64,000 bases of DNA from Elsinoe ampelina (lineage: Eukaryota), in the NCBI GenBank assembly GCA_010093995.1, contig ML992512.1:124001-188000 (forward strand). Reading direction: 5' to 3'. Shown here piece by piece: positions 1-64,000 of the stretch. Positions within the stretch are counted from its first letter, which is position 1; each line of letters opens with the position of its first letter. Under the pieces are notes generated by a model. It saw nothing but the letters and a program-made list of their open reading frames with translations. It searched no databases and was not told the DNA's origin. The position numbers and the translations under genes are program-made.

Positions 1-1029
1 GATGTCGTATTCAATCTGCCGACGTACCCACGTTTGGGTAGCGTGCTGCCAATCTTTGAGCGTACGAGATTTTCGTGCTTGATGTATTAGATCCTGTGCT
101 CGTGGGTGTCCAGCACAAGTCGCGCCCCAACCAGCAAGAACAGCGACCAGACGCCAAGGGACGAGATGTGAGCTTATAAGGGCGACATTCATGAGCACGA
201 ACACCACCAGAAACACTGACGATGAGAGCTGCTCGTCAGAAAAATTGGTGTATGGCGTAATGACAGCGATCGCCGCGTCATGTACGCGGGAGAAATCCTC
301 CATGCTGTTCTGCAGGTCACGCATGTTGCGGAAGAAATCTTTGGACATTTCTGGAGCTGGCCGTACTTTTCGTGCCGGGGCTACTGGTGCAGCTGTATAA
401 GCGTAGGAAGACCATGCCGACTCCATTTCTGTTATGCTGCCAAGATCCGGGCTTGACTGTAATGTGCCTTCTGTAGGGTATGGAGGTGGTGGATGACGAA
501 CAAGAAAAGAGGGTATCATAACAAAGAAGAAGATAAGCGCGAGCGGCATAGCGGGTATGAGTGCAGGCTCGAGGCAGATTAGGGTGTATGCGGCGAGGAA
601 AGAGAGTGTATGCGTCGGGGTCTTCCATGTGAACAGTCTTATGAGCTGATTCTGAAAGACGAAGACAATACCTATCCGTGAGTTGAAGCGGCGAAAGTTG
701 GACGACATCATCGGGAGGGAGAACGAAGGTCGATCAACATATGCTCGTGAACGGCGGTCTTTGACGGATTCCGAGCCATCGTCAGGCGGAATGATCTGTG
801 CCATGAAGCTGTTGAGCAGTCGCTCTTGTATGCTCCCACTTCGCATATCCTCTTTGACATCCTCGAACTTGCTCTTGATCTTGTCGGCTTGACTTTTGAA
901 CGACTCGCGCTTGCTGCGCCGGCCATCTTCGTTTTCGGATGTCGCATCACTATCGTCCTGTAGAGGTATGCGCAGGATCGGTATAGGATCATCGCGGTTC
1001 GCGAAGGTCGTCTCCTCCGTGTCGTCCAT
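1..1029 (-). CDS. Pex24p/Pex28/Pex29-family integral peroxisomal membrane peroxin (5' part; runs off the window)
   Basis: Manual translation from ATG at 1029: MDDTEETTFANRDDPIP...RPSFSLPMMSSNFRRFNSRIGIVFVFQ...PAPEMSKDFFRNMRDLQNSMEDFS. These blocks are recalled as typical of fungal Pex24/29-like peroxins. Absent from the ORF track because its stop lies outside the window. Confidence 0.8.
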   Translation of the reverse strand, partial: MDDTEETTFANRDDPIPILRIPLQDDSDATSENEDGRRSKRESFKSQADKIKSKFEDVKEDMRSGSIQERLLNSFMAQIIPPDDGSESVKDRRSRAYVDRPSFSLPMMSSNFRRFNSRIGIVFVFQNQLIRLFTWKTPTHTLSFLAAYTLICLEPALIPAMPLALIFFFVMIPSFLVRHPPPPYPTEGTLQSSPDLGSITEMESAWSSYAYTAAPVAPARKVRPAPEMSKDFFRNMRDLQNSMEDFSRVHDAAIAVITPYTNFSDEQLSSSVFLVVFVLMNVALISSHLVPWRLVAVLAGWGATCAGHPRAQDLIHQARKSRTLKDWQHATQTWVRRQIEYDI

Positions 1030-1196
1030 GTTGGCTATGGTTGACGAGCTGCTAGCTGATCCGTCCAGGATCGCTTGACAAATCGTCGTTACATCATCAT
1101 GCCTGATATAGACGTAAAAGGATCGTTGTTGGCTTGTTCCTGCAGAGCAAAGGTGGTGGTTGTGGCTGGGGTAGCCTGGCGATAGGATAAAGCGGC

Positions 1197-1455
1197 TGTT
1201 GATTTGTGTGGGGGAGGAAAAAGGATTGATTACTGCCTAAACCACCAAAATGAGGTAGATTGTAACTATATAAATACTTAACCTGGTGTACTAAAAGATA
1301 GCTAAATCAAAAGAACTCCTTAATAGTAACAGATTAAGACAATAATTATCTAATTTGATTATAGATTAGTAAAATAGTAAGATAGTATTTAGTTTAGCCT
1401 TAGGATAAACTAAATTAGGGTCTTCTTAGCGCTCTAGCTTATGCCTCGGTTAATA
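1197..1455 (-). repeat. 3' LTR of copia element A (259 bp)
   Basis: Aligns with 34063-34321, differing by C>T/G>A transitions. Confidence 0.95.
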
Positions 1456-1912
1456 TACCCCTTTACTAAGTAGCTATAACTCTATAATAGCTAGTTAGTG
1501 GACTACTAACTCGAGGGATAGCTATTATAAGAAGGCCTTATACCTCCTAGGTAGTAATAATTTAGTAAATCTATTAGCTAGTATATCTACTAATAGTGTC
1601 TATATAACTAAGATAGGACTAGATAGATCTCTAGCTTAATTAATCTCTTGTTTTAGCTAATAATAATAAATATTAACATAGTAAAGATATATATTTAGCT
1701 TCTTAATTAGAGTAGTAATAAGACTAATAGTTTACTAATTATTATACTAAATACTAATATGTTTAAGGGGATAGATAGATATTAGAGGCTATTAGCCTCC
1801 TCTACTATATAGCTTACTTAATAGTCTCTATAAGAGTAAGTAGCTTAGCTTCTATAGTTAATATTATAACTATTAGTTACTTTATAGCTTTCTAGTTAAT
1901 TAATCCTTAAAA

Positions 1913-2282
1913 NNNNNNNNNNNNNNNNNNNNNNNNNNNNNNNNNNNNNNNNNNNNNNNNNNNNNNNNNNNNNNNNNNNNNNNNNNNNNNNNNNNNNNNN
2001 NNNNNNNNNNNNNNNNNNNNNNNNNNNNNNNNNNNNNNNNNNNNNNNNNNNNNNNNNNNNNNNNNNNNNNNNNNNNNNNNNNNNNNNNNNNNNNNNNNNN
2101 NNNNNNNNNNNNNNNNNNNNNNNNNNNNNNNNNNNNNNNNNNNNNNNNNNNNNNNNNNNNNNNNNNNNNNNNNNNNNNNNNNNNNNNNNNNNNNNNNNNN
2201 NNNNNNNNNNNNNNNNNNNNNNNNNNNNNNNNNNNNNNNNNNNNNNNNNNNNNNNNNNNNNNNNNNNNNNNNNNNNNNNNNN
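1913..2282. other. Assembly gap (N run)
   Basis: Run of N. Confidence 1.
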
Positions 2283-3554
2283 CCTTATAACTTAGATAGC
2301 TAGAAACTAGCTTAGATCTCTAAGTACCTTTATCTTATATTTAGTATAGAGAGCTATAATAATAGTATTAGCTTTCTCCTTGTACTTCTTAAGATATATA
2401 ATAGTAATATTATTTATAAAGAAAAAGATTATTACTTTAGGTATTATTTAGAGGTATAAAGCCTTAGGGGCTTAAGTAAATCTAATACCCTTTAGAGTAG
2501 TAGTAAATTTAGTATACTAGAGAGCTAGGGCTTACTTTAGGCTATATAGTGCCTTATTAAGTAGTAGAATTGTATCTAATAGAGCAATACTAGAATAGTC
2601 CTTTATAAGATTCTCTATAACTAGCTTAAATCTAGTAGGAATAGTATAGTAGGTAGTTTTATTAATAGGACTATTAATATAGATATTAATAATATCTATC
2701 TAGATAGCTTCTATGTCTTTATAAGTAAGTAATACTATAAGTATTCTAAAGATCTTAGCTGCTAGAGTTACTATATAAGTCTTAGATTCTATTAATTAGA
2801 GATTACTCCTTATATAGACTTTTACTTTATACTTTATAATCTCTTCTTTATTATTAACTTTATAAGTAAATACCTATATTAAAGAGATAAGCTTACTAGT
2901 AGCTTAAGCTACTAGTATAATAGTCTATATATGTTTTAAGTATAAAGTAAGTAATTTAACCTTTATAGCTTTCTAAAATTGCTTCTTATAAGAATAAGCC
3001 TTAAGTTCTCTAATATTAGCTAGTAGTAGTAGAAGATTATCTCTTAATTCTAGCTTAAGCTAAATTAGCGATATTAATAGATAAGTATTAAAGGCTTAGT
3101 AATATCTAGGAGCCTTATTAGTTTATATAAAAGTAGTAATATATACTTACCTTCTTAGTTTTCTTATTCTTCTTATTATAAGAATATATTTAGAAAGAAG
3201 ATTAGCTAACCTTATAGCAATTCTTTAAGGGGGTTACTTAGGCTAAGCTTTAACTACCCCTTTAGTCTAAACTTCTATCTAATCTCCTTTAGCTTTATCT
3301 CCTCCTAGTAGTAGAGAAGATAGCTATACTACTATAGATAGTAGTAAGGCTAGAGCATTAAAGAACTATTTATTTAGTAAAGATTCCTAGATCTAAGCTA
3401 GGTTTAGATCTAGAATAGCCTTATCTAATTAGTCTAATAGAGGTAGTAACTAGTCTAGTATAATAGGGTAACCCTTATCTAGCTACTAAGATAGGCTTAG
3501 CCTTTAATCTAGATTGCTCTAACTTAGAGTCTAAAATAGTATCTAGTTTAGTTA

Positions 3555-3686
3555 CTAAACTAGATTCTAAACTAGATTCTAAACTAGATACTAAACTAGA
3601 TGCTAAACTAGATACTAAACTAGATACTAAACTAGATACTAAACTAGATACTAAACTAGATACTAAACTAGATACTAAACTAGATT
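3555..3686. repeat. Tandem repeat, 11 x 12 bp (CTAAACTAGATD), between copia integrase and RT
   Basis: Counted directly; only the last base of each unit varies. Confidence 0.95.
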
Positions 3687-4449
3687 TAGTTTAGTTATTC
3701 CCTCTACTTTATATACCTCTTTAGATTTATTAACCTCCTATAGGAGCCTTAGTAGATTAAGTAATCTAATTAGTTTTAGCTAAGGTTATTCCTCTAGCTT
3801 ATAGAACTAAGTTTTATTAAATCTAATATCTCTTATTCTAATAACCTTCTTAGAAGCTAGTATAAAGATCCTAAAGATATTAGTTAAGTTATAGCTAACT
3901 AGATAGCTAATATAAGTCCTTAGTATAAGCTTGTTACTACTTATAATAAGCTTATCTAAAGTATAAGCTTTATATCTAAGTAGCCTAAGATAAGTAACTA
4001 ATAGAGGGCATTTATAAACTAGCTTAAAAGGAGTCTTCTAGTCTAGCTTCTTAAGAAGTGTTTTATTAATTAGATAGGCTACTAATCTATATAGTTTAGA
4101 GTATAATTCTCTTAGTAGATTAGTAAAGATAGTAATTGCTCTTACTCTTCTTAATAGTATAGCTCCTATCCTTTTATTATAACTATTCTAAGCTTAAGTA
4201 TAGGAAGTAGATAGCTTATAATAGATTTCTTTACTATCTAGAAAGATAGTAAATTTAAGGCTAAAGGCCCTCTTATTATTACTCCTAAGGAATTTAATTT
4301 TAAAGCTAAGATTGCTTTTAATATAAGTAATTATCTTAATATAGATTTTATTAATCTTATATCTATAAGTATAGGTAGTAACTAGTTAATAGTTAGTAGT
4401 TCTATAAGTAAAGTAGCTTATATATCTTACCTTATTATAGCTAGTAAAT

Positions 4450-5274
4450 NNNNNNNNNNNNNNNNNNNNNNNNNNNNNNNNNNNNNNNNNNNNNNNNNNN
4501 NNNNNNNNNNNNNNNNNNNNNNNNNNNNNNNNNNNNNNNNNNNNNNNNNNNNNNNNNNNNNNNNNNNNNNNNNNNNNNNNNNNNNNNNNNNNNNNNNNNN
4601 NNNNNNNNNNNNNNNNNNNNNNNNNNNNNNNNNNNNNNNNNNNNNNNNNNNNNNNNNNNNNNNNNNNNNNNNNNNNNNNNNNNNNNNNNNNNNNNNNNNN
4701 NNNNNNNNNNNNNNNNNNNNNNNNNNNNNNNNNNNNNNNNNNNNNNNNNNNNNNNNNNNNNNNNNNNNNNNNNNNNNNNNNNNNNNNNNNNNNNNNNNNN
4801 NNNNNNNNNNNNNNNNNNNNNNNNNNNNNNNNNNNNNNNNNNNNNNNNNNNNNNNNNNNNNNNNNNNNNNNNNNNNNNNNNNNNNNNNNNNNNNNNNNNN
4901 NNNNNNNNNNNNNNNNNNNNNNNNNNNNNNNNNNNNNNNNNNNNNNNNNNNNNNNNNNNNNNNNNNNNNNNNNNNNNNNNNNNNNNNNNNNNNNNNNNNN
5001 NNNNNNNNNNNNNNNNNNNNNNNNNNNNNNNNNNNNNNNNNNNNNNNNNNNNNNNNNNNNNNNNNNNNNNNNNNNNNNNNNNNNNNNNNNNNNNNNNNNN
5101 NNNNNNNNNNNNNNNNNNNNNNNNNNNNNNNNNNNNNNNNNNNNNNNNNNNNNNNNNNNNNNNNNNNNNNNNNNNNNNNNNNNNNNNNNNNNNNNNNNNN
5201 NNNNNNNNNNNNNNNNNNNNNNNNNNNNNNNNNNNNNNNNNNNNNNNNNNNNNNNNNNNNNNNNNNNNNNNNNN
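4450..5274. other. Assembly gap (N run)
   Basis: Run of N. Confidence 1.
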
Positions 5275-5823
5275 TTCTAATGTTATACTTCCTTAGTAAT
5301 AGAAGCCTTAATTCTCTCTTTAAGAGTCTTATTATTTAGCCTTTATTTAACCTCCTTTATAGTCTACTAGTTTAGTGTCTATTCTTCTAGCCTTAGATAC
5401 TTATTTAAGTAATAGTACTTAATCTACTTATACTAGCCTTAGTACATATATTTAGGCTCTCTAGAGAGACTAGATTTCTTATAAAGAATATCCTTAGTAG
5501 CTATAGAGAAGGCCGTAGCTCCCTTACTAGCCTTTATAGTACTATATAGCTTATAGAGTTTATAAAACTATCTAAACTTAGTAATTAGTTTAAGCATAGT
5601 TAGTAGAGTTAGTAAATCTAGATTAATAAGATATTTATTAGTAAATACTAGTTTAGTTTTTAAGATAGAGAGTAAGAAGTCTCTTTATAGCTTTAAGCCT
5701 TAAGCTTCTAGTAGATTATAGTTCCTAGCCTTATCTATAATCTCTTTCTATTACTAAAGCTAATAGTCTATATTTTATAAGGAAGAACTAGATAGCTACT
5801 TCCTCTAAAGTGCTTTAACCTTA

Positions 5824-6011
5824 TATAAGGGCTTAGTATTAGAGTGGCACTTAGTAGCGGCTAGTCTCGCTTATATAACGTACTTAAATATTCTATATAG
5901 CGCTTATACCCGAGGGCTTAGTAGTAATTAGTTCTACTACTAACGGACTATTTAGTTAGATAGGCGTTCTCTATATTATAATATACGTAGCTTTAATATA
6001 AGGCTTTAATA
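5824..6011 (+). repeat. 5' LTR of gypsy element B (188 bp)
   Basis: Direct repeat of 19348-19535. Confidence 0.95.
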
Positions 6012-6519
6012 GTTCTAATTGCTCCCTTATAGTTATAATCTATTAGACTCTATAAATAACTAGAATTCTATTAGTAAGGCGTCTATACCTTACATAAATA
6101 ATGTTATAGAGACAGACTCTATTAAGTAGACTCCTCTAGAGAAAGAAGAAACTCTCGCGGAGTAGCTACTACACCTATACGCTAAGCGTAAGTGTTTAGA
6201 GCTAGAGCTTAAGGCTTAGAGCCTCGAGGAAGAGATTAAGTAGATATATTATACACGCGATATAGGATATACTTCTACTAGCTTTAGCTATAGCTCGCGT
6301 GCCTCTATAGAGCACGTAGTAAGTAAAGCTAGTACTTAGAGCGTATATAGCTTAGGTGAATTATTTATAAGGCTATCCTTAGAATAACCTTAATTAAGAG
6401 AGCCTTATCTCTATTAGAGTAAGACGCTTAAAGAAGTAAGATCCTTTCTAAAGAATCTCGAGGTTATCTTTACTCTAGCCCCTAAGGCTTATTCTACTAA
6501 TTAGTAGAAGGTGCTATAT

Positions 6520-6982
6520 TGTTACGAACTATCTAAATATAGTCTACACTAGTAGTCTAAGCTAAGCTAAGAACGAGGTAGTTCTACTTCTATAGCAGTA
6601 TAGTACTAAGGTAAGAGTCGAAGAAGGTATATCTTATAGATAATAAAGTACAATTAGATAGTATTATAAAGGCTAGCCTTAGTAATACTAGTATTCGCTA
6701 TCTAAACAAGGTTAACTATAGTACTTTTATAAGGTAAGAACTATTCCTATATACTTATATTCTCTATCGCGTACTCTATGTGCTCTATATACTCCGTAGC
6801 GAAAGCTAGGGGTAGTATAGAGTATATGTCTACTAGTAACCTATACGCTCTATAGTCTCTAGAGTAGAGCTACTAGAGAAGATAGAGAACTAGGTAAACG
6901 TCGGGCTAGGTTACGTAATAACCTTAGTAGTTTAATTAGTCCTAATATCCTTATACTCTAGCTATCCTACTAGTTTGTAACA
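6520..6982 (-). repeat. 3' LTR of gypsy element C (463 bp)
   Basis: Direct repeat of 13072-13534; PPT (rc AAAGGAGGAGAGTAA) lies immediately inside. Confidence 0.95.
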
Positions 6983-7056
6983 TTACTCTCCTCCTTTAAC
7001 CGAGTTGTCCTAATAAGTAAGTATCCCTCCTTGTCCTTATACGCTATATACTAAAT

Positions 7057-7605
7057 ATACCTCCTAGTTGTTAAAGGTATAGTAAATCTAGTACATCTAT
7101 ACGAAAGAATCTCTTAGAGTTTATTAAACTATTCGGAACTAACATACTATAGGCTTGTTCTTGTTATAAATCGAAGGGGCTAGATTATAAGGTCTATATT
7201 CGGTTAAGTATCTATAGCTAGTGTGTCGTAAGTAACTACTTAGGTTATAATATTTAAGTAACAAAATTAGAATAGTAGTGTCTCTAGTCTAAGTATATTC
7301 GTTTACGAAAGGAATTAGTTATAGCTAAGACTACTAGAAAGAAAGCTAAAGAGGCTTATAAAAAGGCAAAAGAGGCTTATTAAAGAGCTATAGGTAATAA
7401 GCTTTACCTACGTAAAGAGATATAGAAATTAGAGAATAAGGTAGAGAAAGTAATCTCTCTAGAGGAGACTTGTATTTAAGTTCTAAAGTAGGAGGAAATA
7501 CTATCGTTAGTAGATCCCGTTCTACTATAGAATTAGTAATTATTTATGCCTAACTCTAACTAGAGTTCTCTATTTAGTAACGATTAAGGTACTTCTATTA
7601 GCTAA
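7057..7605 (+). pseudogene. RIP-degenerate antisense ORF of element C: Zn2Cys6-like cluster plus coiled coil (~182 aa)
   Basis: De-RIPed: MPPSRQRHSKSSTSTRKNLSEFIELFGTDMPQACSRCKSKGLDCKVHIRSGICGQCVVSNHSGCNIQVTKSEWQRLQSEHIRLRKELVAAEAARKKAEEAHKKAEE... Cys1 and Cys5 are intact TGT, the other four are TAT. The stop position is uncertain. Confidence 0.7.
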
Positions 7606-10600
7606 GTAACCTTCCTCGGGCGTTCTTGTTTTTATTTAGTATTAGGAGTACTAAGTCTATCTAGTCAGTTTACTTAGGATAGGTTCTTAATCTAGTAATC
7701 TAGAATTGTTTACGAGGTAAGGTACTTCTCTAGTTCCTATATTGCTTTACTATACTAATATTCCTTCTAGTAAATAAGATAGTAGCGTTTTTCTTTAATA
7801 AGTTTATAACGTAAAACCCTTTCGATCTTATACTATAGCTTCTATGTTTCTTTATCTAGTTCGATAGGTCTAGGTATAGTATTCTATAGTACTTTCTCTA
7901 GTAGTAATATATAAAAGACTAGATAGATCCTTATATATCTTAGTAGTTCTAGTTTATATACGTTCTTGTTTTTCTTTTCTAGGATCTTAAAGGGTTCTAG
8001 TTTAGTATAGTTAAGTTTCTTACTCGGTTGTTTCGTCCTAATATTTTTACTAAGGAGGTAAACTTTCTCCCCCTCCTATAGAATTAGTCCTATAATTCTC
8101 TTCTAGTTAGCAAATTCTGCTATTCTTTATAATATAAATACTATATCGTAGTATAGCTAGTTATATAGTTTCTTAATATTAGCTACTAATATATTAGCAT
8201 CCTTAGATATTAGTTTAATTTCGAGTGTATTATAGTATAGATCCGGGTATATTCTATAGTTTATATAGAATAGTAAAATTCTATTTGCTAACTTTCTATT
8301 ATTAACGGCGAGCTCTACGAGTAGTAGTAGTATTACCTATAAGTCTTACTTATAGTTTAGGTAGCATCGTAGGTACTACTCTAGTACTTAATTTGCCTAT
8401 TTAGTTTGTCTATCCGTTTATAGATAGAAGGAGGTTAATAGCTTATATTTAACTCCTAGTAAGTCTATAAATAACTACTAGAATTATAACGTAAATAGCT
8501 TATCCCTATTAGTTATTAGGTCTCGTAGTACTCTATATTATAAAACAATTATTCGGAGAAAGATAAAGGCTATATCCTCGGTAGTTACTATTGTCTTATA
8601 TAGTACAAAGTAGTAATATTTCGTAAACCTATCTACTAGAACTAGAATACTATTATACTTTATACCTATAAGGGGCTCTTCTAATAGCGGTAGAGGTCCT
8701 ATAAAGTCTATCGTAACTAATTACTATAGTTTGTCTAGTAGTAGCAATAGTTATAGTAGGCTATATAGTTTATATCGAGAGTGTTTAGACTTATAGTATA
8801 TATTACATGTAGTAATATACGTCTTAATATTGTTTCGGAGTTCTTTCTAGAGGTAGTTTCGTATAATAAGTTTAATAGTCTTGTCGATCCTACTATGTCC
8901 TACTATTAGGTTATTATAGTATATTTAAATAACTTCTTTTTTCTGTTCTTACGTAAGCTCCTAGGTAAGGCTATATAACTACTCTACCTTTAGGTACTTA
9001 TAGACTAAAGCGCTATCTTACTACTTTAGTATAGAGGCCTCTATTATTGTTATATTCTTTAAGTAGTCTAGTTGTTAGCTAAGAGCGTCTACTCTGCTGT
9101 TCTCTAATTCCTTAATATAGTAGATCTAGAAATTATAGCTTATAAGTGTTTCTAACTATCGAACCTATTGTCTATTAAGAACCTTAGTTATTATCTAATA
9201 TAGAAGGTTCTTATAGTCGGTATAGACTTATACTAGTAAGGTTGTCCCTTCTAGGTATACTTTCTATTTATAGAACGCTTCTATAATCGTAAGTAATTCC
9301 TTATCGTATATATCGTAGTTAAGTTTAGGTCTAGTTATTTTTCGTAAGTAGTATATAATTAGGTAGTGTTATTCTTCTACGTCCTTCTACGCTAGACACG
9401 CTTCTATTATAAAGTCTAAGGCATCTATTTCTAGTAGTACTTATTAGTCTAGGTTAAAGAGTACTAGGATAGGTACTATTATAAGTCTAAGCTTTAGCTT
9501 CTTAAAGGCCTACCTATAATTTTTATTAAAGATAAAGCTAGTTTTCTTTTTTATAAGGTTAGATATTAGTATAGCTACCTTAGAGAATCCTTTAACAAAT
9601 TTATAGTAGTAGTTAAAGAATTCTAGTAGCGCTTAAACCTCCTTAACTATTATAGGTTCTAGCTAGTCGTTTACTAACTTAATCTTTTTTAAATCGGGTC
9701 CGATACTATTAGTAGATATAATATAGCCTAGAAATTATATCTTATATTTATAAAACTTATACTTAGAGAGCTTTACTAGTAGGTCTTTTTCTTTTAGTTT
9801 CTATAGTACTTTACGAATATGTCTTATATATTTGTTATATATCTTTAAGAAGATAATAATATTATCTAAATATACTAAGATAAAGTCGTTAAGGTATTCT
9901 TATAGAGTGTTATTAATTAACTCTTAGAAGGTTATAGGAGTATTAGTTAACCTAAAGAGTATAACGAGGTACTTATATAGACTCTATTACGTCCTAAAAG
10001 CCGTTTTCTACTCCTCGCTCTTCTTTATTTATACTTAATAATAGACGTCCCTAATATTAATTATAGTAAACTATTTAGCTCTAAGTAGCTAGTCTTAAAG
10101 TTCGTTAATCCTTAGTAGAGGATAGTAATTCTTCCTAGTAAGTACATTAAGTTTCTAGTAATTAATATATATTTATAACGTCCTATCCTTTTTAGGTATA
10201 AAAAGCACTCTATACGTAATAGGTAATTTTAATAGTTATATAAATCCTTTAAGTAAGTACTTATCGATATAGTTCTTAAGGATATTCTCCTTCTATTTCG
10301 ATAGTAGTATAAGACCTTAATAGTATGTTAGGGATTTACTCTCTTTAAAGAGTATTTCGTAATTCTATAGTTTATACTAGAGTAAGGCTATAATGCTTTC
10401 TCTTTCTTTAAATAAGTCCTTAAAGTCTTTATATTCCGGCGGAAGTACTTAATTACTTACGCTAGTAATAGCCCTAACTATTAGTTATACCTATACTATC
10501 CTTATAGTTAGTATCCGTAGAGCTAATTATACTCCCTACATTCTATAATTATACTTAGGAAATTCGAGTGTTTCTTTAATCTAGTCTATGTCTAGATTAT

Positions 10601-12955
10601 ATTATTAAAGCTAGTCTATACTAAGTACTATATTGTACTATATATTAACTATATCGATTAATTGTCTTTCCGTATATATTTCGATTTAGATTATAACGTT
10701 TCGTAGTTTCTAAGTAACTTTCCTATTCTTCCCTATAGAGGTTCTATCCGCTATAGTAAGTAGGTAAGGTAACTCCTTCTAATATTAATAAGGTTTAAGC
10801 TAATTAGCAACTGTTATAGAGACGTAGCTATAGTTAGCTCCTAAATCTATTATTGCTCTTACCTTATTTTCTTATATCTAGACTTCTAGTATAAAGTAAT
10901 TTAATATATAGATCTTTATTATACTAAGGCTTTAGCTAGTGTTATTGTCTTACCTTATTAGGTAACAACTTACTAGTTTTTTGTTATTATAGCTCCTTAG
11001 ATAAGTAGCTAATTCCTTTCTATACGTATCTACTATTAGTACTATATCTATTAGGTAAGTCGTGTCTTATTACTATTTAATATAGTAAGGTAAACTTCTA
11101 GTGCTTATGTTCCTTAGTGACTATAAAGTTCAATAATTCTCTACTAGTTGTACTAAGTAGTATCGTATACCTATATTAGTATAACTATTCCTTCTAGGTA
11201 TAGCTAGGCGTTAGCATCGAAGACGAAAGTAGGTTATATAGATTTATCTTATTATGTCCTATTCTAGTAGTAGGTGTATATTATTATATAATTCCTCTAT
11301 ATCCCTATAAGGTATACTTTAAGTCATCTACCTAGTAGTAGTATATCGTTATTGTCGGATAAGTCCTTATCTATATTATTATACTATAGTTGTTCGGTAT
11401 ATTTCTTATTATATTTCTCTTCGTCGCTACTACCCCTAGTATAGTTATAGTTAGTAAGGCTATACCGAGTATACTCTCGTACTTAGCTATAAGGAATAGT
11501 ACTACCTATCTCGATTACTAAGAAGTCTATAGTATATTTAAGACTAATAGCGTCTTCTCTAAGTATATCGTGTAAGTAGATAGAGTAGTACTATTTATAA
11601 TTTAGATTTATACATTTCTAGAGCGACATATAATATACCTTTCCTTGTAGTTTACTATAAGGGCTAAAGGTAAGGCTACTATATTGTCGTATAGCACTTG
11701 CGTTCTAATACTTTATCTTAATAATTATATATTAGTAATTATCGCTAACTACCTTCTATAGTTAGTTAGTTTTACTACTAATTATAAGGAACCCTTCTAG
11801 GTTAGGTTCCTAGTCTAACTATTTCGTTAGTTGCCTACGCTTAGATAGCTTATATAGAAACTAACTAGATCCCTACTTATCTAATAAGTAAATATAACAA
11901 GAGTTATTATAATATACTATCTATAATAGCGTTGCGTGTTAGCTTTGTCGTTTACTATTAGTTATAGAGATATTAAGTGTAATATCTAGAGAGAATTTTC
12001 TTGCCTCTTAAGTCGTTATAGACTTCTTCTATGTTTCCTTACCTACGCTAAAGGTTGTTAGGTCTTCTATAGTAGTATCGGCCTTTTTTTCTACTAGCCT
12101 AGTAACTATTATATATAATCTATTAGCTAGCGCCTCTTATTAGTAGTCTCTAGCTCGATGCCTAGGTCTTTTATACTTAAAATATAGATTGTCTTATCTA
12201 TACTTCTCTCTCTCTTTTCTACTAAGGAACTTTCCTCTACGACCTTAGCTCTTTACCTATAAGAGGCAACCTTCGTATATAGCGTTAAGTTCTATAGAGT
12301 CTCTATAGTTTCGAGAGAAACACGTATATCTAGTATTTACCTTATATTCTCTATAACATTCTATATGTCGTTTGTAAAGTTAGTTATTAATAGTAATTAT
12401 AGTATCTACTAGTTCTTAGAGGCTATTAGGCAGCTTAGGTATTATTTAGTCTTTAACTAAGTCGTTTAGTCCTTAGTAGAATGCTAAATATTTAGCACTA
12501 TTATCCTAGTCTAAGTGTATTACGAGTTGTTAGAACTAGGAATAGTACTAGGCTATAGACCTACGTTGTTATAGTTATTAGATCTTTGTTATAGTAACAT
12601 ATTCCTTGTTAGATATATTAAAGACTTACTTAATCTTCGCTTAGAAGATACTAAAACTCTTAAAGATAGCTTTCGTATCTAGACTTAGTTATCCGTCTAG
12701 GTAGCTACTTATATAAGGCTTAAACTACCTAAAGGTAGCGCCTTTAAGGTATATCCTAGTATAGAGAACCTTTACTACGTCGTTAGTATATTTGTCTCTC
12801 TCTAGAGTAAAGAAGGCTTTAAGTTAAATAAGAAAGCGCCTTAAGTAGGCACGGTCTCTATAGAAGAGTTCTACCTCTAGCTTAGGCTTACTTTATCCTT
12901 CCCCTATACTAAGAGACTTTCTATATTCGCTCGAGGTTAAACTAGTAGTAGATAT
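7585..12955 (-). pseudogene. RIP-degenerate gag-pol of element C
   Basis: Reverse complement of the D gag-pol. Gag spans 12955-10973 and the slippery heptamer is at 10976-10982. Confidence 0.88.
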
Positions 12956-13071
12956 ATCGTTAATAGTAAGTCTTCTAAGCTTACTAGTAATTAAAGATAC
13001 TAATAGTAACTTAGAGCAAGAGTTACTTATTAACCTCGTAGTGTGCTATACTATAGTAAGGGTAGTTAAAA

Positions 13072-13534
13072 TGTTATAAACCGTCTAAATATAGCCTACG
13101 CTAGTAGTCTAAGCTAAGCTAAGAACGAGGTAGTTCTACTTCTATAGTAGTATAGTACTAAGGTAAGAGTCGAAGAAGGTATATCTTATAGATAATAAAG
13201 TACAATTAGATAGTATTATAAAGGCTAGCCTTAGTAATACTAGTGTTTACTATCTAGACAAGGTTAACTATAGTACTTTTATAAGGTAAGGACTATTCCT
13301 ATATACTTATATTCTCTATTATATACTCTATATACTCTATATACTTCGTAGCGAAAGCCGAGGGTAGTATAGAGTATATGTCTACTAGTAACCTATACGC
13401 TCTATAGTCTCTAGAGTAGAGCTACTAGAGAAGATAGAGAACCGGGTAAACGTTAGGCTAGGTTACGTAATAACCTTAGTAGTTTAATTAGTTCTAACGT
13501 CCCTACGCTCTAGCTATTCTACTAGTTCGTAACA
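13072..13534 (-). repeat. 5' LTR of gypsy element C (463 bp)
   Basis: Direct repeat of 6520-6982. Confidence 0.95.
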
Positions 13535-14299
13535 TATATAGAGTTATATTTCTTACTAGCGAGCTAGATAAGATATAGTATTACTACTACTACGTAGATA
13601 GCCTAGAGAGCTATATATAGAAGCAATTTCGCTAGTTCGTGTAGAACGTAGTTAATAACTCTATTAACTATAGAGTATATATAACTCTTATATATAAGAG
13701 TACCTAACAATATAAGGGCTAATCTATCTAGGTCTTTACTTTAGAACTTGCTACCTTAGAGAAGTAACTAGCTCTCTACTTAGAAGAATAAAGAGTATAC
13801 TATCTCCTTACTAAGTTATAGCCTACACTACGTACTACTATTATTAAGCACTATACTATTCCGGCTACTTACTAAGAATTAGTATCTCTTAGCTCTTATA
13901 TTAAATTATTAAACTATATAAGCTATAAGTGTTCTACCTACGAAGAGAACTTAGACCTACTACGTAAGTATAGGACTTAAGGCAGCTCTCGAGGAGGAAA
14001 CTACTACTAGTCTAGTAGTAGCTCTTAAGCTCGTTGTAAGTAGAAGGCTACTAACCTATCTACTAAATAGTTTAGTAGGTAAGGGGGCACCTCTAAGGTA
14101 TAGAAGAAGAACGCTAAGTATTATAGCTATAGTAGAACTAGCTATATTAAGCCGGAGTATAGATCGAAGTACTTATAGAAAGATAAGGAGTTATAGGCGG
14201 TATATAAGGTAGCTACTATAGACAAGGTTAATAACTCTAAGCTAGTAAACTCTAAGGGCTTAGCTAATAAGCGTAACTAAGCCCTACTTCCCTTTTAAT

Positions 14300-17200
14300 T
14301 AACACTTACCTATTACTGCTCTATTATAGCGCTATTATAGCGCCTATAGGCTGTAAAGACTATATGTTCCTTATAGATAATTATATAGAAGTTAATCTTA
14401 TATCTTAGGTATTTACTCTTTGCTATAATCTACTAAGGATTAAGTATACTTAGTACTTAAGTATATCTTTCTTTATAGAGTAAGCTAGATTCTACTATAG
14501 CGTATACTATCTTCGTATATATCTAGTAGACTTCTATAGTAACCTTAGGGAGACAATTAGCCTCTTCTACGCTATAGACTTAGAACTAGGCCCTCTAGTT
14601 ATTTTAGAGCGCCTATAGTAGAGAAGACAATATATAATTATAAATAGCACTACGAATAACTAGTTATATAGCTACTTCTTATATATAGTTTACTTATATA
14701 AACTAGAAGACTTTATAAAAGACCTTAAGAATAAGCCGAGAGTATATACTATAGTATAGACTCTACTTAAGGAAAGCACTTACGCTATAGACGACCTAGC
14801 TCTACTACTAGAGTTCGTAGAGTTCTCTAATATCTTTACCTATAAGAATATTACTAATCTACTACACTCTCTAGGCGCTAAGTATGTAATTAAGCTAGAG
14901 CTAGGTAAGAGGCCTCTATTCTAGCTCTTATATAACCTCTCGGTTAAGGAGCTTAAAGTACTTAAGGACTATCTCGAGACTACTTAATTAAATAGGTAAA
15001 TTAGGTATTCTATAAGTAAGGTAAGTACTTCTATCTTATTTGTGCCTAAGAAGAATAGTAGCTTATACTTATATATAGATTATTAGGGCTTAAACGAGGT
15101 AACTATTAAAAATCGCTACTTGCTTCTACTTATTAGTAAGATGCTTAATTAGCTTAGGTAAGCCTAGTAGTTCTCGAAGTTAAATCTTAAGGATGTCTAC
15201 TATAGGATCTCTATTAAGTATAGCGACGAGTAGAAGACTATATTCTATACGTGCTATAGCTATTTTAAGTATTTAGTTATACTCTTTAGGTTAACTAATG
15301 CACTAGCTACCTTCTAAGCATATATTAATAGAGCGCTAGGTAGGCTAGTTAATACTATCTATATTATCTATCTTAATAATATTCTTATCTATAGTAACTC
15401 GAGAGAGAACTATATATATTATATATATAAGATTCTAGTAAGGCTATAGAAGTTTACTTTATATACTAACCTTAAGAAATATAAATTCTTTACTAAGGAG
15501 ATAGAATTTCTTAGCTATATTATCTCTACTATAGACGTCTTAATAGATCTAAGTAGAGTAACTATAATTAAGAATTAGCTAAGGCTAAAGAGTTATTATA
15601 AAGTCTAGTAGTTTACTAGCTTTACAAATTTCTACTACTACTTCGTATAGTATTACTCTAAGATTATTACTTCTCTCTCTAGTCTTCTAAAAGGCTCTAT
15701 TAAGAGTCGGAAGTATAGCTCTTTCGTGTAGAGCATAAGTAAGTAGTAGACGTTTAAGGACATTAGAGATACTTTTATAAGGGTCTCTATTCTTTACTAC
15801 TATAATCCTACGCTACTTCTATATATTAAAAGTAATATATTAAAATTTATAGTAGTAGCTATACTATTATAGCTATTTAATAGTGCTTAGTACTCTATTA
15901 CCTTCTAGTTAAGAAAGATAATTCCTGCCGAATATAACTATAAGATATATAATTAAGAGCTATTAGTAATTATATATTTATTTAAGTAATAGTAATACTA
16001 CCTTAAGAGTGCCTTATATACAATCTAAGTGCTTACTAACTATAATAACCTTCGAGGATTTATAAAGCTAAAATAGCTAAATAGCTAATAAGCTTACTAG
16101 GCAACCTTTCTTGCCGCTTTTAACTTTATAATAGAGTATTAGCTAGGCACGAGGAACCTAGCTAATATACCTTCGAGGCGCCCTAACTACGTAGCGAAAA
16201 AGTAAAAGGTATTATATCTCCTTTTTACTCTTTAAAACAAGCTTTATATATAGGACTAGACTACTAACGTTAAGGAAGCTACTTCGCTTATTAGATATAT
16301 CTACGCTATATATAAGGCTACTCTAGAATAGGCCTAGGCTACCTATACGCCGTATAGTAGTAACTTCTCTTCTAAGAACTTCTAGAGACTTATAACGACC
16401 TAGTAAGTCGTAGTTATAGTAACTACGAGAGAGGATCCCTTTAAAGATCTATCTACTAACCTAATGTTAGTAGTAGAGCTACTATAAGAATAAGACCTCG
16501 AGATTATAAAGCTATATTCGTAAGCGAGAAGTAGTAGAGATAAGAGTAAGGCGCTATAGAACCTATAAGATAACCTCTTATTCTACTAGGACGTATTAGT
16601 TATTCTAAATAATAGTGCCTTAAGAGCGTAGGTACTACGTATATACTATAATAGCAAATAAGCTAGTTACTTTAGTAAAGATAAGACACTTTATCTCCTC
16701 TTATAGAAATACTTCTAGCTAACTATAAGAAAAGATATTAATAACTATATATAGTTATACTAAGTATACTAGAAATATAAGGCGCGCTACTATCGCCTCT
16801 ATAGCGAGCTATATATACTACTAATACTAGACTACCTATAGTAAGAAATTATAATAGATTTTATTACTAACCTACTACTAAGTAAGCAAGGTAGTAGTAT
16901 CTATAATATAGTACTAGTAATTATAGACTATTATACTAAGATATTACTATATGTCTCTACTACTAAGAAGTGTATATCTATAGAGCTAGTAGAGATCCTA
17001 TATAACTACGTTATTTACTATTATAGTGTTCTAAGAGGAATAGTAAGTAATTAAGAATCGGTCTTTACTAGCTAGTTCTAGAGTAAATTCTGTTACAAAA
17101 CGTATATAAAGTATAGGCTTAGTATAGCCTTTTACCTATAGATAGACAGTTAAACTAAGTAGTAAAACTAGACATTAGAATAGTACCTAAGGTGCTACTA

Positions 17201-17930
17201 CGTAGAGCTATAGAACAACTAGGCTAAATGTCTATTATAAGCAAAATTTGTAAGTAATAATAGTATTTATACTACGCTACGTATAAGCCCCTTCTAAATA
17301 ATATATAGCTACTATCTAGAGTTAGAGGTAATAGTTATTAAGTCTTAGGACAAGACTTTAGAGAGAAGAGTACTAGTAGTAGTAGAGTTAGTATAACACT
17401 TACGAGATATATATATAAAGCTAGTAGAGTAATAGAAAGAGACTTTTGCCTACTAGGCTAAGTACTATAATAGGAAGTATATACTAAGGGTATATAGCAT
17501 AGGTAACTTAGTGCTACTCTTAGCTAAGAACTTATAGCTACCTATACTAAAGAAGAAGATAGAACTATAATTCCTTAGCCTATTTTATATACTTAATATA
17601 ATTAGATCGTAGGTGTATTACCTAGCTTTACCGAGTTAGTATTATATCTATAATGTCTTTTATATATCTCTTCTTAAACTATAGATAGGTAGAGCTAGCA
17701 AGGAGCTAGAAGAGAATATACCTCTTACTAACGAAGTAGATAAGTAGATAGTAGAGAAGATTCTAGGTAGGAGAACTACGAAGAGTAAGGTATTCTACTT
17801 AGTAAAGTAGAAGGACTAGCCTATTAAGTTTAATAGCTAGAAACCTAAAGAGAATTATATAAATATAAGAGAGCTAATTACTATATATAAGTCGTAGCTA
17901 AGAGTAGCTAAGAAAGGTCGCTAAAGATGC
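14300..17930 (+). pseudogene. RIP-degenerate pol of element B (PR-RT-RH-INT-chromodomain); approximate bounds
   Basis: De-RIPed motifs [68 protein letters not shown] and chromodomain. Confidence 0.88.
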
Positions 17931-18137
17931 AAATTATAAAGCATATAAGTAGATAGATTATATAAACACATAAATAGAGTAAAGAGTAGACTCCTTGTCT
18001 AGGGAAATACATTTTAATAAAGCACTATACTTACACTACTATTATAGGTATTAACCTAAACTCTATACTCTATTATACTCTATATAAGGCCTTATTATAG
18101 GTATAGCACTAGGGATGCGTACCTAGCTTATATATGC

Positions 18138-18933
18138 CTACTTATTCTTATTACTATCCTCGTCTACCTCTATACTAAGATTCTCTCCTACGGGTGCTAT
18201 AGAGGCTATAAGCTACCTACCGGCTATAATATAGTTGATTTTAGTAGTAGAACTACCGGAGTTATATACTATCTAAACCTGTTAGCTATATTTATAACGC
18301 ATAAGAAGTATAGTCTAACTTACCTCCTTACCGACAGTAATTAAGCTATAAAGGCTATACCTAATCTTCTATAGCTTCTTAATCTTCTTACGCTCGAGCG
18401 TAACACTACTAAGTAAGCCGTCTATAGGCCCTATATAAGGAGTTAAGACCTTACTAACAATCTTATTCTTGTTAGTGTAGTATACCTTAAGTATAGTCTT
18501 AAACTTCTTAACCTTAGAGACGTTCTTATAGGCTATAGTACGTATATACTTCTTAGCTACGGTAATGCTAGCCTAGTCGGGGGCCTTAAGCTTAGTAACT
18601 ATATTAAAGGTATTAACGTATGTATTATATAGGATAGATAGGAGTAGCTTATATATATACTTACTATAGGTGTAGTATTTATACTTATAATAGAAGAAGA
18701 TACTAAAGTTACCTCCGGTATAGATATAACCTACTATAAATTAGTTATATCCCTTATAAGAGCTTTATTAGCTTACCTTTAGTAACGCTATTAGTGCACC
18801 TAGTATAGGTGTTAGTCTCCTCTTTAGAAAGTAAGAGAGTTATAGAGTCGGCGCTAGTAGTAATAGCTCCCTAGGCGCTAGTAGACCTTATACTATAAGT
18901 ATTAGCCGCGGGGGAGCTAGAGTTAAATAATAT
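18138..18933 (-). pseudogene. RIP-degenerate spliced antisense gene in the 3' region of element B: six-Cys cluster, helical region, acidic tail (~232 aa)
   Basis: Exons 18933-18777, 18730-18324 and ~18272-18138. The introns have GTAAGC/GTAAGT donors, CTAAT/CTAAC branch sites and YAG acceptors, and their phases join one frame. De-RIPed: ...ETDTCTRCANSVAKGHVCTGGDFGVFSRHKCEYCTHGKHACELLP...EVDEDGDEDE*. Confidence 0.65.
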
Positions 18934-19347
18934 AATATTTATAGGTAGTACACTTATATAGTAAGAGGTTAATAAAATATAGATGTGTTTTAGGTAGAAA
19001 AGGAGAATATAAGGGAGAATAATAAGATTATATAGACTAATCTCTAGTATACTATATCTTTGTTATAGCTACTAGTATAAGGCGCATGTCTCCTATAATA
19101 CTACTAGAAATTCTAAGAAAAGTAATATTATCGCTACCGATTAGCTTTAGCGCTATAGTAACTAAATAAACACTCCCTTAGGAACTAGATTCCTAGGACT
19201 ACTACTACTAGACATTATATAAGATATATATAAGGCCTTTATAAAAATGCCTTAACTACCTTATACCTATATTACCTCTAAATAACACTATATATTACAC
19301 ACTTCTAGTCGAGAGCTAAGGATAGCTCTCCTAGAGAAGAAGGCAAT

Positions 19348-19535
19348 TATAAGAGCTTAGTATTAGAGTAGCACTTAGTAGCGGCTAGTTCTACTTATAT
19401 AACGTACTTAAATATCCTATATAGCGCTTACGCCTAGAGGCTTAGTAGTAATTAGTTCTACTACTAACGGACTATTTAGTTAGATAGGCATTCTCTATAT
19501 TATAATATACGTAGCTTTAATATAAGGCTTTAATA
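19348..19535 (+). repeat. 3' LTR of gypsy element B (188 bp)
   Basis: Direct repeat of 5824-6011, followed by TSD CCTTA. Confidence 0.95.
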
Positions 19536-19540
19536 CCTTA

Positions 19541-19940
19541 AGCTAAATAGCTATATTAGATAGAGCAAATCTGTTCTTTAATACTCTAAGAATAGTCTAG
19601 AGATAAGAATCCTCCTCTAGTTAAATAACAGTAAGAACTTATAGTACAATTAATAACTAAATAAGACTTATAAGATCTACTAAGGCCTTAAGCTATTTAT
19701 TATACTATACTTGTTTCTCCTTATATATCTAGAAGAGTACTAAGAAGTTAGTATTTACTACCTCTAGCCTTTAAGGCTTAGAGAGCCCTTCTAGTTTAAT
19801 AGTCTTCTAGGGATTAATAAGGTTCTATATCTTAGTATTTAATGCTCTTATCTTAATAATGTATAGCTAGCTAGCCTATTTAGCTAATATAGTAAGAATA
19901 ATAGGTATTCTAGCTATTAAGGTATTAGTATCTATAGTTG
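19541..19940 (-). pseudogene. N-terminal gag fragment of copia element A
   Basis: De-RIPed rc: M.....ARIPVILTTSAEWASWLHVIKTRALNAKIWNLVDP, resembling fungal copia Gag N-termini. It joins 5823 once B is removed. Confidence 0.7.
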
Positions 19941-20390
19941 TTTATCTCTTTATTAATACCTAAATCCTGTAGTTATAGTTAAGGCAGTTCTAGAGTAGTT
20001 TTTAGGTTAGGTTAGGTACTAGAATTGCTACCTATAACCTAACCTATAGCGATACTAGTACCTAAAGCTTAGTAACTATAACTCTCTAAGCCTTAGGTAG
20101 TGTTACTTGCCTTAGGTATATAGTTAGTTATAGTGTTACTTATAACACTACCTAATAGTACCTATAGGTGCCTAAGAGTTAAGGAGTAGATATATATCTT
20201 AAGAACTTAAGATTTAGAAATTAAAATTTAAAAGTTAAAGGTTATAATTACGTTTATTAATTACGCTAATCTTGCTAGCACCTCCTATTTACTCTTATAG
20301 CTTACACCTTACTTACTTATCTACCTTTATAGAATAATTGTCCTTGCTATAAACTATCTAATTGTCTTAGTTATATATATTAAACTTTAT

Positions 20391-21152
20391 ATAATAGCGA
20401 CAAGCAAGCTATAAATCTTTCTAGTTAATAGTAACTTACTTAGTATAAATACAATTAAGGTTTATGTCTAAGAATATTAGTATCTATAATAGTATTTAAT
20501 TTAAATAATAGATACCTTCTATATATCTAATAATAAATACCTCTATTACTTCCTAAAGTGCTTTAAGAGCTTTAGATTAGATATAAAAGCTTTTATCTTA
20601 ACGAATATAGTCTCTAATAATCTTATAGATAAGGTAGCTAAAGGGAAGCTTATAGTAGAGAAGTTTAGTTAACTTCTAGTAGTAATAAATCTCTCGGAGA
20701 GTAATAGCTATATAGTATTAGTAATGTAACGTAATAATTAATTATAATAATTATACTACTAGCCCTAAACTTATTCTTCTTTCTAGAAGTAATAGTTATC
20801 TTATAAAGTTACTTAGTAGTAGAAGCCTTAGATCTACTAGACAACTTACTTATATAACTATAACTATAAGTTAGTCCTATAGTACCTCTCTTAGGAGGTA
20901 TAGTTGCTATTACTACTAAGGATAGAGTCTTAGGAGGTGCTTATAATATAAAATAATCTTATAGTAGTAAGGGTAAGGTAGTAGGGGGCGTAGAAAGTAA
21001 TAAGGTAGATATAGTAGTAGTATAAAGAAAGATAAGTAAAAAGAGAAGAGGTAAAAGAAGTAGAAGAAGAGAAATATATAATAAAAAGAGAAATATATAA
21101 TAATTTAGTAGCTAGTAATAGCATAGCTAACAATAGGAATATAATATTATAA
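20391..21152 (+). pseudogene. Putative RIP-degenerate accessory gene 1 inside hAT element E (unknown function)
   Basis: Stop-poor reading-frame segments separated by GT..AG-like stretches, with a C-terminal basic patch (KKRRGKRS). The structure is tentative. Confidence 0.35.
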
Positions 21153-21539
21153 TAGGAATATAAAATTAGTAAATTAGAAATATATAGTATATAAAATACT
21201 TACTTATTATAATATTATTTATAATAGTAAGATATATAATATTAGATTTGTTTAAACGCTTAGAAGAAGAGGAATCTAGATATTATAGAGTACTAACAAT
21301 AAGTACGTAATAATCTAGCGTAATAATATAATACTAATTTAGTATACTATAATTCTTAAAAACTTTATATTTTATATTTTATATTCTACCCTAGCTATCT
21401 TATTATTACTTTGTATATAGTAGAAAGCTATATTACTCTCCTCTATTCTTCTTCTTCTTCTATTAACTTTCTTTCTTCTTATCTCTATTACCCTTTTGTT
21501 TCTATACTTTTAAGTTTAACTTTTATATCTTATTTTACT

Positions 21540-22847
21540 ATAGTAACCTCTCTAGATACTTCTATAGCTAATATACCTTCTAATACCTCTCCTAGTAGCT
21601 CTCCTAAGATTAAGAATAAGTTTAATAAGTTTAAAACTATAATAGAGATAATTATTATAGTGTTTTATTACAAATATTAAGCTAATAGGTATAGGGCTTT
21701 AGATCTAAGTAGGCTAAAATCAAATACTAGATCCTTTAGCATAGTTAAGGTAGTAAGGCATATCATAGTTATCTAACTAGTTTTAAAGCAGGTTTAAGTA
21801 AGCCTTTAAAGTAGAATATTTAGAATATTATATACTAAGATAAAGATACTTAATAGTTAGCTAAGGTTAAGGCACTTAAAGTAGCTAGAGATACTAATTA
21901 TAGCATAAAGAGAAATTTGCTTAAGAAGTTTAATATAAATACTTAAGTCTAGAACCTTAGTAAAGAAGTAAAGGTAAAACTTCTTATAGAAAAGATTAAA
22001 GAAATAAAGTAGCACTATTTCGACGCCTAGTAAAGCTATATAATTATACTACTATATTATTACGTTTAACACTAATAGATTATAGATAAATAGCTATCTA
22101 GCAAGTTTAAAAAAGTCTATATTAAATAGTAGCGTATTAGAAAATTTACTATATATTAAAAGTATATAGAAGTCCTTATAAAGGTAAAGGTAGCTTATAC
22201 TACTAAGTCTAGTAAGGAGGATAATATATTAAGAGTAGCTAAGTAGATATATAGTTCTAGCAGAATTCTCGAGAAGCTTAAGTATAAGATCTATATAGCT
22301 AGCACTACTAAGCTTACTATTAATTAAGGTACTAATAAGAATACTAAGAAGAAGTACTTAAAGTTTATCTAGAAACTTAGTAAGGAGGGCAGGCTTACTA
22401 CTATCTCTAATCCTAACTAGTAGTAAGTTTCCTATTATTATTATATATTATTATTACATTAGTATACTAATAAATAGTAGAGCTTATAATTCTATACCTC
22501 CGGCTAAGTATTAACTACTCGAGCTAATCTATCTTATAAATAAAGGTAAATATATAAAGCCTAACAACAATAACAAGTATAAAGAAGTATATAAGCTAGA
22601 CTATAACTCTAAGATTAAGAAACTAGCTAATAAGTATAAGATAGACAAGTAGTATATAGAGTTTAAGGGGTTTTCCTCTAATAAGAATAAGATTATTAAT
22701 AAGGAAGAAAGAGTTAAAGTAGAGAGTTCTTTAGAGAGTAGAGATAAAGAGAAGAATAATAATAAAGATAATAATAAGAATAATAATAAGGAAGGGAATA
22801 AAGAAATAGTCAATGCTAAGGAAGATAAATTTACTAGCTTTAACTAG
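21540..22847 (+). pseudogene. Putative RIP-degenerate multi-exon accessory gene 2 inside hAT element E (helical, Lys/Glu/Ala-rich, acidic tail)
   Basis: De-RIPed start MATSPDTSVADMPSDASPGSSPEIEDEFDEFE, an intron-like GTAAGG..CTAAC..CAG at ~21753-21791, and a tail gag aag aat aat aat aaa gat... read as EEDDDEDDDEDDDEEGDEEMVDAEEDEFAGFD*. Confidence 0.5.
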
Positions 22848-24964
22848 TGGATTTTCTATACTATAATTAACTACTAAGTAGTTTAATCTATAGTATAGTC
22901 TAGCCCTTTTATAGATTTAAGTTTTATAATAAGATCTTTTCCTATATAGCTACTATTATTATTTATACTTCTAATTATTACCTCTAATAATAGTAAATTA
23001 TCTATATTATTACTTCTAATAATAGATTTCTATTACTATTATTACTATAAATAATAGAAGGTACTAGATATATATACTATCTCGTTCCTATTTATTCTTC
23101 TTTCTAAAACCTCTCTTTCTTATTATTATAGCTTCTTACATATAACTCTATCTCGACCTAGAAAATTTAATTCTCTACTAGCCTTATACTATAACTCGTA
23201 GTAACTACGCTAGGCTACTATACTTACGTTAGTATAAAGCTTATATCTGCCGTATAACTAAGTAATTTATTAATAGTAAGGAAAGGTAGACTACTTATAT
23301 CTATAATAATAATAGAGGCTCTAAACTTCGCTATAAGGCCTATTACTCTTATAATACCTCTTATAACTTTGTTAGTATTCCTAATCTAATACTACTATAT
23401 TCTCTAATAAGTATTAGTATAATAGCTCCTAGACTAATAATATTTTTAACCTTATTAACATATAGTATATACTTAATTATTACTATCTTAATCTTATCTA
23501 GGATTAGATTATAATCTTTAATATATACTATAGCGTTAAACGCTAGTAGAACGAGCTAGATAATTCTAAATCCTAAGGATCTTAATAGTTCTAATTCTTC
23601 TAGTAACTAGTTTAGTAGTATAATGTAAATAAAGCGTTAGCGGGCTAATAGCTTTAGTAGGTTTTTTATAACATAGATATACCTTTAATTTTAAAAATTT
23701 TTTACTCTACTCTAATATAGATATGCCTTTAATTTTAATTATGTTACTTATTCCTTAGCCTCTATATAATATAAGTCTAGCCTATAGAAATTAATATACC
23801 TCTTACTTTAAAGTTTCTATAGTATAGTATAAGATTTATTATTATATATTATAAACACGTTAATAAATATTCTATAATAAGTTATCTACCTTTATTAAAT
23901 AATATAATCTATACTAATTAATATATCTAAAGCTTCTAACTTTAAGTTAGTACTTAACCTATAACTTAGAGATACTATATATTTCTCTCTAGCTATTCTA
24001 GTAGAATTATATAGCTTTATAATCTCTACTTAGAATGTTAAACATAATAGTAAAATATAACAATTATAACTCCTTAAATGCCTACCTTTTTAACCTAGTA
24101 AGAGATCTAAGAATTAACCTCTATAACAAGCCTAGAAAGACTAGTAGAGTTAAATAATTATAGTATCTATATATAGAGAAGGTACGAAAAATGTACTAAA
24201 TTAGAATTCTAAAGCACGTTCTAGAGGTCTATAGGCAAATATTATAGAAGCTACTAAGATTTATAATAGAGAACTATAAGTTATTTATAACAGGTGTAGT
24301 AATATACTTACTTATCCTACTTACTATCGTATTAGTAATAAAGCAATAGAGAGACATCTTAAGTCCTAGAAATATACTATAGTTATTAAGTACTACTACG
24401 AGTAAAGCTCTACTTAAAAAGCTCTTAAGTAATTATAATAGCATATAAAAAGCATTTACTAAATTGTCTCTCTATTCTCTACTAATACTTTCTACTATAA
24501 GCTTGTTTATATAGTTACTAACTATAACTAGTCTTTCTATATAGTTAAGTATTCTACCTTTAGCTAATTCCTCTACTTTCTCTAACCTAATATTACTATA
24601 CCTAGCCGAACTCTTTTTTAAGTAATACTAGTAGTATAATTCGAGAGGTTATAAAAATTGCTACTCTCTAACCTTAGTAAGAACACTAAGCTTTTAATAG
24701 TGTTAGATAGATAGTTTACTAATAACTACTTAGAGTTTATTATAATTAAAGACTATTTTATTAATAACTAATAGTAATTATAAGAGTAGCTCCTAGAAAT
24801 AATACTTCTTTAAGGTTGCTACACTAGTAAAGCTATAGCAAATAAGGTAATATAGGTACTAAAAGATATATCGGTTAAGCAATAACTACTTATAGTTATA
24901 GTAGATAATATATTAAATAATAGAACACTCCGAGAGTCTCTCGAAAGAAGCCTAGATATACTAG

Positions 24965-25428
24965 TATTACGAACTAGTAGAACAAGCTAGAGCGTAGAGA
25001 CGTTAGGACTAATTAAACTACTAAGGTTATTACGTGACCTAGCCCGACGTTTACCCGGTTCTCTATCTTCTCTAGTAGCTCTACTCTAGAGACTATAGAG
25101 CGCATAGGTTACTAGTAGACATATACTCTATACTGCCTCCGGCTTTTGCTACGGAGTATATAAAGTACATAGAGTATACAATAGAGAATATAAGTATATA
25201 GGAATAGTCTTTACCTTATATAAGTACTATAGTTAACCTCGTCTAGATAGTAAATACTAGTATTACTAAGGCTAGCCTTTATAATACTATCTAATTGTAC
25301 TTTATTATCTATAAGATATACCTTCTCTAACTCTTACCTTAGTACTATACTACTATAGAAGTAGAACTACCTTGTTCTTAGCTTAGCTTAGACTACTAAC
25401 GTAGGCTATGTTTAGACAGTTCGTAACA
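24965..25428 (+). repeat. 5' LTR of gypsy element D (464 bp)
   Basis: Direct repeat of 31522-31985 and inverted repeat of the C LTRs. Confidence 0.95.
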
Positions 25429-25544
25429 TTTTAACTACTCTTACTATAGTATAGCACGCTACGAGGTTAATAAGTAACTCTCGCTTTAAGTTACTATTAG
25501 TATCTTCGATCGCTAGTAAGCTAGGAAAGCTTACTATTAACGAT

Positions 25545-27530
25545 ATGTCTACTACTAGTTTAACCTCGGGCGAACATAGAAGGTCTATTAGTATAGAAGA
25601 ACGAAGCAAGCCTAAGTTAGAAGTAGAACTCTTCTATAGGGACTACGTCTACTTAAGGCACTTCCTTGTTTAACTTAAAGCCTTCTTTACTCTAGAGAGA
25701 GACAAATATACTAACGACGTAGTAAAGGTTCTCTATACTAGGATATACCTTAAAGGCGCTACCTTTAGGTAGTTTAAGCCTTATATAAGTAGCTACCTAG
25801 ACGGATAACTAAGTCTAGATACGAAAGCTATCTTTAAGAGTTTTAGTATCTTCTAAGCGAAGATTAAGTAAGTCTTTAATATATCTAACAAGGAATATGT
25901 TACTATAACAAAGATCTAATAACTATAACAACGTAGGTCTATAGCCTAGTACTATTCCTAGTTCTAACAACTCGTAATACACCTAGACTAGGATAATAGT
26001 GCTAAATATTTAGCATTCTACTAAGGACTAAACGACTTAGTTAAAGACTAAATAATACCTAAGCTGCCTAATAGCCTCTAAGAACTAGTAGATACTATAA
26101 TTGCTATTAATAACTAACTTTATAAACGACATATAGAATGTTATAGAGAATATAAGGCAAACACTAGATATATGTGTTTCTTCTAAAACTATAGAGACTC
26201 TATAGAACTTAATACTATACGCGAAGGTTGCCCCTTATAGGTATAAGGCTAAAGTCGTAGAGGAAAGTTCCTTAGTAGAAAAGAGAGAGAGAAGTATAGA
26301 TAAGATAATCTATATTTTAAGTGTAAAAGACCTAGGTATTAGGCTAGGGACTACTAACAAGAGGCGCTAGCTAATAAATTACATATAATAGTTACTAGGC
26401 TAGTAGAGAAAAAGGCTAACACTACTATAGAAGACCTAATAACCTTTAGCGTAGGTAAGGAAACATAGAAGGAGTCTATAATAACTTAAGAGGTAGTAGA
26501 ATCCTCTCTAGATGTTATACTTAATATCTCTACGACCGATAGTAAATAACAAAGCTAATACGCGACGCTATTATAGATAGTATATTACGATAACTCTTGT
26601 TATATTTACTTATTAGACAAGTAGGGATCTAGTTAGTTTCTATATAAGCTATCTAAGCGTAGGTAACTAACGAAATAGCTAAACTAGGAACCTAACCTAG
26701 AAGAGCTCCCTATAATTAGTAGTAATATTAACTAACCTTAGAAGGTAGTTAGCGACAATTACTAATATATAATTATTAAGACGAAGTATTAGAGCGTAAG
26801 TACTATACAATAACATAGTAGCCTTACCTTTAGCTCTTATAGCACACTATAAGGAAAGGTATATTATATGTCGCTCTAGAAATATATAAATCTAGATTGT
26901 AAATAGTACTATACTATTTACTTATACGATGTACTTAGAGAAGAGGCTATTAGTCTTAAATACACTATAGACTTCTTAGTAATTAAAATAGGTAGTACTA
27001 TTCCCTATAGCTAAGTACAGGAATGTACTTAGTATAGCCTTACTAACTATAACTATGCTAGGGGTAGTAGCGACGAAGAGGAATATAACGAAGAATATAC
27101 TAAATAACTATAATATAACAACATAGATAAAGACTTATTTAATAATAACAACGACGATATACTACTACTAGGCGGACAACTTAAAGTATACCTTATAGGG
27201 ATATAGAGGAATTATATAATAATATACACCTACTACTAGAATAGGACATAATAAGACAAATTTACATAACTTGTTTTTGTCTTTAATACTAATGCCTAGC
27301 TACACCTAGAAGAAATAGTTATACTAATATAGGTGTATAACACTACTTAGTGTAACTAGTAGGGAATTATTAGACTTTATAGTTACTAAGGGACTTAGGC
27401 GCTAGAAGTTTACCTTACTATGTTAAATAGCGACAAAACATAACTTGTCTAATAGATATAGTACTAATAGTAGATACGTATAGGAAGGGATTAGCTACTT
27501 ATCTAAGGAGCTACAATAACAAAAAACTAG
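25545..27530 (+). pseudogene. RIP-degenerate long gag of element D (~661 codons)
   Basis: Intact ATG at 25545, in frame with knuckle CFEC.RPGHQARDC (~26313) and with the terminal aca aaa aac tag. Confidence 0.8.
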
Positions 27531-30500
27531 CTAGTTGTTACCTAATAAAGCAAGATAATAACACTAGCTAAAGCCTTAATATAATAAAGATCTACACGTT
27601 AAACTACTTTATACTAGAAGTCGAAATATAAGAGAGTAAGGTAAGAGCAATAATAGATTTAGGAGCTAACTATAGCTACGTCTCTATAACAGTTACTAAT
27701 TAGCTTAAACCTTATTAACACTAGAAGGAGTTACCTTACTTACTTACTATAGTAGATAGAACCTCTATAGGGAAGAACAGGAAAGTTACTTAGGAACTAT
27801 AAAACGTTATAATCTAAATTAAAACATATATAGAAAAACGATTAATCGATATAGTTAACATATAGTATAACATAGTACTTAGCATAGACTAGCTTTAATA
27901 ACATAATCTAGACGTAGACTAGATTAAAGAAACACTTAAATTTCCTAAGTGTAATTATAGAATATAAGGAGTATAATTAGCTCTACGGATACTAACTATA
28001 AGGACAGTATAGGTACAATTTATAGTTAGAGCTATTACTAGCGTAAGTAATTAAGTACTTCCGCTAGAATATAAAGACTTTAAGGACTTATTTAAAGAAA
28101 GAGAAAGTATTGTAGCCTTACTCTAATATAAACTATAGAATTACGAAATACTCTTTAAAGAGAGTAAATCCCTAATATACTATTAAGGTCTTATACTACT
28201 ATCGAAATAAGAAGAGAACGTCCTTAAGAACTATATCGATAAGTACTTACTTAAAGGATTTATACGATTATTAAAAATTACCTATTATATATAGAGTACT
28301 TTTTGTACCTAAAAAGAATAGAATATTATAAATATATATTAATTACTAGAAACTTAATACACTTACTAGGAAGAATTACTATCCCTTACTAAGGATTAAC
28401 AAACTTTAAGACTAACTACTTAGAGCTAAATAGTTCACCGCAATTAACATTAGAGACGCCTATTATTAAGTATAAATAAAGAAGAGTAAGGAGTAGAAAA
28501 CGGCTTTTAGGACGTAATAGAGTCTATATAAGTACCTCGTTATGCCCTTTAGGTTAACTAATGCTCCTATAACCTTCTAAGAGTTAATTAATAATACTTT
28601 ATAAGAATACCTTAATAACTTTATCTTAGCATATTTAGACAATATTATTATCTTCTTAAAGATATATAATAAACATATAGGATATATTTATAAAGTGATA
28701 TAGAAACTAGAAGAAAAAGACCTACTAGTAAAGCTCTCTAAGTGTAAGTTTTATAAATATAAGATACAATTTCTAAGCTATATTATATCTACTAATAGTA
28801 TCGGACCCGATCTAAAGAAGATTAAGTTAGTAAATAACTAGCCGGAACCTACGATAGTTAAGGAGGTTTAAGCGCTACTAAGGTTCTTTAACTACTACTA
28901 TAAGTTTATTAAAGGATTCTCTAAGGTAGCTACGCTAATATCTAACCTTACAAAAAAGGAAACTAGCTTTATCTTTAACGAGAGATATAGGTAGGCCTTT
29001 AAGGAGCTAAAGCTTAGGCTTATAATAGTACCTGTCCTAGCACTCTTCGACCTAGACTAATAAGCACTACTAGAAATAGATACTTTAGACTTTGTAATAG
29101 AAGCGTATCTAGCATAGAAGGACATAGAAGAATAACGCTACCTAATCGTATACTACTTATAAAAAATAACCGGACCTAAACTTAACTATAACATATACGA
29201 TAAGGAATTACTTATAATTATAGAAGCGTTCCGTAAATAGAGAGTATACCTAGAAGAGACAACCTTACCTATATAAGTCTATACCGACTATAAGAACCTT
29301 CTATATTAGATAATAACTAAGGTTCTTAATAGACAATAGGTTCGATAGTTAGAAACACTTATAAGCTATAACTTCTAGATCTACTATATTAAGGAATTAG
29401 AGAACGGCGGAGTAGATGCTCTTAGCTACTAGCTAAATTACTTAAAAAATATAACAGTAATAGAGGCCTCTATACTAAAGTAGTAGAATAGCGCTTTAGT
29501 CTATAAGTACCTAAAGGTAGAGTAGTTATATAGCCTTACCTAGGAGCTTATATAAGAACAGAAAAAAGAAGTTATTTAAATATACTATAATAACCTAACG
29601 GTAGAACATAGCAGGATTAATAAGACTATTAAACTTATTATATAAAACTACCTCTAGAAAGAACTCCAAAACAATGTTAAGACGTATATTGCTATATGTA
29701 ATATGTGCTATAAGTCTAAATACTCTCGATATAAACTATATAGCCTACTATAACCCTTGCTACTACTAGACAAACTATAGTAATTAGTTATAATAGACTT
29801 TATAGGACTTTTACCGCTATTAGAAGAACCTCTTACAGGTATAAAGTATAATAGTATCCTAGTTCTAGTAAATAGATTTACGAAGTATTACTACTTTATA
29901 CTATATAAGACAATAGTAACTACTAAGGATATAGCCTTTGCCTTCCTTCGAATAATTGTTTTACAACATAGAGTACTACGAGACTTAATAACTAATAGAG
30001 ATAAGCTATTTACGTTACAATTCTAGTAATTATTTATAGACCTACTAGGAGTTAAATATAAGCTATTAACCTTCTTTTATCTATAAACGGATAGACAAAC
30101 TAAATAGGCAAATTAAGTACTAGAGTAGTACCTATAATACTACCTAAACTATAAGTAAGACTTATAGGTAATACTATTACTACTCGCGGAGCTCGCTATT
30201 AACAATAGAAAGTTAGTAAATAGAATTTTACTATTCTACGTAAACTATAGAATATACCCGGATCTATACTATAATACACTTAGAATTAAGCTAATATCCG
30301 AGGATGCTAACATACTAGTAACTAATATTAAGAAACTATATAACTAGCTATACTATAATATAGTATTTATATTACGAAGAATAGTAGAGTTTACTAACTA
30401 GAAGAGAATTATAGGACTAATTCTATAGGAGAAGGAGAAAGTTTACCTCCTTAGTAAAAATATTAAAACGAAACAACTAAGTAAGAAACTTAACTACACT

Positions 30501-30920
30501 AAACTAGGACCCTTTAAGATCCTAGAAAAGAAAAACAAGAACATATATAAACTAGAACTACTAAGACAAATAAGGATCTATCTAGTCTTTTATATATTAC
30601 TACTAGAGAAAGTACTATAGAATACTATACCCGGACCTATTAAACTAGATAAAGAAACATAGGAGCTATAGTATAAGATCGAAAGGGTTTTACATTATAA
30701 ACTTATTAAAGAAAAACGCTACTACCTTATTTACTAGAAGAGACATTAGTATAGTAAAGTAATATAGGAATTAGAGAAGTACCTTACCTCGTAAATAATC
30801 CTAGATTACTAGAATAAGAACCTATTCTAAGTAAACTAACTAGACGGACCTAGTACTCCTAATACTAAACAAAAACGAGAATGCCTAAGGAAGGTTACTT
30901 AGCTAATAGAAGTACCTTAA
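27521..30920 (+). pseudogene. RIP-degenerate pol of element D (-1 frame to gag; PR-RT-RH-INT-chromodomain)
   Basis: De-RIPed AMIDSGA (~27646), WKTAFRT.WGLYEYLVMPFGLTNAPATFQ (~28494), AYLDDI, LETDASD, HPQTDGQTE, and chromodomain YLIHWKG..HSEATWE (~30722). Confidence 0.9.
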
Positions 30921-31447
30921 TCGTTGCTAAATAGAGAACTCTAGTCGAAGTTAGGCATAAATAATTACTAATCCTATAGTAGGACGGGATCTACTAACAA
31001 TAGTATTTCCTCCTACTCTAGGACTTAAATACGGGTCTCCTCTAGAGAAATTACTTTCTCCGCCTTATTCTTTAATTTCTATATCTCTTTATATAGGCGA
31101 AGCTTATTGCCTATAGCTCTTTAATAAGTCTCTTTTACCTTTTTATAAGCCTCTTTAGCTTTCTTTCTAGTAGCCTTAGCTATAACTAATTCCTTTCGTA
31201 AATAAATATGCTTAGACTAGAGACGCTACTATTTCGATTTTGTTACTTAAATATTATAACTAGAGTAGTTACTTACGACATACTAGCTATAGATACCCGA
31301 CCGAATATAGACCTTATAGTCTAGCCTCTTTAATTTGTAACGAGAATAAGCCTATAGTATATTAGTTCCGAATAGTTTAATAAACTTTAAGAGATTCTTT
31401 CGTGTAGATATACTAGATTTACTATGCCTTTAACAACTAGGAGGCAT
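30899..31447 (-). pseudogene. RIP-degenerate antisense ORF of element D: Zn2Cys6-like cluster plus coiled coil
   Basis: Homolog of 7057-7605 with the same length. The ATG is intact here (rc aat ATG cct cct), and all six Cys positions are TAT/TAC, the expected RIP products of TGT/TGC. Confidence 0.7.
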
Positions 31448-31521
31448 ATTTAGTATATAGCGCGTAAAGATAGAGAAGAATACTTACTCGTTAGAACAAC
31501 TCGATTAAAGGAGGAGGGTAA

Positions 31522-31985
31522 TGTTATAAACTAGTAGAATAAGCTAGAGCGTAGAGACGTTAGGACTAATTAAACTACTAAGGTTATTACGTGACCTAGC
31601 CTAATATTTACCCGGTTCTCTATCTTCTCTAGTAGCTCTACTCTAGAGACTATAGAGCGCGTAGGTTACTAGTAGACATGTACTCTATACTGCCCCTAGC
31701 TTTTACTATAAAGCATATAGAGTATATAGAGTACGCGATAGAGAATATAAGTATATAGGAATAGTTCTTACCTTATGTAAGTACTATAGTTAACCTCGTC
31801 TAGATAGCAAACACTAGTATTGCTAAGGCTAGCCTTTATAATACTATCTAATTGTACTTTATTATCTATAAGACATACCTTCTCTAACTCTTACCTTAGT
31901 CCTATACTACTATAGAAGTAGAACTACCTCGTTCTTAGCTTAGCTTAGACTACTAACGTAGGCTATGTTTAGACAGTTCGTGACA
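31522..31985 (+). repeat. 3' LTR of gypsy element D (464 bp)
   Basis: TGTTA...GTGACA followed by TSD ACTAG. Confidence 0.95.
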
Positions 31986-34062
31986 ACTAGATATTAAGTA
32001 AAATATAAAGGAGAATATAATTCTATATCTAGTATATATTATTAATCTTATTATATAGAATATTATTAAGTATCTAAAACTTAAAACAAGCAAAGAGATT
32101 AATATAGTAGAGAGGTTATAAAACTACTATATCTAGGATATTATAATATTAGTCTCTATTCCGAATTTACTATAGAAGATATATAGTATTTATTATATTG
32201 TTTTATTACGTTCTAATATTAGTAAGCTCTATATAATATATATTATAATTAATAGTTCCCTATAATAGTTTAAATAATTTATAGACCTTTAGAAGCATCT
32301 ACTACCTAAGAAGAGGTACTAAGTTATATATAATATTAAGACACGCTAGAATTTAACATATAATATATATAAGCAAGTATTAAAGCTTAAACCTTTTATT
32401 AAGAATTAGCTTAAGAATAAGACTATACTCCGAGTACTAAGGACTTCTTCTAAAGTATTAATATCTAAACTGCTCTCTAATATTAATAACTATAACCTTA
32501 CTAAGTTATTACTTAATCTAAATAAGTAGTAGCATCTTAAATTTATTATAGTAATACTAAAGAACTTTAAGAAAGTAATAATATAGCTAAGTACTAGTAG
32601 TCGACCTCTTCTCTAGTATATATAGACGATATATAATATACTCTTTAACTTCTTAGATAAAATTAAAGAGGGCCTAATTAGTACTAAGGATTATAATAAT
32701 CTACTTATATAGCTAGCTACTATATAAAAGGTAGTAGTAAAGGGACAAGAGAAGCTTAAGAAATACTATATATAAACTAAGGATAGGAAGGGTATACTCT
32801 ATAACTATATAATAATTCTTAACCCCTCTAAGAAGCTTATAGTATATAATATAAGCGCCTATAGTCTTTCTAGTAAGTAGTAGCTAATAATACTTAGAAT
32901 ATAGAGACTTAGGAACCTTACTATAAAGACAACTATTATAAGGAGTTCTTATAGTACCTTCGTTAGTATAATAAGATAGACCCCCTTAATTACTTTACTA
33001 GCCTCTACCTCTAAGCTATTATATTACTAGTAACGAGACTAGTTTAACTAACTAAAACGAAAGAAGCAAAGTTACGCTCTATTACTATAAAGCGATAGTC
33101 TATACTTCTTATTTATTCCCTCGAAGTATACTATAGTTAAAGAAGGTAAGAACTACCTTATAATACTACTAGTCTATATTTAGAAACTTAATATCTTATA
33201 GTAGTAGAAAGAGAAAGAGAAAGAATATCTATTACTATTACATATAGTAAAAGATATTCTAGTAATCCTAATTATAAGAGTTAGAGTTAAGTAAGTGTTT
33301 AATATTATAAAGAATATTATTAGTACACGGAGGTATAAATTAGTAGCCTAAACTATTTAGTAGCTTATAATATTAAAGTATAAGCTTAAAGTAGCCTCGC
33401 TATTAGGATAGATTAATATAGAACTAGAGATAGAGAATAAGGCTACTAATACTAACGATTTACTTAAATTATTATTAAGGACTAATATAAATTAACTAGA
33501 TAATATTACTATAGTACTAAGCTATAGTAATAATAACTACTCTAAATTAGAGAGAGAGAGAGTATAGGGAAGTTAATAGTATTCTAGTAGAAAGCGTTAG
33601 CAGATTTACTAGCTAGATTATATTTGTACTTCTAGTATAATTTGTATATTTTGCTTACTACCTCCCCTTACGTAATAAAGTAGCATAATAAAGTTAGACC
33701 TAAAAATTTATAAGATATAGTAACGCGCTAAGCTATAGAGTAAGCGCTTTAACTACTAACCTATTAGGTACTATTAGGCAGGTACTAGGTTAGGTACCCC
33801 CCCTCTAAGGGCAACACTATAACTATATACTAACCCTACCTACCTTAGTATAGTACCTAACCTAGGGTAACCTCTCCTTACTAAGCTTTTATACCTAACC
33901 CCTACCTAACGTAGTGCTATATCTATCTAAAAACTACCCTAGGTAGTTCTTAATAGATTCTAATACTTAAAAAGTAAGATAGTAGAGAATTAACTAATAA
34001 ATAGAGTAGGAAAGCAACTAAGTAATATACTTATATAGGGGTAGTTATACTAGGCTTATAAC

Positions 34063-34321
34063 TATTAATTTGTATAGGGGAGGAAAAAGAATTAATTACT
34101 GCCTAAACTACTAAAATAAGATAGATTATAACTATATAAATACTTAACCTAGTGTACTAAAAGATAGCTAAATTAAAAGAACTTCTTAATAGTAACAGAT
34201 TAAGACAATAATTATCTAATTTGATCATAGATTGGTAAAATAGTAAGATAGTGTTCAGTTTAGCCTTGGGATGAACTGAATCAGGGTCTTCTTGGCGCTC
34301 CAGCTTATGCCTCGGTTGACA
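34063..34321 (-). repeat. 5' LTR of copia element A (259 bp)
   Basis: Direct repeat of 1197-1455, followed by TSD GCGGC. Confidence 0.95.
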
Positions 34322-34844
34322 GCGGCTCAAAAGCACGTGAAGTCGACTGTCGGACCTTCCCGTTTCGGCATTTGTCCCGTGCCTAAACGCAGGGCAGGGC
34401 GAGAACAGAGATGCATTTCATTATTATTCAGCTGGGCCTAAACTTTCAATGTATAACGAAACCCAGCAGCTCGGTTCTCGCTACATGACATTTGATGCAG
34501 TAGAATGATCGCCTCGGTGTCATGCTCGAACATAGTTTTCCACAGTAAGATTGCATCGTTTCCACAGCCCCTTGGCGCATCTGGAAACGAAAAGCTACAC
34601 AAGACCCTTGAATCAACCCCAAGATCCCGCGCATAAGCGTGGAAATGGAGTGGAAATGCTTGCCGGCGACAGCTGTTTAGCGTGCTTCGAGAACTGCTTA
34701 TCATTTAATTTGATCGGGGGCGCTGCGCCCTTGGCTGACGATTCCCATCTGTATACATACATGAGGACTGCTGTTCCGTAGAAGCATGTTTCCATCATTC
34801 ACGTTTGGTGTCTGATCGAAAACACTCCAACGACAAGCGCCATC

Positions 34845-36302
34845 ATGGGAGACAAATACTACGGCGACAATGCCTACGAGGCACCTGGCAATGCAAGCGG
34901 TCTGCGTCCAACAGACTATGACGACCGTGATGTCTTTGGTCATGAGGAGAACCATCAAGTATGAAAGCTTGCATTCATGCAGCGGTCAGCCGTGTTGACA
35001 TCAACAGATCAAATACAAAACGCTATCATGGCAGCTGGTGGCGGTTTTGATGATCGCTGAGATCGTGTCCAATGGCATGCTCTCACTGCCATCCAGTCTT
35101 GCTGTCGTTGGGATGGTACCTGGACTAATTCTGATCATCTTTTTGGGTATATTCGCGACCTACACTTCCTGGCTTCTGGTCGAGTTCAAGATGCGACACC
35201 CACAGGTTCACACCATGGGAGATGCTGGAATGATCATGTTTGGTCCTATTGGCAGAGACATCCTGGCATTTGGGACTGTTGTATTTGCTGTCTTCGCAAC
35301 TGGAGGACAGCTTCTGGCCGGGCAAATCGCTTTGGCAAGTCTTAGTGACAACCGTCTGTGTCTTATGCTCTACACAGGCATCTTTGCGATTCCGACCACT
35401 CTTATCAGCTTCCCGAGGACGTTCGATGCACTCAGCTGGATCAGCATACCAAGTGTCATCTCCATCACAGTAGCTGGTATTGTGGGCATGATTGGGGCCG
35501 GCTTGTATCCCACACCCGAAAGAGAAGTCAGAGCTGCAGTCTCGTCCGACTTCTACACCGCCTTCTTTTCCATCACAAATCCCGTGTTCGCTTATGCTGG
35601 GCACTTCATGTACGTACATGATCGATGTTCTAGAAGTACCTTTAACTGACGGATGTGCGCAGGTTCTTCGTACTCGTATCAGAGATGAAGCAGCCGCAGA
35701 AGGCCATGCGTGCCGCATACACGCTACAAGGCTTCGCCACAACCTTCTACGCCATCTTTGCAGCGGTACTCTACGGCTTTGTCGGAAGCGAGGTTGCCAG
35801 TCCGGCATTCTCTTCCCTGTCACCAAGATGGCAAAAGGCAGCATACGGAATCGCACTACCTAACTTCTTGATCGCCGGCAGTCTGTACGCGCATACCGCC
35901 AGCAAGCTGGTGTTTGTCCGGATATTCCGACACTCTCATCACCTTCACAGCCATACGGTGAAAGGGTGGGCAACCTGGTCAGTCTTGATTGTGCTCATGA
36001 ACGGCGCTGCTTTCGTCCTGGCTGTTGGCGTGCCTGTCTTCAACTATCTTATTGGTCTGGCTGCGTCGTTGTTCGCCGCATGGTTCACCTACGGAATCGC
36101 AGGGATGTTCTTCTTGTACGATGCGTACAAGGACCATGGCGGGTGGAAAGAATGGGCTCGCCAGCCGGTTCAGTCGTCACTCGCGTTCCTGACCATCATC
36201 GTCGGCGCTTTCATCAGCGTGGCAGGCACCTACGTGTCGATTCGAGGTATCATCGAAGCTTATGACACTGGTGCGGTGCCGGCGGCTTTCACCTGCGGGT
36301 GA
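34845..36302 (+). CDS. Neutral amino acid permease, Aa_trans/Mtr-like family (exons 34845-34958, 35008-35609, 35663-36302)
   Basis: DVFGHEENHQIKYKTLSWQLVAVLMIAEIVSNGMLSLP and FAYAGHFMFF..SEMKQP motifs, many hydrophobic helices, and canonical GT-AG introns joining ORFs 35038 and 35655. Confidence 0.9.
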
Positions 36303-36367
36303 TCGTCTCCACACATTTCTGCATGTAGTTATCATGTAGATATCCAGAATGATGTGGTTCATAGTGA

Positions 36368-37245
36368 TCACACTTCAGCCCATGTGACTTCGTAACCGAA
36401 CACTGTCCGTCGTAATAGCTCATCCTATGATTTCCGTCAGTATCTCTGTCGTCCAAGTATCATCAAGTGGGACCTACACCGGGATCATTCTCAAACATGA
36501 CTTTCTCCATGACATGCTCAAGGATCTTTGTGACCAAGAAGCCGTTATCCCGAGCAAGGTCGAAGAATGCCAGGTCCTTTGCCAGTAACCACGGCCGATA
36601 CGGAGTAAAGAAGACCAAGGCTTTTGCTTCGAGGGACCTCCGAAGAGTGGATTGAATGGTTTTGATCAGCTTGCCATGCTCGGAGTGGTTGAATAGGAGA
36701 TCAGCCAAGATGAGTATGTCAAACCCATCGCTTGTCGGGAGGAGCGACTTGACCTCACTGACATCGGCACCCCAGAGAAGTCCACAAGCATGCACCTTGA
36801 TATCAGCTTTTACCGACTTGACACTTTCGATGTTGAGGCGGAGATTCTCAATCAATTCGGCGTCCGGATAGTCGGTCACGACCACCGAGTTCGCCCCTCT
36901 TAACGAGCAGGTGAAGCTTGGTAGTCCCGCCCCAGCACCTAGCTCTAGTACAGTCTTGTCTCGGACGAGAGACTCGGCATTTTGTTCAATATGATTGGAA
37001 ATGACTTTCCCGGCATTCCAGAGAAAGTGACCCTAGCGAGTCGGTCAGATCATGGGGTTGCTCATGGTTCTACGGAACAATTGAGAAAGATGGAAACGCA
37101 CCCACAAAGGATTGTGCCCGACTAGATGCAGCACCAGATTTGTGCCGTCAGTCAGCTGATGTGTTACAGTCGTCGCTGGTTTTGCTTTCTCGTAGAAATC
37201 CTCGGGTTCTTGGAATAGATCGAGGTCATCCTCCGAGTCTGACAT
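36368..37245 (-). CDS. EFM7: Protein N-terminal/lysine methyltransferase Efm7 (Nnt1); 3 exons
   Basis: LFQEPEDFY, LVGHNPLW|GHFLWNA, SAM motif VLELGAGAGLPS, VVTDYPD, LADLLFNHSEH, FFTPYRPWL, FENDPG|DELLRRTVFGY. Confidence 0.88.
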
Positions 37246-37968
37246 GGTTGTCAATTCTTCGACTCCACAAAAATTCCTTTAAGAAATGTGCATGTACTTG
37301 CACGTGACCCAAATCTGAGGTCAGCCAAAAATGCGAGTCATTTCACAGCCTTATTCGGCGGGAAATAGGAACATGCCCCGCCAAAGTAAAATCCAACGGT
37401 CGAGACCTCTTTTCATTCAGGGACCGAGACATGAGACGTCCCTTCATCACCTCGTGGGTACGTCCACGACCTCGCTCGTTGACTTGACGAGGTACCGCCT
37501 TTTGTGCAGCTATCTAAAAGTGTGTCGCAACATCGTCCAGTCGCGAGCCGCCCTCCAGCAGAAGCAACGTCCTATATTACCTTTCTTGGGTCGCAATCGC
37601 CTGGAGAGAGCAGACGGGCCGAGCTTAAGTGCATTTGAGCAAGTTTCCACTTTCCACGGTCGTCTCCTCTGCGACAATCTCGTCCGCGGCCCTGCCCAGG
37701 CCATCTCTTCCTCATCTCTCATCTTCCTCTTGCGGACGACTGCCGTATTCAATACAAGGATCATCGAACAAGCATATCCCGGAGAAGGAGCCAGAGGGCC
37801 CGAGTCTATCGTTTGAACCGTCCGGCAGTGAGATGAACCCGATCAACCTACCGAGTTGAGGGCAACGGATTGCGGTCATTCGAGTGAACTCATGTCGGCT
37901 TAAGCGCCAAAAACGACTTTACTTGCTCTACTCGACGCCACACCTATCTGGACCTACACGTCAGGGCT

Positions 37969-39622
37969 ATGGCTAGCATCAAGACTGAGGCTCCAGCACC
38001 GGCAGGCAAACCTACACCGCCCAAAGATCTCATCAATCTACGGAACCAGAAGAATGGCGAGGTGTACAGATTTTCATGGTGAGTCCCCTCGCCCCTCACC
38101 GCCGCTGATCACACCCCGCATCTGTATAACTTGAACGTGGTCGGCGCTTCTCGTCTGCCCATCACACGTGCTGACAGCATGGCACAGCCGCACATGCATC
38201 GATGGCCACAGGGCGCCTTTGTGCGACCCGAAGAAGCATCGTGGCAAAATCATGTACCGTCGCCCGAATCCTGGACGGCCTGCCCGACAATGTGGTCATC
38301 CAAAATCAGTACAATGTGATTGTCTAGCGAAAAGGACACTATGTTGCTATTTGTCGAGCGAAGAATGGGATCAAGTCCAGGAGGGCAAGATCATCACCGT
38401 CGCCATGTTCGACAGTACCGAAGATCTGGAGGCATCCCAAGGGAAATTAGGTACCAATGCATCAAGCCCAGGTTCTACAGGATCACCTGCACGAGTACCA
38501 CAACACACGCCATTCGTTGCTCCATCGTCTCAGGCCACCAGATTCCAGATGTTCGGTCTTGGGGGGCCTCAAGGCAATCATGACTCTGCGGTCGACCCTT
38601 TTGCGTGGAATGGTGTCGCCCCGCCAATGATGTCTCATCAGCAAAGTCCTATCGACGGACCGTCTCCAACAAGCATGCAGAATATGCATACCTTCCAAGC
38701 GGTACCGCCGCCGGGAGCAGATCCCGTGCGATCATCGATTTCGACGCAGTCGCAATTTGGACAGTTTCAGGTTACTTTACCACCTGTTCTGACACCAGGA
38801 TCAACAACAAGCGGGCCATATGGCACTTACACTACCAGGACGCCCTCCGGCTCAATCAGCTATCCAACGCCGGATCCGGGTACACCGATAGACCCGCACA
38901 TGGTGGCCCTACAAAGACAAATGTCGTCCAATCTGGAGCTCAATCACATGGGGCCAGTCATGCAACATCATTACACAAACGACATGACGCCACAGATGCC
39001 GCCCATGGATCATGCCGCCTTCTCGCCGCCCATCATGACACCGGAATCCATGCACATTGAAATGACTATGCCTGGCATGGACCAAACTATCGCTGCACCA
39101 GCTATGCGACCTTCACAATCATGCTGCTCGAAAAAGTCAAAGTCGCCAGCGCCACAGATGCAGATCTTCGACTCGTATATGTATCCTGGATCAGCACCAT
39201 CGTCTCAATTTCCGTGTCCTAGTTGTGCTTCCACGCTCTGTACATGCGCCAATTGCCCATCGACAATGCAGAGTTTCGAATTCGGTGGAGCATGGGCACA
39301 GGCTTGTGGTAGGACAGGTCATCTGGAGAGCCCCTTTCCCAACGCATTCTCGTTTCCGCCAGCTGAGGTACCGCCTCCGTCACATGTACCGCCGGAAACT
39401 CCTGCACCTCAGGTCGCCCAAACTCCTGGATCATGCTGTTCCAGCAGAACATCAATACATCAACCTGTCGATTCCTTCACACCACTGCCTCCGATGATGG
39501 CTCACGATGAATGGCCAAACCCAGCGCAATATCATGAGCAGTATACACCAGTGACGAGCTCGATAGACCAGCAGAATCTGCATCCGTCTTTACTTCACGA
39601 CGACCAGATGATGTGGCAGTAG
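37969..39622 (+). CDS. Copper-fist-like transcription factor (exons 37969-38078, 38188-39622)
   Basis: Splicing GTGAGT..CTGAC..CAG yields FSCRTCIDGHRAPLC...HRGK...NPGRPARQCGH (copper-fist pattern CxxCxxGHRxxxC...GRP). Downstream SCC and CPSCASTLCTCANCP Cys clusters. Confidence 0.75.
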
Positions 39623-39884
39623 CTTGGAGGCACGCTTTCACCTATAAGTCGTCCAGTAAGACGAAACTCGAGGATGGTGCGTATGAGAGGGAGGGGCCAC
39701 ACAATCGTGGACATTTGCAGCATAGCGACTGGCGTTTCAAAACATGGGAGGTATTCTCGGTACAGATATGGCCATATCTGGGGGCATCACTACGAAGTCA
39801 TGAACAGACACGTATAGACAGAGACCAATGGATTCATGACGGCTGTAACGTCGCTCATCTCTACAATTTACCATTATCATTCCT

Positions 39885-41228
39885 CTAGCTCGGGGCAGCC
39901 CCACCATACGGAACGCTCTCCAAGCTGTTGATATCGACATAGCCAAACTTGCTCCCATCCTTATTATCCCCCATCATCTCCTGCCACTTCTGCACATCCT
40001 CCATAAACCCCTTTTTATTCTCCTCCTTACTCAAATCCACCGGCTCCTGGTCCTTGCCAATTTGCCTAATCTGCGTACCGGCCGCCACATTCGTGATCCC
40101 AAAATCATTATCGTCCAACAACAACTCAATCGCCCCCTTGACTTTGCCCTCCAACATATCCCTCGCCAGCCTCGGCTCCTGACACACGGGCCTAGCCAAC
40201 CCCACCCCATCCACCGTCTCCAGACTCTTCACCATGGCGCCCACCGTCTTGAAGCCACCGGTCACATACGTCCTCGTCTTGCTCAACACGGGCGCGATCA
40301 AATCGGCGAACTCAAGGAAGAAGGCCTCCCGCTTCTTGGTCGAATCCCGCTTGTGCCCAAACGCCAAACTCTCATACGTGCCGCCGGACAACTCGACAAA
40401 GTCGAACCTGTTCTGCTCGAGCAGCGAGCACAGCTTCTTGGCCTCGTCGGGCTCGAAGCCCTTGTCCTGGAACTCGACCGAGTTGAGCTTGATGCCGACG
40501 ATGAAGCCGTCGGAGACCTGGCGGCGCACGGCCTGGGCGATCTCGAGGATGAGGCGGGCGCGGTTCTCGAGGGTACCGCCGTATTGGTCGGTGCGGTGGT
40601 TGGTGGTGGGCGAGAGGAATTGCGCGAGGAGGTAGCCGTGGGCGCCGTGCAGTTCGATGCCGTCGTAGCCTGCTTTTTCCATGTAGGCGGCCGAGTGGGC
40701 GAAGCCGTCGATGATGCGGGTGATTTCTTCCGGGGTGGCGGCGTGGGGTTTGTTGAATTGCATGCCCATGATGTTGCCTTCGAGTTGGATGTCCGAGGCC
40801 GAGACGGGGTCGGTTTGGATGTTGTTGGCGCATTGGCGGCCCGGGTGGGAGACTTGGCCGACGATGAGTGAGCCGTGGGCTTTTGCGGCTTTGGCGAGGG
40901 CGGCGAAGGCGTCGAAGCGTTCGCCTGAGAAGGGGGCGGTGCGCGGGATGATGGGGTTGCCGGCGGCTTCGAGTTGATCGTACTCGATCATGATGTTGCC
41001 TGTCAAAATAAGTCCGAGGCCGCCTTCGCCCCAGCGTTTGTAGACGTTGATGAGGTTGGAGGAGGGTATGCCGCGGGCTTCGAGGTTCTTTGGGTCCCAG
41101 GAGGAGAGGCGCTCGGTCATGGCAGCTTTGAGGAAGCGATTGGGGGCGGTCTTGTTGGAGAATTCAAAGTGGAGGGGCTTGCCCAAAGGCTCGGCGGAGA
41201 CATCGTCGGATTCGTAGCGTTTCGACAT
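39885..41228 (-). CDS. NADH:flavin oxidoreductase / old yellow enzyme family
   Basis: NRFLKAAMTE, QVSHPGRQ, GYDGIELHGAHGYLLAQFLSPTTNHRTDQYGGTLENRAR motifs; intronless 447 aa. Confidence 0.93.
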   Translation of the reverse strand: MSKRYESDDVSAEPLGKPLHFEFSNKTAPNRFLKAAMTERLSSWDPKNLEARGIPSSNLINVYKRWGEGGLGLILTGNIMIEYDQLEAAGNPIIPRTAPFSGERFDAFAALAKAAKAHGSLIVGQVSHPGRQCANNIQTDPVSASDIQLEGNIMGMQFNKPHAATPEEITRIIDGFAHSAAYMEKAGYDGIELHGAHGYLLAQFLSPTTNHRTDQYGGTLENRARLILEIAQAVRRQVSDGFIVGIKLNSVEFQDKGFEPDEAKKLCSLLEQNRFDFVELSGGTYESLAFGHKRDSTKKREAFFLEFADLIAPVLSKTRTYVTGGFKTVGAMVKSLETVDGVGLARPVCQEPRLARDMLEGKVKGAIELLLDDNDFGITNVAAGTQIRQIGKDQEPVDLSKEENKKGFMEDVQKWQEMMGDNKDGSKFGYVDINSLESVPYGGAAPS

Positions 41229-41904
41229 TGTGCTGGTACTGTAGAGATGCTGTGGTAGTATGCAAGAGCTGTGCTGTTGTGGTGTAGAAGGAGAAGGAGG
41301 TGCTGGGCAGATATAAGAGGGGTGATGTCACCGCGCCAATGTGTTCGGGTTTAAGGAAGAAGCTATGACAGATGTTGCTAATACTTGCCGCGGAGAATTT
41401 CTATCAATGGAATTGGAGCAAATATACAGACATGCATCACCTGGGAAAAGTCGTGCGTCGCCTGCAGAATTTGAAATGGCTTTGAAATCGAAAAGTCTGA
41501 CGTTTGATCGTTGTCAGAGAGAAATGTCAGGTCGGCTAGGCCAGGAACCACGTCACTTGCATCTCCAAAGGGTCGCGGCACCTGCAGAAGTGCCATTGTG
41601 GTGGATGATGCTCGGTTGTTCAATGTTGACAGATCAAACGTCATGATCGAACATCGCCAAAAGGAAATCTCGACAAAGAGGCGAATGAGATCAAAGGACG
41701 TGTGGAGATTGCTTGTCTGTGGTTCGGCCCGCGTCTGCCGTGCATGAAACCATCGGGCATTTCGCTCTTTCTGTTTGCCGATCGTTTCATCACATCCTCT
41801 CTTTGAAGATACACCCATGTCATATCTGCAGGAAACGTGGTAGTTGCAATCCGGTCAATTCAGCTGCCTTTTGTGTCTATGGACATTGATCGCGCTTGCG
41901 ACAC

Positions 41905-42683
41905 CTAGATCAAAGCCGGACCACTCCGGTTCAAAGCTCCAAGAGCTTGCTCAAGCGTGATTACATCGACCGGCAATTTCGGCAAAATGCCAGACAAGAT
42001 GTTGTTGTTGATGTCCGGCGTGTCTGGCGGGGACTCGATGGTGTTGTTTGCGATGACATAGCTATTCACATTAGCGTCTTGTTTGCTCGTTGTTGGGGAG
42101 CAAATCCTTACACCTTGTAGTCCAGATCAAACAGTCTGTAAGCAGTGGAGATAATCACGCCAGACGTCCTGATACCGGACAAGACCACAGTATCGATGCC
42201 TTGAGAGCTCAAGATCTCCTCTAGAGCGTTACCCGCGCCAGCATAGTATCGGATCTTGGTGAGCACGGCGTCGTTCTCCTCAACAGTGAAAGCCGGGAAG
42301 ATCTCGGTCAAGGGGTCATCGGAGGTACCTAAAGCTCCACCAACCTGAGCGAATGGTGCATTGGGACCAATCTCCGGCTTCTGAGGAGTCGAGAAGAAGA
42401 TCCGAGTGAAGATGGTCAAGGGAGGAGAGGCCGTGGCGTGGACGGCATCGATCCATCTTGCTGTGTTGCGGATCCAGGCATCACCTTGTGTAGTGTTGAC
42501 AACTGAGCCGACAATGCCATTGATGAGGTCCAAGTTCAGGACTGCGTAGTTCTTGCCAAAGGACAAGGTCTCGTTCGCTGGTACAGTCGAGGGAATGAAA
42601 GTCGGGAAACCATTGTACCCAGGGGCTTGCGCAGCTGCCACAGCGGCCAAGAGCGAGCCAGAGAAGAAGCCCGAGATATGCAT
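41905..42683 (-). CDS. Isochorismatase/cysteine-hydrolase-family protein with N-terminal signal peptide (2 exons)
   Basis: MHISGFFSGSLLAAVAAAQ leader; AVLNLDLING, TKIRYYAG, GIDTVVLSGIRTSGVIISTAYRLFDLDYKV|YVIANNT. One intron (GTAAGG..CTAAT..TAG) at ~42062-42111. Confidence 0.85.
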
Positions 42684-43449
42684 GTTGATGACCGCTTTAT
42701 TATGAGAGATATTGTGACAGACGCAAAACAAAACGAGCTCCCTTCCAGGATATATATCAGTTCCCACTGATCGATCCTTCAATTCATGGTCAGAGCGGCA
42801 CCACACCTAGTGCATGTCGATCATCGACCACGCAATCTCAAATCATTTGAGCACGACTGCCAGGTCCAATGACCTCAATGAACTGTATCATCTGCATGAC
42901 AAAATGTGTGACTCGCTGGTCCTACCTGACCTACCTCGAGCTTTGTGACCTCCGAGAAAAACGAAGCGCTTTTCATGCTGGGCCGTACAATACGATCGGA
43001 CTTCGTGGAGGTTCCGACCGGACAATGGGTGGCTTGAGCATCATTCTCCTCGCTGACAGCAAGAGCAAGCGCGCGTGAGGCAAGACGATGAGATCGCTTG
43101 TGGAATCGTGACCTTGATGTAAGTCTGGACGAATCGTGGTCGAAAAGTGTTCAACAGGCTGGGACCGAGCTGACTCTTTCAACAGGGAGATTGCTGTCAA
43201 AGTCATCGTTGGTCCATCAACCCCATTCTTCAGAATTGACACCTACATCACGAGAATTCTTGCAGCTGATCGTGTACCATTTACGATCAGAAGATGCAGT
43301 CGAGGCCCAGCCGCGCCTTCCTTGTATATCATGCAGGTAAGTTGGGTGACAGCACGGACTGCTGCTTCGCTCTCACACAAACACGTGCATCATCAGCCAT
43401 AGCATAACTACTATTGCATCAGATAGAGTGATCTTTTCGCTCGAATAGT

Positions 43450-45183
43450 ATGTACTTACCACCTTACCATCCGGAACACAAGAGCGGAAAACCCCAAGAT
43501 TCACCACTGCGAACTTCAACACCTCAATCCACGGGCAAGCCGTTTCCACCATTGCTCACCGACCGCGCCATTCATCTCAACCACAACACACCTGGCTGGC
43601 TGAAACCGAGCCAGCTACACCTGAATCTATCAGCCACTGAGGCCTCCATGGTCATCGGCCCGCGATTTGTCAATCGACCATACGCCCGCCCACTGTCGGC
43701 CATCCTTGAACGACATTCCACTGTATCCTTGAGGTCGACCCGCTCCACCAGAAGGCCAAAGCCATCAATCCCTGGAGCAAGCAAAGAGAACATACCTCCT
43801 AAGCGATCACTCCTACGCAAGGACAGTCTTGCACGACTCCCCGCACGACTCAAGATGAGCTTCATTCAACATGTCAAGGACCGTCCTGGGCACCCTGGGC
43901 CGATCACGGACCACATATCAAAGCAAAACGGATTGAATGCCTCCAGTACTGGACTGGTTGTCACTCCCTACTCTGCACACACAGGGCAGCCAAGTAGCCA
44001 CCCGCGATCGGATCAACCCTAGAAGGGTGAATTCGGAACATCAAACGATGATGTGAAGACTGTGCCGGTGACCGGACGATCAGCGACTACTCCTGATCAT
44101 ACCACGATAGGAGGCCTTCGAAGTAGTACCGATCGCGAATCGGTTGACCCTCTCGCTCTCTCTGGAACGACGATGCCCGCGACAAACTCTCCTTTCAGCC
44201 CTGCTCAGCGGGCATTGCACATCCTTACTGGTCAGACTGCAAGAGGACCTTTCCAGTACAAGCCTGCACGATATGTCCGCTTGCCACCTCGAGTCCGCGC
44301 CAAGCTTGTGTCAGTCGAGCAGCTACGGGAGGAAATGACCTTACCTCCTCACATGCTTCCTACCACTGAACAAGTAGATCTGCTACAGAATCCTCCGTCG
44401 CCCCCTGTGCCACCAGAGCAAGATCCATGCTGTGAGACTGGCACACCCAGCCCTATCATCGCGCCTTCGCCGCGCCGTCCCCAGAAGAGAGCACTATCAG
44501 GTCTCCCACTTGGCAGTGTTGATACCGCAAGGATGAAGAGCTTCAGCACCTGGTCATCGGATCCGCTGCCGGACTCGACTGAAGAATTACCCAAGCACAT
44601 CTTCGCACGTCCTGGTCGACCTCCTCTCACCACGAATAGCATCAAGAACACTAAAGTCTCAGATCAGGGGAGGTGTTCACCAGTCCAAAGCAAAAATGAT
44701 CGGTCTAGCAATCACGCTGAGACCGGTGGTGTCACTTCAGATGTATGCTGCACTATTCGAGATCTCGGCTCCAATGAGTTGAGCGCAGACTCATCCTTAC
44801 CCGACCCAGGTCATAGGACCGTATTCGAGCCGATCGCAAACAAGTTCAGAGCGTCCAAGGAAGCTATAACAGCGAAGTCGTCTTCGTCTACGCCCCAAAC
44901 AACTTCTCCCGTGCACCAATTAGACGGTGCAGCGCCTCCTCGCCGCCCCAGAGGAGGCTGTGAGAAGGAACCTAAGGTCAAGCAGTGGAAGCTGAACCGA
45001 CCAGGCATGATTCAATTTGGACGTGCGGTCCGAGGGGCCAGGAAGAGGTTGACGCTCGCTCATGTCGGGCATACGGGCGTACGCAACAGGTGCTGGCGAT
45101 GCGCAGCCAAGGGCAAGGTCAGAAGGTTGAAAGGCAAGCTCAGGGAGTCGAAGAGTGACAGTCCTTGCGGAGATTGTAGCTAG
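43450..45183 (+). CDS. Hypothetical Pro/Ser/Arg-rich protein; two same-frame ORFs separated by one TAG (44020-44022)
   Basis: ORFs 43450-44022 and 44053-45183 are in the same frame, with a C-terminal RCWRC motif. No family recognised. Confidence 0.45.
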
Positions 45184-45335
45184 TCGACAGCACACTACAG
45201 AAAGTAGAAGCCAACGAGACTGCGAAAGTATTCATGTACTCATATCCACTGCTATCACACGGGGTATTATGTCCATTTCCAGCAAGCCACGTCATCCCCA
45301 ATAACCCAGCAACCTCACCAAGCCTTTCTTTCTTT

Positions 45336-47635
45336 TTAGACAGCAACCGCGTTTCCCTGCCCCACGAACCCACCACCACCGAGCTCACTCGCCTCCTCCA
45401 ACTCCTGACAAATCTCAGGCAACATACCCTCGACATCGGCATCCTTGACCCCCAACGCACCGGTGATGAGTCGGCGATAATCAGCCTGCCTCTCGCCCAA
45501 CCCAGCCAAAGACTGATTCACCACGACCTCCGTGACCAACCGCCTCCTCTGCTCCTGCAGCCCCAAAATCCGCAAGACCAGCTCACGTTTCTCCTCCTCC
45601 TCCTCCTCCTCCTCCTCCTCCTCCTCCTCCTCGCCGCCACCTCGACCCGCCCCACGGTCCCCCGCTTCCCTCCCCTCCTCCTCCCCAATATACCCCTCCA
45701 AAGCCAACACCTGTGCCCCCTCGACCAACGCCTCACCCTCCCTCACCAACCCCTCCAACTTGGCCTCCAACTCGACATCATACCCCCGCTCCCGATCCCC
45801 GAGCACCATCTCCCTCACCCCCCTCTTCAACCCCTCAATCTCCTCCCCTCGCACCCCGACCACCCTCTCCAGCTCCGCGACCTCGGTCTCCTTCTCCCCG
45901 ATTTCCGCGTCGTACATGGCCGCCAGTTTGGCCGATTTGCTCTGGAACAGCGGGAAAATCTGCGTCGTCAAGACGGTCGCTGCTTCGGAGCTGTGAGCTT
46001 CTGGTCGCGGCGCCGGGGGGGCCGAGGGGAATAGTACAGGGGAGGAGTTGAGGAAGGAAGCGGGGAGACCCACCCTTTGTGATGAGGGGCCGGAGGGGTG
46101 GGGTCCGGCGAGAGTGTGGAGCTGGGGGTGTGAGGCCCCGCCGCCCGCGATGCTGGGGTCGAGCTGGAAGGGGGAGGAGGAGAGTTGGCGGTGGCGGCCG
46201 TCGCGGCGGCGGTGGTTGAGTTGGACGATGAGCTCGTCGGCCGTTTCGCCTTCGTTGTTGGGGATGTCGACTGCGGCGTTGCGGCCGATGAGGGAGCGGA
46301 CGCATTTGCGCGCGCCGTTGCGGGCGGCGATGGTAATGGCTGTGTCGCCGCTGCGGTCTTGGATGTTGAGGATGCGCTCGATTTCGAGGGGTGAGAAGAC
46401 CTCGGACATGCGGTTGAGGATGGTATCGATGTAGTAGCGTGCGCAGGCATACTTGGACTTTGAGGAAGTCGAGGCGGCGATGATATGGAAGACAGTGCTG
46501 CCGAACCATTCCGTGTATGCGACAGTACGGATCAGCCATCCGGCAAGGCGCTCCATGGACTGCTTGTCGTACGAGTTTGTGAAGTTGACGGCCCGCATCA
46601 GTGGAGTCTCACCCCCTTTGCTGAGGCAGTCAATGCTGGCGCCGCGTTCGATCAGCGTCTTCACCACATTGAGATCGCCCATGGCAGCCGCCCAATGCAG
46701 CGCCGTGTGTCCTTTGTCATCGATAGGGCGATCGAGGTTGATACCAGGTGGCGGCATGGGCGGTTGTGCATGAGGATCAGAAGGTGATTCCAGAAGCATG
46801 AAATAGTCGAGCAGCTCCTCGGCCCATAGTTGATGCTGCTCGTCCTGTGGACTGAGCATGTCCTCGAATCGCTTGCGCTTGCGCGGATTGGTGTACTGGG
46901 AAGCGTCGGCATAGTCATCTGCGTACAAATCTGATGCAAGCGTCGCATTGTCCGGGGTGTCTTCGTGCGCGAATCGTGGATCATATTCCTCCGCAACAGG
47001 ATTGAGCGCTCCATACCTGTCACCCTGGGACGCCGTAGGTGCTCTTGCTGGCTTGCCTTGTACTCTTCGATTCGCGACAGGCTGACGGTTTGCGCGGGGC
47101 TTCGACGGCGCCGAGACTGTGTGCTTTGGTGCAGGAGGAGGACTGCGATCGCCAGGAACATAGTCTAGAATCGCGACCAACTTGTCGAACACACCATGCT
47201 TCTCGGCAAGAGCTCTGCCGTCCGAAAGTGGAATCCATGTACCTGTAGCATGGTTAGACCTTAGCCTCGCAAAAACCTCGAGGACCTCGACATACCTTGG
47301 AAGCGGCCAAAACCTCCCTGGCTGTTACGATGTGTCAGCATTGTGATCCTACTTTTGAACTCGTCCTCCCTTACATCTTCTCGTGTACCCCCTTTTGCAC
47401 TTCTCTTTCCAAAATTCTGGTTCTTGTCGGCTTGTCGAAATCCGCGACTTTCAATATATGAGTCGCATTGATCCAATCGTCGGAGCGACGGCGCATGACC
47501 GAGTTGACATCGACGAAGCATTCGTAGACGGGGACCTGGTGGGAGTCAGTATTCTGAATCGTCCAGGCGCATTGTGGGGTATCGTGCATTGCTGTATGTC
47601 GCAGAGAAGACCTTCCCCTCCTCGCGGGGTGGCAT
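45336..47635 (-). CDS. MBP1: APSES (KilA-N) plus ankyrin-repeat G1/S transcription factor, Mbp1/Res1-like (4 exons)
   Basis: [68 protein letters not shown], and ankyrin repeats [15 protein letters not shown] and [12 protein letters not shown]. Confidence 0.88.
45591..45632. repeat. (CTC)14 microsatellite encoding poly-Glu in the Mbp1-like protein
   Basis: Counted directly; 14 consecutive E in the translation. Confidence 0.95.
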
Positions 47636-48098
47636 GATGGATGACTAGCCGTGCGGCCCTGCGATCCGAGGTCTATGTAGCTGTATATCTATATCGAGTC
47701 GCAAGGAATGGCAGGGCGGTGGATGCGGTTGCAGATTCCGGGTCGAAAGCACAAGCGAGCTCGGCAGGAGATCTTCAATGCCTTGTGCAACGAATACGCA
47801 CGGTCCTAGTTCACAAGCAGAAGTGCATCGCCTTGCGGCAACCAAAGAAAGATTGAGCAGAGCGAAGCGCGGTTCGTTCGAGGTAACGCGAGAGATGAAG
47901 CGCGTGAAATTGAAAATGGGGAAGGACGCGTCGGAGGACAAGGGACCCGCTTTTTGCATCTTTCGGAACAAGCTCGACGGGCTAGCCCGATGGGACGTAG
48001 CGGCATTTGGTCTTGGCGATTCGAGGTCCGACTGCACTCGCTGATGTGCCAATCGTTCAGTCGAGGATACAAGCCATTGGACTACACACACATCCAAC

Positions 48099-48559
48099 AT
48101 GACGGTCGCCGACACGATAAAGAGTGCCGTAGGGCTCAGCTCGAACCCTGGTACGAATACTGACCTGCCCGATCACTAGGACCAGCGTCTAACGAGATGA
48201 CAGCATCGAACGAGGAAATGTCGACAGCGAAACTGCCTCTGGCATACCGAGACTCTTGCGCACATCTTTTGATCCCACTTAATCGATGTCGGTACGAGCA
48301 GTACTATTTACCTTGGAAGTGTGAGGTCAGTGAGCTCTGCAACCAGTCCGGACGCAAACATTGCGGAGAGTGGGGAAGACACGTTCAACATTGAAAGAGC
48401 ATGAAGACATAGAAAAGTCCTGGTGAGGGGATTGTTATCTGACCGGTCTTACAGGACGAACGACACAGCTACGAGAAATGCCAATACGAAGAGTTCAAGA
48501 AACGAGTAGCGAAGATGGACGAGCTGAGAGCGGCAAAGGAGGGCGCAAGAAGCAACTAG
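48099..48559 (+). CDS. NDUFB7: NADH-ubiquinone oxidoreductase B18 subunit (complex I accessory subunit; 3 exons)
   Basis: EEMSTAKLPLAYRDSCAHLLIPLNRCR...PWKCE|DERHSYEKCQYEEFKKRVAKM twin Cx9C pattern. Introns at 48151-48203 and ~48327-48454. Confidence 0.92.
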
Positions 48560-48723
48560 AGGGAGCAATATTGTGGAACAGAATTCGATTGAGGTGAACT
48601 TGTCAAAACCCAAACGCTGCATATAAACCAGCAGCCTGAAACGAGGTGCTCATAGAGAAGAGCAGCTGATGCCGTCGGCATCCATCATATTACCGAGCGA
48701 ATCGAAATTCGATACTTCAACCG

Positions 48724-50912
48724 TCACTTGCGCATCTTCTGCTTCAGCGCTTTTTGTGCCAGCGCCAACTGGTGCAGATGCTTCTCAAACGAGGTGATCG
48801 GCGGTCTTCCCATCAGCTCCGGAATCGTGGGTTGCTGCGGAGATGTCAGCATACGAATGGCGAGGCATTGTTTGCTGAAGAGAGGCCCACCTTGCACTTT
48901 CTGTGGTGCATTTCCGCTTTCGCCTTCGTGCTCATCGTTGGCAGCAGGTTCTCCAGTCTCAGTAGTCGTAGCAGCCTCTGTATCGACAGGCGCTGCCGTG
49001 GCCGACTCCTCTGCCTCGTTGTCTTCGGCCCCTGAAACGAACAAGGCTTCGTTGGTCTCGGCGTGTGGGGGACTGCCACCGGCTTCCACGTCCATGCTAT
49101 CCCTCCTCACAACCTCATCGTCCTTGACTGTCATATAATCGGCCTCTCTGACTTCTGTCTCACCGCTTTCGGACATGACCGTGTCCACATCCATGGCATT
49201 GTCTTCCATGCGTGTTTTCTTCCTAGGTGACTGAACATCGTCCGAAGCCTCCCCATGATCATCGTCGGAAAGTCCGTCAGCGTCAGCATCGTAGCCGGCA
49301 TCGGAATCGTAGTCTTCGACGACCTCACGCGCACGCTTGCGTCTGCCCAATGTAGTCGGCAATTCTGTGGCACCTTCTGTTGCTGAGCTAGGCGCAATGG
49401 GTGAATGAGTGGTATCGATGTTGGGTTCGATGGGTTTGGCCAGGCCGCTGTAGCTTGCAATGCTTGCAGCCCAGGCAGAGACAGGATCCTGAGTGGATGT
49501 CATCCCGAGTTCTGCTCCGACGCCAGCAACCGCATCGAGTGTCTGATGTCCTGAAACTGCATGAGCTGGAGGAAGACCTTCTGGCATGACAGCTTCTCCC
49601 AGTGCATTCATGGGTCCCATCACCCCAATGGGCTGGCTTTCATGAGGAGCCCGCCAACGAAATTTCTCGTTGAGAAAGGCTGCAGCCTTTTCGTCGTCGA
49701 TAGTTTTGCTGCCGATGGCCTTCCAGATGCCTTTGGGTGTGACCTGTGTGCGGACTGAGGCGAATGCTCGGTTGGGCGTCTCAGACACTGCGGTAGGGTC
49801 CTTACGAGTCCTTGGAAAGGTCATGCGATCGTTCCAGTCGACTGCTGTTGCTTCTTTGAAGGCGTTCTTGAAGGCGCGGAAAGCAACGGGAAATGCGACG
49901 CCTGGGCCCGCGATCATCTCACTCTTCTCCTCGTCGACCAAGCTGCCACACAGCATCTTCGTGACGGCATAGCTCTTCGGAGCGTCCGCAGTACTTTCGT
50001 AGAACTTGACAAGTCAGCATGATCTGCAGAGAGTCTTTCATGATGGCTACTACCTTCAACAAGAGTGTCTGGTTGAGATTAAACTCGATCTGGACCTTGA
50101 TAAGGTTGATCTCGTAGCTGAAGCCAGTATGATCAATGAAGATGTTGTAGCCTTCTAAAAGTCAGCCTGTGTTGGACCAGTAACTTCAGCAGAATCGAGA
50201 CTTACCGTCTAAGCTCACATGTCGTGCGGCTCTCTTTGCGGCCTCATGCTTGCGGACTTCTTCTGCCATCAATCCCTTTTTGTTCCTCGGCTTTGTCTGC
50301 TTCAGCGGGGCCTTCGGTCCTGCATACTGAGCGGTATGATCAGCGAGTTCTGCGATCAACGCACTCCTCGGGCGCTTGTTGGCTTTGGCCTCTGCCTTTG
50401 CCAACTGCTTCTCAAGCTTCATCTTCTCCTTCTGCCTTCTCTTCTCTTCTTTGTCAGCTTCGTTTTGCAGCCTTTTGGCTTCTCGCGCTTGCTCCTTGGT
50501 GACGGCCGATGTGAATGACTTGCCAGCACCACTTTTACGATAGTCGTGCTCAGCCGGGACAGTCTTCCCTCCCAAAGGCCTGCTGTTCCTGAAGTAATGA
50601 TCCATATAGTCAGCAGTGACCATGCGAATCGAAGGTCGCTTCACGGCTTCTTGGACTAGATCTTGTCAGCACTTGCTCCAATAGGACATCTGCAGAAGAA
50701 TGTCGTCACTTACTTATTTTCGCTTTCTGCTTTCCTTTCTTTTCCCATTCGCTCTTTGCAATAATAAGATGAGTTGTGGTTGGCTGCAGGGAGTGCTGGA
50801 CAGTCCCTCCGCGCATGCTGATCCACCTTGCCCAATCGCTGTTACTCATTCCATGTCCATGGTCGCCGACAACCACAAAATTGAGGCCGTTCAAGCACCG
50901 TGTTGTCGTCAT
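48724..50912 (-). CDS. BRCT plus WGR-like domain protein with acidic C-terminal region (multi-exon)
   Basis: BRCT-like LNGLNFVVVGD...RWISMRGGTVQ...TTHLI...RMVTADY. WGR-like YNIFIDHTGFSYEINLIK...FYES...AFRAFKNAFKEATAVDWNDR. Intron signals join ORFs 50706, 50186 and 48724. Confidence 0.65.
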
Positions 50913-51658
50913 ACTGTTTGATCCGCGGAAGGGCTTGCTTCGAATGACTGTGTGATCGATGCGAAATGCTTGCCTCGATGTAGTGGTCGAAGTTGCTGAC
51001 AAGGTGGCTGTCAACGGCGTCCAATGGGTGATCCCAGCGTCAACAAAGGGAGATTTCGCTGTAGATGATGACCGGCGCTAAGCATGTACAAGTGAAGCCT
51101 CATGAGGCGCTCAAGTACGTGCTAGATGAGCTTGAGTGAAGGTGAAGAAAGCGAGGTCGGTCCCCAATATCTCATTGATGGGAATGATTATGACGCCTGA
51201 AGTTCGTTCCGCTTCGATATTGTGCGTTGTTACGACGAAGCCCGTCTCATCGACGATCAGGAAAGTTGTGCAGCGCGGGCACACGTCGAATGCATAGCAA
51301 GTGTCAAGAAAGGTACGACTGATTGCTTGGAAGGAGAAGACGACAATAATGAACGAAGCTTGAAGAGAATAAGGAAGAGGAAGAGAGACTGATAAATACC
51401 TTGGTCGGTATATATATGGAAGGACAGGGAAGGGGAAGATGCATGCACATGCCCGAGCAGGCAGCAACGTGAAATTCCTATAAAAGTGAGGCTTCAGTGA
51501 GATATGATCAAGTTGTTTTGACGACATGTGAACAGCTCGACCGACGAACTTCACTGTTGTGATACAGCAAGCCTGAACTGACCTTGAGAAGGTCGCCGGA
51601 CGGAGTAATCAAATCGAGTGCTCATTCTGTGAGCTGATCGGATTCGTCTGCACGGGAT

Positions 51659-54007
51659 CTATCTTCCTTTCACTGCTTCAATAAAATGCCGTATCTTGCC
51701 GAGATCCTGTCCACCATGGCCTTCGACACCACTGCTGACATCCAGTACAGCAACCCGATCGAGATATGTCGTCAATTTGTCCATGATCTGTTGGACATTG
51801 CTTGGGTTCAGACCACCGGCCAGCATGATGTGGAGATCAGAATGTCGGTCCAGGAGATCGGTAACTTTTGTGAGCTCGACCTGCTCGCCTGTGCCACCAG
51901 CACCAGAATCCACCAAAGGTAGCGCGTGGTAGCCTGTTGTGGCAAGTCCGGCATCTCCGACGTGAAATGCATGTATGACTGGCACGGGGATGATTGACGC
52001 CCATTCTACAGGTTCGCTGCCGTGGAGCTGCACGACATCGAGATCTAAAGCTTGAATGCGCTCCAAGATATATTCCAGTGGCTGATCCTGGAAGACACCG
52101 ACGAGCAACGCACGATTAGCTCGTCGAAGTACATGGTTGGCGTTGTACTGAAAGAATGCTTCCGGCAATGTAGCTTGCTTCTTGTCGGTCGTACCAGTGT
52201 GTTGTGATCGATAGGTATTGTGTACGACGTCTGAAATCGCCTGAGCGGCCTCTGGTGGCACGAAACGCTTCCGACCCTTGACCAATATGATACCGACCAG
52301 GTCAGCTCCAGCTTCGACCGCAACCTTTGCCGCCTCAGCCGATCTTGTCCCACATATCTTGACCAGCGGACAAGGCATCGGACCTTTTCGTACTTGATCG
52401 GTGCTACCGCCCAGCAGCTCTGCGATAAATGCTGTAGTATCCTTTGCCCTCATGAGCGCTTCGCCCACAAGCACTGCGCCGACGCCATTCTGAAGGTAAG
52501 GTTGCACGTCCGACGGTCCAGAAATACCACTGAGTGCACAGACAACAGTCTCCTTCGGCACCATGCTCATCAAGCGGCTAGTAGTGTCCATGTCGACCTC
52601 GAAGTTGGTCAGGTTCCGATTGTTGACGCCAATGACCCTGGAGCCGAGCTTGACAGCGACGTCCATCTCTTCGACAGTGTTTACTTCAACAAGCGGCTCC
52701 ATACCAAGCGACTGAGAGTATTTGTATAGTCGTGTGAGTGTCTCAATGTCAAGCATCTTCACGATCAGCAGGACCGTGTCTGCACCTGCCAGACGAGCCT
52801 CCAGAATTTGGTATTCCTCAAACACAAACTCTTTCCGCAGGATGGCTGGACGGTGCGGCATACCGCTCAACGCTTGACGGACGTATTTCAGATCTTCGAT
52901 GCTGCCTTTGAACCATTCCGGCTCGGTGAGAACTGAAATAACGCTCGCTCCAGCTTGTGCATACGTCTTCGCTTGGGCTGGCGCGCATGCAGAGATGGCA
53001 ATGACACCCTTGGATGGAGAGGCTCTCTTAATCTCAGCCATCAATGAAAGAGGATACGGAGATTGTTTCAACCTTTGTGCAAAGTTGATCAACGGTGGCG
53101 CGAGATCGAGGTCGTATGCTTTCTGCAGGTCCTCTGGTCGCTGAGAGGGAGCCTTTTTCTGCTCTGCTACAGCTGCTCTCCGATGTGCATAGATCTTCTC
53201 CAGAATCGATATTGTTTTGTCCTTGGAAGATGCGCCGTTCGTGTTCTGTGCCGGTGAATCTGACTGGCGCGTTTCATTGTCCTTCCAGGTTCCGCCATGC
53301 ATCCTCAAGAAGTTCTTGATCATGAGGCGACCATCAGCAGTGAGGATACTCTCGGGGTGGAACTGGACGCCCTCGACGGTATATTCCTTGTGGCGTACGC
53401 CCATGATCACTCCTTTGCCACCGTCCGGTCCAACTGCGATCCAGGAGGAAACCTCCAAACTTTCGGGCAGTGTTGGGTGTGTGCCGGCCAGAGAATGATA
53501 ACGTGTCACGGGAATGTCTTGTGGTACACCTGCGTAGACACCTTTCCCATCATGACGCAGTGGCGACGTCTTGCCGTGAAGGATTTCACCAGTCTGTTCC
53601 ACACGACCTCCGAACACTGAGTATACACACTGCCTGCGGAGGTTAGTTAGTAGAGTGAGTAGTACAGAATATTAGGCCAACGCGTACTCTCCCATACAGA
53701 CTCCAAGGATCGGTATCTTGCCGCTAAAGTGACGAATGGCATCTTTGCTGATCCCAGAGTCGCTTTCTGGATGACCAGGACCAGGACTTATAACCAATTG
53801 GGTAGGATCATGTTTGATCAGTTCCTCAATGGTTATTTCATCGTTGCGGAAAACGGTCACTTTGGCTCCCTCCAAGACCAGATATTGATATACATTCCAG
53901 GTGAAGGAGTCATAGTTGTCAATGAGAATCAGATTCGAAGCCGACGACAGAGGCGGAGCAGGCTCAGGCTGGTGAGGCGAATGATCGATCAATTCCAGGT
54001 CTGACAT
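51659..54007 (-). CDS. trpC: Trifunctional tryptophan biosynthesis protein (glutamine amidotransferase, IGP synthase, PRA isomerase); one intron
   Basis: [69 protein letters not shown]. Confidence 0.97.
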
Positions 54008-54288
54008 GTTGATTTAATGTCGAGAAAACGATTATCTTGGTGTGATTGTTGTGAAGAAGTGAAGTCTTAAAATTGCCGTCTCATCAAGCGGGCGCCATTT
54101 CAAGCTGGAGCCATCAAAGCCCTTGCCCTGATGGCCAAAACTTTCGCAAGACAGGGCAACTTCACGTGCAACAAGCGTCATTAATATTTCATCCTCATCG
54201 GCCCAACGATCGAATATCGGCACACACCTTGGTCGACCACGCGACACTATGGTACGCGACCAGCTGCAAGGAACATTGGGCCCTTAGC

Positions 54289-57200
54289 ATGGCGTCCGCG
54301 TCCACGGGAAGCTTCTACCTTCCTGCGCTCGATGATGTCCTCCAGCGCCGGCAAGCTATCGTGTATGCGCACCTAGGCCTGGCATGGCTCACACAAGCTA
54401 ATACTACTACAGCTCATGGCGTACGCTATTCATAGCGCTCGCTGAGCCACTCGCTACTGCGCAAGCGTCCTCCATCGACAAAGTCCTGCAAGACCAGAAA
54501 GTCCGCCAAATATTGATCGACCCATTCTCAGCTCACCAGAAGCCGACACAGGAGTCGCGGACGCAGTTTGACAATCTCACATCAGCTATCAATGCTCCCG
54601 CCTCAAAGGATAGCCAGTACGACGTCAAGGAGCTGAAGGAAGATGCATTGTGGCTTTCGAAAGAGGTGGGTGCGGATGAGGTGATATCTCTGAGGACAGC
54701 CTTACTGGAATGGCAAGATCGGCCGCGCAGGAAGCTACTGTCTCGCTGGAGTGAAGACGAGATCGTGGGCCTTCGAAGCACAACTGCTGCATCAAGCAGC
54801 GCCGCCTTCTCCAGTCTACTCAATCATTGTGAGATACTCCCACCAGGCGATGAAGCGCGCGAGGTCAAGGGTGGTGCCAGAGACCACCTCCTGGCGCTTT
54901 TCTACAGCGAACAAGAATATCTCTGGAAATCGGCAGAAGCTGTGTTTGGGCTGGCCCAACCAAGCGACATGCAATTATCAACACGTGCCTCACCCAAGGC
55001 TACGCTGTCACCAGAACTCCGATTGACCACGACCTCTCTATGGAACGCCCATGTGGATGCTTTTGGTGGCGAAGGGAAGAATGGTGCCATCGCAATAATC
55101 GCGGATACATTGCAGGGTCTCTTCGAAAAGGTCACTCCACCGCAGAGATGGCCGGCCAGCATGCATGGAAATGTTGCGGCCTCGACAAGTTATCTTCGAT
55201 CGACCTTGGAGACTATGATCTGTTTGTTGCGGCTTCTACAGATTCATCTCCGGAAGGACAGCCAAGATACGACCACAACTTCTGAGATCACGGCTTGGTT
55301 CGGTATGCTCCAGGACTGTTTCTTTTTCTCGCCACTAGAAGAGATCGACCGAGAGCAGTGCTCCATCATTGCCAGTCTCGTCGTCTTCAATTCGGTCGAC
55401 TTGCTGAGGATTGGACCGGCCATGGAGTATTTGTACAACAAGATCGAATCATCAGAGTCTACCCTCTATCCAAAACTATCGCGAAAGTCCTACATTGAGG
55501 ATGCTGCATGCCTTCGCAGTTTGACAGAATGTTTTCTCTCGGTGCTGGATGATGTCAAGGCGTGGATGGGACCTGTCTGTCTTGTTTGGGCAGTGCTCGC
55601 GCAACATCTTCGCATCTTGAGCGATGATTTGGAAGGTGAGACCAATTTACTCATAGCGGATGGGCAAGAAGACAACTCCGATCGTTCATCGCGGAGGTCT
55701 TCGCTCAAAGGTTCGACACCTCGGCCGACGTCAAAGCTGGATATTCTCCTCAAAGCGATTGTGGAAGCATGTCCCAAAACAGAAGAAGGCGCGGATGCAA
55801 TCGAGCTTTTGGGCAAATTCGCTCTTGGTGCAGCAGGGGCTTCTCAGACATCTGATCAAATGGTCCACAACCTTTCGCAAGCATTTCGCCTCCCGTCAGA
55901 CATACATACCACTGTACTCAGTAAGATGACGGCCATGGATATCCTCAGACACGCCATCCCCATGGTGGCATCCGCGCCGGCCCTGGCTGATTCACTAGTC
56001 GAAGTACTTTCCTATGATTTCATTCCCACGCCAGATCCAAGCACGATAGATCTGTCCCTCTGGCCATCACAGCCTGCAAAATCATTAGATGACGACAAAG
56101 AAGGTCTGGGATCCCTCATGGCACAAGTTGTTGCCAGGTATCCTTATGAGATGGGGCCCTTCGCCGTTTGTCTCCAGACTGCAGCATATAGCGAGGCATA
56201 TGTGGACGAAGACGGGTCCAAGATCGCGATATTACTTGAGGGTCTCGATTCTTTCACGTGCGAGATTCCTCTCGATTGGCCCTGTACGCCATCCAATGAA
56301 CCAGATAGGGTTGTCCTCCAGCAGGACCTCCCTATCTTCGAGTTGCAGCGTGGTGTACCGTCGACGAACACCCGCAAACTGTTCACCATCCCAGCTGGAA
56401 CAGAAGGGCTCACCTTGGCTGAAAAAGGGCGATGCGCAGTGATTAGATGGTATTATCGGCACTCCGCCCTTGAGTATATCGGAGCATTGCTTGCGAGCCA
56501 AAGTAAGCAAGCCCGGACTGTGGCTGCCTTTGGGCCCAGCGATTTGGATGTAAGGGTAGAGGCGGACCTTGTCGCACTACTCACGACGATGCTCAGGGGT
56601 GCACTGACGTCGTCTGATGTGGAAGCTCCAAAGCTTCTCCTTGGACGCATTAGTGATGGGATGGACCGTAATAACGACATCATCTCTGTGGTCTTCTCGA
56701 CCTTCGAGCACCATCTCCAAAGATACGCAGTCTCGGTCGGAGACGATTCCTCGATTGCCCTACTGGTTCAATGCATCGAGTTCATGAAGATTACAATGCA
56801 TGTCTTCCCCGAGAGGGTCTGGAACCAGTTGGGCCGTAGTTCCCTGCTACCCATCAATGACATATCTGGCGCCTTGGTCTCTGTCGTTGGTTCCACCGAG
56901 ATACCGATGGCAAGATTCAGGTTCCTCGCTGCATGTACGACACTGTACGAGAGTCTCATTAGCGATTGCACCCGCCGAGCAGCGTTACAAGAGTCATCGA
57001 CTACCACCAAAGCCGTCGCACGATTCGGCGATGCCAATCTTCACAATCCCCAAACACCTTACAAGACTATGAGCACCTTGCTTTTCAACTTCAGCCGGGT
57101 CCTCCTAGATGTACTGCAAAGCCAGACGAACTGGAGATTTGACGAGCCGGTCGAGCGAAGTAACGTTGTCTCCACCATCCTCCGTTCCTCCAACACCATT

Positions 57201-59852
57201 CTCCAATTAGCCTTCGCCACTGGTACAGGTACCAAAGGTCTTTGCTCAACTGTGGAGCCAGCTGCTTCGGGTCTGGCGACTGTCTATCTCACCGACTCCG
57301 AAAAAGATCTGCCGATGCTACCGATCATTGATACCCTGGTCACCGCTCTTGCTGAGCTGGGCCCTCGCTTCGAGCCGCGGCACAGTCACGAATTGCTGTC
57401 AGCAGCGGTGGAGTCTCTGCGGTTTTGTACCTCACTTCTGAGAGTTGGCATGGCAAAAGAAAAGTCAGGCGCGGCATTGCGAAATCAGCTATTCCGGGCT
57501 TTGCCGATTTTGGCGAGATTACTTGCTGTTCACGAAGTGTTCAGACCTCTTGTGTCTGACCTCTTGACCGTACTGGTCCAATATGCAAGCATATCAAGTC
57601 AAGATCCGCCGTCGTTGCTAGGTCACTTGTCCGCAGAAGCGACCCGCAGCTTCCTGGCTGTAGTGACCGACACGAATGCTCCTTTACAGAACCTGGACGC
57701 TGAAGCGGTAGTATGGGACATGCTGTCAGCAATCGTCAGCAGCAAGCAACAATGGCTAGCGATAAGCCTGCTCACTGGATCGACACCGAGAGAACGATTG
57801 AAGTCTGGCAACGACTCAACCAACACAAAGAAGTCACTCATCACCACAGCACTCGACAGCTTGGTGAAGCTTGAGACTATGCCACCACGACGAGCTCTGG
57901 CCATACTGGCTTTCGTATCACACTCTCAAAATCACTGGGAATGGGTTTCTTCGACGATCGCTCAGCATAGTCAATTCCTCTCCAGTGTGTCAGAGTGGCT
58001 GTCAAAGTTGACTCGAAACACTCGGCAAAGCGACACCGAGGCGTGCATACGCAATGCGAACGAGAATCAGATGGCAGCTTTTGTCTGCGATATACTCGCT
58101 CGCTACATTCACAACACTGGAGATGGGACTCAACAAGACAAGGCCAAGCGATTGTCGACAAGTCTTACCTATCTTCGGGATCATGCCACTCAGGTGGACG
58201 GCTACAATCATTCGCTGCATAAGAATCTGATCAAAAATTTCGATCAGAAATTCGGCGGTATCTCTCTCGACAGCTTCAAAAGGGCAACCCTGAATCCGGC
58301 TGATTTGGGGCCTAAATACTACTACGATCTTGACCTCGCCGATAAGGTCTTTGGGTACGATCCATCGTGGAGGAGGGCTAAAGGTCAAGGCTTTGTGGAC
58401 GAAGTCGCGCGAGCGAATGTCAATTTCTCGCTTGTGGACTCTCAGATAGCTCTACTAAAGTCATGGAAGAGCCTGGCAATGGAACTGTTGAGCGTTGCAG
58501 GCAGCAACACGCAGATCCAGAAGGACATGACCAAGGTCGCCACCGGCTGTCTTCGAGCCAACATTGACAGCACCATCCCGACCCAGATATTCGAGAACGT
58601 TTCTGAGACGAGGGTGGACTTTGTCTTCGCTATTCTGCAACATCTGCACCGGGCTGGATCCAAAGAGCCGGAAGTCAAGAACCTGTTTGTCCTGACCTTG
58701 GAAGCTATTCGGGCAACAGGCTTGGATTTCGAGGTCATCACGGAAGCCAAAGTTGCTTCGTACTACCGTACCCTGCTCCAGATTTTATTCCTTGCCGTGC
58801 AGCCGCATGTGCAGGAGTCGAAGCAAGACGTTCAAAGGTTGGGAAAGCAGTCCTTGTCGAAATCAGCGGCTACGAATGCTGTCCCACTGAGCCCCCTCAC
58901 TAGCTCGTTCCTCGAGATCTTGAACAAGGTGATTGCGGTCAACTTTCGGGCCTTGTGTACCCTGGTCCATTCCTCCACGCCTGAGACGCCCACCCTCGCT
59001 CAACCATCAGACTTTGTCCTACTCACCGCACTGCTGCAGTCACTTTTCCGGATCCCCTCGACACTGACGGTGCATCGCCAAATCGCCAGCACTGTGTCAG
59101 ATGCCTCTCTGATCCGATATGCAATCTCATTGTACTCGTGGTCCGACTCACTCACCCCCAGCGACCCAGGCATCTACGGCGAGATTGCAGTCCTCTTCCT
59201 TCTCTCCTTGTCGACCATTCCTCAAGTCGCAGAGGTCATTGCGACAGAATCCGTCCTCACCTCTATATCCTCGGCGAACGTGACTGCCTATCTGCGCGCC
59301 CCTGCATCTGGGTCCAAGTCATCCGGAGGCTGCGGTCCCTTTGATCAGCCAAGCCGAGTTCACAGCATCTGGTCACGCGGCATCCTTCCACTTCTGCTAA
59401 ACATTATCTCGGCAGTAGGACCGGGCATTGCTGCAGAGATATCTGGCTTCTTGAACTCCTTTCCATCACAGCTGAAGCGGTGTGCAACAGAGCTCCTGTC
59501 GCCATTGCAGCCCTCTGCTCGCGATCCTTACCGGGGCTGCATCACTCTCAGCCTGGCCGCAGAGGCGCACAGTCTTGCATTACTGGGCAGCATCATTGAA
59601 GGACTGAGACAGCAAGGCGCTGCGATTGGCGTAGATGCAGGAGAGATTGAAGAAGTGGCGTTTGACAGAAAAGCGGTCGGCGAGGCTGCGGAAGGTCTTT
59701 TGCGAAACAGAAGGGGCTTGGGTGAGAGGATCGTGCCTCTGGGTGAGAGGGATGAGTCGCTAAGGAAGAAGAAAGTCGGAGAAAGCGATGCACTCGAGCA
59801 ATTGGTAGTGAAGGAGCTGCAAGGCGTTGTCGATGCAGCGAATGCCATCTGA
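54289..59852 (+). CDS. NUP188: Nucleoporin Nup188 (Nup184); short first exon then one long exon
   Basis: About 1830-aa helical protein with DALWLSKE...LRTALLEWQDRP, ARANVNFSLVDSQIALLKSW and HSIWSRGILPLLLNI blocks recalled from fungal Nup188. Intron GTATGC..CTAAT..CAG at ~54363-54412. Confidence 0.85.
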
Positions 59853-60076
59853 TGTGGTTGGGACATATGTCGAGCTTGGTCTGAATGATCGAGACAGTGC
59901 TCTGGTTCAAGAAAAGCGATAGGTAGAATACCCAAACACGATTACCAAACTTCCAAGTGCTTTGAACATGCAATAATGAAATTCGTAAACCATATCTGCA
60001 GTCTCAAAAGTAAAAGTATCCATATCAAACGCCTCCAATCCCTCCCTTCTCCCTTCCCCTTCCCATCCAGACAAAC

Positions 60077-61231
60077 CTACTTCCTCCCCCTAGCCCACCT
60101 CCCCGCCACCCCAACCGCCCCCAACACGGCCCCCCACGCCCCCTTCCCCTCCCCGACCACCTCCCCATCCCTCACCCCCGTGAGCTCACTAAAACTCCCC
60201 CTCCTCGACCCTCTCCCCCGCTTGCCTCCACCAGGCAAAATCCCCTCCCCCGACCAACCACCACTACTCCTCCTACTCCCCAGGGAACTTCCCCCCGCCG
60301 AATCATCCCCGGCCGGATCCGGACTCCTCCCGCCCGCTCTCGCCACCGCCAAGGCCAGCATACCCCCGAGGCCCCCCTCCCTCGCCTCCCTGCTTTCCAA
60401 CTCCGCCTGCGCCCTGGCTTGCATCGGCGTGAAGTCCAGCGCGGACTGGGATTGGCGGTACCATTGAGGTCGGCCCGGGGTGGTGGTGGTGGTGGTGGTG
60501 GTGGGCAAGGGGCCCACGGAGAGAGGGACGGGGGAGAAGGCGTTGTAGCCTGGTGACCAGGAGGGGGAGAAGGCGGAGGGGGGGTAGGAGCGGCCTGGGC
60601 GGCGGCGGGAGGGGGAGGAGGAGGTCGATGAGGGGGCGGAGGGTGGGGATGAGCAGGGACCGGAGGGGGCGGAGGGGGAGTGAGATGGGGAGAGGGAAGG
60701 GGTGGAAGAGGGCGTTGAGGCGGGTGGGGTGTTGTAGTACCCTCCTTTTTGGGAGAGGGGGATGGTGGAGAAGGGGGAGGAGGAGGTGGAGTTTGGGCCG
60801 GGTGGATAGGATTCCAAGGGGAGATAGGGGGTGGAGCGTTTCCTGCGTCGGTGGGGGTTGCGGGTCGGGAGGGATTGGTAGGTGGAGGTCGAAGGGGGAG
60901 GAGTGGTTGGTGGTGGTTGGAAGAGAGTGGTGGCGCCGGTTGGGGTGATGGTTTGGGAGTAGGTTGTTGAGGTGGTGGAGTGAGGTGGTGAGTAGCCGGG
61001 GATTGGAGTTGTGGGGAGAGACTTGTTGATGATGGACTGGACTGGTGGAGGAGGTGGTGGGCGTGAGGGTGGAAGAAGGCGAGGAACAGGCCCGGCGGGT
61101 TTGACTACAGAGATCCTGCTTCCATCCTCATGGATCATGTTGATCCCAGTCGATGGGCTTTTGTCGTCCTCGACATGGTCTTGGTAATGAGAATTGGGGG
61201 CAGCAGCATGGCTCAATGGATATCCAGGCAT
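60077..61231 (-). CDS. Hypothetical low-complexity Pro/Ser/Thr-rich protein with Gly-rich C-terminus
   Basis: 384-aa ORF with no recognised domain. Its composition tracks the local nucleotide skew. Confidence 0.4.
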   Translation of the reverse strand: MPGYPLSHAAAPNSHYQDHVEDDKSPSTGINMIHEDGSRISVVKPAGPVPRLLPPSRPPPPPPVQSIINKSLPTTPIPGYSPPHSTTSTTYSQTITPTGATTLFQPPPTTPPPSTSTYQSLPTRNPHRRRKRSTPYLPLESYPPGPNSTSSSPFSTIPLSQKGGYYNTPPASTPSSTPSLSPSHSPSAPSGPCSSPPSAPSSTSSSPSRRRPGRSYPPSAFSPSWSPGYNAFSPVPLSVGPLPTTTTTTTTPGRPQWYRQSQSALDFTPMQARAQAELESREAREGGLGGMLALAVARAGGRSPDPAGDDSAGGSSLGSRRSSGGWSGEGILPGGGKRGRGSRRGSFSELTGVRDGEVVGEGKGAWGAVLGAVGVAGRWARGRK

Positions 61232-61903
61232 ATTTCCAGTGTGGCGCGACGAAAGGAGCTGGTCGGATGCATTTTCGCAGAGAAAGATGTACTTGGTGAT
61301 GATATACTGACCAAGGCTTACTGCAGGCTGATTTTGGCAACGTATTCACGATAAAAAGTGGTTGGCGACTTGTGGTTACGAGATGTAGAGGGCTCCAGCC
61401 TGTTCCATGATGTGAAGCAAAAATCCATGGTGCAGGGCGTGATGTAGGATTCAGCCGCGTGCACTGCGTGGCGGAAACAAAACACTTTGCCATTAAATCC
61501 ACAGACACGTATCAACTGGACGATCGTACTGCATCACACAGCCAGGCGTCACTCGCAAAATGGTAAACGTGGAAGAAGACGACTCTCTATGCATTGAGAC
61601 CACCAACAGACCTGACGTCCACGCTCCCACTCTATCAACAGAAAAGAGCGCAGCGACAGGCTGGCCGACCCTTTGGAACTATCTGTGACGAAGCAGTTGC
61701 AAAGATTGCCGCATCCGGACTTGTAGTACATGTAAAGAAAATGAGCCATATCATGTCTGTGACCTGACAGATGTAGCGAGGTAGACTCCTGTACTTCTCC
61801 ATCTCCACATCCACCACTTCCGCCGTCTATTACGAGATGTTGTCCTCCACCATCAAGCGTCCGGTAGAGCAAGATATTGATGTCTTGTCGTGCGTCAAGA
61901 CGC

Positions 61904-63353
61904 TTAGCCGGAACCACCCTTGAAGGCCTTGCCGAACATGAGCAACTGAACCTGGTCGTAGATGGAGAGCACACCGGCACCGGCGACACCACGGAGAATG
62001 TTAGCACCAGCACCCTTGAAGAGAGACTTGACACCCTCAGCGGCGATAATCTGGCGACCGGCATCGAAGGAAGACTTGTACTTGACGGCCTGGAAATAAT
62101 CATTAGCGAGCTGTTCAGCGCAGTGAGTTGTGGTTTTGCACTCACTTCACCAGAGGTCATCATCATGCGACGACGGATAGTGTCCAGAGGGTAAGAAGCG
62201 ATACCAGCACCAGTGGTGACAGTCCAGCCGAGCAAGAAGGAAGCGAGGAAGTTGCCCTCGAGGGAACCGACGAGGACAACAGGCTTGATGGAGTCGTACA
62301 TGCCGAAGTAGAGACCACGGTAGACAACGATACCGGCGACGGAGGGCATGAAACCACGGTAGAGACCGGCGATACCGTCAGAGGCAAGAGTCTTCCTGTA
62401 GACATCGACCAGACCATTGAACTGGCGCTCACCACCACCCTTGGCGGACTTGGCGTCGTTGGCGAGACGAGTACGGGCGTAATCGAGGGAGTAGACGAAG
62501 AGGAGAGAAGTAGCGCCGGCAGCCTGTCAAACGCATTAGATGTGGTGAGCGGTAATTGCGAGATTTGAACTTACACCACCGGAAGCCAAGTTACCCATCA
62601 TCCACTTGGCGTATCCGTCACGCTCCTTCTTGAAAGCGAACATGGACTTGTAGGTGTCACGGAAGGCGAAGTTGAGGGCTTGGGTTGGGAAGTAACGGAT
62701 AACGTTGGCAGTGTTACCTCTCCAGAGAGAGACGATACCCTCGTCGGCAGTGGTGCGCTTGAAGCAGTCGCCAATACCGGCGTACTTGCGGTCGAGACGG
62801 CCAGCCTTCATCATCTCATCCTGTTGGAATGTCAGTACTGCATGATGGGATCTTCCAATGTGATGGACGAACCTGGTTCTGGATAAGGAGCTTGACACGC
62901 TCGATGGGGGCAGCTGCGGTCTTCGAGACAGCGGCGGAGATACCACCCACTGGATACTTGTTAGGCGCCATTTAATCATCACGGTATCCATTGTCCCAAG
63001 CTCTTCCGAAGTGGATAGTCGATATCCAATCCGAATCAACTGCGGGAGCGACATGGTAGTGGGACTTACTCAAGAAGTCAACAACGAAACCCTGGTAGAC
63101 TTGTCAGCGGCTGTGGTCAAAGATAACGGTTCGGGTGCGCGCGCGAGCGAGCGGAAGGCATTGAAACTTGACAGGAAGCTCAATGATAGCCAATGAAATA
63201 CAGAGAACATTGTTTCGAGTCCAATTGAAGCTCGCGCGAGCGGGCTGCGAGTAACGGACGAATGAAGTGGATGCAGGGTCGGGAAAGAGTGCTTACCGGC
63301 ATGCCCATGAAGGACTTGTCCGCCTGGACGACCTCGCCCTTTTTGCCAGACAT
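61904..63353 (-). CDS. AAC: Mitochondrial ADP/ATP carrier (multi-exon)
   Basis: [48 protein letters not shown], signature [15 protein letters not shown]; ends GKAFKGGSG*. Confidence 0.97.
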
Positions 63354-64000
63354 GATGACGGCTGTGTATGAAGATGGATTGAGAGGAGATTGAATAAAAT
63401 GGGTGGATGGAAGGTGAGTTGTGGTGGTGAAGATGAGGTTCTTGTAAGGAAGCAGACACGGAGCTGGATTTTTTCTACTGGGCGCACGGGCCCGTTTTCA
63501 CGTTATTGGCGCTGGCGAAGGGGACGGGAGTGTTGGGGGATAGCGCCCGAGTGATTTTCGTGGCCAACTTTTGCCTGGGTTCAGCACTGTCTTCTGCCGA
63601 CCCTGAGGTTTTTACTGGCAGAGACCCTTCGGACTGTTGGCAGGACTCCGTGGGCGTGCATGCTGAAGGAGGAGTATCTGTCAGGCGAGGCACCTATAGA
63701 CCTTCGAAGCTCGTCTCGAACTTCTTGAATGACGTCTGTCCCGTACAGCTTTTTCGCTCCGTACTCCTCAGCATCGAGTAGCCTAGCAGACAGTCAATGT
63801 CCTCTAGCTATCGGTGCCTCCGGACTGGAATGGACCAATTGCACCAATAGCCGTCTGCCGCGGTGAGTATAATTTTGCACATCTTCTACGTACTCCATTA
63901 CCCGACTCGTATAATGCTTCTGATCACTGTGGCATTGTTGTCCTTGGGACAAAGCATTTTGAGCCCGCATCGTCTTTCGACGTGATTATCAAGGTCTGTT

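Follow-up and report, generated by a model that had tools for sequence, protein, structure and literature searches.

A gene named brtn in the Boty elements was reportedly described by Zhao et al. in 2011 (Virology 417:248). In these fungal elements, brtn is placed antisense between pol and the 3' LTR by the passages of later papers that deal with it (PMC8365987, PMC7264820, PMC4227169, PMC5987419). In plants, the accessory reading frames called aORF-3R are exemplified by maize Grande, rice RIRE2, Silene Retand and Phaseolus PvRetro13, and the parts of a 2020 review that treat antisense accessory genes of LTR retrotransposons state that their function was not known (PMC7264820). When we searched PMC11963269 for introns or a cysteine module in the plant aORF-3R, the words 'intron' and 'zinc' were found 0 times. 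We describe here a gene of Elsinoe ampelina located in a retrotransposon, element B, within a 64,000-nucleotide stretch of DNA (the window; contig ML992512.1 of assembly GCA_010093995.1, positions 124,001 to 188,000 of the forward strand). This gene lies downstream of pol, upstream of the 3' LTR and on the opposite strand, and since antisense accessory genes have been described in plants and in Boty elements, it belongs to a known class.

Element B and its minus-strand reading frame

Element B is a complete, RIP-degraded Ty3/gypsy chromovirus, with an LTR pair, a target-site duplication and domains in the order reverse transcriptase, RNase H, integrase, chromodomain. The 5' LTR (5824..6011, plus strand, 188 bp, TATAAG..TTAATA) shares 92.6% identity with the 3' LTR (19348..19535, plus strand), and the five bases CCTTA directly flank both the start of the former (5819..5823) and the end of the latter (19536..19540). 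The LTR ends, TATAAG..TTAATA, look consistent with RIPed TG..CA. A polypurine-tract-like run, read from the sequence, is found just inside the 3' LTR (19333..19343, plus strand). Shortly 3' of its 5' LTR, element B is split by the insertion of element C, which belongs to another Ty3/gypsy family (6495..13535, minus strand, LTR pair 6495-6983 / 13049-13535) and has pol on the minus strand, where RVT_1, RNase H, integrase and SH3_Tf2-1 matches were obtained. The RIP-degraded gag-pol of element B occupies 13536..17900 (plus strand) according to its Pfam domain matches, which follow each other in the order reverse transcriptase, RNase H, integrase zinc domain, SH3_Tf2-1 and chromodomain, the last ending at about 17892. 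RVT_1 (E 3.1e-10), RT_RNaseH_2 (8.8e-9) and RT_RNaseH (6.5e-6) were clearly recognised, and the Integrase_H2C2, SH3_Tf2-1 and Chromo matches kept the expected order, falling under the Pfam cut-offs because of RIP. From 14236 to 17735, the pol frame contains 13-23 stops per 233 codons.

A relic gene with three exons (18933-18138) occupies the minus strand in the interval that separates the chromodomain from the 3' LTR. The initial annotation had described its joined frame as nearly stop-free despite RIP, and this description held: the 235 codons contain 4 internal stops and a terminal stop, compared with 11-16 and 45-52 stops in the other two frames. The antisense frame is more open than chance gives. 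In six frames of the RIPed block (5501-34000), two stops or fewer were found in 97 of the 56,258 windows of 124 codons (0.17%), and these 97 windows are confined to three places, one of which is minus 18764-18318. Just five tiny arrays of tandem repeats were found, and such repeats were rejected as a source of 3-base periodicity. The codon boundaries of the antisense frame coincide exactly with those of the pol frame on the plus strand, and that plus-strand frame is open over the gene as well (no stop in the 94 codons of 18060-18341, and 7 stops in 18324-18730), so that frame openness alone could not tell which strand had been coding. Pfam searches with the three RIPed minus frames returned no family, Zn_clus included, at E <= 1.

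An intact homolog in Elsinoe fawcettii

We searched 1,835,955,588 representative proteins by HMMER with the read-through minus frame. A single match was obtained at E <= 0.001, corresponding to a 213-aa hypothetical protein of Elsinoe fawcettii (KAF4546987.1, hereafter P0001), the record of which is a gene-finder prediction (E 2.5e-5, 34% identity over query residues 4-136). Pairwise BLASTP gave 49 identical residues out of 149 (33%, E 4e-19), and tblastn of P0001 against the window produced only one match with E < 0.03, located at 18731-18321 (E 1.1e-10). Relative to shuffles, the alignment reached z = 26.5 when the whole protein was used and 18.5 with the cysteine domain. As judged from these alignments, the antisense gene is homologous end to end to the intact E. 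fawcettii protein. Searches with other queries or databases did not extend the family. A word-based search with exon 2 returned 18 candidates, none of which scored, and missed P0001, which was found by the full HMMER search; word-based searches of 5.8e9 proteins with P0001, either whole or as residues 26-166, returned P0001 itself alone. Scans of metagenome contigs, with an alignment and with P0001, and a scan of viral contigs yielded pattern matches among which tblastn detected no relative. BLASTP of exon 1 and its upstream frame against P0001 gave no alignment because the overlap is too short.

The exons and introns compare with P0001 as follows. Exon 1 (18777..18933, minus strand) contains the codons for Cys1 (TAT) and Cys2 (TGC, 18798-18796). 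By eye, its ATA at 18933-18931 pairs with Met1 of P0001 and could be a RIPed ATG; the computed alignment restricted to TpA sites begins at P0001 residue 2 and element B codon 5. Intron 1 (18731..18776, minus strand, 46 nt, GTAAGC..CTAAT..TAG) shifts the reading frame. Among all GT-AG pairs scanned, that of intron 1, as first annotated, gave the top alignment with P0001 (score 149 vs 132 for exon 2 alone); the alignment bridges the frame shift without a gap, and joining the two exons re-establishes the x9 interval from Cys2 to Cys3. Exon 2 (18324..18730, minus strand) encodes Cys3 to Cys6, the GGNFS and TNKNKI motifs and the helical region. Intron 2 was first drawn at 18273..18323 (minus strand, 51 nt, GTAAGT..GCTAAC..AG), a stretch with 3 in-frame stops in 17 codons. 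Taking out 51-63 nt lifted the score from 149 to 159-173, the read-through giving 151. The presence of this intron was thus upheld, but not its exact sites 18323/18273, which are ambiguous, the donor lying at 18335, 18331 or 18323 and the acceptor at 18273 or 18269. Exon 3 (18138..18272, minus strand) encodes the acidic C-terminus and the stop codon, and aligns with P0001 from about residue 172 to the end. Intron-like signals alone are weak evidence, because the pattern GTAAGY..YTAAY..YAG is common in the RIPed DNA, with 12 and 15 occurrences on the two strands of the 28.5-kb block.

The cysteines of P0001 (residues 31, 34, 44, 57, 60 and 67) are spaced C-x2-C-x9-C-x12-C-x2-C-x6-C. This is exactly the spacing that had been predicted from element B alone by reversing RIP, with one cysteine still encoded by TGC. 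The element B codons aligned to the six cysteines are TAT, TGC, TAT, TAT, TAC and TAT, and all five tyrosine codons can be reached from TGY by RIP. Before the homolog was available the cysteine pattern carried no weight, since the RIPed block, over 56,996 codons, contains 25 matches to a loose six-[YC] pattern, and a local stretch of the gene has 13 tyrosines among 50 residues. P0001 also possesses a helical middle and an acidic tail, both of which had been anticipated for the element B product. When any C>T or G>A change was allowed, 52 of the 154 aligned residues were identical and 94 of 154 identical or reachable, with 2000 shuffles giving 31.3 +/- 4.7 (maximum 47). When changes were restricted to TpA sites, the alignment ran end to end, with 58 identical and 46 compatible residues (104 of the 211 aligned), and 2000 shuffles gave 26.1 +/- 4.7 (maximum 43). 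That an intact homolog exists, with its cysteines spaced as predicted, settles the antisense gene as real, and the proposal of a spliced, formerly coding gene between the chromodomain and the 3' LTR is borne out. Codon-level reversal of RIP, together with one intact homolog, can thus recover genes that standard domain searches read as noise.

Nature of the gene and alternative readings

Other copies of the gene were sampled as Logan short contigs from two DNA runs (X1 and X2) of one sample; being short, these contigs speak for the gene region and not for its linkage to pol in each copy. Over the region 18000-19100, 774 (X1) and 530 (X2) short contigs covered all 30 bins, position 18383 was crossed by at least 23 distinct contigs, and 92% of the variable places were transitions. 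The antisense gene is shown by this cover to be present throughout the multi-copy family B, that is, in most copies of the family as is the case for accessory ORFs, and it travels with the element as had been claimed. No joint at intron 1 or intron 2 was found among the X1 and X2 contigs listed. Copy variants were read from the 40 of 219 variable places listed. Among these, the Cys2 codon TGC was TAY in 13 of 13 X1 contigs at position 18797; four of six non-synonymous changes in the RIP direction in other copies destroyed a residue identical in P0001, and two changes out of five in the opposite, de-RIP direction brought back the P0001 residue. Every copy examined was RIP-mutated; the gene is therefore a fossil in this genome, without present function. 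Taken with the homology, these data suggest that the minus strand from 18933 to 18138 is probably a RIP-killed accessory gene of retrotransposon family B, for which we propose a role as regulator.

Gene capture by LTR retrotransposons is well documented, and the gene might instead be a host gene, an ortholog of P0001 taken up in reverse by family B and carried as a passenger without a role in the element. The 90% cluster of P0001, which is known here from its protein record alone, has a single member on one contig of 18,192 bp, a count unlike that expected of an element gene with many copies in that assembly. However, a conserved host gene should have fungal orthologs, and both the HMMER and the word-based searches gave P0001 alone. 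The region is furthermore carried by all copies sampled, and its position and orientation are those of a recurrent class of accessory ORFs, as that class is outlined in the relevant part of the review (PMC7264820). We consider such a capture unlikely.

The initial annotation had placed the product among the zinc-cluster proteins (PF00172), and an element-encoded, bona fide Gal4-type Zn2Cys6 transcription factor would have been another explanation. In Zn2Cys6 proteins, six cysteines with the consensus spacing C-x2-C-x6-C-x5-12-C-x2-C-x6-8-C bind two zinc ions, and DNA is contacted via basic residues between Cys2 and Cys3. The likeness is real in several respects: P0001 and the element B product have six cysteines split over two halves, each with a CxxC, and in P0001 the second of these halves, CTYCVRLKHKC, is spaced x2/x6 and contains basic residues. 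Next come a helical region and an acidic tail, and fungi are so far the only source of the protein. The first half, however, is C-x2-C-x9-C instead of x6, and both K and R are missing from the Cys2-Cys3 interval of P0001. The canonical pattern is absent from the joined element B ORF even with Y standing for C, and no Zn_clus match was obtained at E <= 10 with intact P0001, residues 24-80 alone matching 0 families. AlphaFold2 run without an alignment reached a pLDDT of 43.5 for whole P0001 and 58.2 for residues 24-80; the low-confidence model of the latter consists of a helix and beta-hairpins, not of two helical pairs. Assignment to PF00172 was consequently not supported, and we regard this explanation as very improbable.

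Searches beyond Zn_clus likewise left the protein without a family. P0001 matched no Pfam or NCBIfam family above cut-off, a single glutaredoxin match in NCBIfam being sub-threshold; a sequence search of the PDB returned 0 matches, and Foldseek against the PDB with the model of residues 24-80 gave nothing usable (best E 2.2). In the ESM Atlas, where a score below 0.9 is a lead only, the clusters nearest to P0001 were unnamed Ascomycota hypothetical proteins, also taken as leads (0.91 and 0.91, with 157 and 63 members). The cysteine domain alone led to an unnamed cluster at 0.89 and then, at 0.78-0.77, to clusters where DUF8257/DUF8414 or DUF3716 is present in a minority of the members, all of them leads; in the cluster scoring 0.77, DUF3716 is carried by 28% of members. 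Pfam gave no match to DUF3716 (PF12511) in P0001 at E <= 10. The protein family formed by P0001 and the element B gene is undescribed, with neither a name nor a described function.

An analogous gene had also been claimed at the same position in family C/D, as the sign of a recurring module. De-RIP of two copies gave C-x2-C-x6-C-x8-C-x2-C followed by CAT/TAT, with an intron-like piece starting GTAAGT. Aligned to P0001 with BLOSUM, the C/D sequences scored 25 and 27 vs 26 +/- 4 for shuffles; in de-RIP alignments, z was about 2 under permissive rules and -0.4 to 1.1 when only TpA sites were allowed. In this frame, 40 codons hold 2-6 stops, no different from its neighbours. With no similarity beyond shuffles and an ordinary stop density, the C/D gene was not retained. 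By eye, the C/D motif 'CV|RL..K' resembles the CVRLKHK motif of P0001.

Least probable of all is the absence of any gene, the stop-poor frame arising from composition as the same-register antisense of a plus-strand coding frame: the exact register with an open pol frame and the abundance of intron-like signals in RIPed DNA would fit, but the plus frame closes at 18777 (16 stops in 52 codons), and the full-length homology to an independent protein in which all six cysteines are conserved, the gap-free bridging of the intron 1 frame shift and the z score against shuffles refute this reading unless P0001 is itself a wrong-strand prediction.

Proposed role and comparison with known antisense genes

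If the gene is an accessory gene of family B, as we favour, its pre-RIP product would have been a protein of about 230 residues with an N-terminal six-cysteine module, a helical middle and an acidic tail. The module, with two CxxC pairs and two single cysteines, would be expected to bind zinc. Because its introns are antisense to the genomic RNA, they would not be removed before reverse transcription, and a gene that contains introns can in this way be copied along with its element; this fits the rule that only antisense introns survive retrotransposition. Transcription would start from the gene's own promoter, located either in the 3' LTR or in the 415 bp that separate this LTR from the gene start. 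Among the runs on record, none classed as RNA contained the stretch, and no contig from X3 or X6, presumed to be RNA runs, was aligned to it; these results speak neither for nor against transcription. The protein may then have worked in the nucleus as a small regulatory factor controlling expression or chromatin of its own element, a role of the kind put forward for other antisense accessory genes. The anti-silencing role suggested in the initial annotation is likewise hypothetical. A broader view, possible but in our opinion doubtful, is that P0001 and the element B gene are the first two members to be seen of a conserved spliced antisense family in ascomycete chromoviruses, encoding zinc-binding nuclear regulators with an acidic effector tail that would act on their own LTR or on host silencing. 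Such a family would be nearly unannotated, perhaps through repeat-masking or through destruction of the elements by RIP. The intact relative P0001 can be expressed and assayed.

Passenger genes of another kind are found in Zymoseptoria tritici, where DUF3716 (PF12511) genes ride on the class II transposon REP9, according to the relevant portion of the source (PMC8232023). As presented in that portion, they also encode small proteins of undescribed function carried by a transposon of a plant-pathogenic ascomycete; REP9 differs in being a DNA transposon, and no antisense orientation of its genes relative to a polymerase gene is mentioned there. The plant aORF-3R resemble the element B gene in position, in orientation and in being carried by most copies of a family, as the corresponding part of the review puts it (PMC7264820), and differ in belonging to another kingdom and to other element lineages. 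The likeness to Boty, as far as the excerpted descriptions go, is as follows: an extra gene, antisense to gag-pol, in the interval between pol and the 3' LTR of a chromodomain-bearing fungal gypsy element. The hosts named for brtn in these descriptions are Botrytis, Sclerotinia and Monilinia, and the sole intact relative found here is from Elsinoe. The comparison with brtn is one of descriptions, taken from portions of citing papers, and any similarity between P0001 and BRTN lies under the sensitivity of the P0001 searches. The HBZ gene of HTLV-1 is a spliced antisense gene that starts in the 3' LTR and encodes a bZIP regulator. It shares with the gene proposed here a retroelement carrier, splicing, the minus strand, a location at the 3' end and a small nuclear regulator as product. 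The parallel is a functional analogy with the proposed mechanism, HBZ belonging to an animal retrovirus, having a bZIP and not a cysteine module, and showing no homology. If the broader view of a conserved family is correct, its products would be a fungal counterpart of HTLV-1 HBZ or of gene 23 of maize Grande. The element B gene adds to the antisense accessory genes of LTR retrotransposons a fungal example with a recognisable module, in which a helical region and an acidic tail accompany six conserved cysteines.

The GC-poor block and element B

The region from about 2000 to 34000 was GC-poor (16-33% GC in 2-kb bins), with normal values of 47-59% GC from 34000 on. Self-comparison and Pfam scans, in which stops were read as X, showed that nested LTR retrotransposons make up this block. 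Element B, a RIP-degraded Ty3/gypsy chromovirus, is bounded by 188-bp LTRs (5824-6011 and 19348-19535, 92.6% identical) with the same five bases, CCTTA, outside both and a purine run immediately internal to the 3' LTR. Element C (6495-13535, pol on the minus strand) interrupts element B and has a 91% identical sister, element D, at 24967-31986. The pol of element B occupies one plus-strand frame from 13536 and contains, in this order, reverse transcriptase (E 3.1e-10), RNase H, integrase zinc domain, SH3_Tf2-1 and chromodomain, the last three scoring under the Pfam cut-offs. As the chromodomain ends near 17892 and the 3' LTR begins at 19348, about 1.45 kb separates pol from the 3' LTR, and this space houses an antisense, three-exon gene relic (18933-18138, minus strand).

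Several other features of the block were recorded. A 256-bp direct repeat (1196-1451 and 34062-34317, 90.6% identical) flanks the entire AT-rich block; its copies differ at 24 sites, all 24 of them transitions, and one possibility is that an older outer element, with the others nested inside, left it as its LTR pair or its duplicated flank. An assembly gap at about 4450-5270 (825 N inside 4200-5400) is responsible for the 16% GC bin and for frames seemingly open in all six phases there. In the RIPed DNA between elements B and D, 20526-20702 (minus strand) matched the core histone fold (PF00125) weakly, at 20.6 bits and E 5.6e-4, below the cut-off of 26.4, and no Pfam family matched the remainder of 19536-24966. 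Stop-poor frames at 21360-21677 (plus), 21199-20933 (minus) and 22362-22844 (plus), of 106, 89 and about 160 codons, rank among the longest in the RIPed block once element B is set aside; none matched Pfam, and another degraded gene or element may have left them as relics.

The antisense frame and its intact homolog

The initial annotation had described a minus-strand frame joined across two introns and nearly free of stops. Both intron-like pieces have exactly the sequence described, and the joined frame contains 4 internal stops in 235 codons, against 11-16 and 45-52 in the other frames. Across all six frames of 5501-34000, two stops or fewer were counted in only 97 (0.17%) of 56,258 windows, each 124 codons long, and these fell in three places, one of which is minus 18764-18318. 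The pol frame of element B carries 13-23 stops per 233 codons over 14236-17735. The minus frame and the plus-strand pol frame share the exact codon register, and the latter is also open here (0 stops in 94 codons at 18060-18341, 7 in 18324-18730), so that openness alone cannot identify the coding strand. The simplest reading of the 94-codon stop-free plus frame is as a mirror image of exon 3, intron 2 and the 3' UTR. Its part at 18060-18137, beyond the stop of the minus gene, is open as well, and the mirror reading does not account for that part. Intron-like signals and Tyr-for-Cys patterns arise easily in RIPed DNA: the two strands of the block hold 12 and 15 instances of GTAAGY..YTAAY..YAG, there were 25 matches to a loose six-[YC] pattern in 56,996 codons, and Tyr represents 9.5% of all codons and 13 of the 50 residues in the stretch concerned. 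The RIPed frames of the antisense gene matched no Pfam family at E <= 1, and exon 2 had no match in a word-based search of proteins.

A HMMER scan of 1,835,955,588 cluster representatives with the minus frame 18740-18138, read through, returned exactly one protein at E <= 0.001. This protein, hereafter P0001 (KAF4546987.1, 213 residues, 'Hypothetical protein D9617_77g092410 [Elsinoe fawcettii]'), matched with E 2.5e-5 and 34% identity across query residues 4-136; it is a singleton 90% cluster encoded on one 18,192-bp contig. Its cysteines, at 31, 34, 44, 57, 60 and 67, form C-x2-C-x9-C-x12-C-x2-C-x6-C, the very spacing that the initial annotation had obtained by reversing RIP, and are followed by a predicted helical region (low-confidence model), a Gly/Glu run and Asp at the end. 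Pairwise BLASTP between P0001 and the gene of element B gave 49 identical columns of 149 (E 4e-19). In tblastn of P0001 against the window, the sole match under E 0.03 was 18731-18321 (E 1.1e-10), the weaker rows being low-complexity Gly/Glu matches in the GC-rich half.

Homology was then evaluated codon by codon, asking whether C>T and G>A changes alone would turn any codon of the P0001 residue into the one present in the window. When every such change counted, identity held at 52 of the 154 aligned positions, and 94 were identical or reachable; residues shuffled over the same columns gave 31.3 +/- 4.7 (maximum 47, n=2000). When changes were restricted to TpA, the alignment spanned P0001 from residue 2 to the last residue, with 58 identical and 46 further compatible positions of 211 (shuffles 26.1 +/- 4.7, maximum 43). 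Against codon-shuffled controls, the alignment of the whole protein scored z = 26.5 and that of residues 24-80 scored z = 18.5. The six P0001 cysteines face TAT, TGC, TAT, TAT, TAC and TAT in element B. The observation of the frame and the de-RIP reasoning, cysteine spacing included, are thus confirmed.

An analogous gene had also been proposed for elements C and D, as a recurring module across unrelated families. The candidate is an antisense ORF next to the 3' LTR (7057-7530, plus, in C; about 31447-30974, minus, in D), with a start codon in D. Two-copy de-RIP gives C-x2-C-x6-C-x8-C-x2-C, the sixth position being CAT in D and TAT in C, together with a Lys/Glu-rich helix and a GTAAGT..TAG piece (48-51 nt; 7228-7278 in C). 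The tests applied did not support this proposal: the candidate has the ordinary stop density of its neighbours (2-6 per 40 codons), its alignment to P0001 did not exceed that of shuffles, and its de-RIP scores were z ~2 in the permissive model and -0.4 to 1.1 in the TpA model, where element B scored 18-26 in the same test.

Introns and genomic copies

Exon 1 (18933-18777) and exon 2 (18730-18324) lie in different frames, so the 46-nt piece between them must be removed to follow P0001 from the second to the third cysteine. The GT-AG pairs that we compared took their donors from 18860-18746 and their acceptors from 30-119 nt further on, each in three upstream frames. The proposed intron 1 (18776/18731) was the top pair, with a score of 149; the next pair scored 138, and exon 2 by itself 132. 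This adds a modest 12 or so residues, but the x9 spacing is regained without a gap. Reading through intron 2 brought no benefit (151 versus 149), while removal of 51-63 nt aligned exon 3 (18272-18138) with P0001 from about residue 172 on and raised the score to 159-173. The existence of intron 2 is therefore supported; its exact sites are not fixed, as the GTAAGT donor originally proposed (18323) scored 159 and alternatives 8 and 12 nt upstream scored 172-173. P0001 being itself a predicted protein, this splice evidence is comparative, not experimental. Read by eye rather than from a computed alignment, the ATA at 18933 matches the position of the P0001 start Met, which makes it plausible as a RIPed ATG.

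Logan contigs from two DNA runs of one sample (X1 and X2) provided 774 and 530 short pieces on 18000-19100 (about 110-140 nt, at least 80% likeness), covering all 30 bins. Alternative bases at single positions were carried by 20-29 distinct contigs (for example 23/23 at 18383), and about 92% of the variable places were transitions, indicating that this region belongs to a multi-copy, RIP-mutated family. The antisense gene belongs to the element B family. At 18383, where the window has T, every crossing contig has C (X1 23/23, X2 19/19), so these runs do not fully contain the exact copy found in the window.

Other copies within the same organism point the same way. Among the 40 of 219 variant places mapped to codons, 13 of 13 X1 contigs have TAY at 18797 in place of the surviving TGC (Cys34); four of the six non-synonymous RIP-direction changes lose a P0001-identical residue (Cys34, Arg102, Gly142, Gly175), and two of the five de-RIP-direction changes regain one (Ala81 and Val154). 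The sole joint listed among contigs, in one contig skipping 18095-18245, lies at neither intron, and no intron-less copy was seen among these contigs, which show presence, not absence. Splicing of the genomic RNA spares introns that lie antisense to it, as retrotransposition indicator genes have established.

The product and known antisense genes

The initial annotation had assigned the product to the Zn2Cys6 zinc clusters. This membership was not supported: intact P0001 had no Zn_clus match at E <= 10, and residues 24-80 matched nothing. The only row of its Pfam scan was Imm5_like (0.013), below that family's cut-off. The first half of a Zn2Cys6 motif has x6 spacing, whereas P0001 has x9 and no basic residue between the second and third cysteines; in contrast, its second half (CTYC, six Arg/Lys/His-rich residues, Cys) resembles a half-site, and the two may be distantly related. 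Searches of NCBIfam, PDB sequences and, with a weak model, Foldseek gave no family; AlphaFold2 without alignment was unreliable (pLDDT 43.5 for whole P0001, 58.2 for the Cys domain). The nearest ESM Atlas entries were unnamed clusters of Ascomycota hypothetical proteins (0.91; 157 and 63 members). The family thus has no name and one intact representative so far. For the Cys domain, a cluster at 0.77 with DUF3716 in 28% of members offers a lead only; in Zymoseptoria tritici, DUF3716 genes ride on a class II transposon, REP9 (PMC8232023). By its architecture and by analogy, the product would be a small regulator that binds zinc, works in the nucleus and has an acidic effector tail, possibly expressed from its own promoter adjoining or inside the 3' LTR.

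Literature searches that joined antisense and fungal LTR retrotransposon with either Zn2Cys6 or intron found nothing relevant. Element B thus carries an accessory gene in antisense orientation, as a fungal gypsy element, and this gene is RIP-fossilised in this genome. Such antisense ORFs, placed between pol and the 3' LTR, have already been described as a class, of unknown function according to PMC7264820, which names maize Grande, rice RIRE2, Silene Retand and Phaseolus PvRetro13 in plants and Boty of Botrytis cinerea and Sclerotinia sclerotiorum in fungi. PMC8365987, PMC4227169 and PMC5987419 call the fungal gene brtn and credit it to Zhao et al. 2011 (Virology 417:248), and the additional ORFs of the Botrytis elements are drawn in supplementary figures of PMC8365987.

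Follow-up and report, generated by a model that had tools for sequence, protein, structure and literature searches.

In a 64,000-nucleotide stretch of the Elsinoe ampelina genome (contig ML992512.1, positions 124,001 to 188,000; hereafter the window), a Ty3/gypsy chromovirus degraded by RIP carries, opposite its pol gene, the remains of a small frame that is probably best explained as an accessory gene of a chromovirus clade, killed by RIP and encoding a Zn2Cys6-like regulator. That the frame descends from a real, conserved element gene for a protein with a zinc cluster and a coiled coil is very likely; that the product acted as a DNA-binding transcription regulator of the element is quite possible, if a shade less than evenly balanced. 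The antisense ORF is conserved and remains uninterrupted where gag and pol are also open, and spliced antisense RNA from the ORF strand exists in one relative.

An antisense frame in two RIP-degraded elements

The element that carries the frame, element A (Table 1), is flanked by a 5-bp target-site duplication (ACTAG, 24960-24964 and 31986-31990), and its RIP indices are 2.0 for TpA/ApT and 0.22 for (CpA+TpG)/(ApC+GpT). An inverted sister of the same family, element B, is 91% identical to it, and 585 of the 609 substitutions that separate the two are transitions. A Pfam search of the element A pol, with TAA and TAG read as X, listed no Chromo match at a maximum E of 0.01; the chromodomain-like stretch was placed by eye and from the alignment of the SH3 region to the pol of locus L001 and from the architecture of relatives. 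A first-pass annotation of this DNA had described a 549-nt frame antisense to pol with an intact ATG, located between the chromodomain and the polypurine tract. We confirmed both the frame and its location: the ATG stands at 31447, with 74 nt between it and the 3′ LTR. A purine run followed by TGTTA is a layout common to the window and to intact relatives.

Table 1. Features of the two elements and of the antisense frame, in window coordinates
Feature	Position	Strand	Basis or remark
RIP-inactivated antisense accessory ORF	30899..31447	-	183 codons, 16 internal stops plus terminal stop
Copy B of antisense ORF	7057..7605	+	within inverted element B; start is ATA, not ATG
Six-Cys cluster, codons 34-64 (C-x2-C-x6-C-x8-C-x2-C-x7-C)	31256..31348	-	codon table
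Remains of long heptad helix, about codons 70-150	30998..31240	-	alignment to relatives
Element A, RIP-degraded Ty3/gypsy chromovirus, 7021 nt	24965..31985	+	self-BLAST, LTR ends
5′ LTR, 464 nt, starts TATTA (RIPed TGTTA), ends TAACA	24965..25428	+	93.4% identity to 3′ LTR
3′ LTR, 464 nt, starts TGTTA	31522..31985	+	self-BLAST, ends read
Polypurine tract AAAGGAGGAGGGTAA, abuts 3′ LTR	31507..31521	+	read from sequence
gag-pol frame, TAA/TAG read as X	25428..30821	+	Pfam on X-translation
RT	28344-28787	+	Pfam match on X-translation
RNase H	28977-29369	+	Pfam match on X-translation
Integrase zinc domain	29559-29723	+	Pfam match on X-translation
SH3_Tf2-1	30435-30614	+	Pfam match on X-translation
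Chromodomain-like stretch	about 30672-30821	+	by eye
Element B, inverted sister of same family	6519..13535	-	self-BLAST

Both window copies of the ORF lie in AT-rich, RIPed sequence and are dead pseudogenes. The copy in element A contains 17 TAA or TAG codons, the last included, and no TGA; the copy in element B shares 83% protein identity with it, and all 17 stop positions (17/17), like most of the stops in pol, are common to the two. Their common ancestor was thus probably RIPed already, or else the sites are saturated, so comparison of A and B as a de-RIP tool confirms only two cysteines. All six Cys codons of copy A now read TAY, and copy B retains TGT at codons 34 and 56, the remaining four being TAY in both.

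Two internal signs on which the first reading of the frame had leaned carry little weight. The internal stops are indeed all TAA or TAG, as expected of RIPed codons, but this does not discriminate, as each of the six frames of the stretch holds 15-22 stops per ~183 codons, every one TAA or TAG and none TGA, and frame -1 has fewer stops (15) than the frame of the ORF. Because no frame stands out, the stop-codon argument was dropped as evidence. Likewise, the six-Cys spacing, written to admit Tyr ([YC]x2[YC]x6[YC]x5-12[YC]x2[YC]x6-8[YC]), is matched 10 times over all six frames of 28,726 nt of AT-rich sequence, with two of these matches being the two copies of the antisense ORF, and with matches at this chance level the spacing was dropped as stand-alone evidence. 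A Pfam scan of the RIPed translations returned no families, and a word-based protein search with copy B scored none of 33 candidates. Only external homologues show that the ORF exceeds chance.

Intact homologues and the cysteine cluster

Such homologues were found with a profile built from the two RIPed window copies, which retrieved 21 proteins at E ≤ 1e-3, five of them at E ≤ 1e-10 and the best at 3.3e-19, with matches spanning query residues 10-152. A search with the family profile gave 181 protein clusters, and members, of which there are at least that many clusters, come mostly from environmental fungi; among the matches listed, those with named hosts are all Dothideomycetes, with Hortaea werneckii, Elsinoe australis and Sporormia fimetaria among the sources. 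Three members are entered in UniRef under a name that starts 'Zn(2)-C6 fungal-t', which is the label of the source. Intact relatives measure 152-214 aa and align with the window ORF over their full length.

Alignment of 38 intact relatives upholds the way in which the damaged codons had been read back, since Tyr and stop codons of the window map to Cys, His and Trp columns of the family. Window codons 34, 37, 44, 53, 56 and 64 fall on family Cys columns, and the proposal that all six were ancestrally Cys is borne out in 38/38 relatives for five columns and in 37/38 for the sixth. The relatives space these residues x2, x6, x8, x2 and x6-8, the last gap being mostly x6 or x7 and x8 in two (e.g. 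L002 and P0002), so that the proposed Gal4-type spacing (C-x2-C-x6-C-x5-12-C-x2-C-x6-8-C) stands in intact proteins. Two codons had also been read as His; codon 47 aligns with His in 35/38 relatives, but at codon 61 the family has Q, N or S. Stop 169 of the window aligns with Trp in 34/38 relatives, and stop 73 with Phe in 22 and Trp in 16. Five of the cysteines, S47, G48 and A128 are invariant in the alignment, and conservation reaches at least 90% for the sixth Cys, R46 and H44; the second Cys loop occurs as NECNR or as SECLR. The cluster is bracketed by a conserved basic N-terminal helix (SSTxRRxxLxxFIxxFG) and a conserved acidic/aromatic C-terminal tail (LSPxTWxAxxGLxDxFW). This tail runs against the earlier statement that the protein had no activation region, as it could be one.

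These data bear directly on the possibility that the frame is a chance one, its Cys pattern an artefact of the free choice of Cys or His for Tyr in Tyr-rich, RIPed sequence. Neither the stop counts nor the Y/C pattern singles the ORF out, and its RIPed translations matched nothing in Pfam or in the word search, all of which would suit a chance frame. Against this stand at least 21 independent intact proteins of equal length and full-length similarity, with E values down to 3.3e-19, and the fact that each inferred Cys coincides with a column in which Cys is invariant or nearly so. The homologues, the flanking pol synteny described below and the Cys/His/Trp columns together refute the chance-frame reading, to which we attach a negligible probability.

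Synteny and selection in intact relatives

A full ORF of 152-207 aa is present at 19 of 21 loci, and at all 12 metagenome loci tested (12/12) it lies tail-to-tail with a gypsy pol that ends in SH3_Tf2-1 and Chromo. The ends of ORF and pol range from a 9-nt gap to a 185-nt overlap over 15 loci. Five loci place the ATG at a distance of 47-97 nt from the junction PPT|TGTTA. Many member-bearing contigs are themselves element-sized, at about 6-7.4 kb. A genomic copy (L004/L005) sits inside a 2.4-kb internally deleted element that lacks pol.

Selection on the frame was evaluated in two ways. Locus L013 compared with L021 gave a dN of 0.045 and a dS of 0.462, for an omega of 0.10, against 0.22 for the last 280 pol codons of the same pair; the omega comes from this one pair because the others are saturated at synonymous sites. 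More broadly, pN was below pS in 119 of 120 ORF pairs. The one unsaturated pair shows purifying selection on the antisense frame, and the refuting outcome named in the first-pass annotation, a lack of such selection among intact copies, did not arise. Over 11 loci the ORF proteins lay at a mean distance of 0.52 from one another and the pol C-termini at 0.43, and by omega and protein distances alike the ORF is conserved to a level comparable to that of the element's other proteins. ORF and pol distances correlate weakly (Mantel r 0.35, a value reached by 526/9999 permutations).

The weak correlation, together with the copy in an element devoid of pol, could point to a fragment of a host Zn2Cys6 gene that lies beside a few elements or was recently captured by them. 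Position, orientation and packing are constant over 15 loci even though, over 11 of them, the ORF proteins have diverged by a mean of 52%, and the element-sized contigs likewise tie the frame to the element. No precomputed Pfam domain occurs among the matches listed in the near-length searches, and a Pfam scan of 38 members found no further domain above threshold. We consider a host origin of this kind very improbable, and the element's own conserved gene remains the preferred reading.

Spliced antisense RNA

Transcription was approached through 21 metatranscriptome runs, possibly of one campaign, which contain 0.64-0.79 of the sampled words of L019:1-1400. In all four runs examined (4/4), a contig skips 62 nt bounded by GT..AG on the ORF strand. 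The skipped segment has the form GTATGT...CTGAC...TAG and begins 20 nt past the ORF stop codon; exactly the same 62 nt are absent from contigs L016 and L018 and present in L017 and L019. RNA contigs without this intron on the ORF strand establish a spliced antisense mRNA in this relative, the evidence consisting of assembled contigs from one element lineage. The short contigs, considered as transcript candidates, had no poly(A) ends and no common ends.

Intron-like motifs were also noted within 35 nt past the stop at L001, L006, L007, L008, L015, L017 and L019, by a loose pattern and with RNA from one lineage only. As a separate observation, the depth of the ORF-bearing contig in run X2 was 41.7 versus 2.7-6.5, and it was also higher in run X14; one depth figure per contig is unsuited to ranking genes.

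Predicted fold and zinc-cluster class

Structural prediction was undertaken on the intact protein of locus L019. The AlphaFold model (pLDDT 84.3) displays a Cys knot in which short helices, H32-37 and H51-56, begin just past each of the two CxxC pairs, followed by a single 85-residue helix (residues 66-150) with block-mean pLDDT of 76-98 and never below 89 from residue 71 onward. Hydrophobicity along this helix is best described by a period of 3.50, with a power reached by 14 of 2000 shuffles, and the heptad-like segment noted in the RIPed translation is thereby recovered as a predicted helix. A prediction of the L019 homodimer, run without an alignment, scored 0.08 against a mark of 0.32, which counts neither for nor against dimerisation.

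Comparison with the PDB by Foldseek returned 27 matches, none significant, of which 25 are Zn2Cys6 DNA-binding domains and the other two are unrelated, low-ranked rows with E of 8.1. The good alignments are limited to 30-35 columns of the knot: Pho7 (probability 0.94-0.96) superimposes with an rmsd of 2.1 over 35 columns, Ppr1 with 1.4 over 30 and LAC9 with 2.1 over 32, and further Zn2Cys6 matches include Gal4, Hap1, Put3, Leu3, AlcR and Cep3. A sequence search of the PDB with the family profile gave coiled-coil look-alikes only (Gfh1 at E 0.0019, and keratins) plus the LAC9 zinc domain at E 2.8. The PF00172 test suggested in the first-pass annotation did not bear out formal membership, since the 16 of 38 members that match (best E 0.0053) all fall below the cut-off, with listed scores of 9.3-12.9 bits against a gathering cut-off of 21.

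Residues within the knot also depart from the canonical pattern. Gal4-type domains have a conserved base-contacting basic residue (Lys in Gal4) four positions past Cys2 and usually a Pro before Cys4. The family mostly has Gly or Asn at the former position (consensus C-x-x-x-G-R-V-C), and its Cys3-Cys4 loop reads (K/R)-V-H-V-R-S-G-x, with invariant S and G and no Pro. In addition, 19 of 38 members weakly match DUF5651 over the N-terminal helix and first CxxC. Within the LTRs, we observed repeats of CTGAGCA/CTGATCA or of CAGAGCA; the CGG-Nx-CCG arrangement occurs in 10 of 15 LTRs, at no conserved place.

The partial agreement with canonical Zn2Cys6 features, the want of conserved CGG-type sites, the invariant R-S-G loop and N-terminal helix without counterpart in the matched Gal4-type structures, and the weak resemblance to DUF5651, a family of unknown function, would all fit a real element gene with a role other than transcription, such as binding of element RNA or Gag, tethering of the pre-integration complex to chromatin, or anti-silencing. 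Yet Foldseek retrieves only DNA-binding Zn2Cys6 domains, bar the two unrelated rows, and Gal4-type DNA-binding dimers arrange their parts in the same order, from knot through linker to heptad helix; moreover, the C-terminal acidic/aromatic tail may resemble activation motifs. We regard a non-transcriptional role as rather unlikely and continue with the element-encoded, Zn2Cys6-like regulator.

Proposed mechanism

The gene very probably belongs to a clade of ascomycete Ty3/gypsy chromoviruses, in which it occupies, antisense to gag-pol, the interval that separates the stop of pol from the polypurine tract. Its mRNA may start in or beside the 3′ LTR, a candidate source of an antisense promoter, as the gap from ATG to LTR is so short (47-97 nt in relatives). 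The ~190-aa product has five parts, namely a basic N-terminal helix, the six-Cys knot, the predicted 85-residue heptad helix, a short linker and the acidic/aromatic tail. Two zinc ions would be bound as a Zn2Cys6-like cluster, and the long helix could mediate dimerisation. The protein might then enter the nucleus and regulate transcription in a sequence-specific manner, with the heptamers that recur in U3 of the element's own LTR as the most likely target and the C-terminal tail as a putative small activation motif. In its most specific form, our model is tentative and rather on the doubtful side: a clade-wide, Gal4-like factor made from a spliced antisense mRNA started at the 3′ LTR, which as a dimer would occupy arrays of CWGAGCA/CTGATCA in U3, its tail switching transcription on or off.

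Because both copies are dead, the consequence for the window itself is small. For annotation, the case shows that a real gene can be recovered from RIP-damaged sequence if it is read with care, and that the small proteins of this kind annotated as 'hypothetical' in genomes of Dothideomycetes are transposon genes. If the proposed function is correct, it would offer a handle on control of element expression or on escape from silencing; a regulator encoded by the element could potentially bind at every solo LTR, and host genes beside solo LTRs could be rewired. The family could also be a source of, or a sink for, host Zn2Cys6 regulators.

Comparison with known systems

LTR retrotransposons are usually regarded as relying on transcription factors of the host, and the present family would be an exception if its protein binds DNA. 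Antisense genes at such a place are already known in fungal gypsy elements, as exemplified by brtn, reportedly an antisense gene of Boty elements and said to go back to Zhao et al. in 2011 (Virology 417:248). That paper is cited in PMC8365987, PMC7264820, PMC4227169 and PMC5987419, and the gene is of unknown function according to the review PMC7264820. In place and orientation the two are alike: the family studied here, as brtn is described, lies antisense to pol and ahead of the 3′ LTR in a chromodomain gypsy element. In contrast to the window family, the cited passages on brtn nowhere mention a zinc cluster or a coiled coil. Boty is hosted by Leotiomycetes, whereas the named members of our family, among the matches listed, are from Dothideomycetes, and no match among those listed is named BRTN or Botrytis. 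Should the proposed function hold, it would supply a role for the antisense genes of fungal gypsy elements that have so far lacked an explanation, brtn being the described case.

In plants, the passages of PMC7264820 place an antisense aORF-3R between pol and the 3′ LTR in Grande1, RIRE2, Retand and PvRetro13, conserved within families and of unknown function. Place and orientation match those of the window family, but kingdom and element lineages differ and the likeness is one of position; in those passages aORF-3R proteins are not described as zinc-cluster or coiled-coil proteins. In the literature that our search covered, which did not extend to Zhao et al. (2011), no paper connected an antisense ORF of a retrotransposon with a Zn2Cys6 or binuclear-cluster protein.

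Gal4-type domains (Gal4, Ppr1, Put3, Hap1, Leu3, Pho7 and LAC9) share with the family the six-Cys spacing (C-x2-C-x6-C-x8-C-x2-C-x6/7-C) and, as far as the predicted model goes, short helices after the two CxxC pairs and a linker with heptad helix behind the knot. The family differs in having R-S-G in place of Pro, Gly or Asn in place of the base-contacting Lys, and an extra N-terminal helix, as well as in its length of only ~190 aa, its encoding by a retrotransposon and its Pfam scores below threshold.

The antisense gene HBZ of the retrovirus HTLV-1 encodes a bZIP factor that is expressed from the 3′ LTR by way of a spliced antisense mRNA. By analogy, and in outline only, the family may be likened to HBZ as a small antisense protein encoded near the 3′ LTR, with a spliced mRNA and a DNA-binding-type region joined to a coiled-coil helix. 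The two differ in that HBZ has a bZIP where the family has a zinc cluster, with no relation of sequence or fold, and in that the family intron lies in the 3′ UTR; Pfam scans of the 38 members gave no bZIP family. If the proposed regulator is real, it would be to a retrotransposon what HBZ or Tax is to HTLV-1.

Two decayed copies of an antisense frame

The first 34 kb of this fungal window are AT-rich (GC 0.11-0.35 per kb; the remainder is ~52% GC) and carry the mark of repeat-induced point mutation (RIP), which turns Cys codons into TAY and Gln or Trp codons into TAA or TAG. In element A, the Ty3/gypsy copy under study, TpA/ApT is 2.0 versus 0.51 in the GC-rich part, and (CpA+TpG)/(ApC+GpT) is 0.22 versus 1.31. 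A 5-bp target duplication, ACTAG, flanks element A, whose LTRs measure 464 nt each and share 93.4% identity; between A and its inverted sister B, 585 of 609 substitutions are transitions. A plus-strand frame of A, with TAA and TAG translated as X, matches the Pfam families for RT, RNase H, an integrase zinc domain and a Tf2-type SH3, and Chromo was not among the Pfam matches for this RIPed copy (maximum E 0.01). Because of two N runs in the AT-rich region (window 1913-2282, 370 bases; 4450-5274, 825 bases), the first 5 kb cannot be read for repeats.

The first-pass annotation had proposed an antisense frame encoding a Zn2Cys6-like and coiled-coil protein in A, and a 549-nt frame with ATG indeed lies between the pol end and the polypurine tract; 74 nt separate its ATG from the 3' LTR, which begins at 31522. 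Its 16 internal stops and the terminal one are all TAA or TAG, as had been observed, but this does not distinguish the frame: all six frames hold 15-22 stops per ~183 codons, every one TAA or TAG, and one other frame of the stretch has fewer. Gal4 spacing with Tyr or Cys allowed was likewise rejected as evidence, occurring 10 times in 28.7 kb because Tyr accounts for 9.5% of the residues in six-frame translations. TGT is found at two of the six proposed Cys codons, in copy B only; TAY stands at the remaining four in both copies, and likewise at both Tyr codons that had been converted to His. On internal evidence alone the interpretation is a guess, and the window's own ORF copies are inactive relics.

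Directly after the terminal TAA, window 30865-30898 (minus strand) reads GTAACC...TTTAG. Relatives have an intron-like GT..AG at the matching place, 2 nt (locus L008) or 20 nt (L019) past the stop; owing to RIP, an intron remnant is an uncertain reading of the window sequence.

Features of the window elements and of the modelled relative (L019, residue numbers)
Feature	Position	Strand	Remarks
Element A, Ty3/gypsy, 7,021 nt	24965-31985	+	contains the ORF copy under study
Chromodomain-like stretch of A	~30672-30821	+	by eye, after SH3
ORF copy A, 549 nt, ATG start	30899-31447	-	between pol end and polypurine tract
Polypurine tract of A	31507-31521	+	directly before 3' LTR
Element B, inverted sister of A	~13535-6519	-	91% identity to A
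ORF copy B	7057-7605	+	same 17 stop codons as A; ATA instead of ATG
L019 protein, N-terminal helix	9-23		AlphaFold
L019 protein, Cys knot	32-37, 51-56		AlphaFold; residues of the short helices, one after each of two CxxC pairs
L019 protein, single uninterrupted helix	66-150		AlphaFold; block-mean pLDDT 76-98
L019 protein, linker after long helix			AlphaFold; lower confidence
L019 protein, two short helices in conserved tail			AlphaFold

Intact homologues

The two X-translated copies were combined into a profile, and a search of 1.84 billion representative proteins with it gave 21 matches at E<=1e-3, of which 5 reach E<=1e-10 (best E 3.3e-19, query residues 10-152); most are of similar length. 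Because these include intact homologues with matching Cys columns, the proposed reading is upheld. The intact matches carry the cluster C-x2-C-x6-C-(K/R)-V-H-(V/I)-R-S-G-x-C-x2-C-x6/7-C, continue after the sixth Cys with (D/N)-(V/I)-x-(V/I)-T-x-x-E-(W/F)-x-(R/K)-L, and then show a helical segment, long and charged, the motif EEAIAVEE and, at the C terminus, LSPxTWxAxxGLxDxFW. Several matches are RIP-like themselves, with Tyr in place of Cys, as a gene of a repeated element would be expected to be.

When the window ORF was aligned with 38 intact relatives, inferred Cys codons 34, 37, 44, 53 and 56 fell on Cys in all 38 and codon 64 in 37. The His inferred at codon 47 is His in 35 of 38; the one at codon 61 is contradicted by a family column of Q, N or S. 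The explanation of the stops as RIPed Trp or Gln codons also agrees with the family: 34 of 38 relatives have Trp at stop 169, and most other stops lie in columns where Gln occurs; at stop 73, the relatives have Phe (22) or Trp (16).

Scoring 8,000 candidates with a family profile gave 181 protein clusters at E<=1e-3, and many family-bearing contigs are element-sized (~6-7.4 kb). Members occur in six named species (Bathelium mastoideum, Elsinoe australis, Hortaea werneckii, Sporormia fimetaria, Aulographum hederae and Friedmanniomyces endolithicus), all of which we take to be Dothideomycetes. The nearest ESM Atlas clusters (122, 62 and 210 members) are Ascomycota 'hypothetical proteins' without Pfam families. 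Weak sub-threshold matches to DUF5651, seen in 19 of 38 members (best E 0.0006) over residues ~19-46, the N-terminal helix and first CxxC, outnumber those to Zn_clus and may point to a related uncharacterised family.

A fixed part of intact elements

Scanning metagenome contigs with the family alignment located 21 loci, 19 of them with a complete ORF (152-207 aa) and two with a truncated one. At all 12 loci tested, the adjoining long minus-strand ORF is a gypsy pol ending in SH3_Tf2-1 and Chromo, with gag beyond it. ORF and pol are arranged tail to tail; across 15 loci their ends range from a gap of 9 nt to an overlap of 185 nt. Where upstream sequence was present (five loci), 47-97 nt separate the ATG from a purine tract and the TGTTA after it, the LTR start, a layout matched in the window. 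Many of these elements have fully open gag and pol. Since position, orientation and packing recur across loci, the ORF is a fixed, tightly packed element part.

An element of this kind, reduced to 2.4 kb by internal deletion, occurs in a genomic contig (L004:4673-7086 and L005:9551-11964); a host-like MIF4G/MA3 gene (L005:3460-6306) lies several kb away. A pair of LTR-like repeats, each 330 nt long (95% identity), encloses an antisense ORF of 175 aa with a truncated tail and a gag-like N-terminal fragment scoring just under the Pfam cut-off; pol is absent, so the small gene is kept in a non-autonomous copy. At five loci (L003, L010, L013, L018, L021) both ends of the contig carry the same 123-174 nt (99-100% identity), so that one LTR and the internal part form a circle-like unit of 6.2-6.8 kb. 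Assembler collapse of two LTRs or tandem elements is the expected cause; true circular DNA or RNA forms are possible.

Selection and transcription

pN is below pS in 119 of 120 ORF pairs, a weak statistic with most pairs saturated at synonymous sites. The only informative pair, L013 and L021, indicates purifying selection, for which the first-pass annotation had asked (dN 0.045, dS 0.462, omega 0.10); omega is 0.22 over the last 280 pol codons of the same pair. ORF and pol distances correlate only weakly (Mantel r 0.35, reached by 526 of 9999 permutations); their long co-descent, read from synteny rather than from trees, is rated plausible.

Expression was followed in metatranscriptome runs through assembled contigs of one element lineage, that of L019, which inform on the strand and splicing of the RNA. 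Twenty-one runs labelled leaf litter, possibly a single campaign, contain a fraction of 0.64-0.79 of the words sampled from L019:1-1400. In all four runs compared with L019, a contig skips 62 nt (L019 1312-1373) that begin 20 nt past the ORF stop codon and are bounded by GT..AG on the locus plus strand, which is the ORF strand and antisense to pol. The piece reads GTATGT ... CTGAC ... TAG, a typical fungal intron by consensus; on the pol strand it is CT..AC, and its removal would break the pol frame. Independently, among four collection contigs of this element, L016 and L018 lack exactly these 62 nt, and L017 and L019 retain them. The skipping in four runs and the absence from L016 and L018 show that, in this one lineage, a spliced antisense-strand transcript runs through the ORF.

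Predicted protein and possible function

AlphaFold modelled the L019 protein with the 38-sequence alignment at a mean pLDDT of 84.3; in the long helix, block-mean pLDDT is 89 or more from residue 71 onwards and 97-98 across residues 81-140. The Glu/Lys/Ala heptad-like segment proposed for the window corresponds to this helix in the relatives, where family-averaged hydrophobicity is strongest at a period of exactly 3.50 residues (power 35.3 versus 16.8 at 3.60; reached by 14 of 2000 shuffles), a coiled-coil signature in the predicted helix. We read the cluster as probably a divergent Zn2Cys6-like one, below the curated membership threshold.

Repeated heptamers built on a GAGCA or GATCA core occur in U3 in 3-7 copies, as CTGAGCA/CTGATCA in eight loci (L002, L006, L010-L013, L018, L021) and as CAGAGCA/GAGAGCA in five (L003, L007, L008, L009, L015), and are likely enhancer repeats. 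Heptamer type shows a hint of association with the second Cys loop (SECLR versus NECNR), confounded by relatedness. No conserved CGG pairs were found in the LTRs examined. Most loci also have an E-box, TCACGTGA, ~70-120 nt from the LTR start, and the window 3' LTR (31522-31985) retains TTACGTGACC in the corresponding position. L001, L006, L010, L013 and L018 share a nearly invariant ~18 nt, (T)TTGAACACCCTCAAG, immediately past the LTR end and adjoining the gag start codon. It stands where a primer-binding site is expected; such sites usually begin TGG, and its first bases differ.

Overall, these results identify a conserved, constrained antisense element gene, transcribed in one relative and encoding a zinc-knot and heptad-helix protein. 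Such a protein could be a dimeric, nuclear, sequence-specific DNA-binding regulator; the main rival is that it serves another element step, such as RNA or Gag binding, tethering or anti-silencing. For a DNA-binding regulator, the U3 heptamers would be candidate targets and the acidic/aromatic tail might act as a short activation motif. Given how near the 3' LTR the ATG stands, the ORF promoter may be within or at that LTR.

Relation to known antisense genes

Papers citing Zhao et al. 2011 describe brtn as an extra gene, antisense and placed between pol and the 3' LTR, in Boty-like chromoviruses of Botrytis and Sclerotinia, and by that description the present family shares its place and orientation. 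Plant elements carry the same kind of antisense gene, of unknown function, according to the review PMC7264820. Among the papers searched, none linked a zinc-cluster protein to an antisense retrotransposon gene of this kind. The position and orientation of the gene are already known; its Gal4-like make-up, its breadth in Dothideomycetes and its spliced antisense RNA appear to be new.
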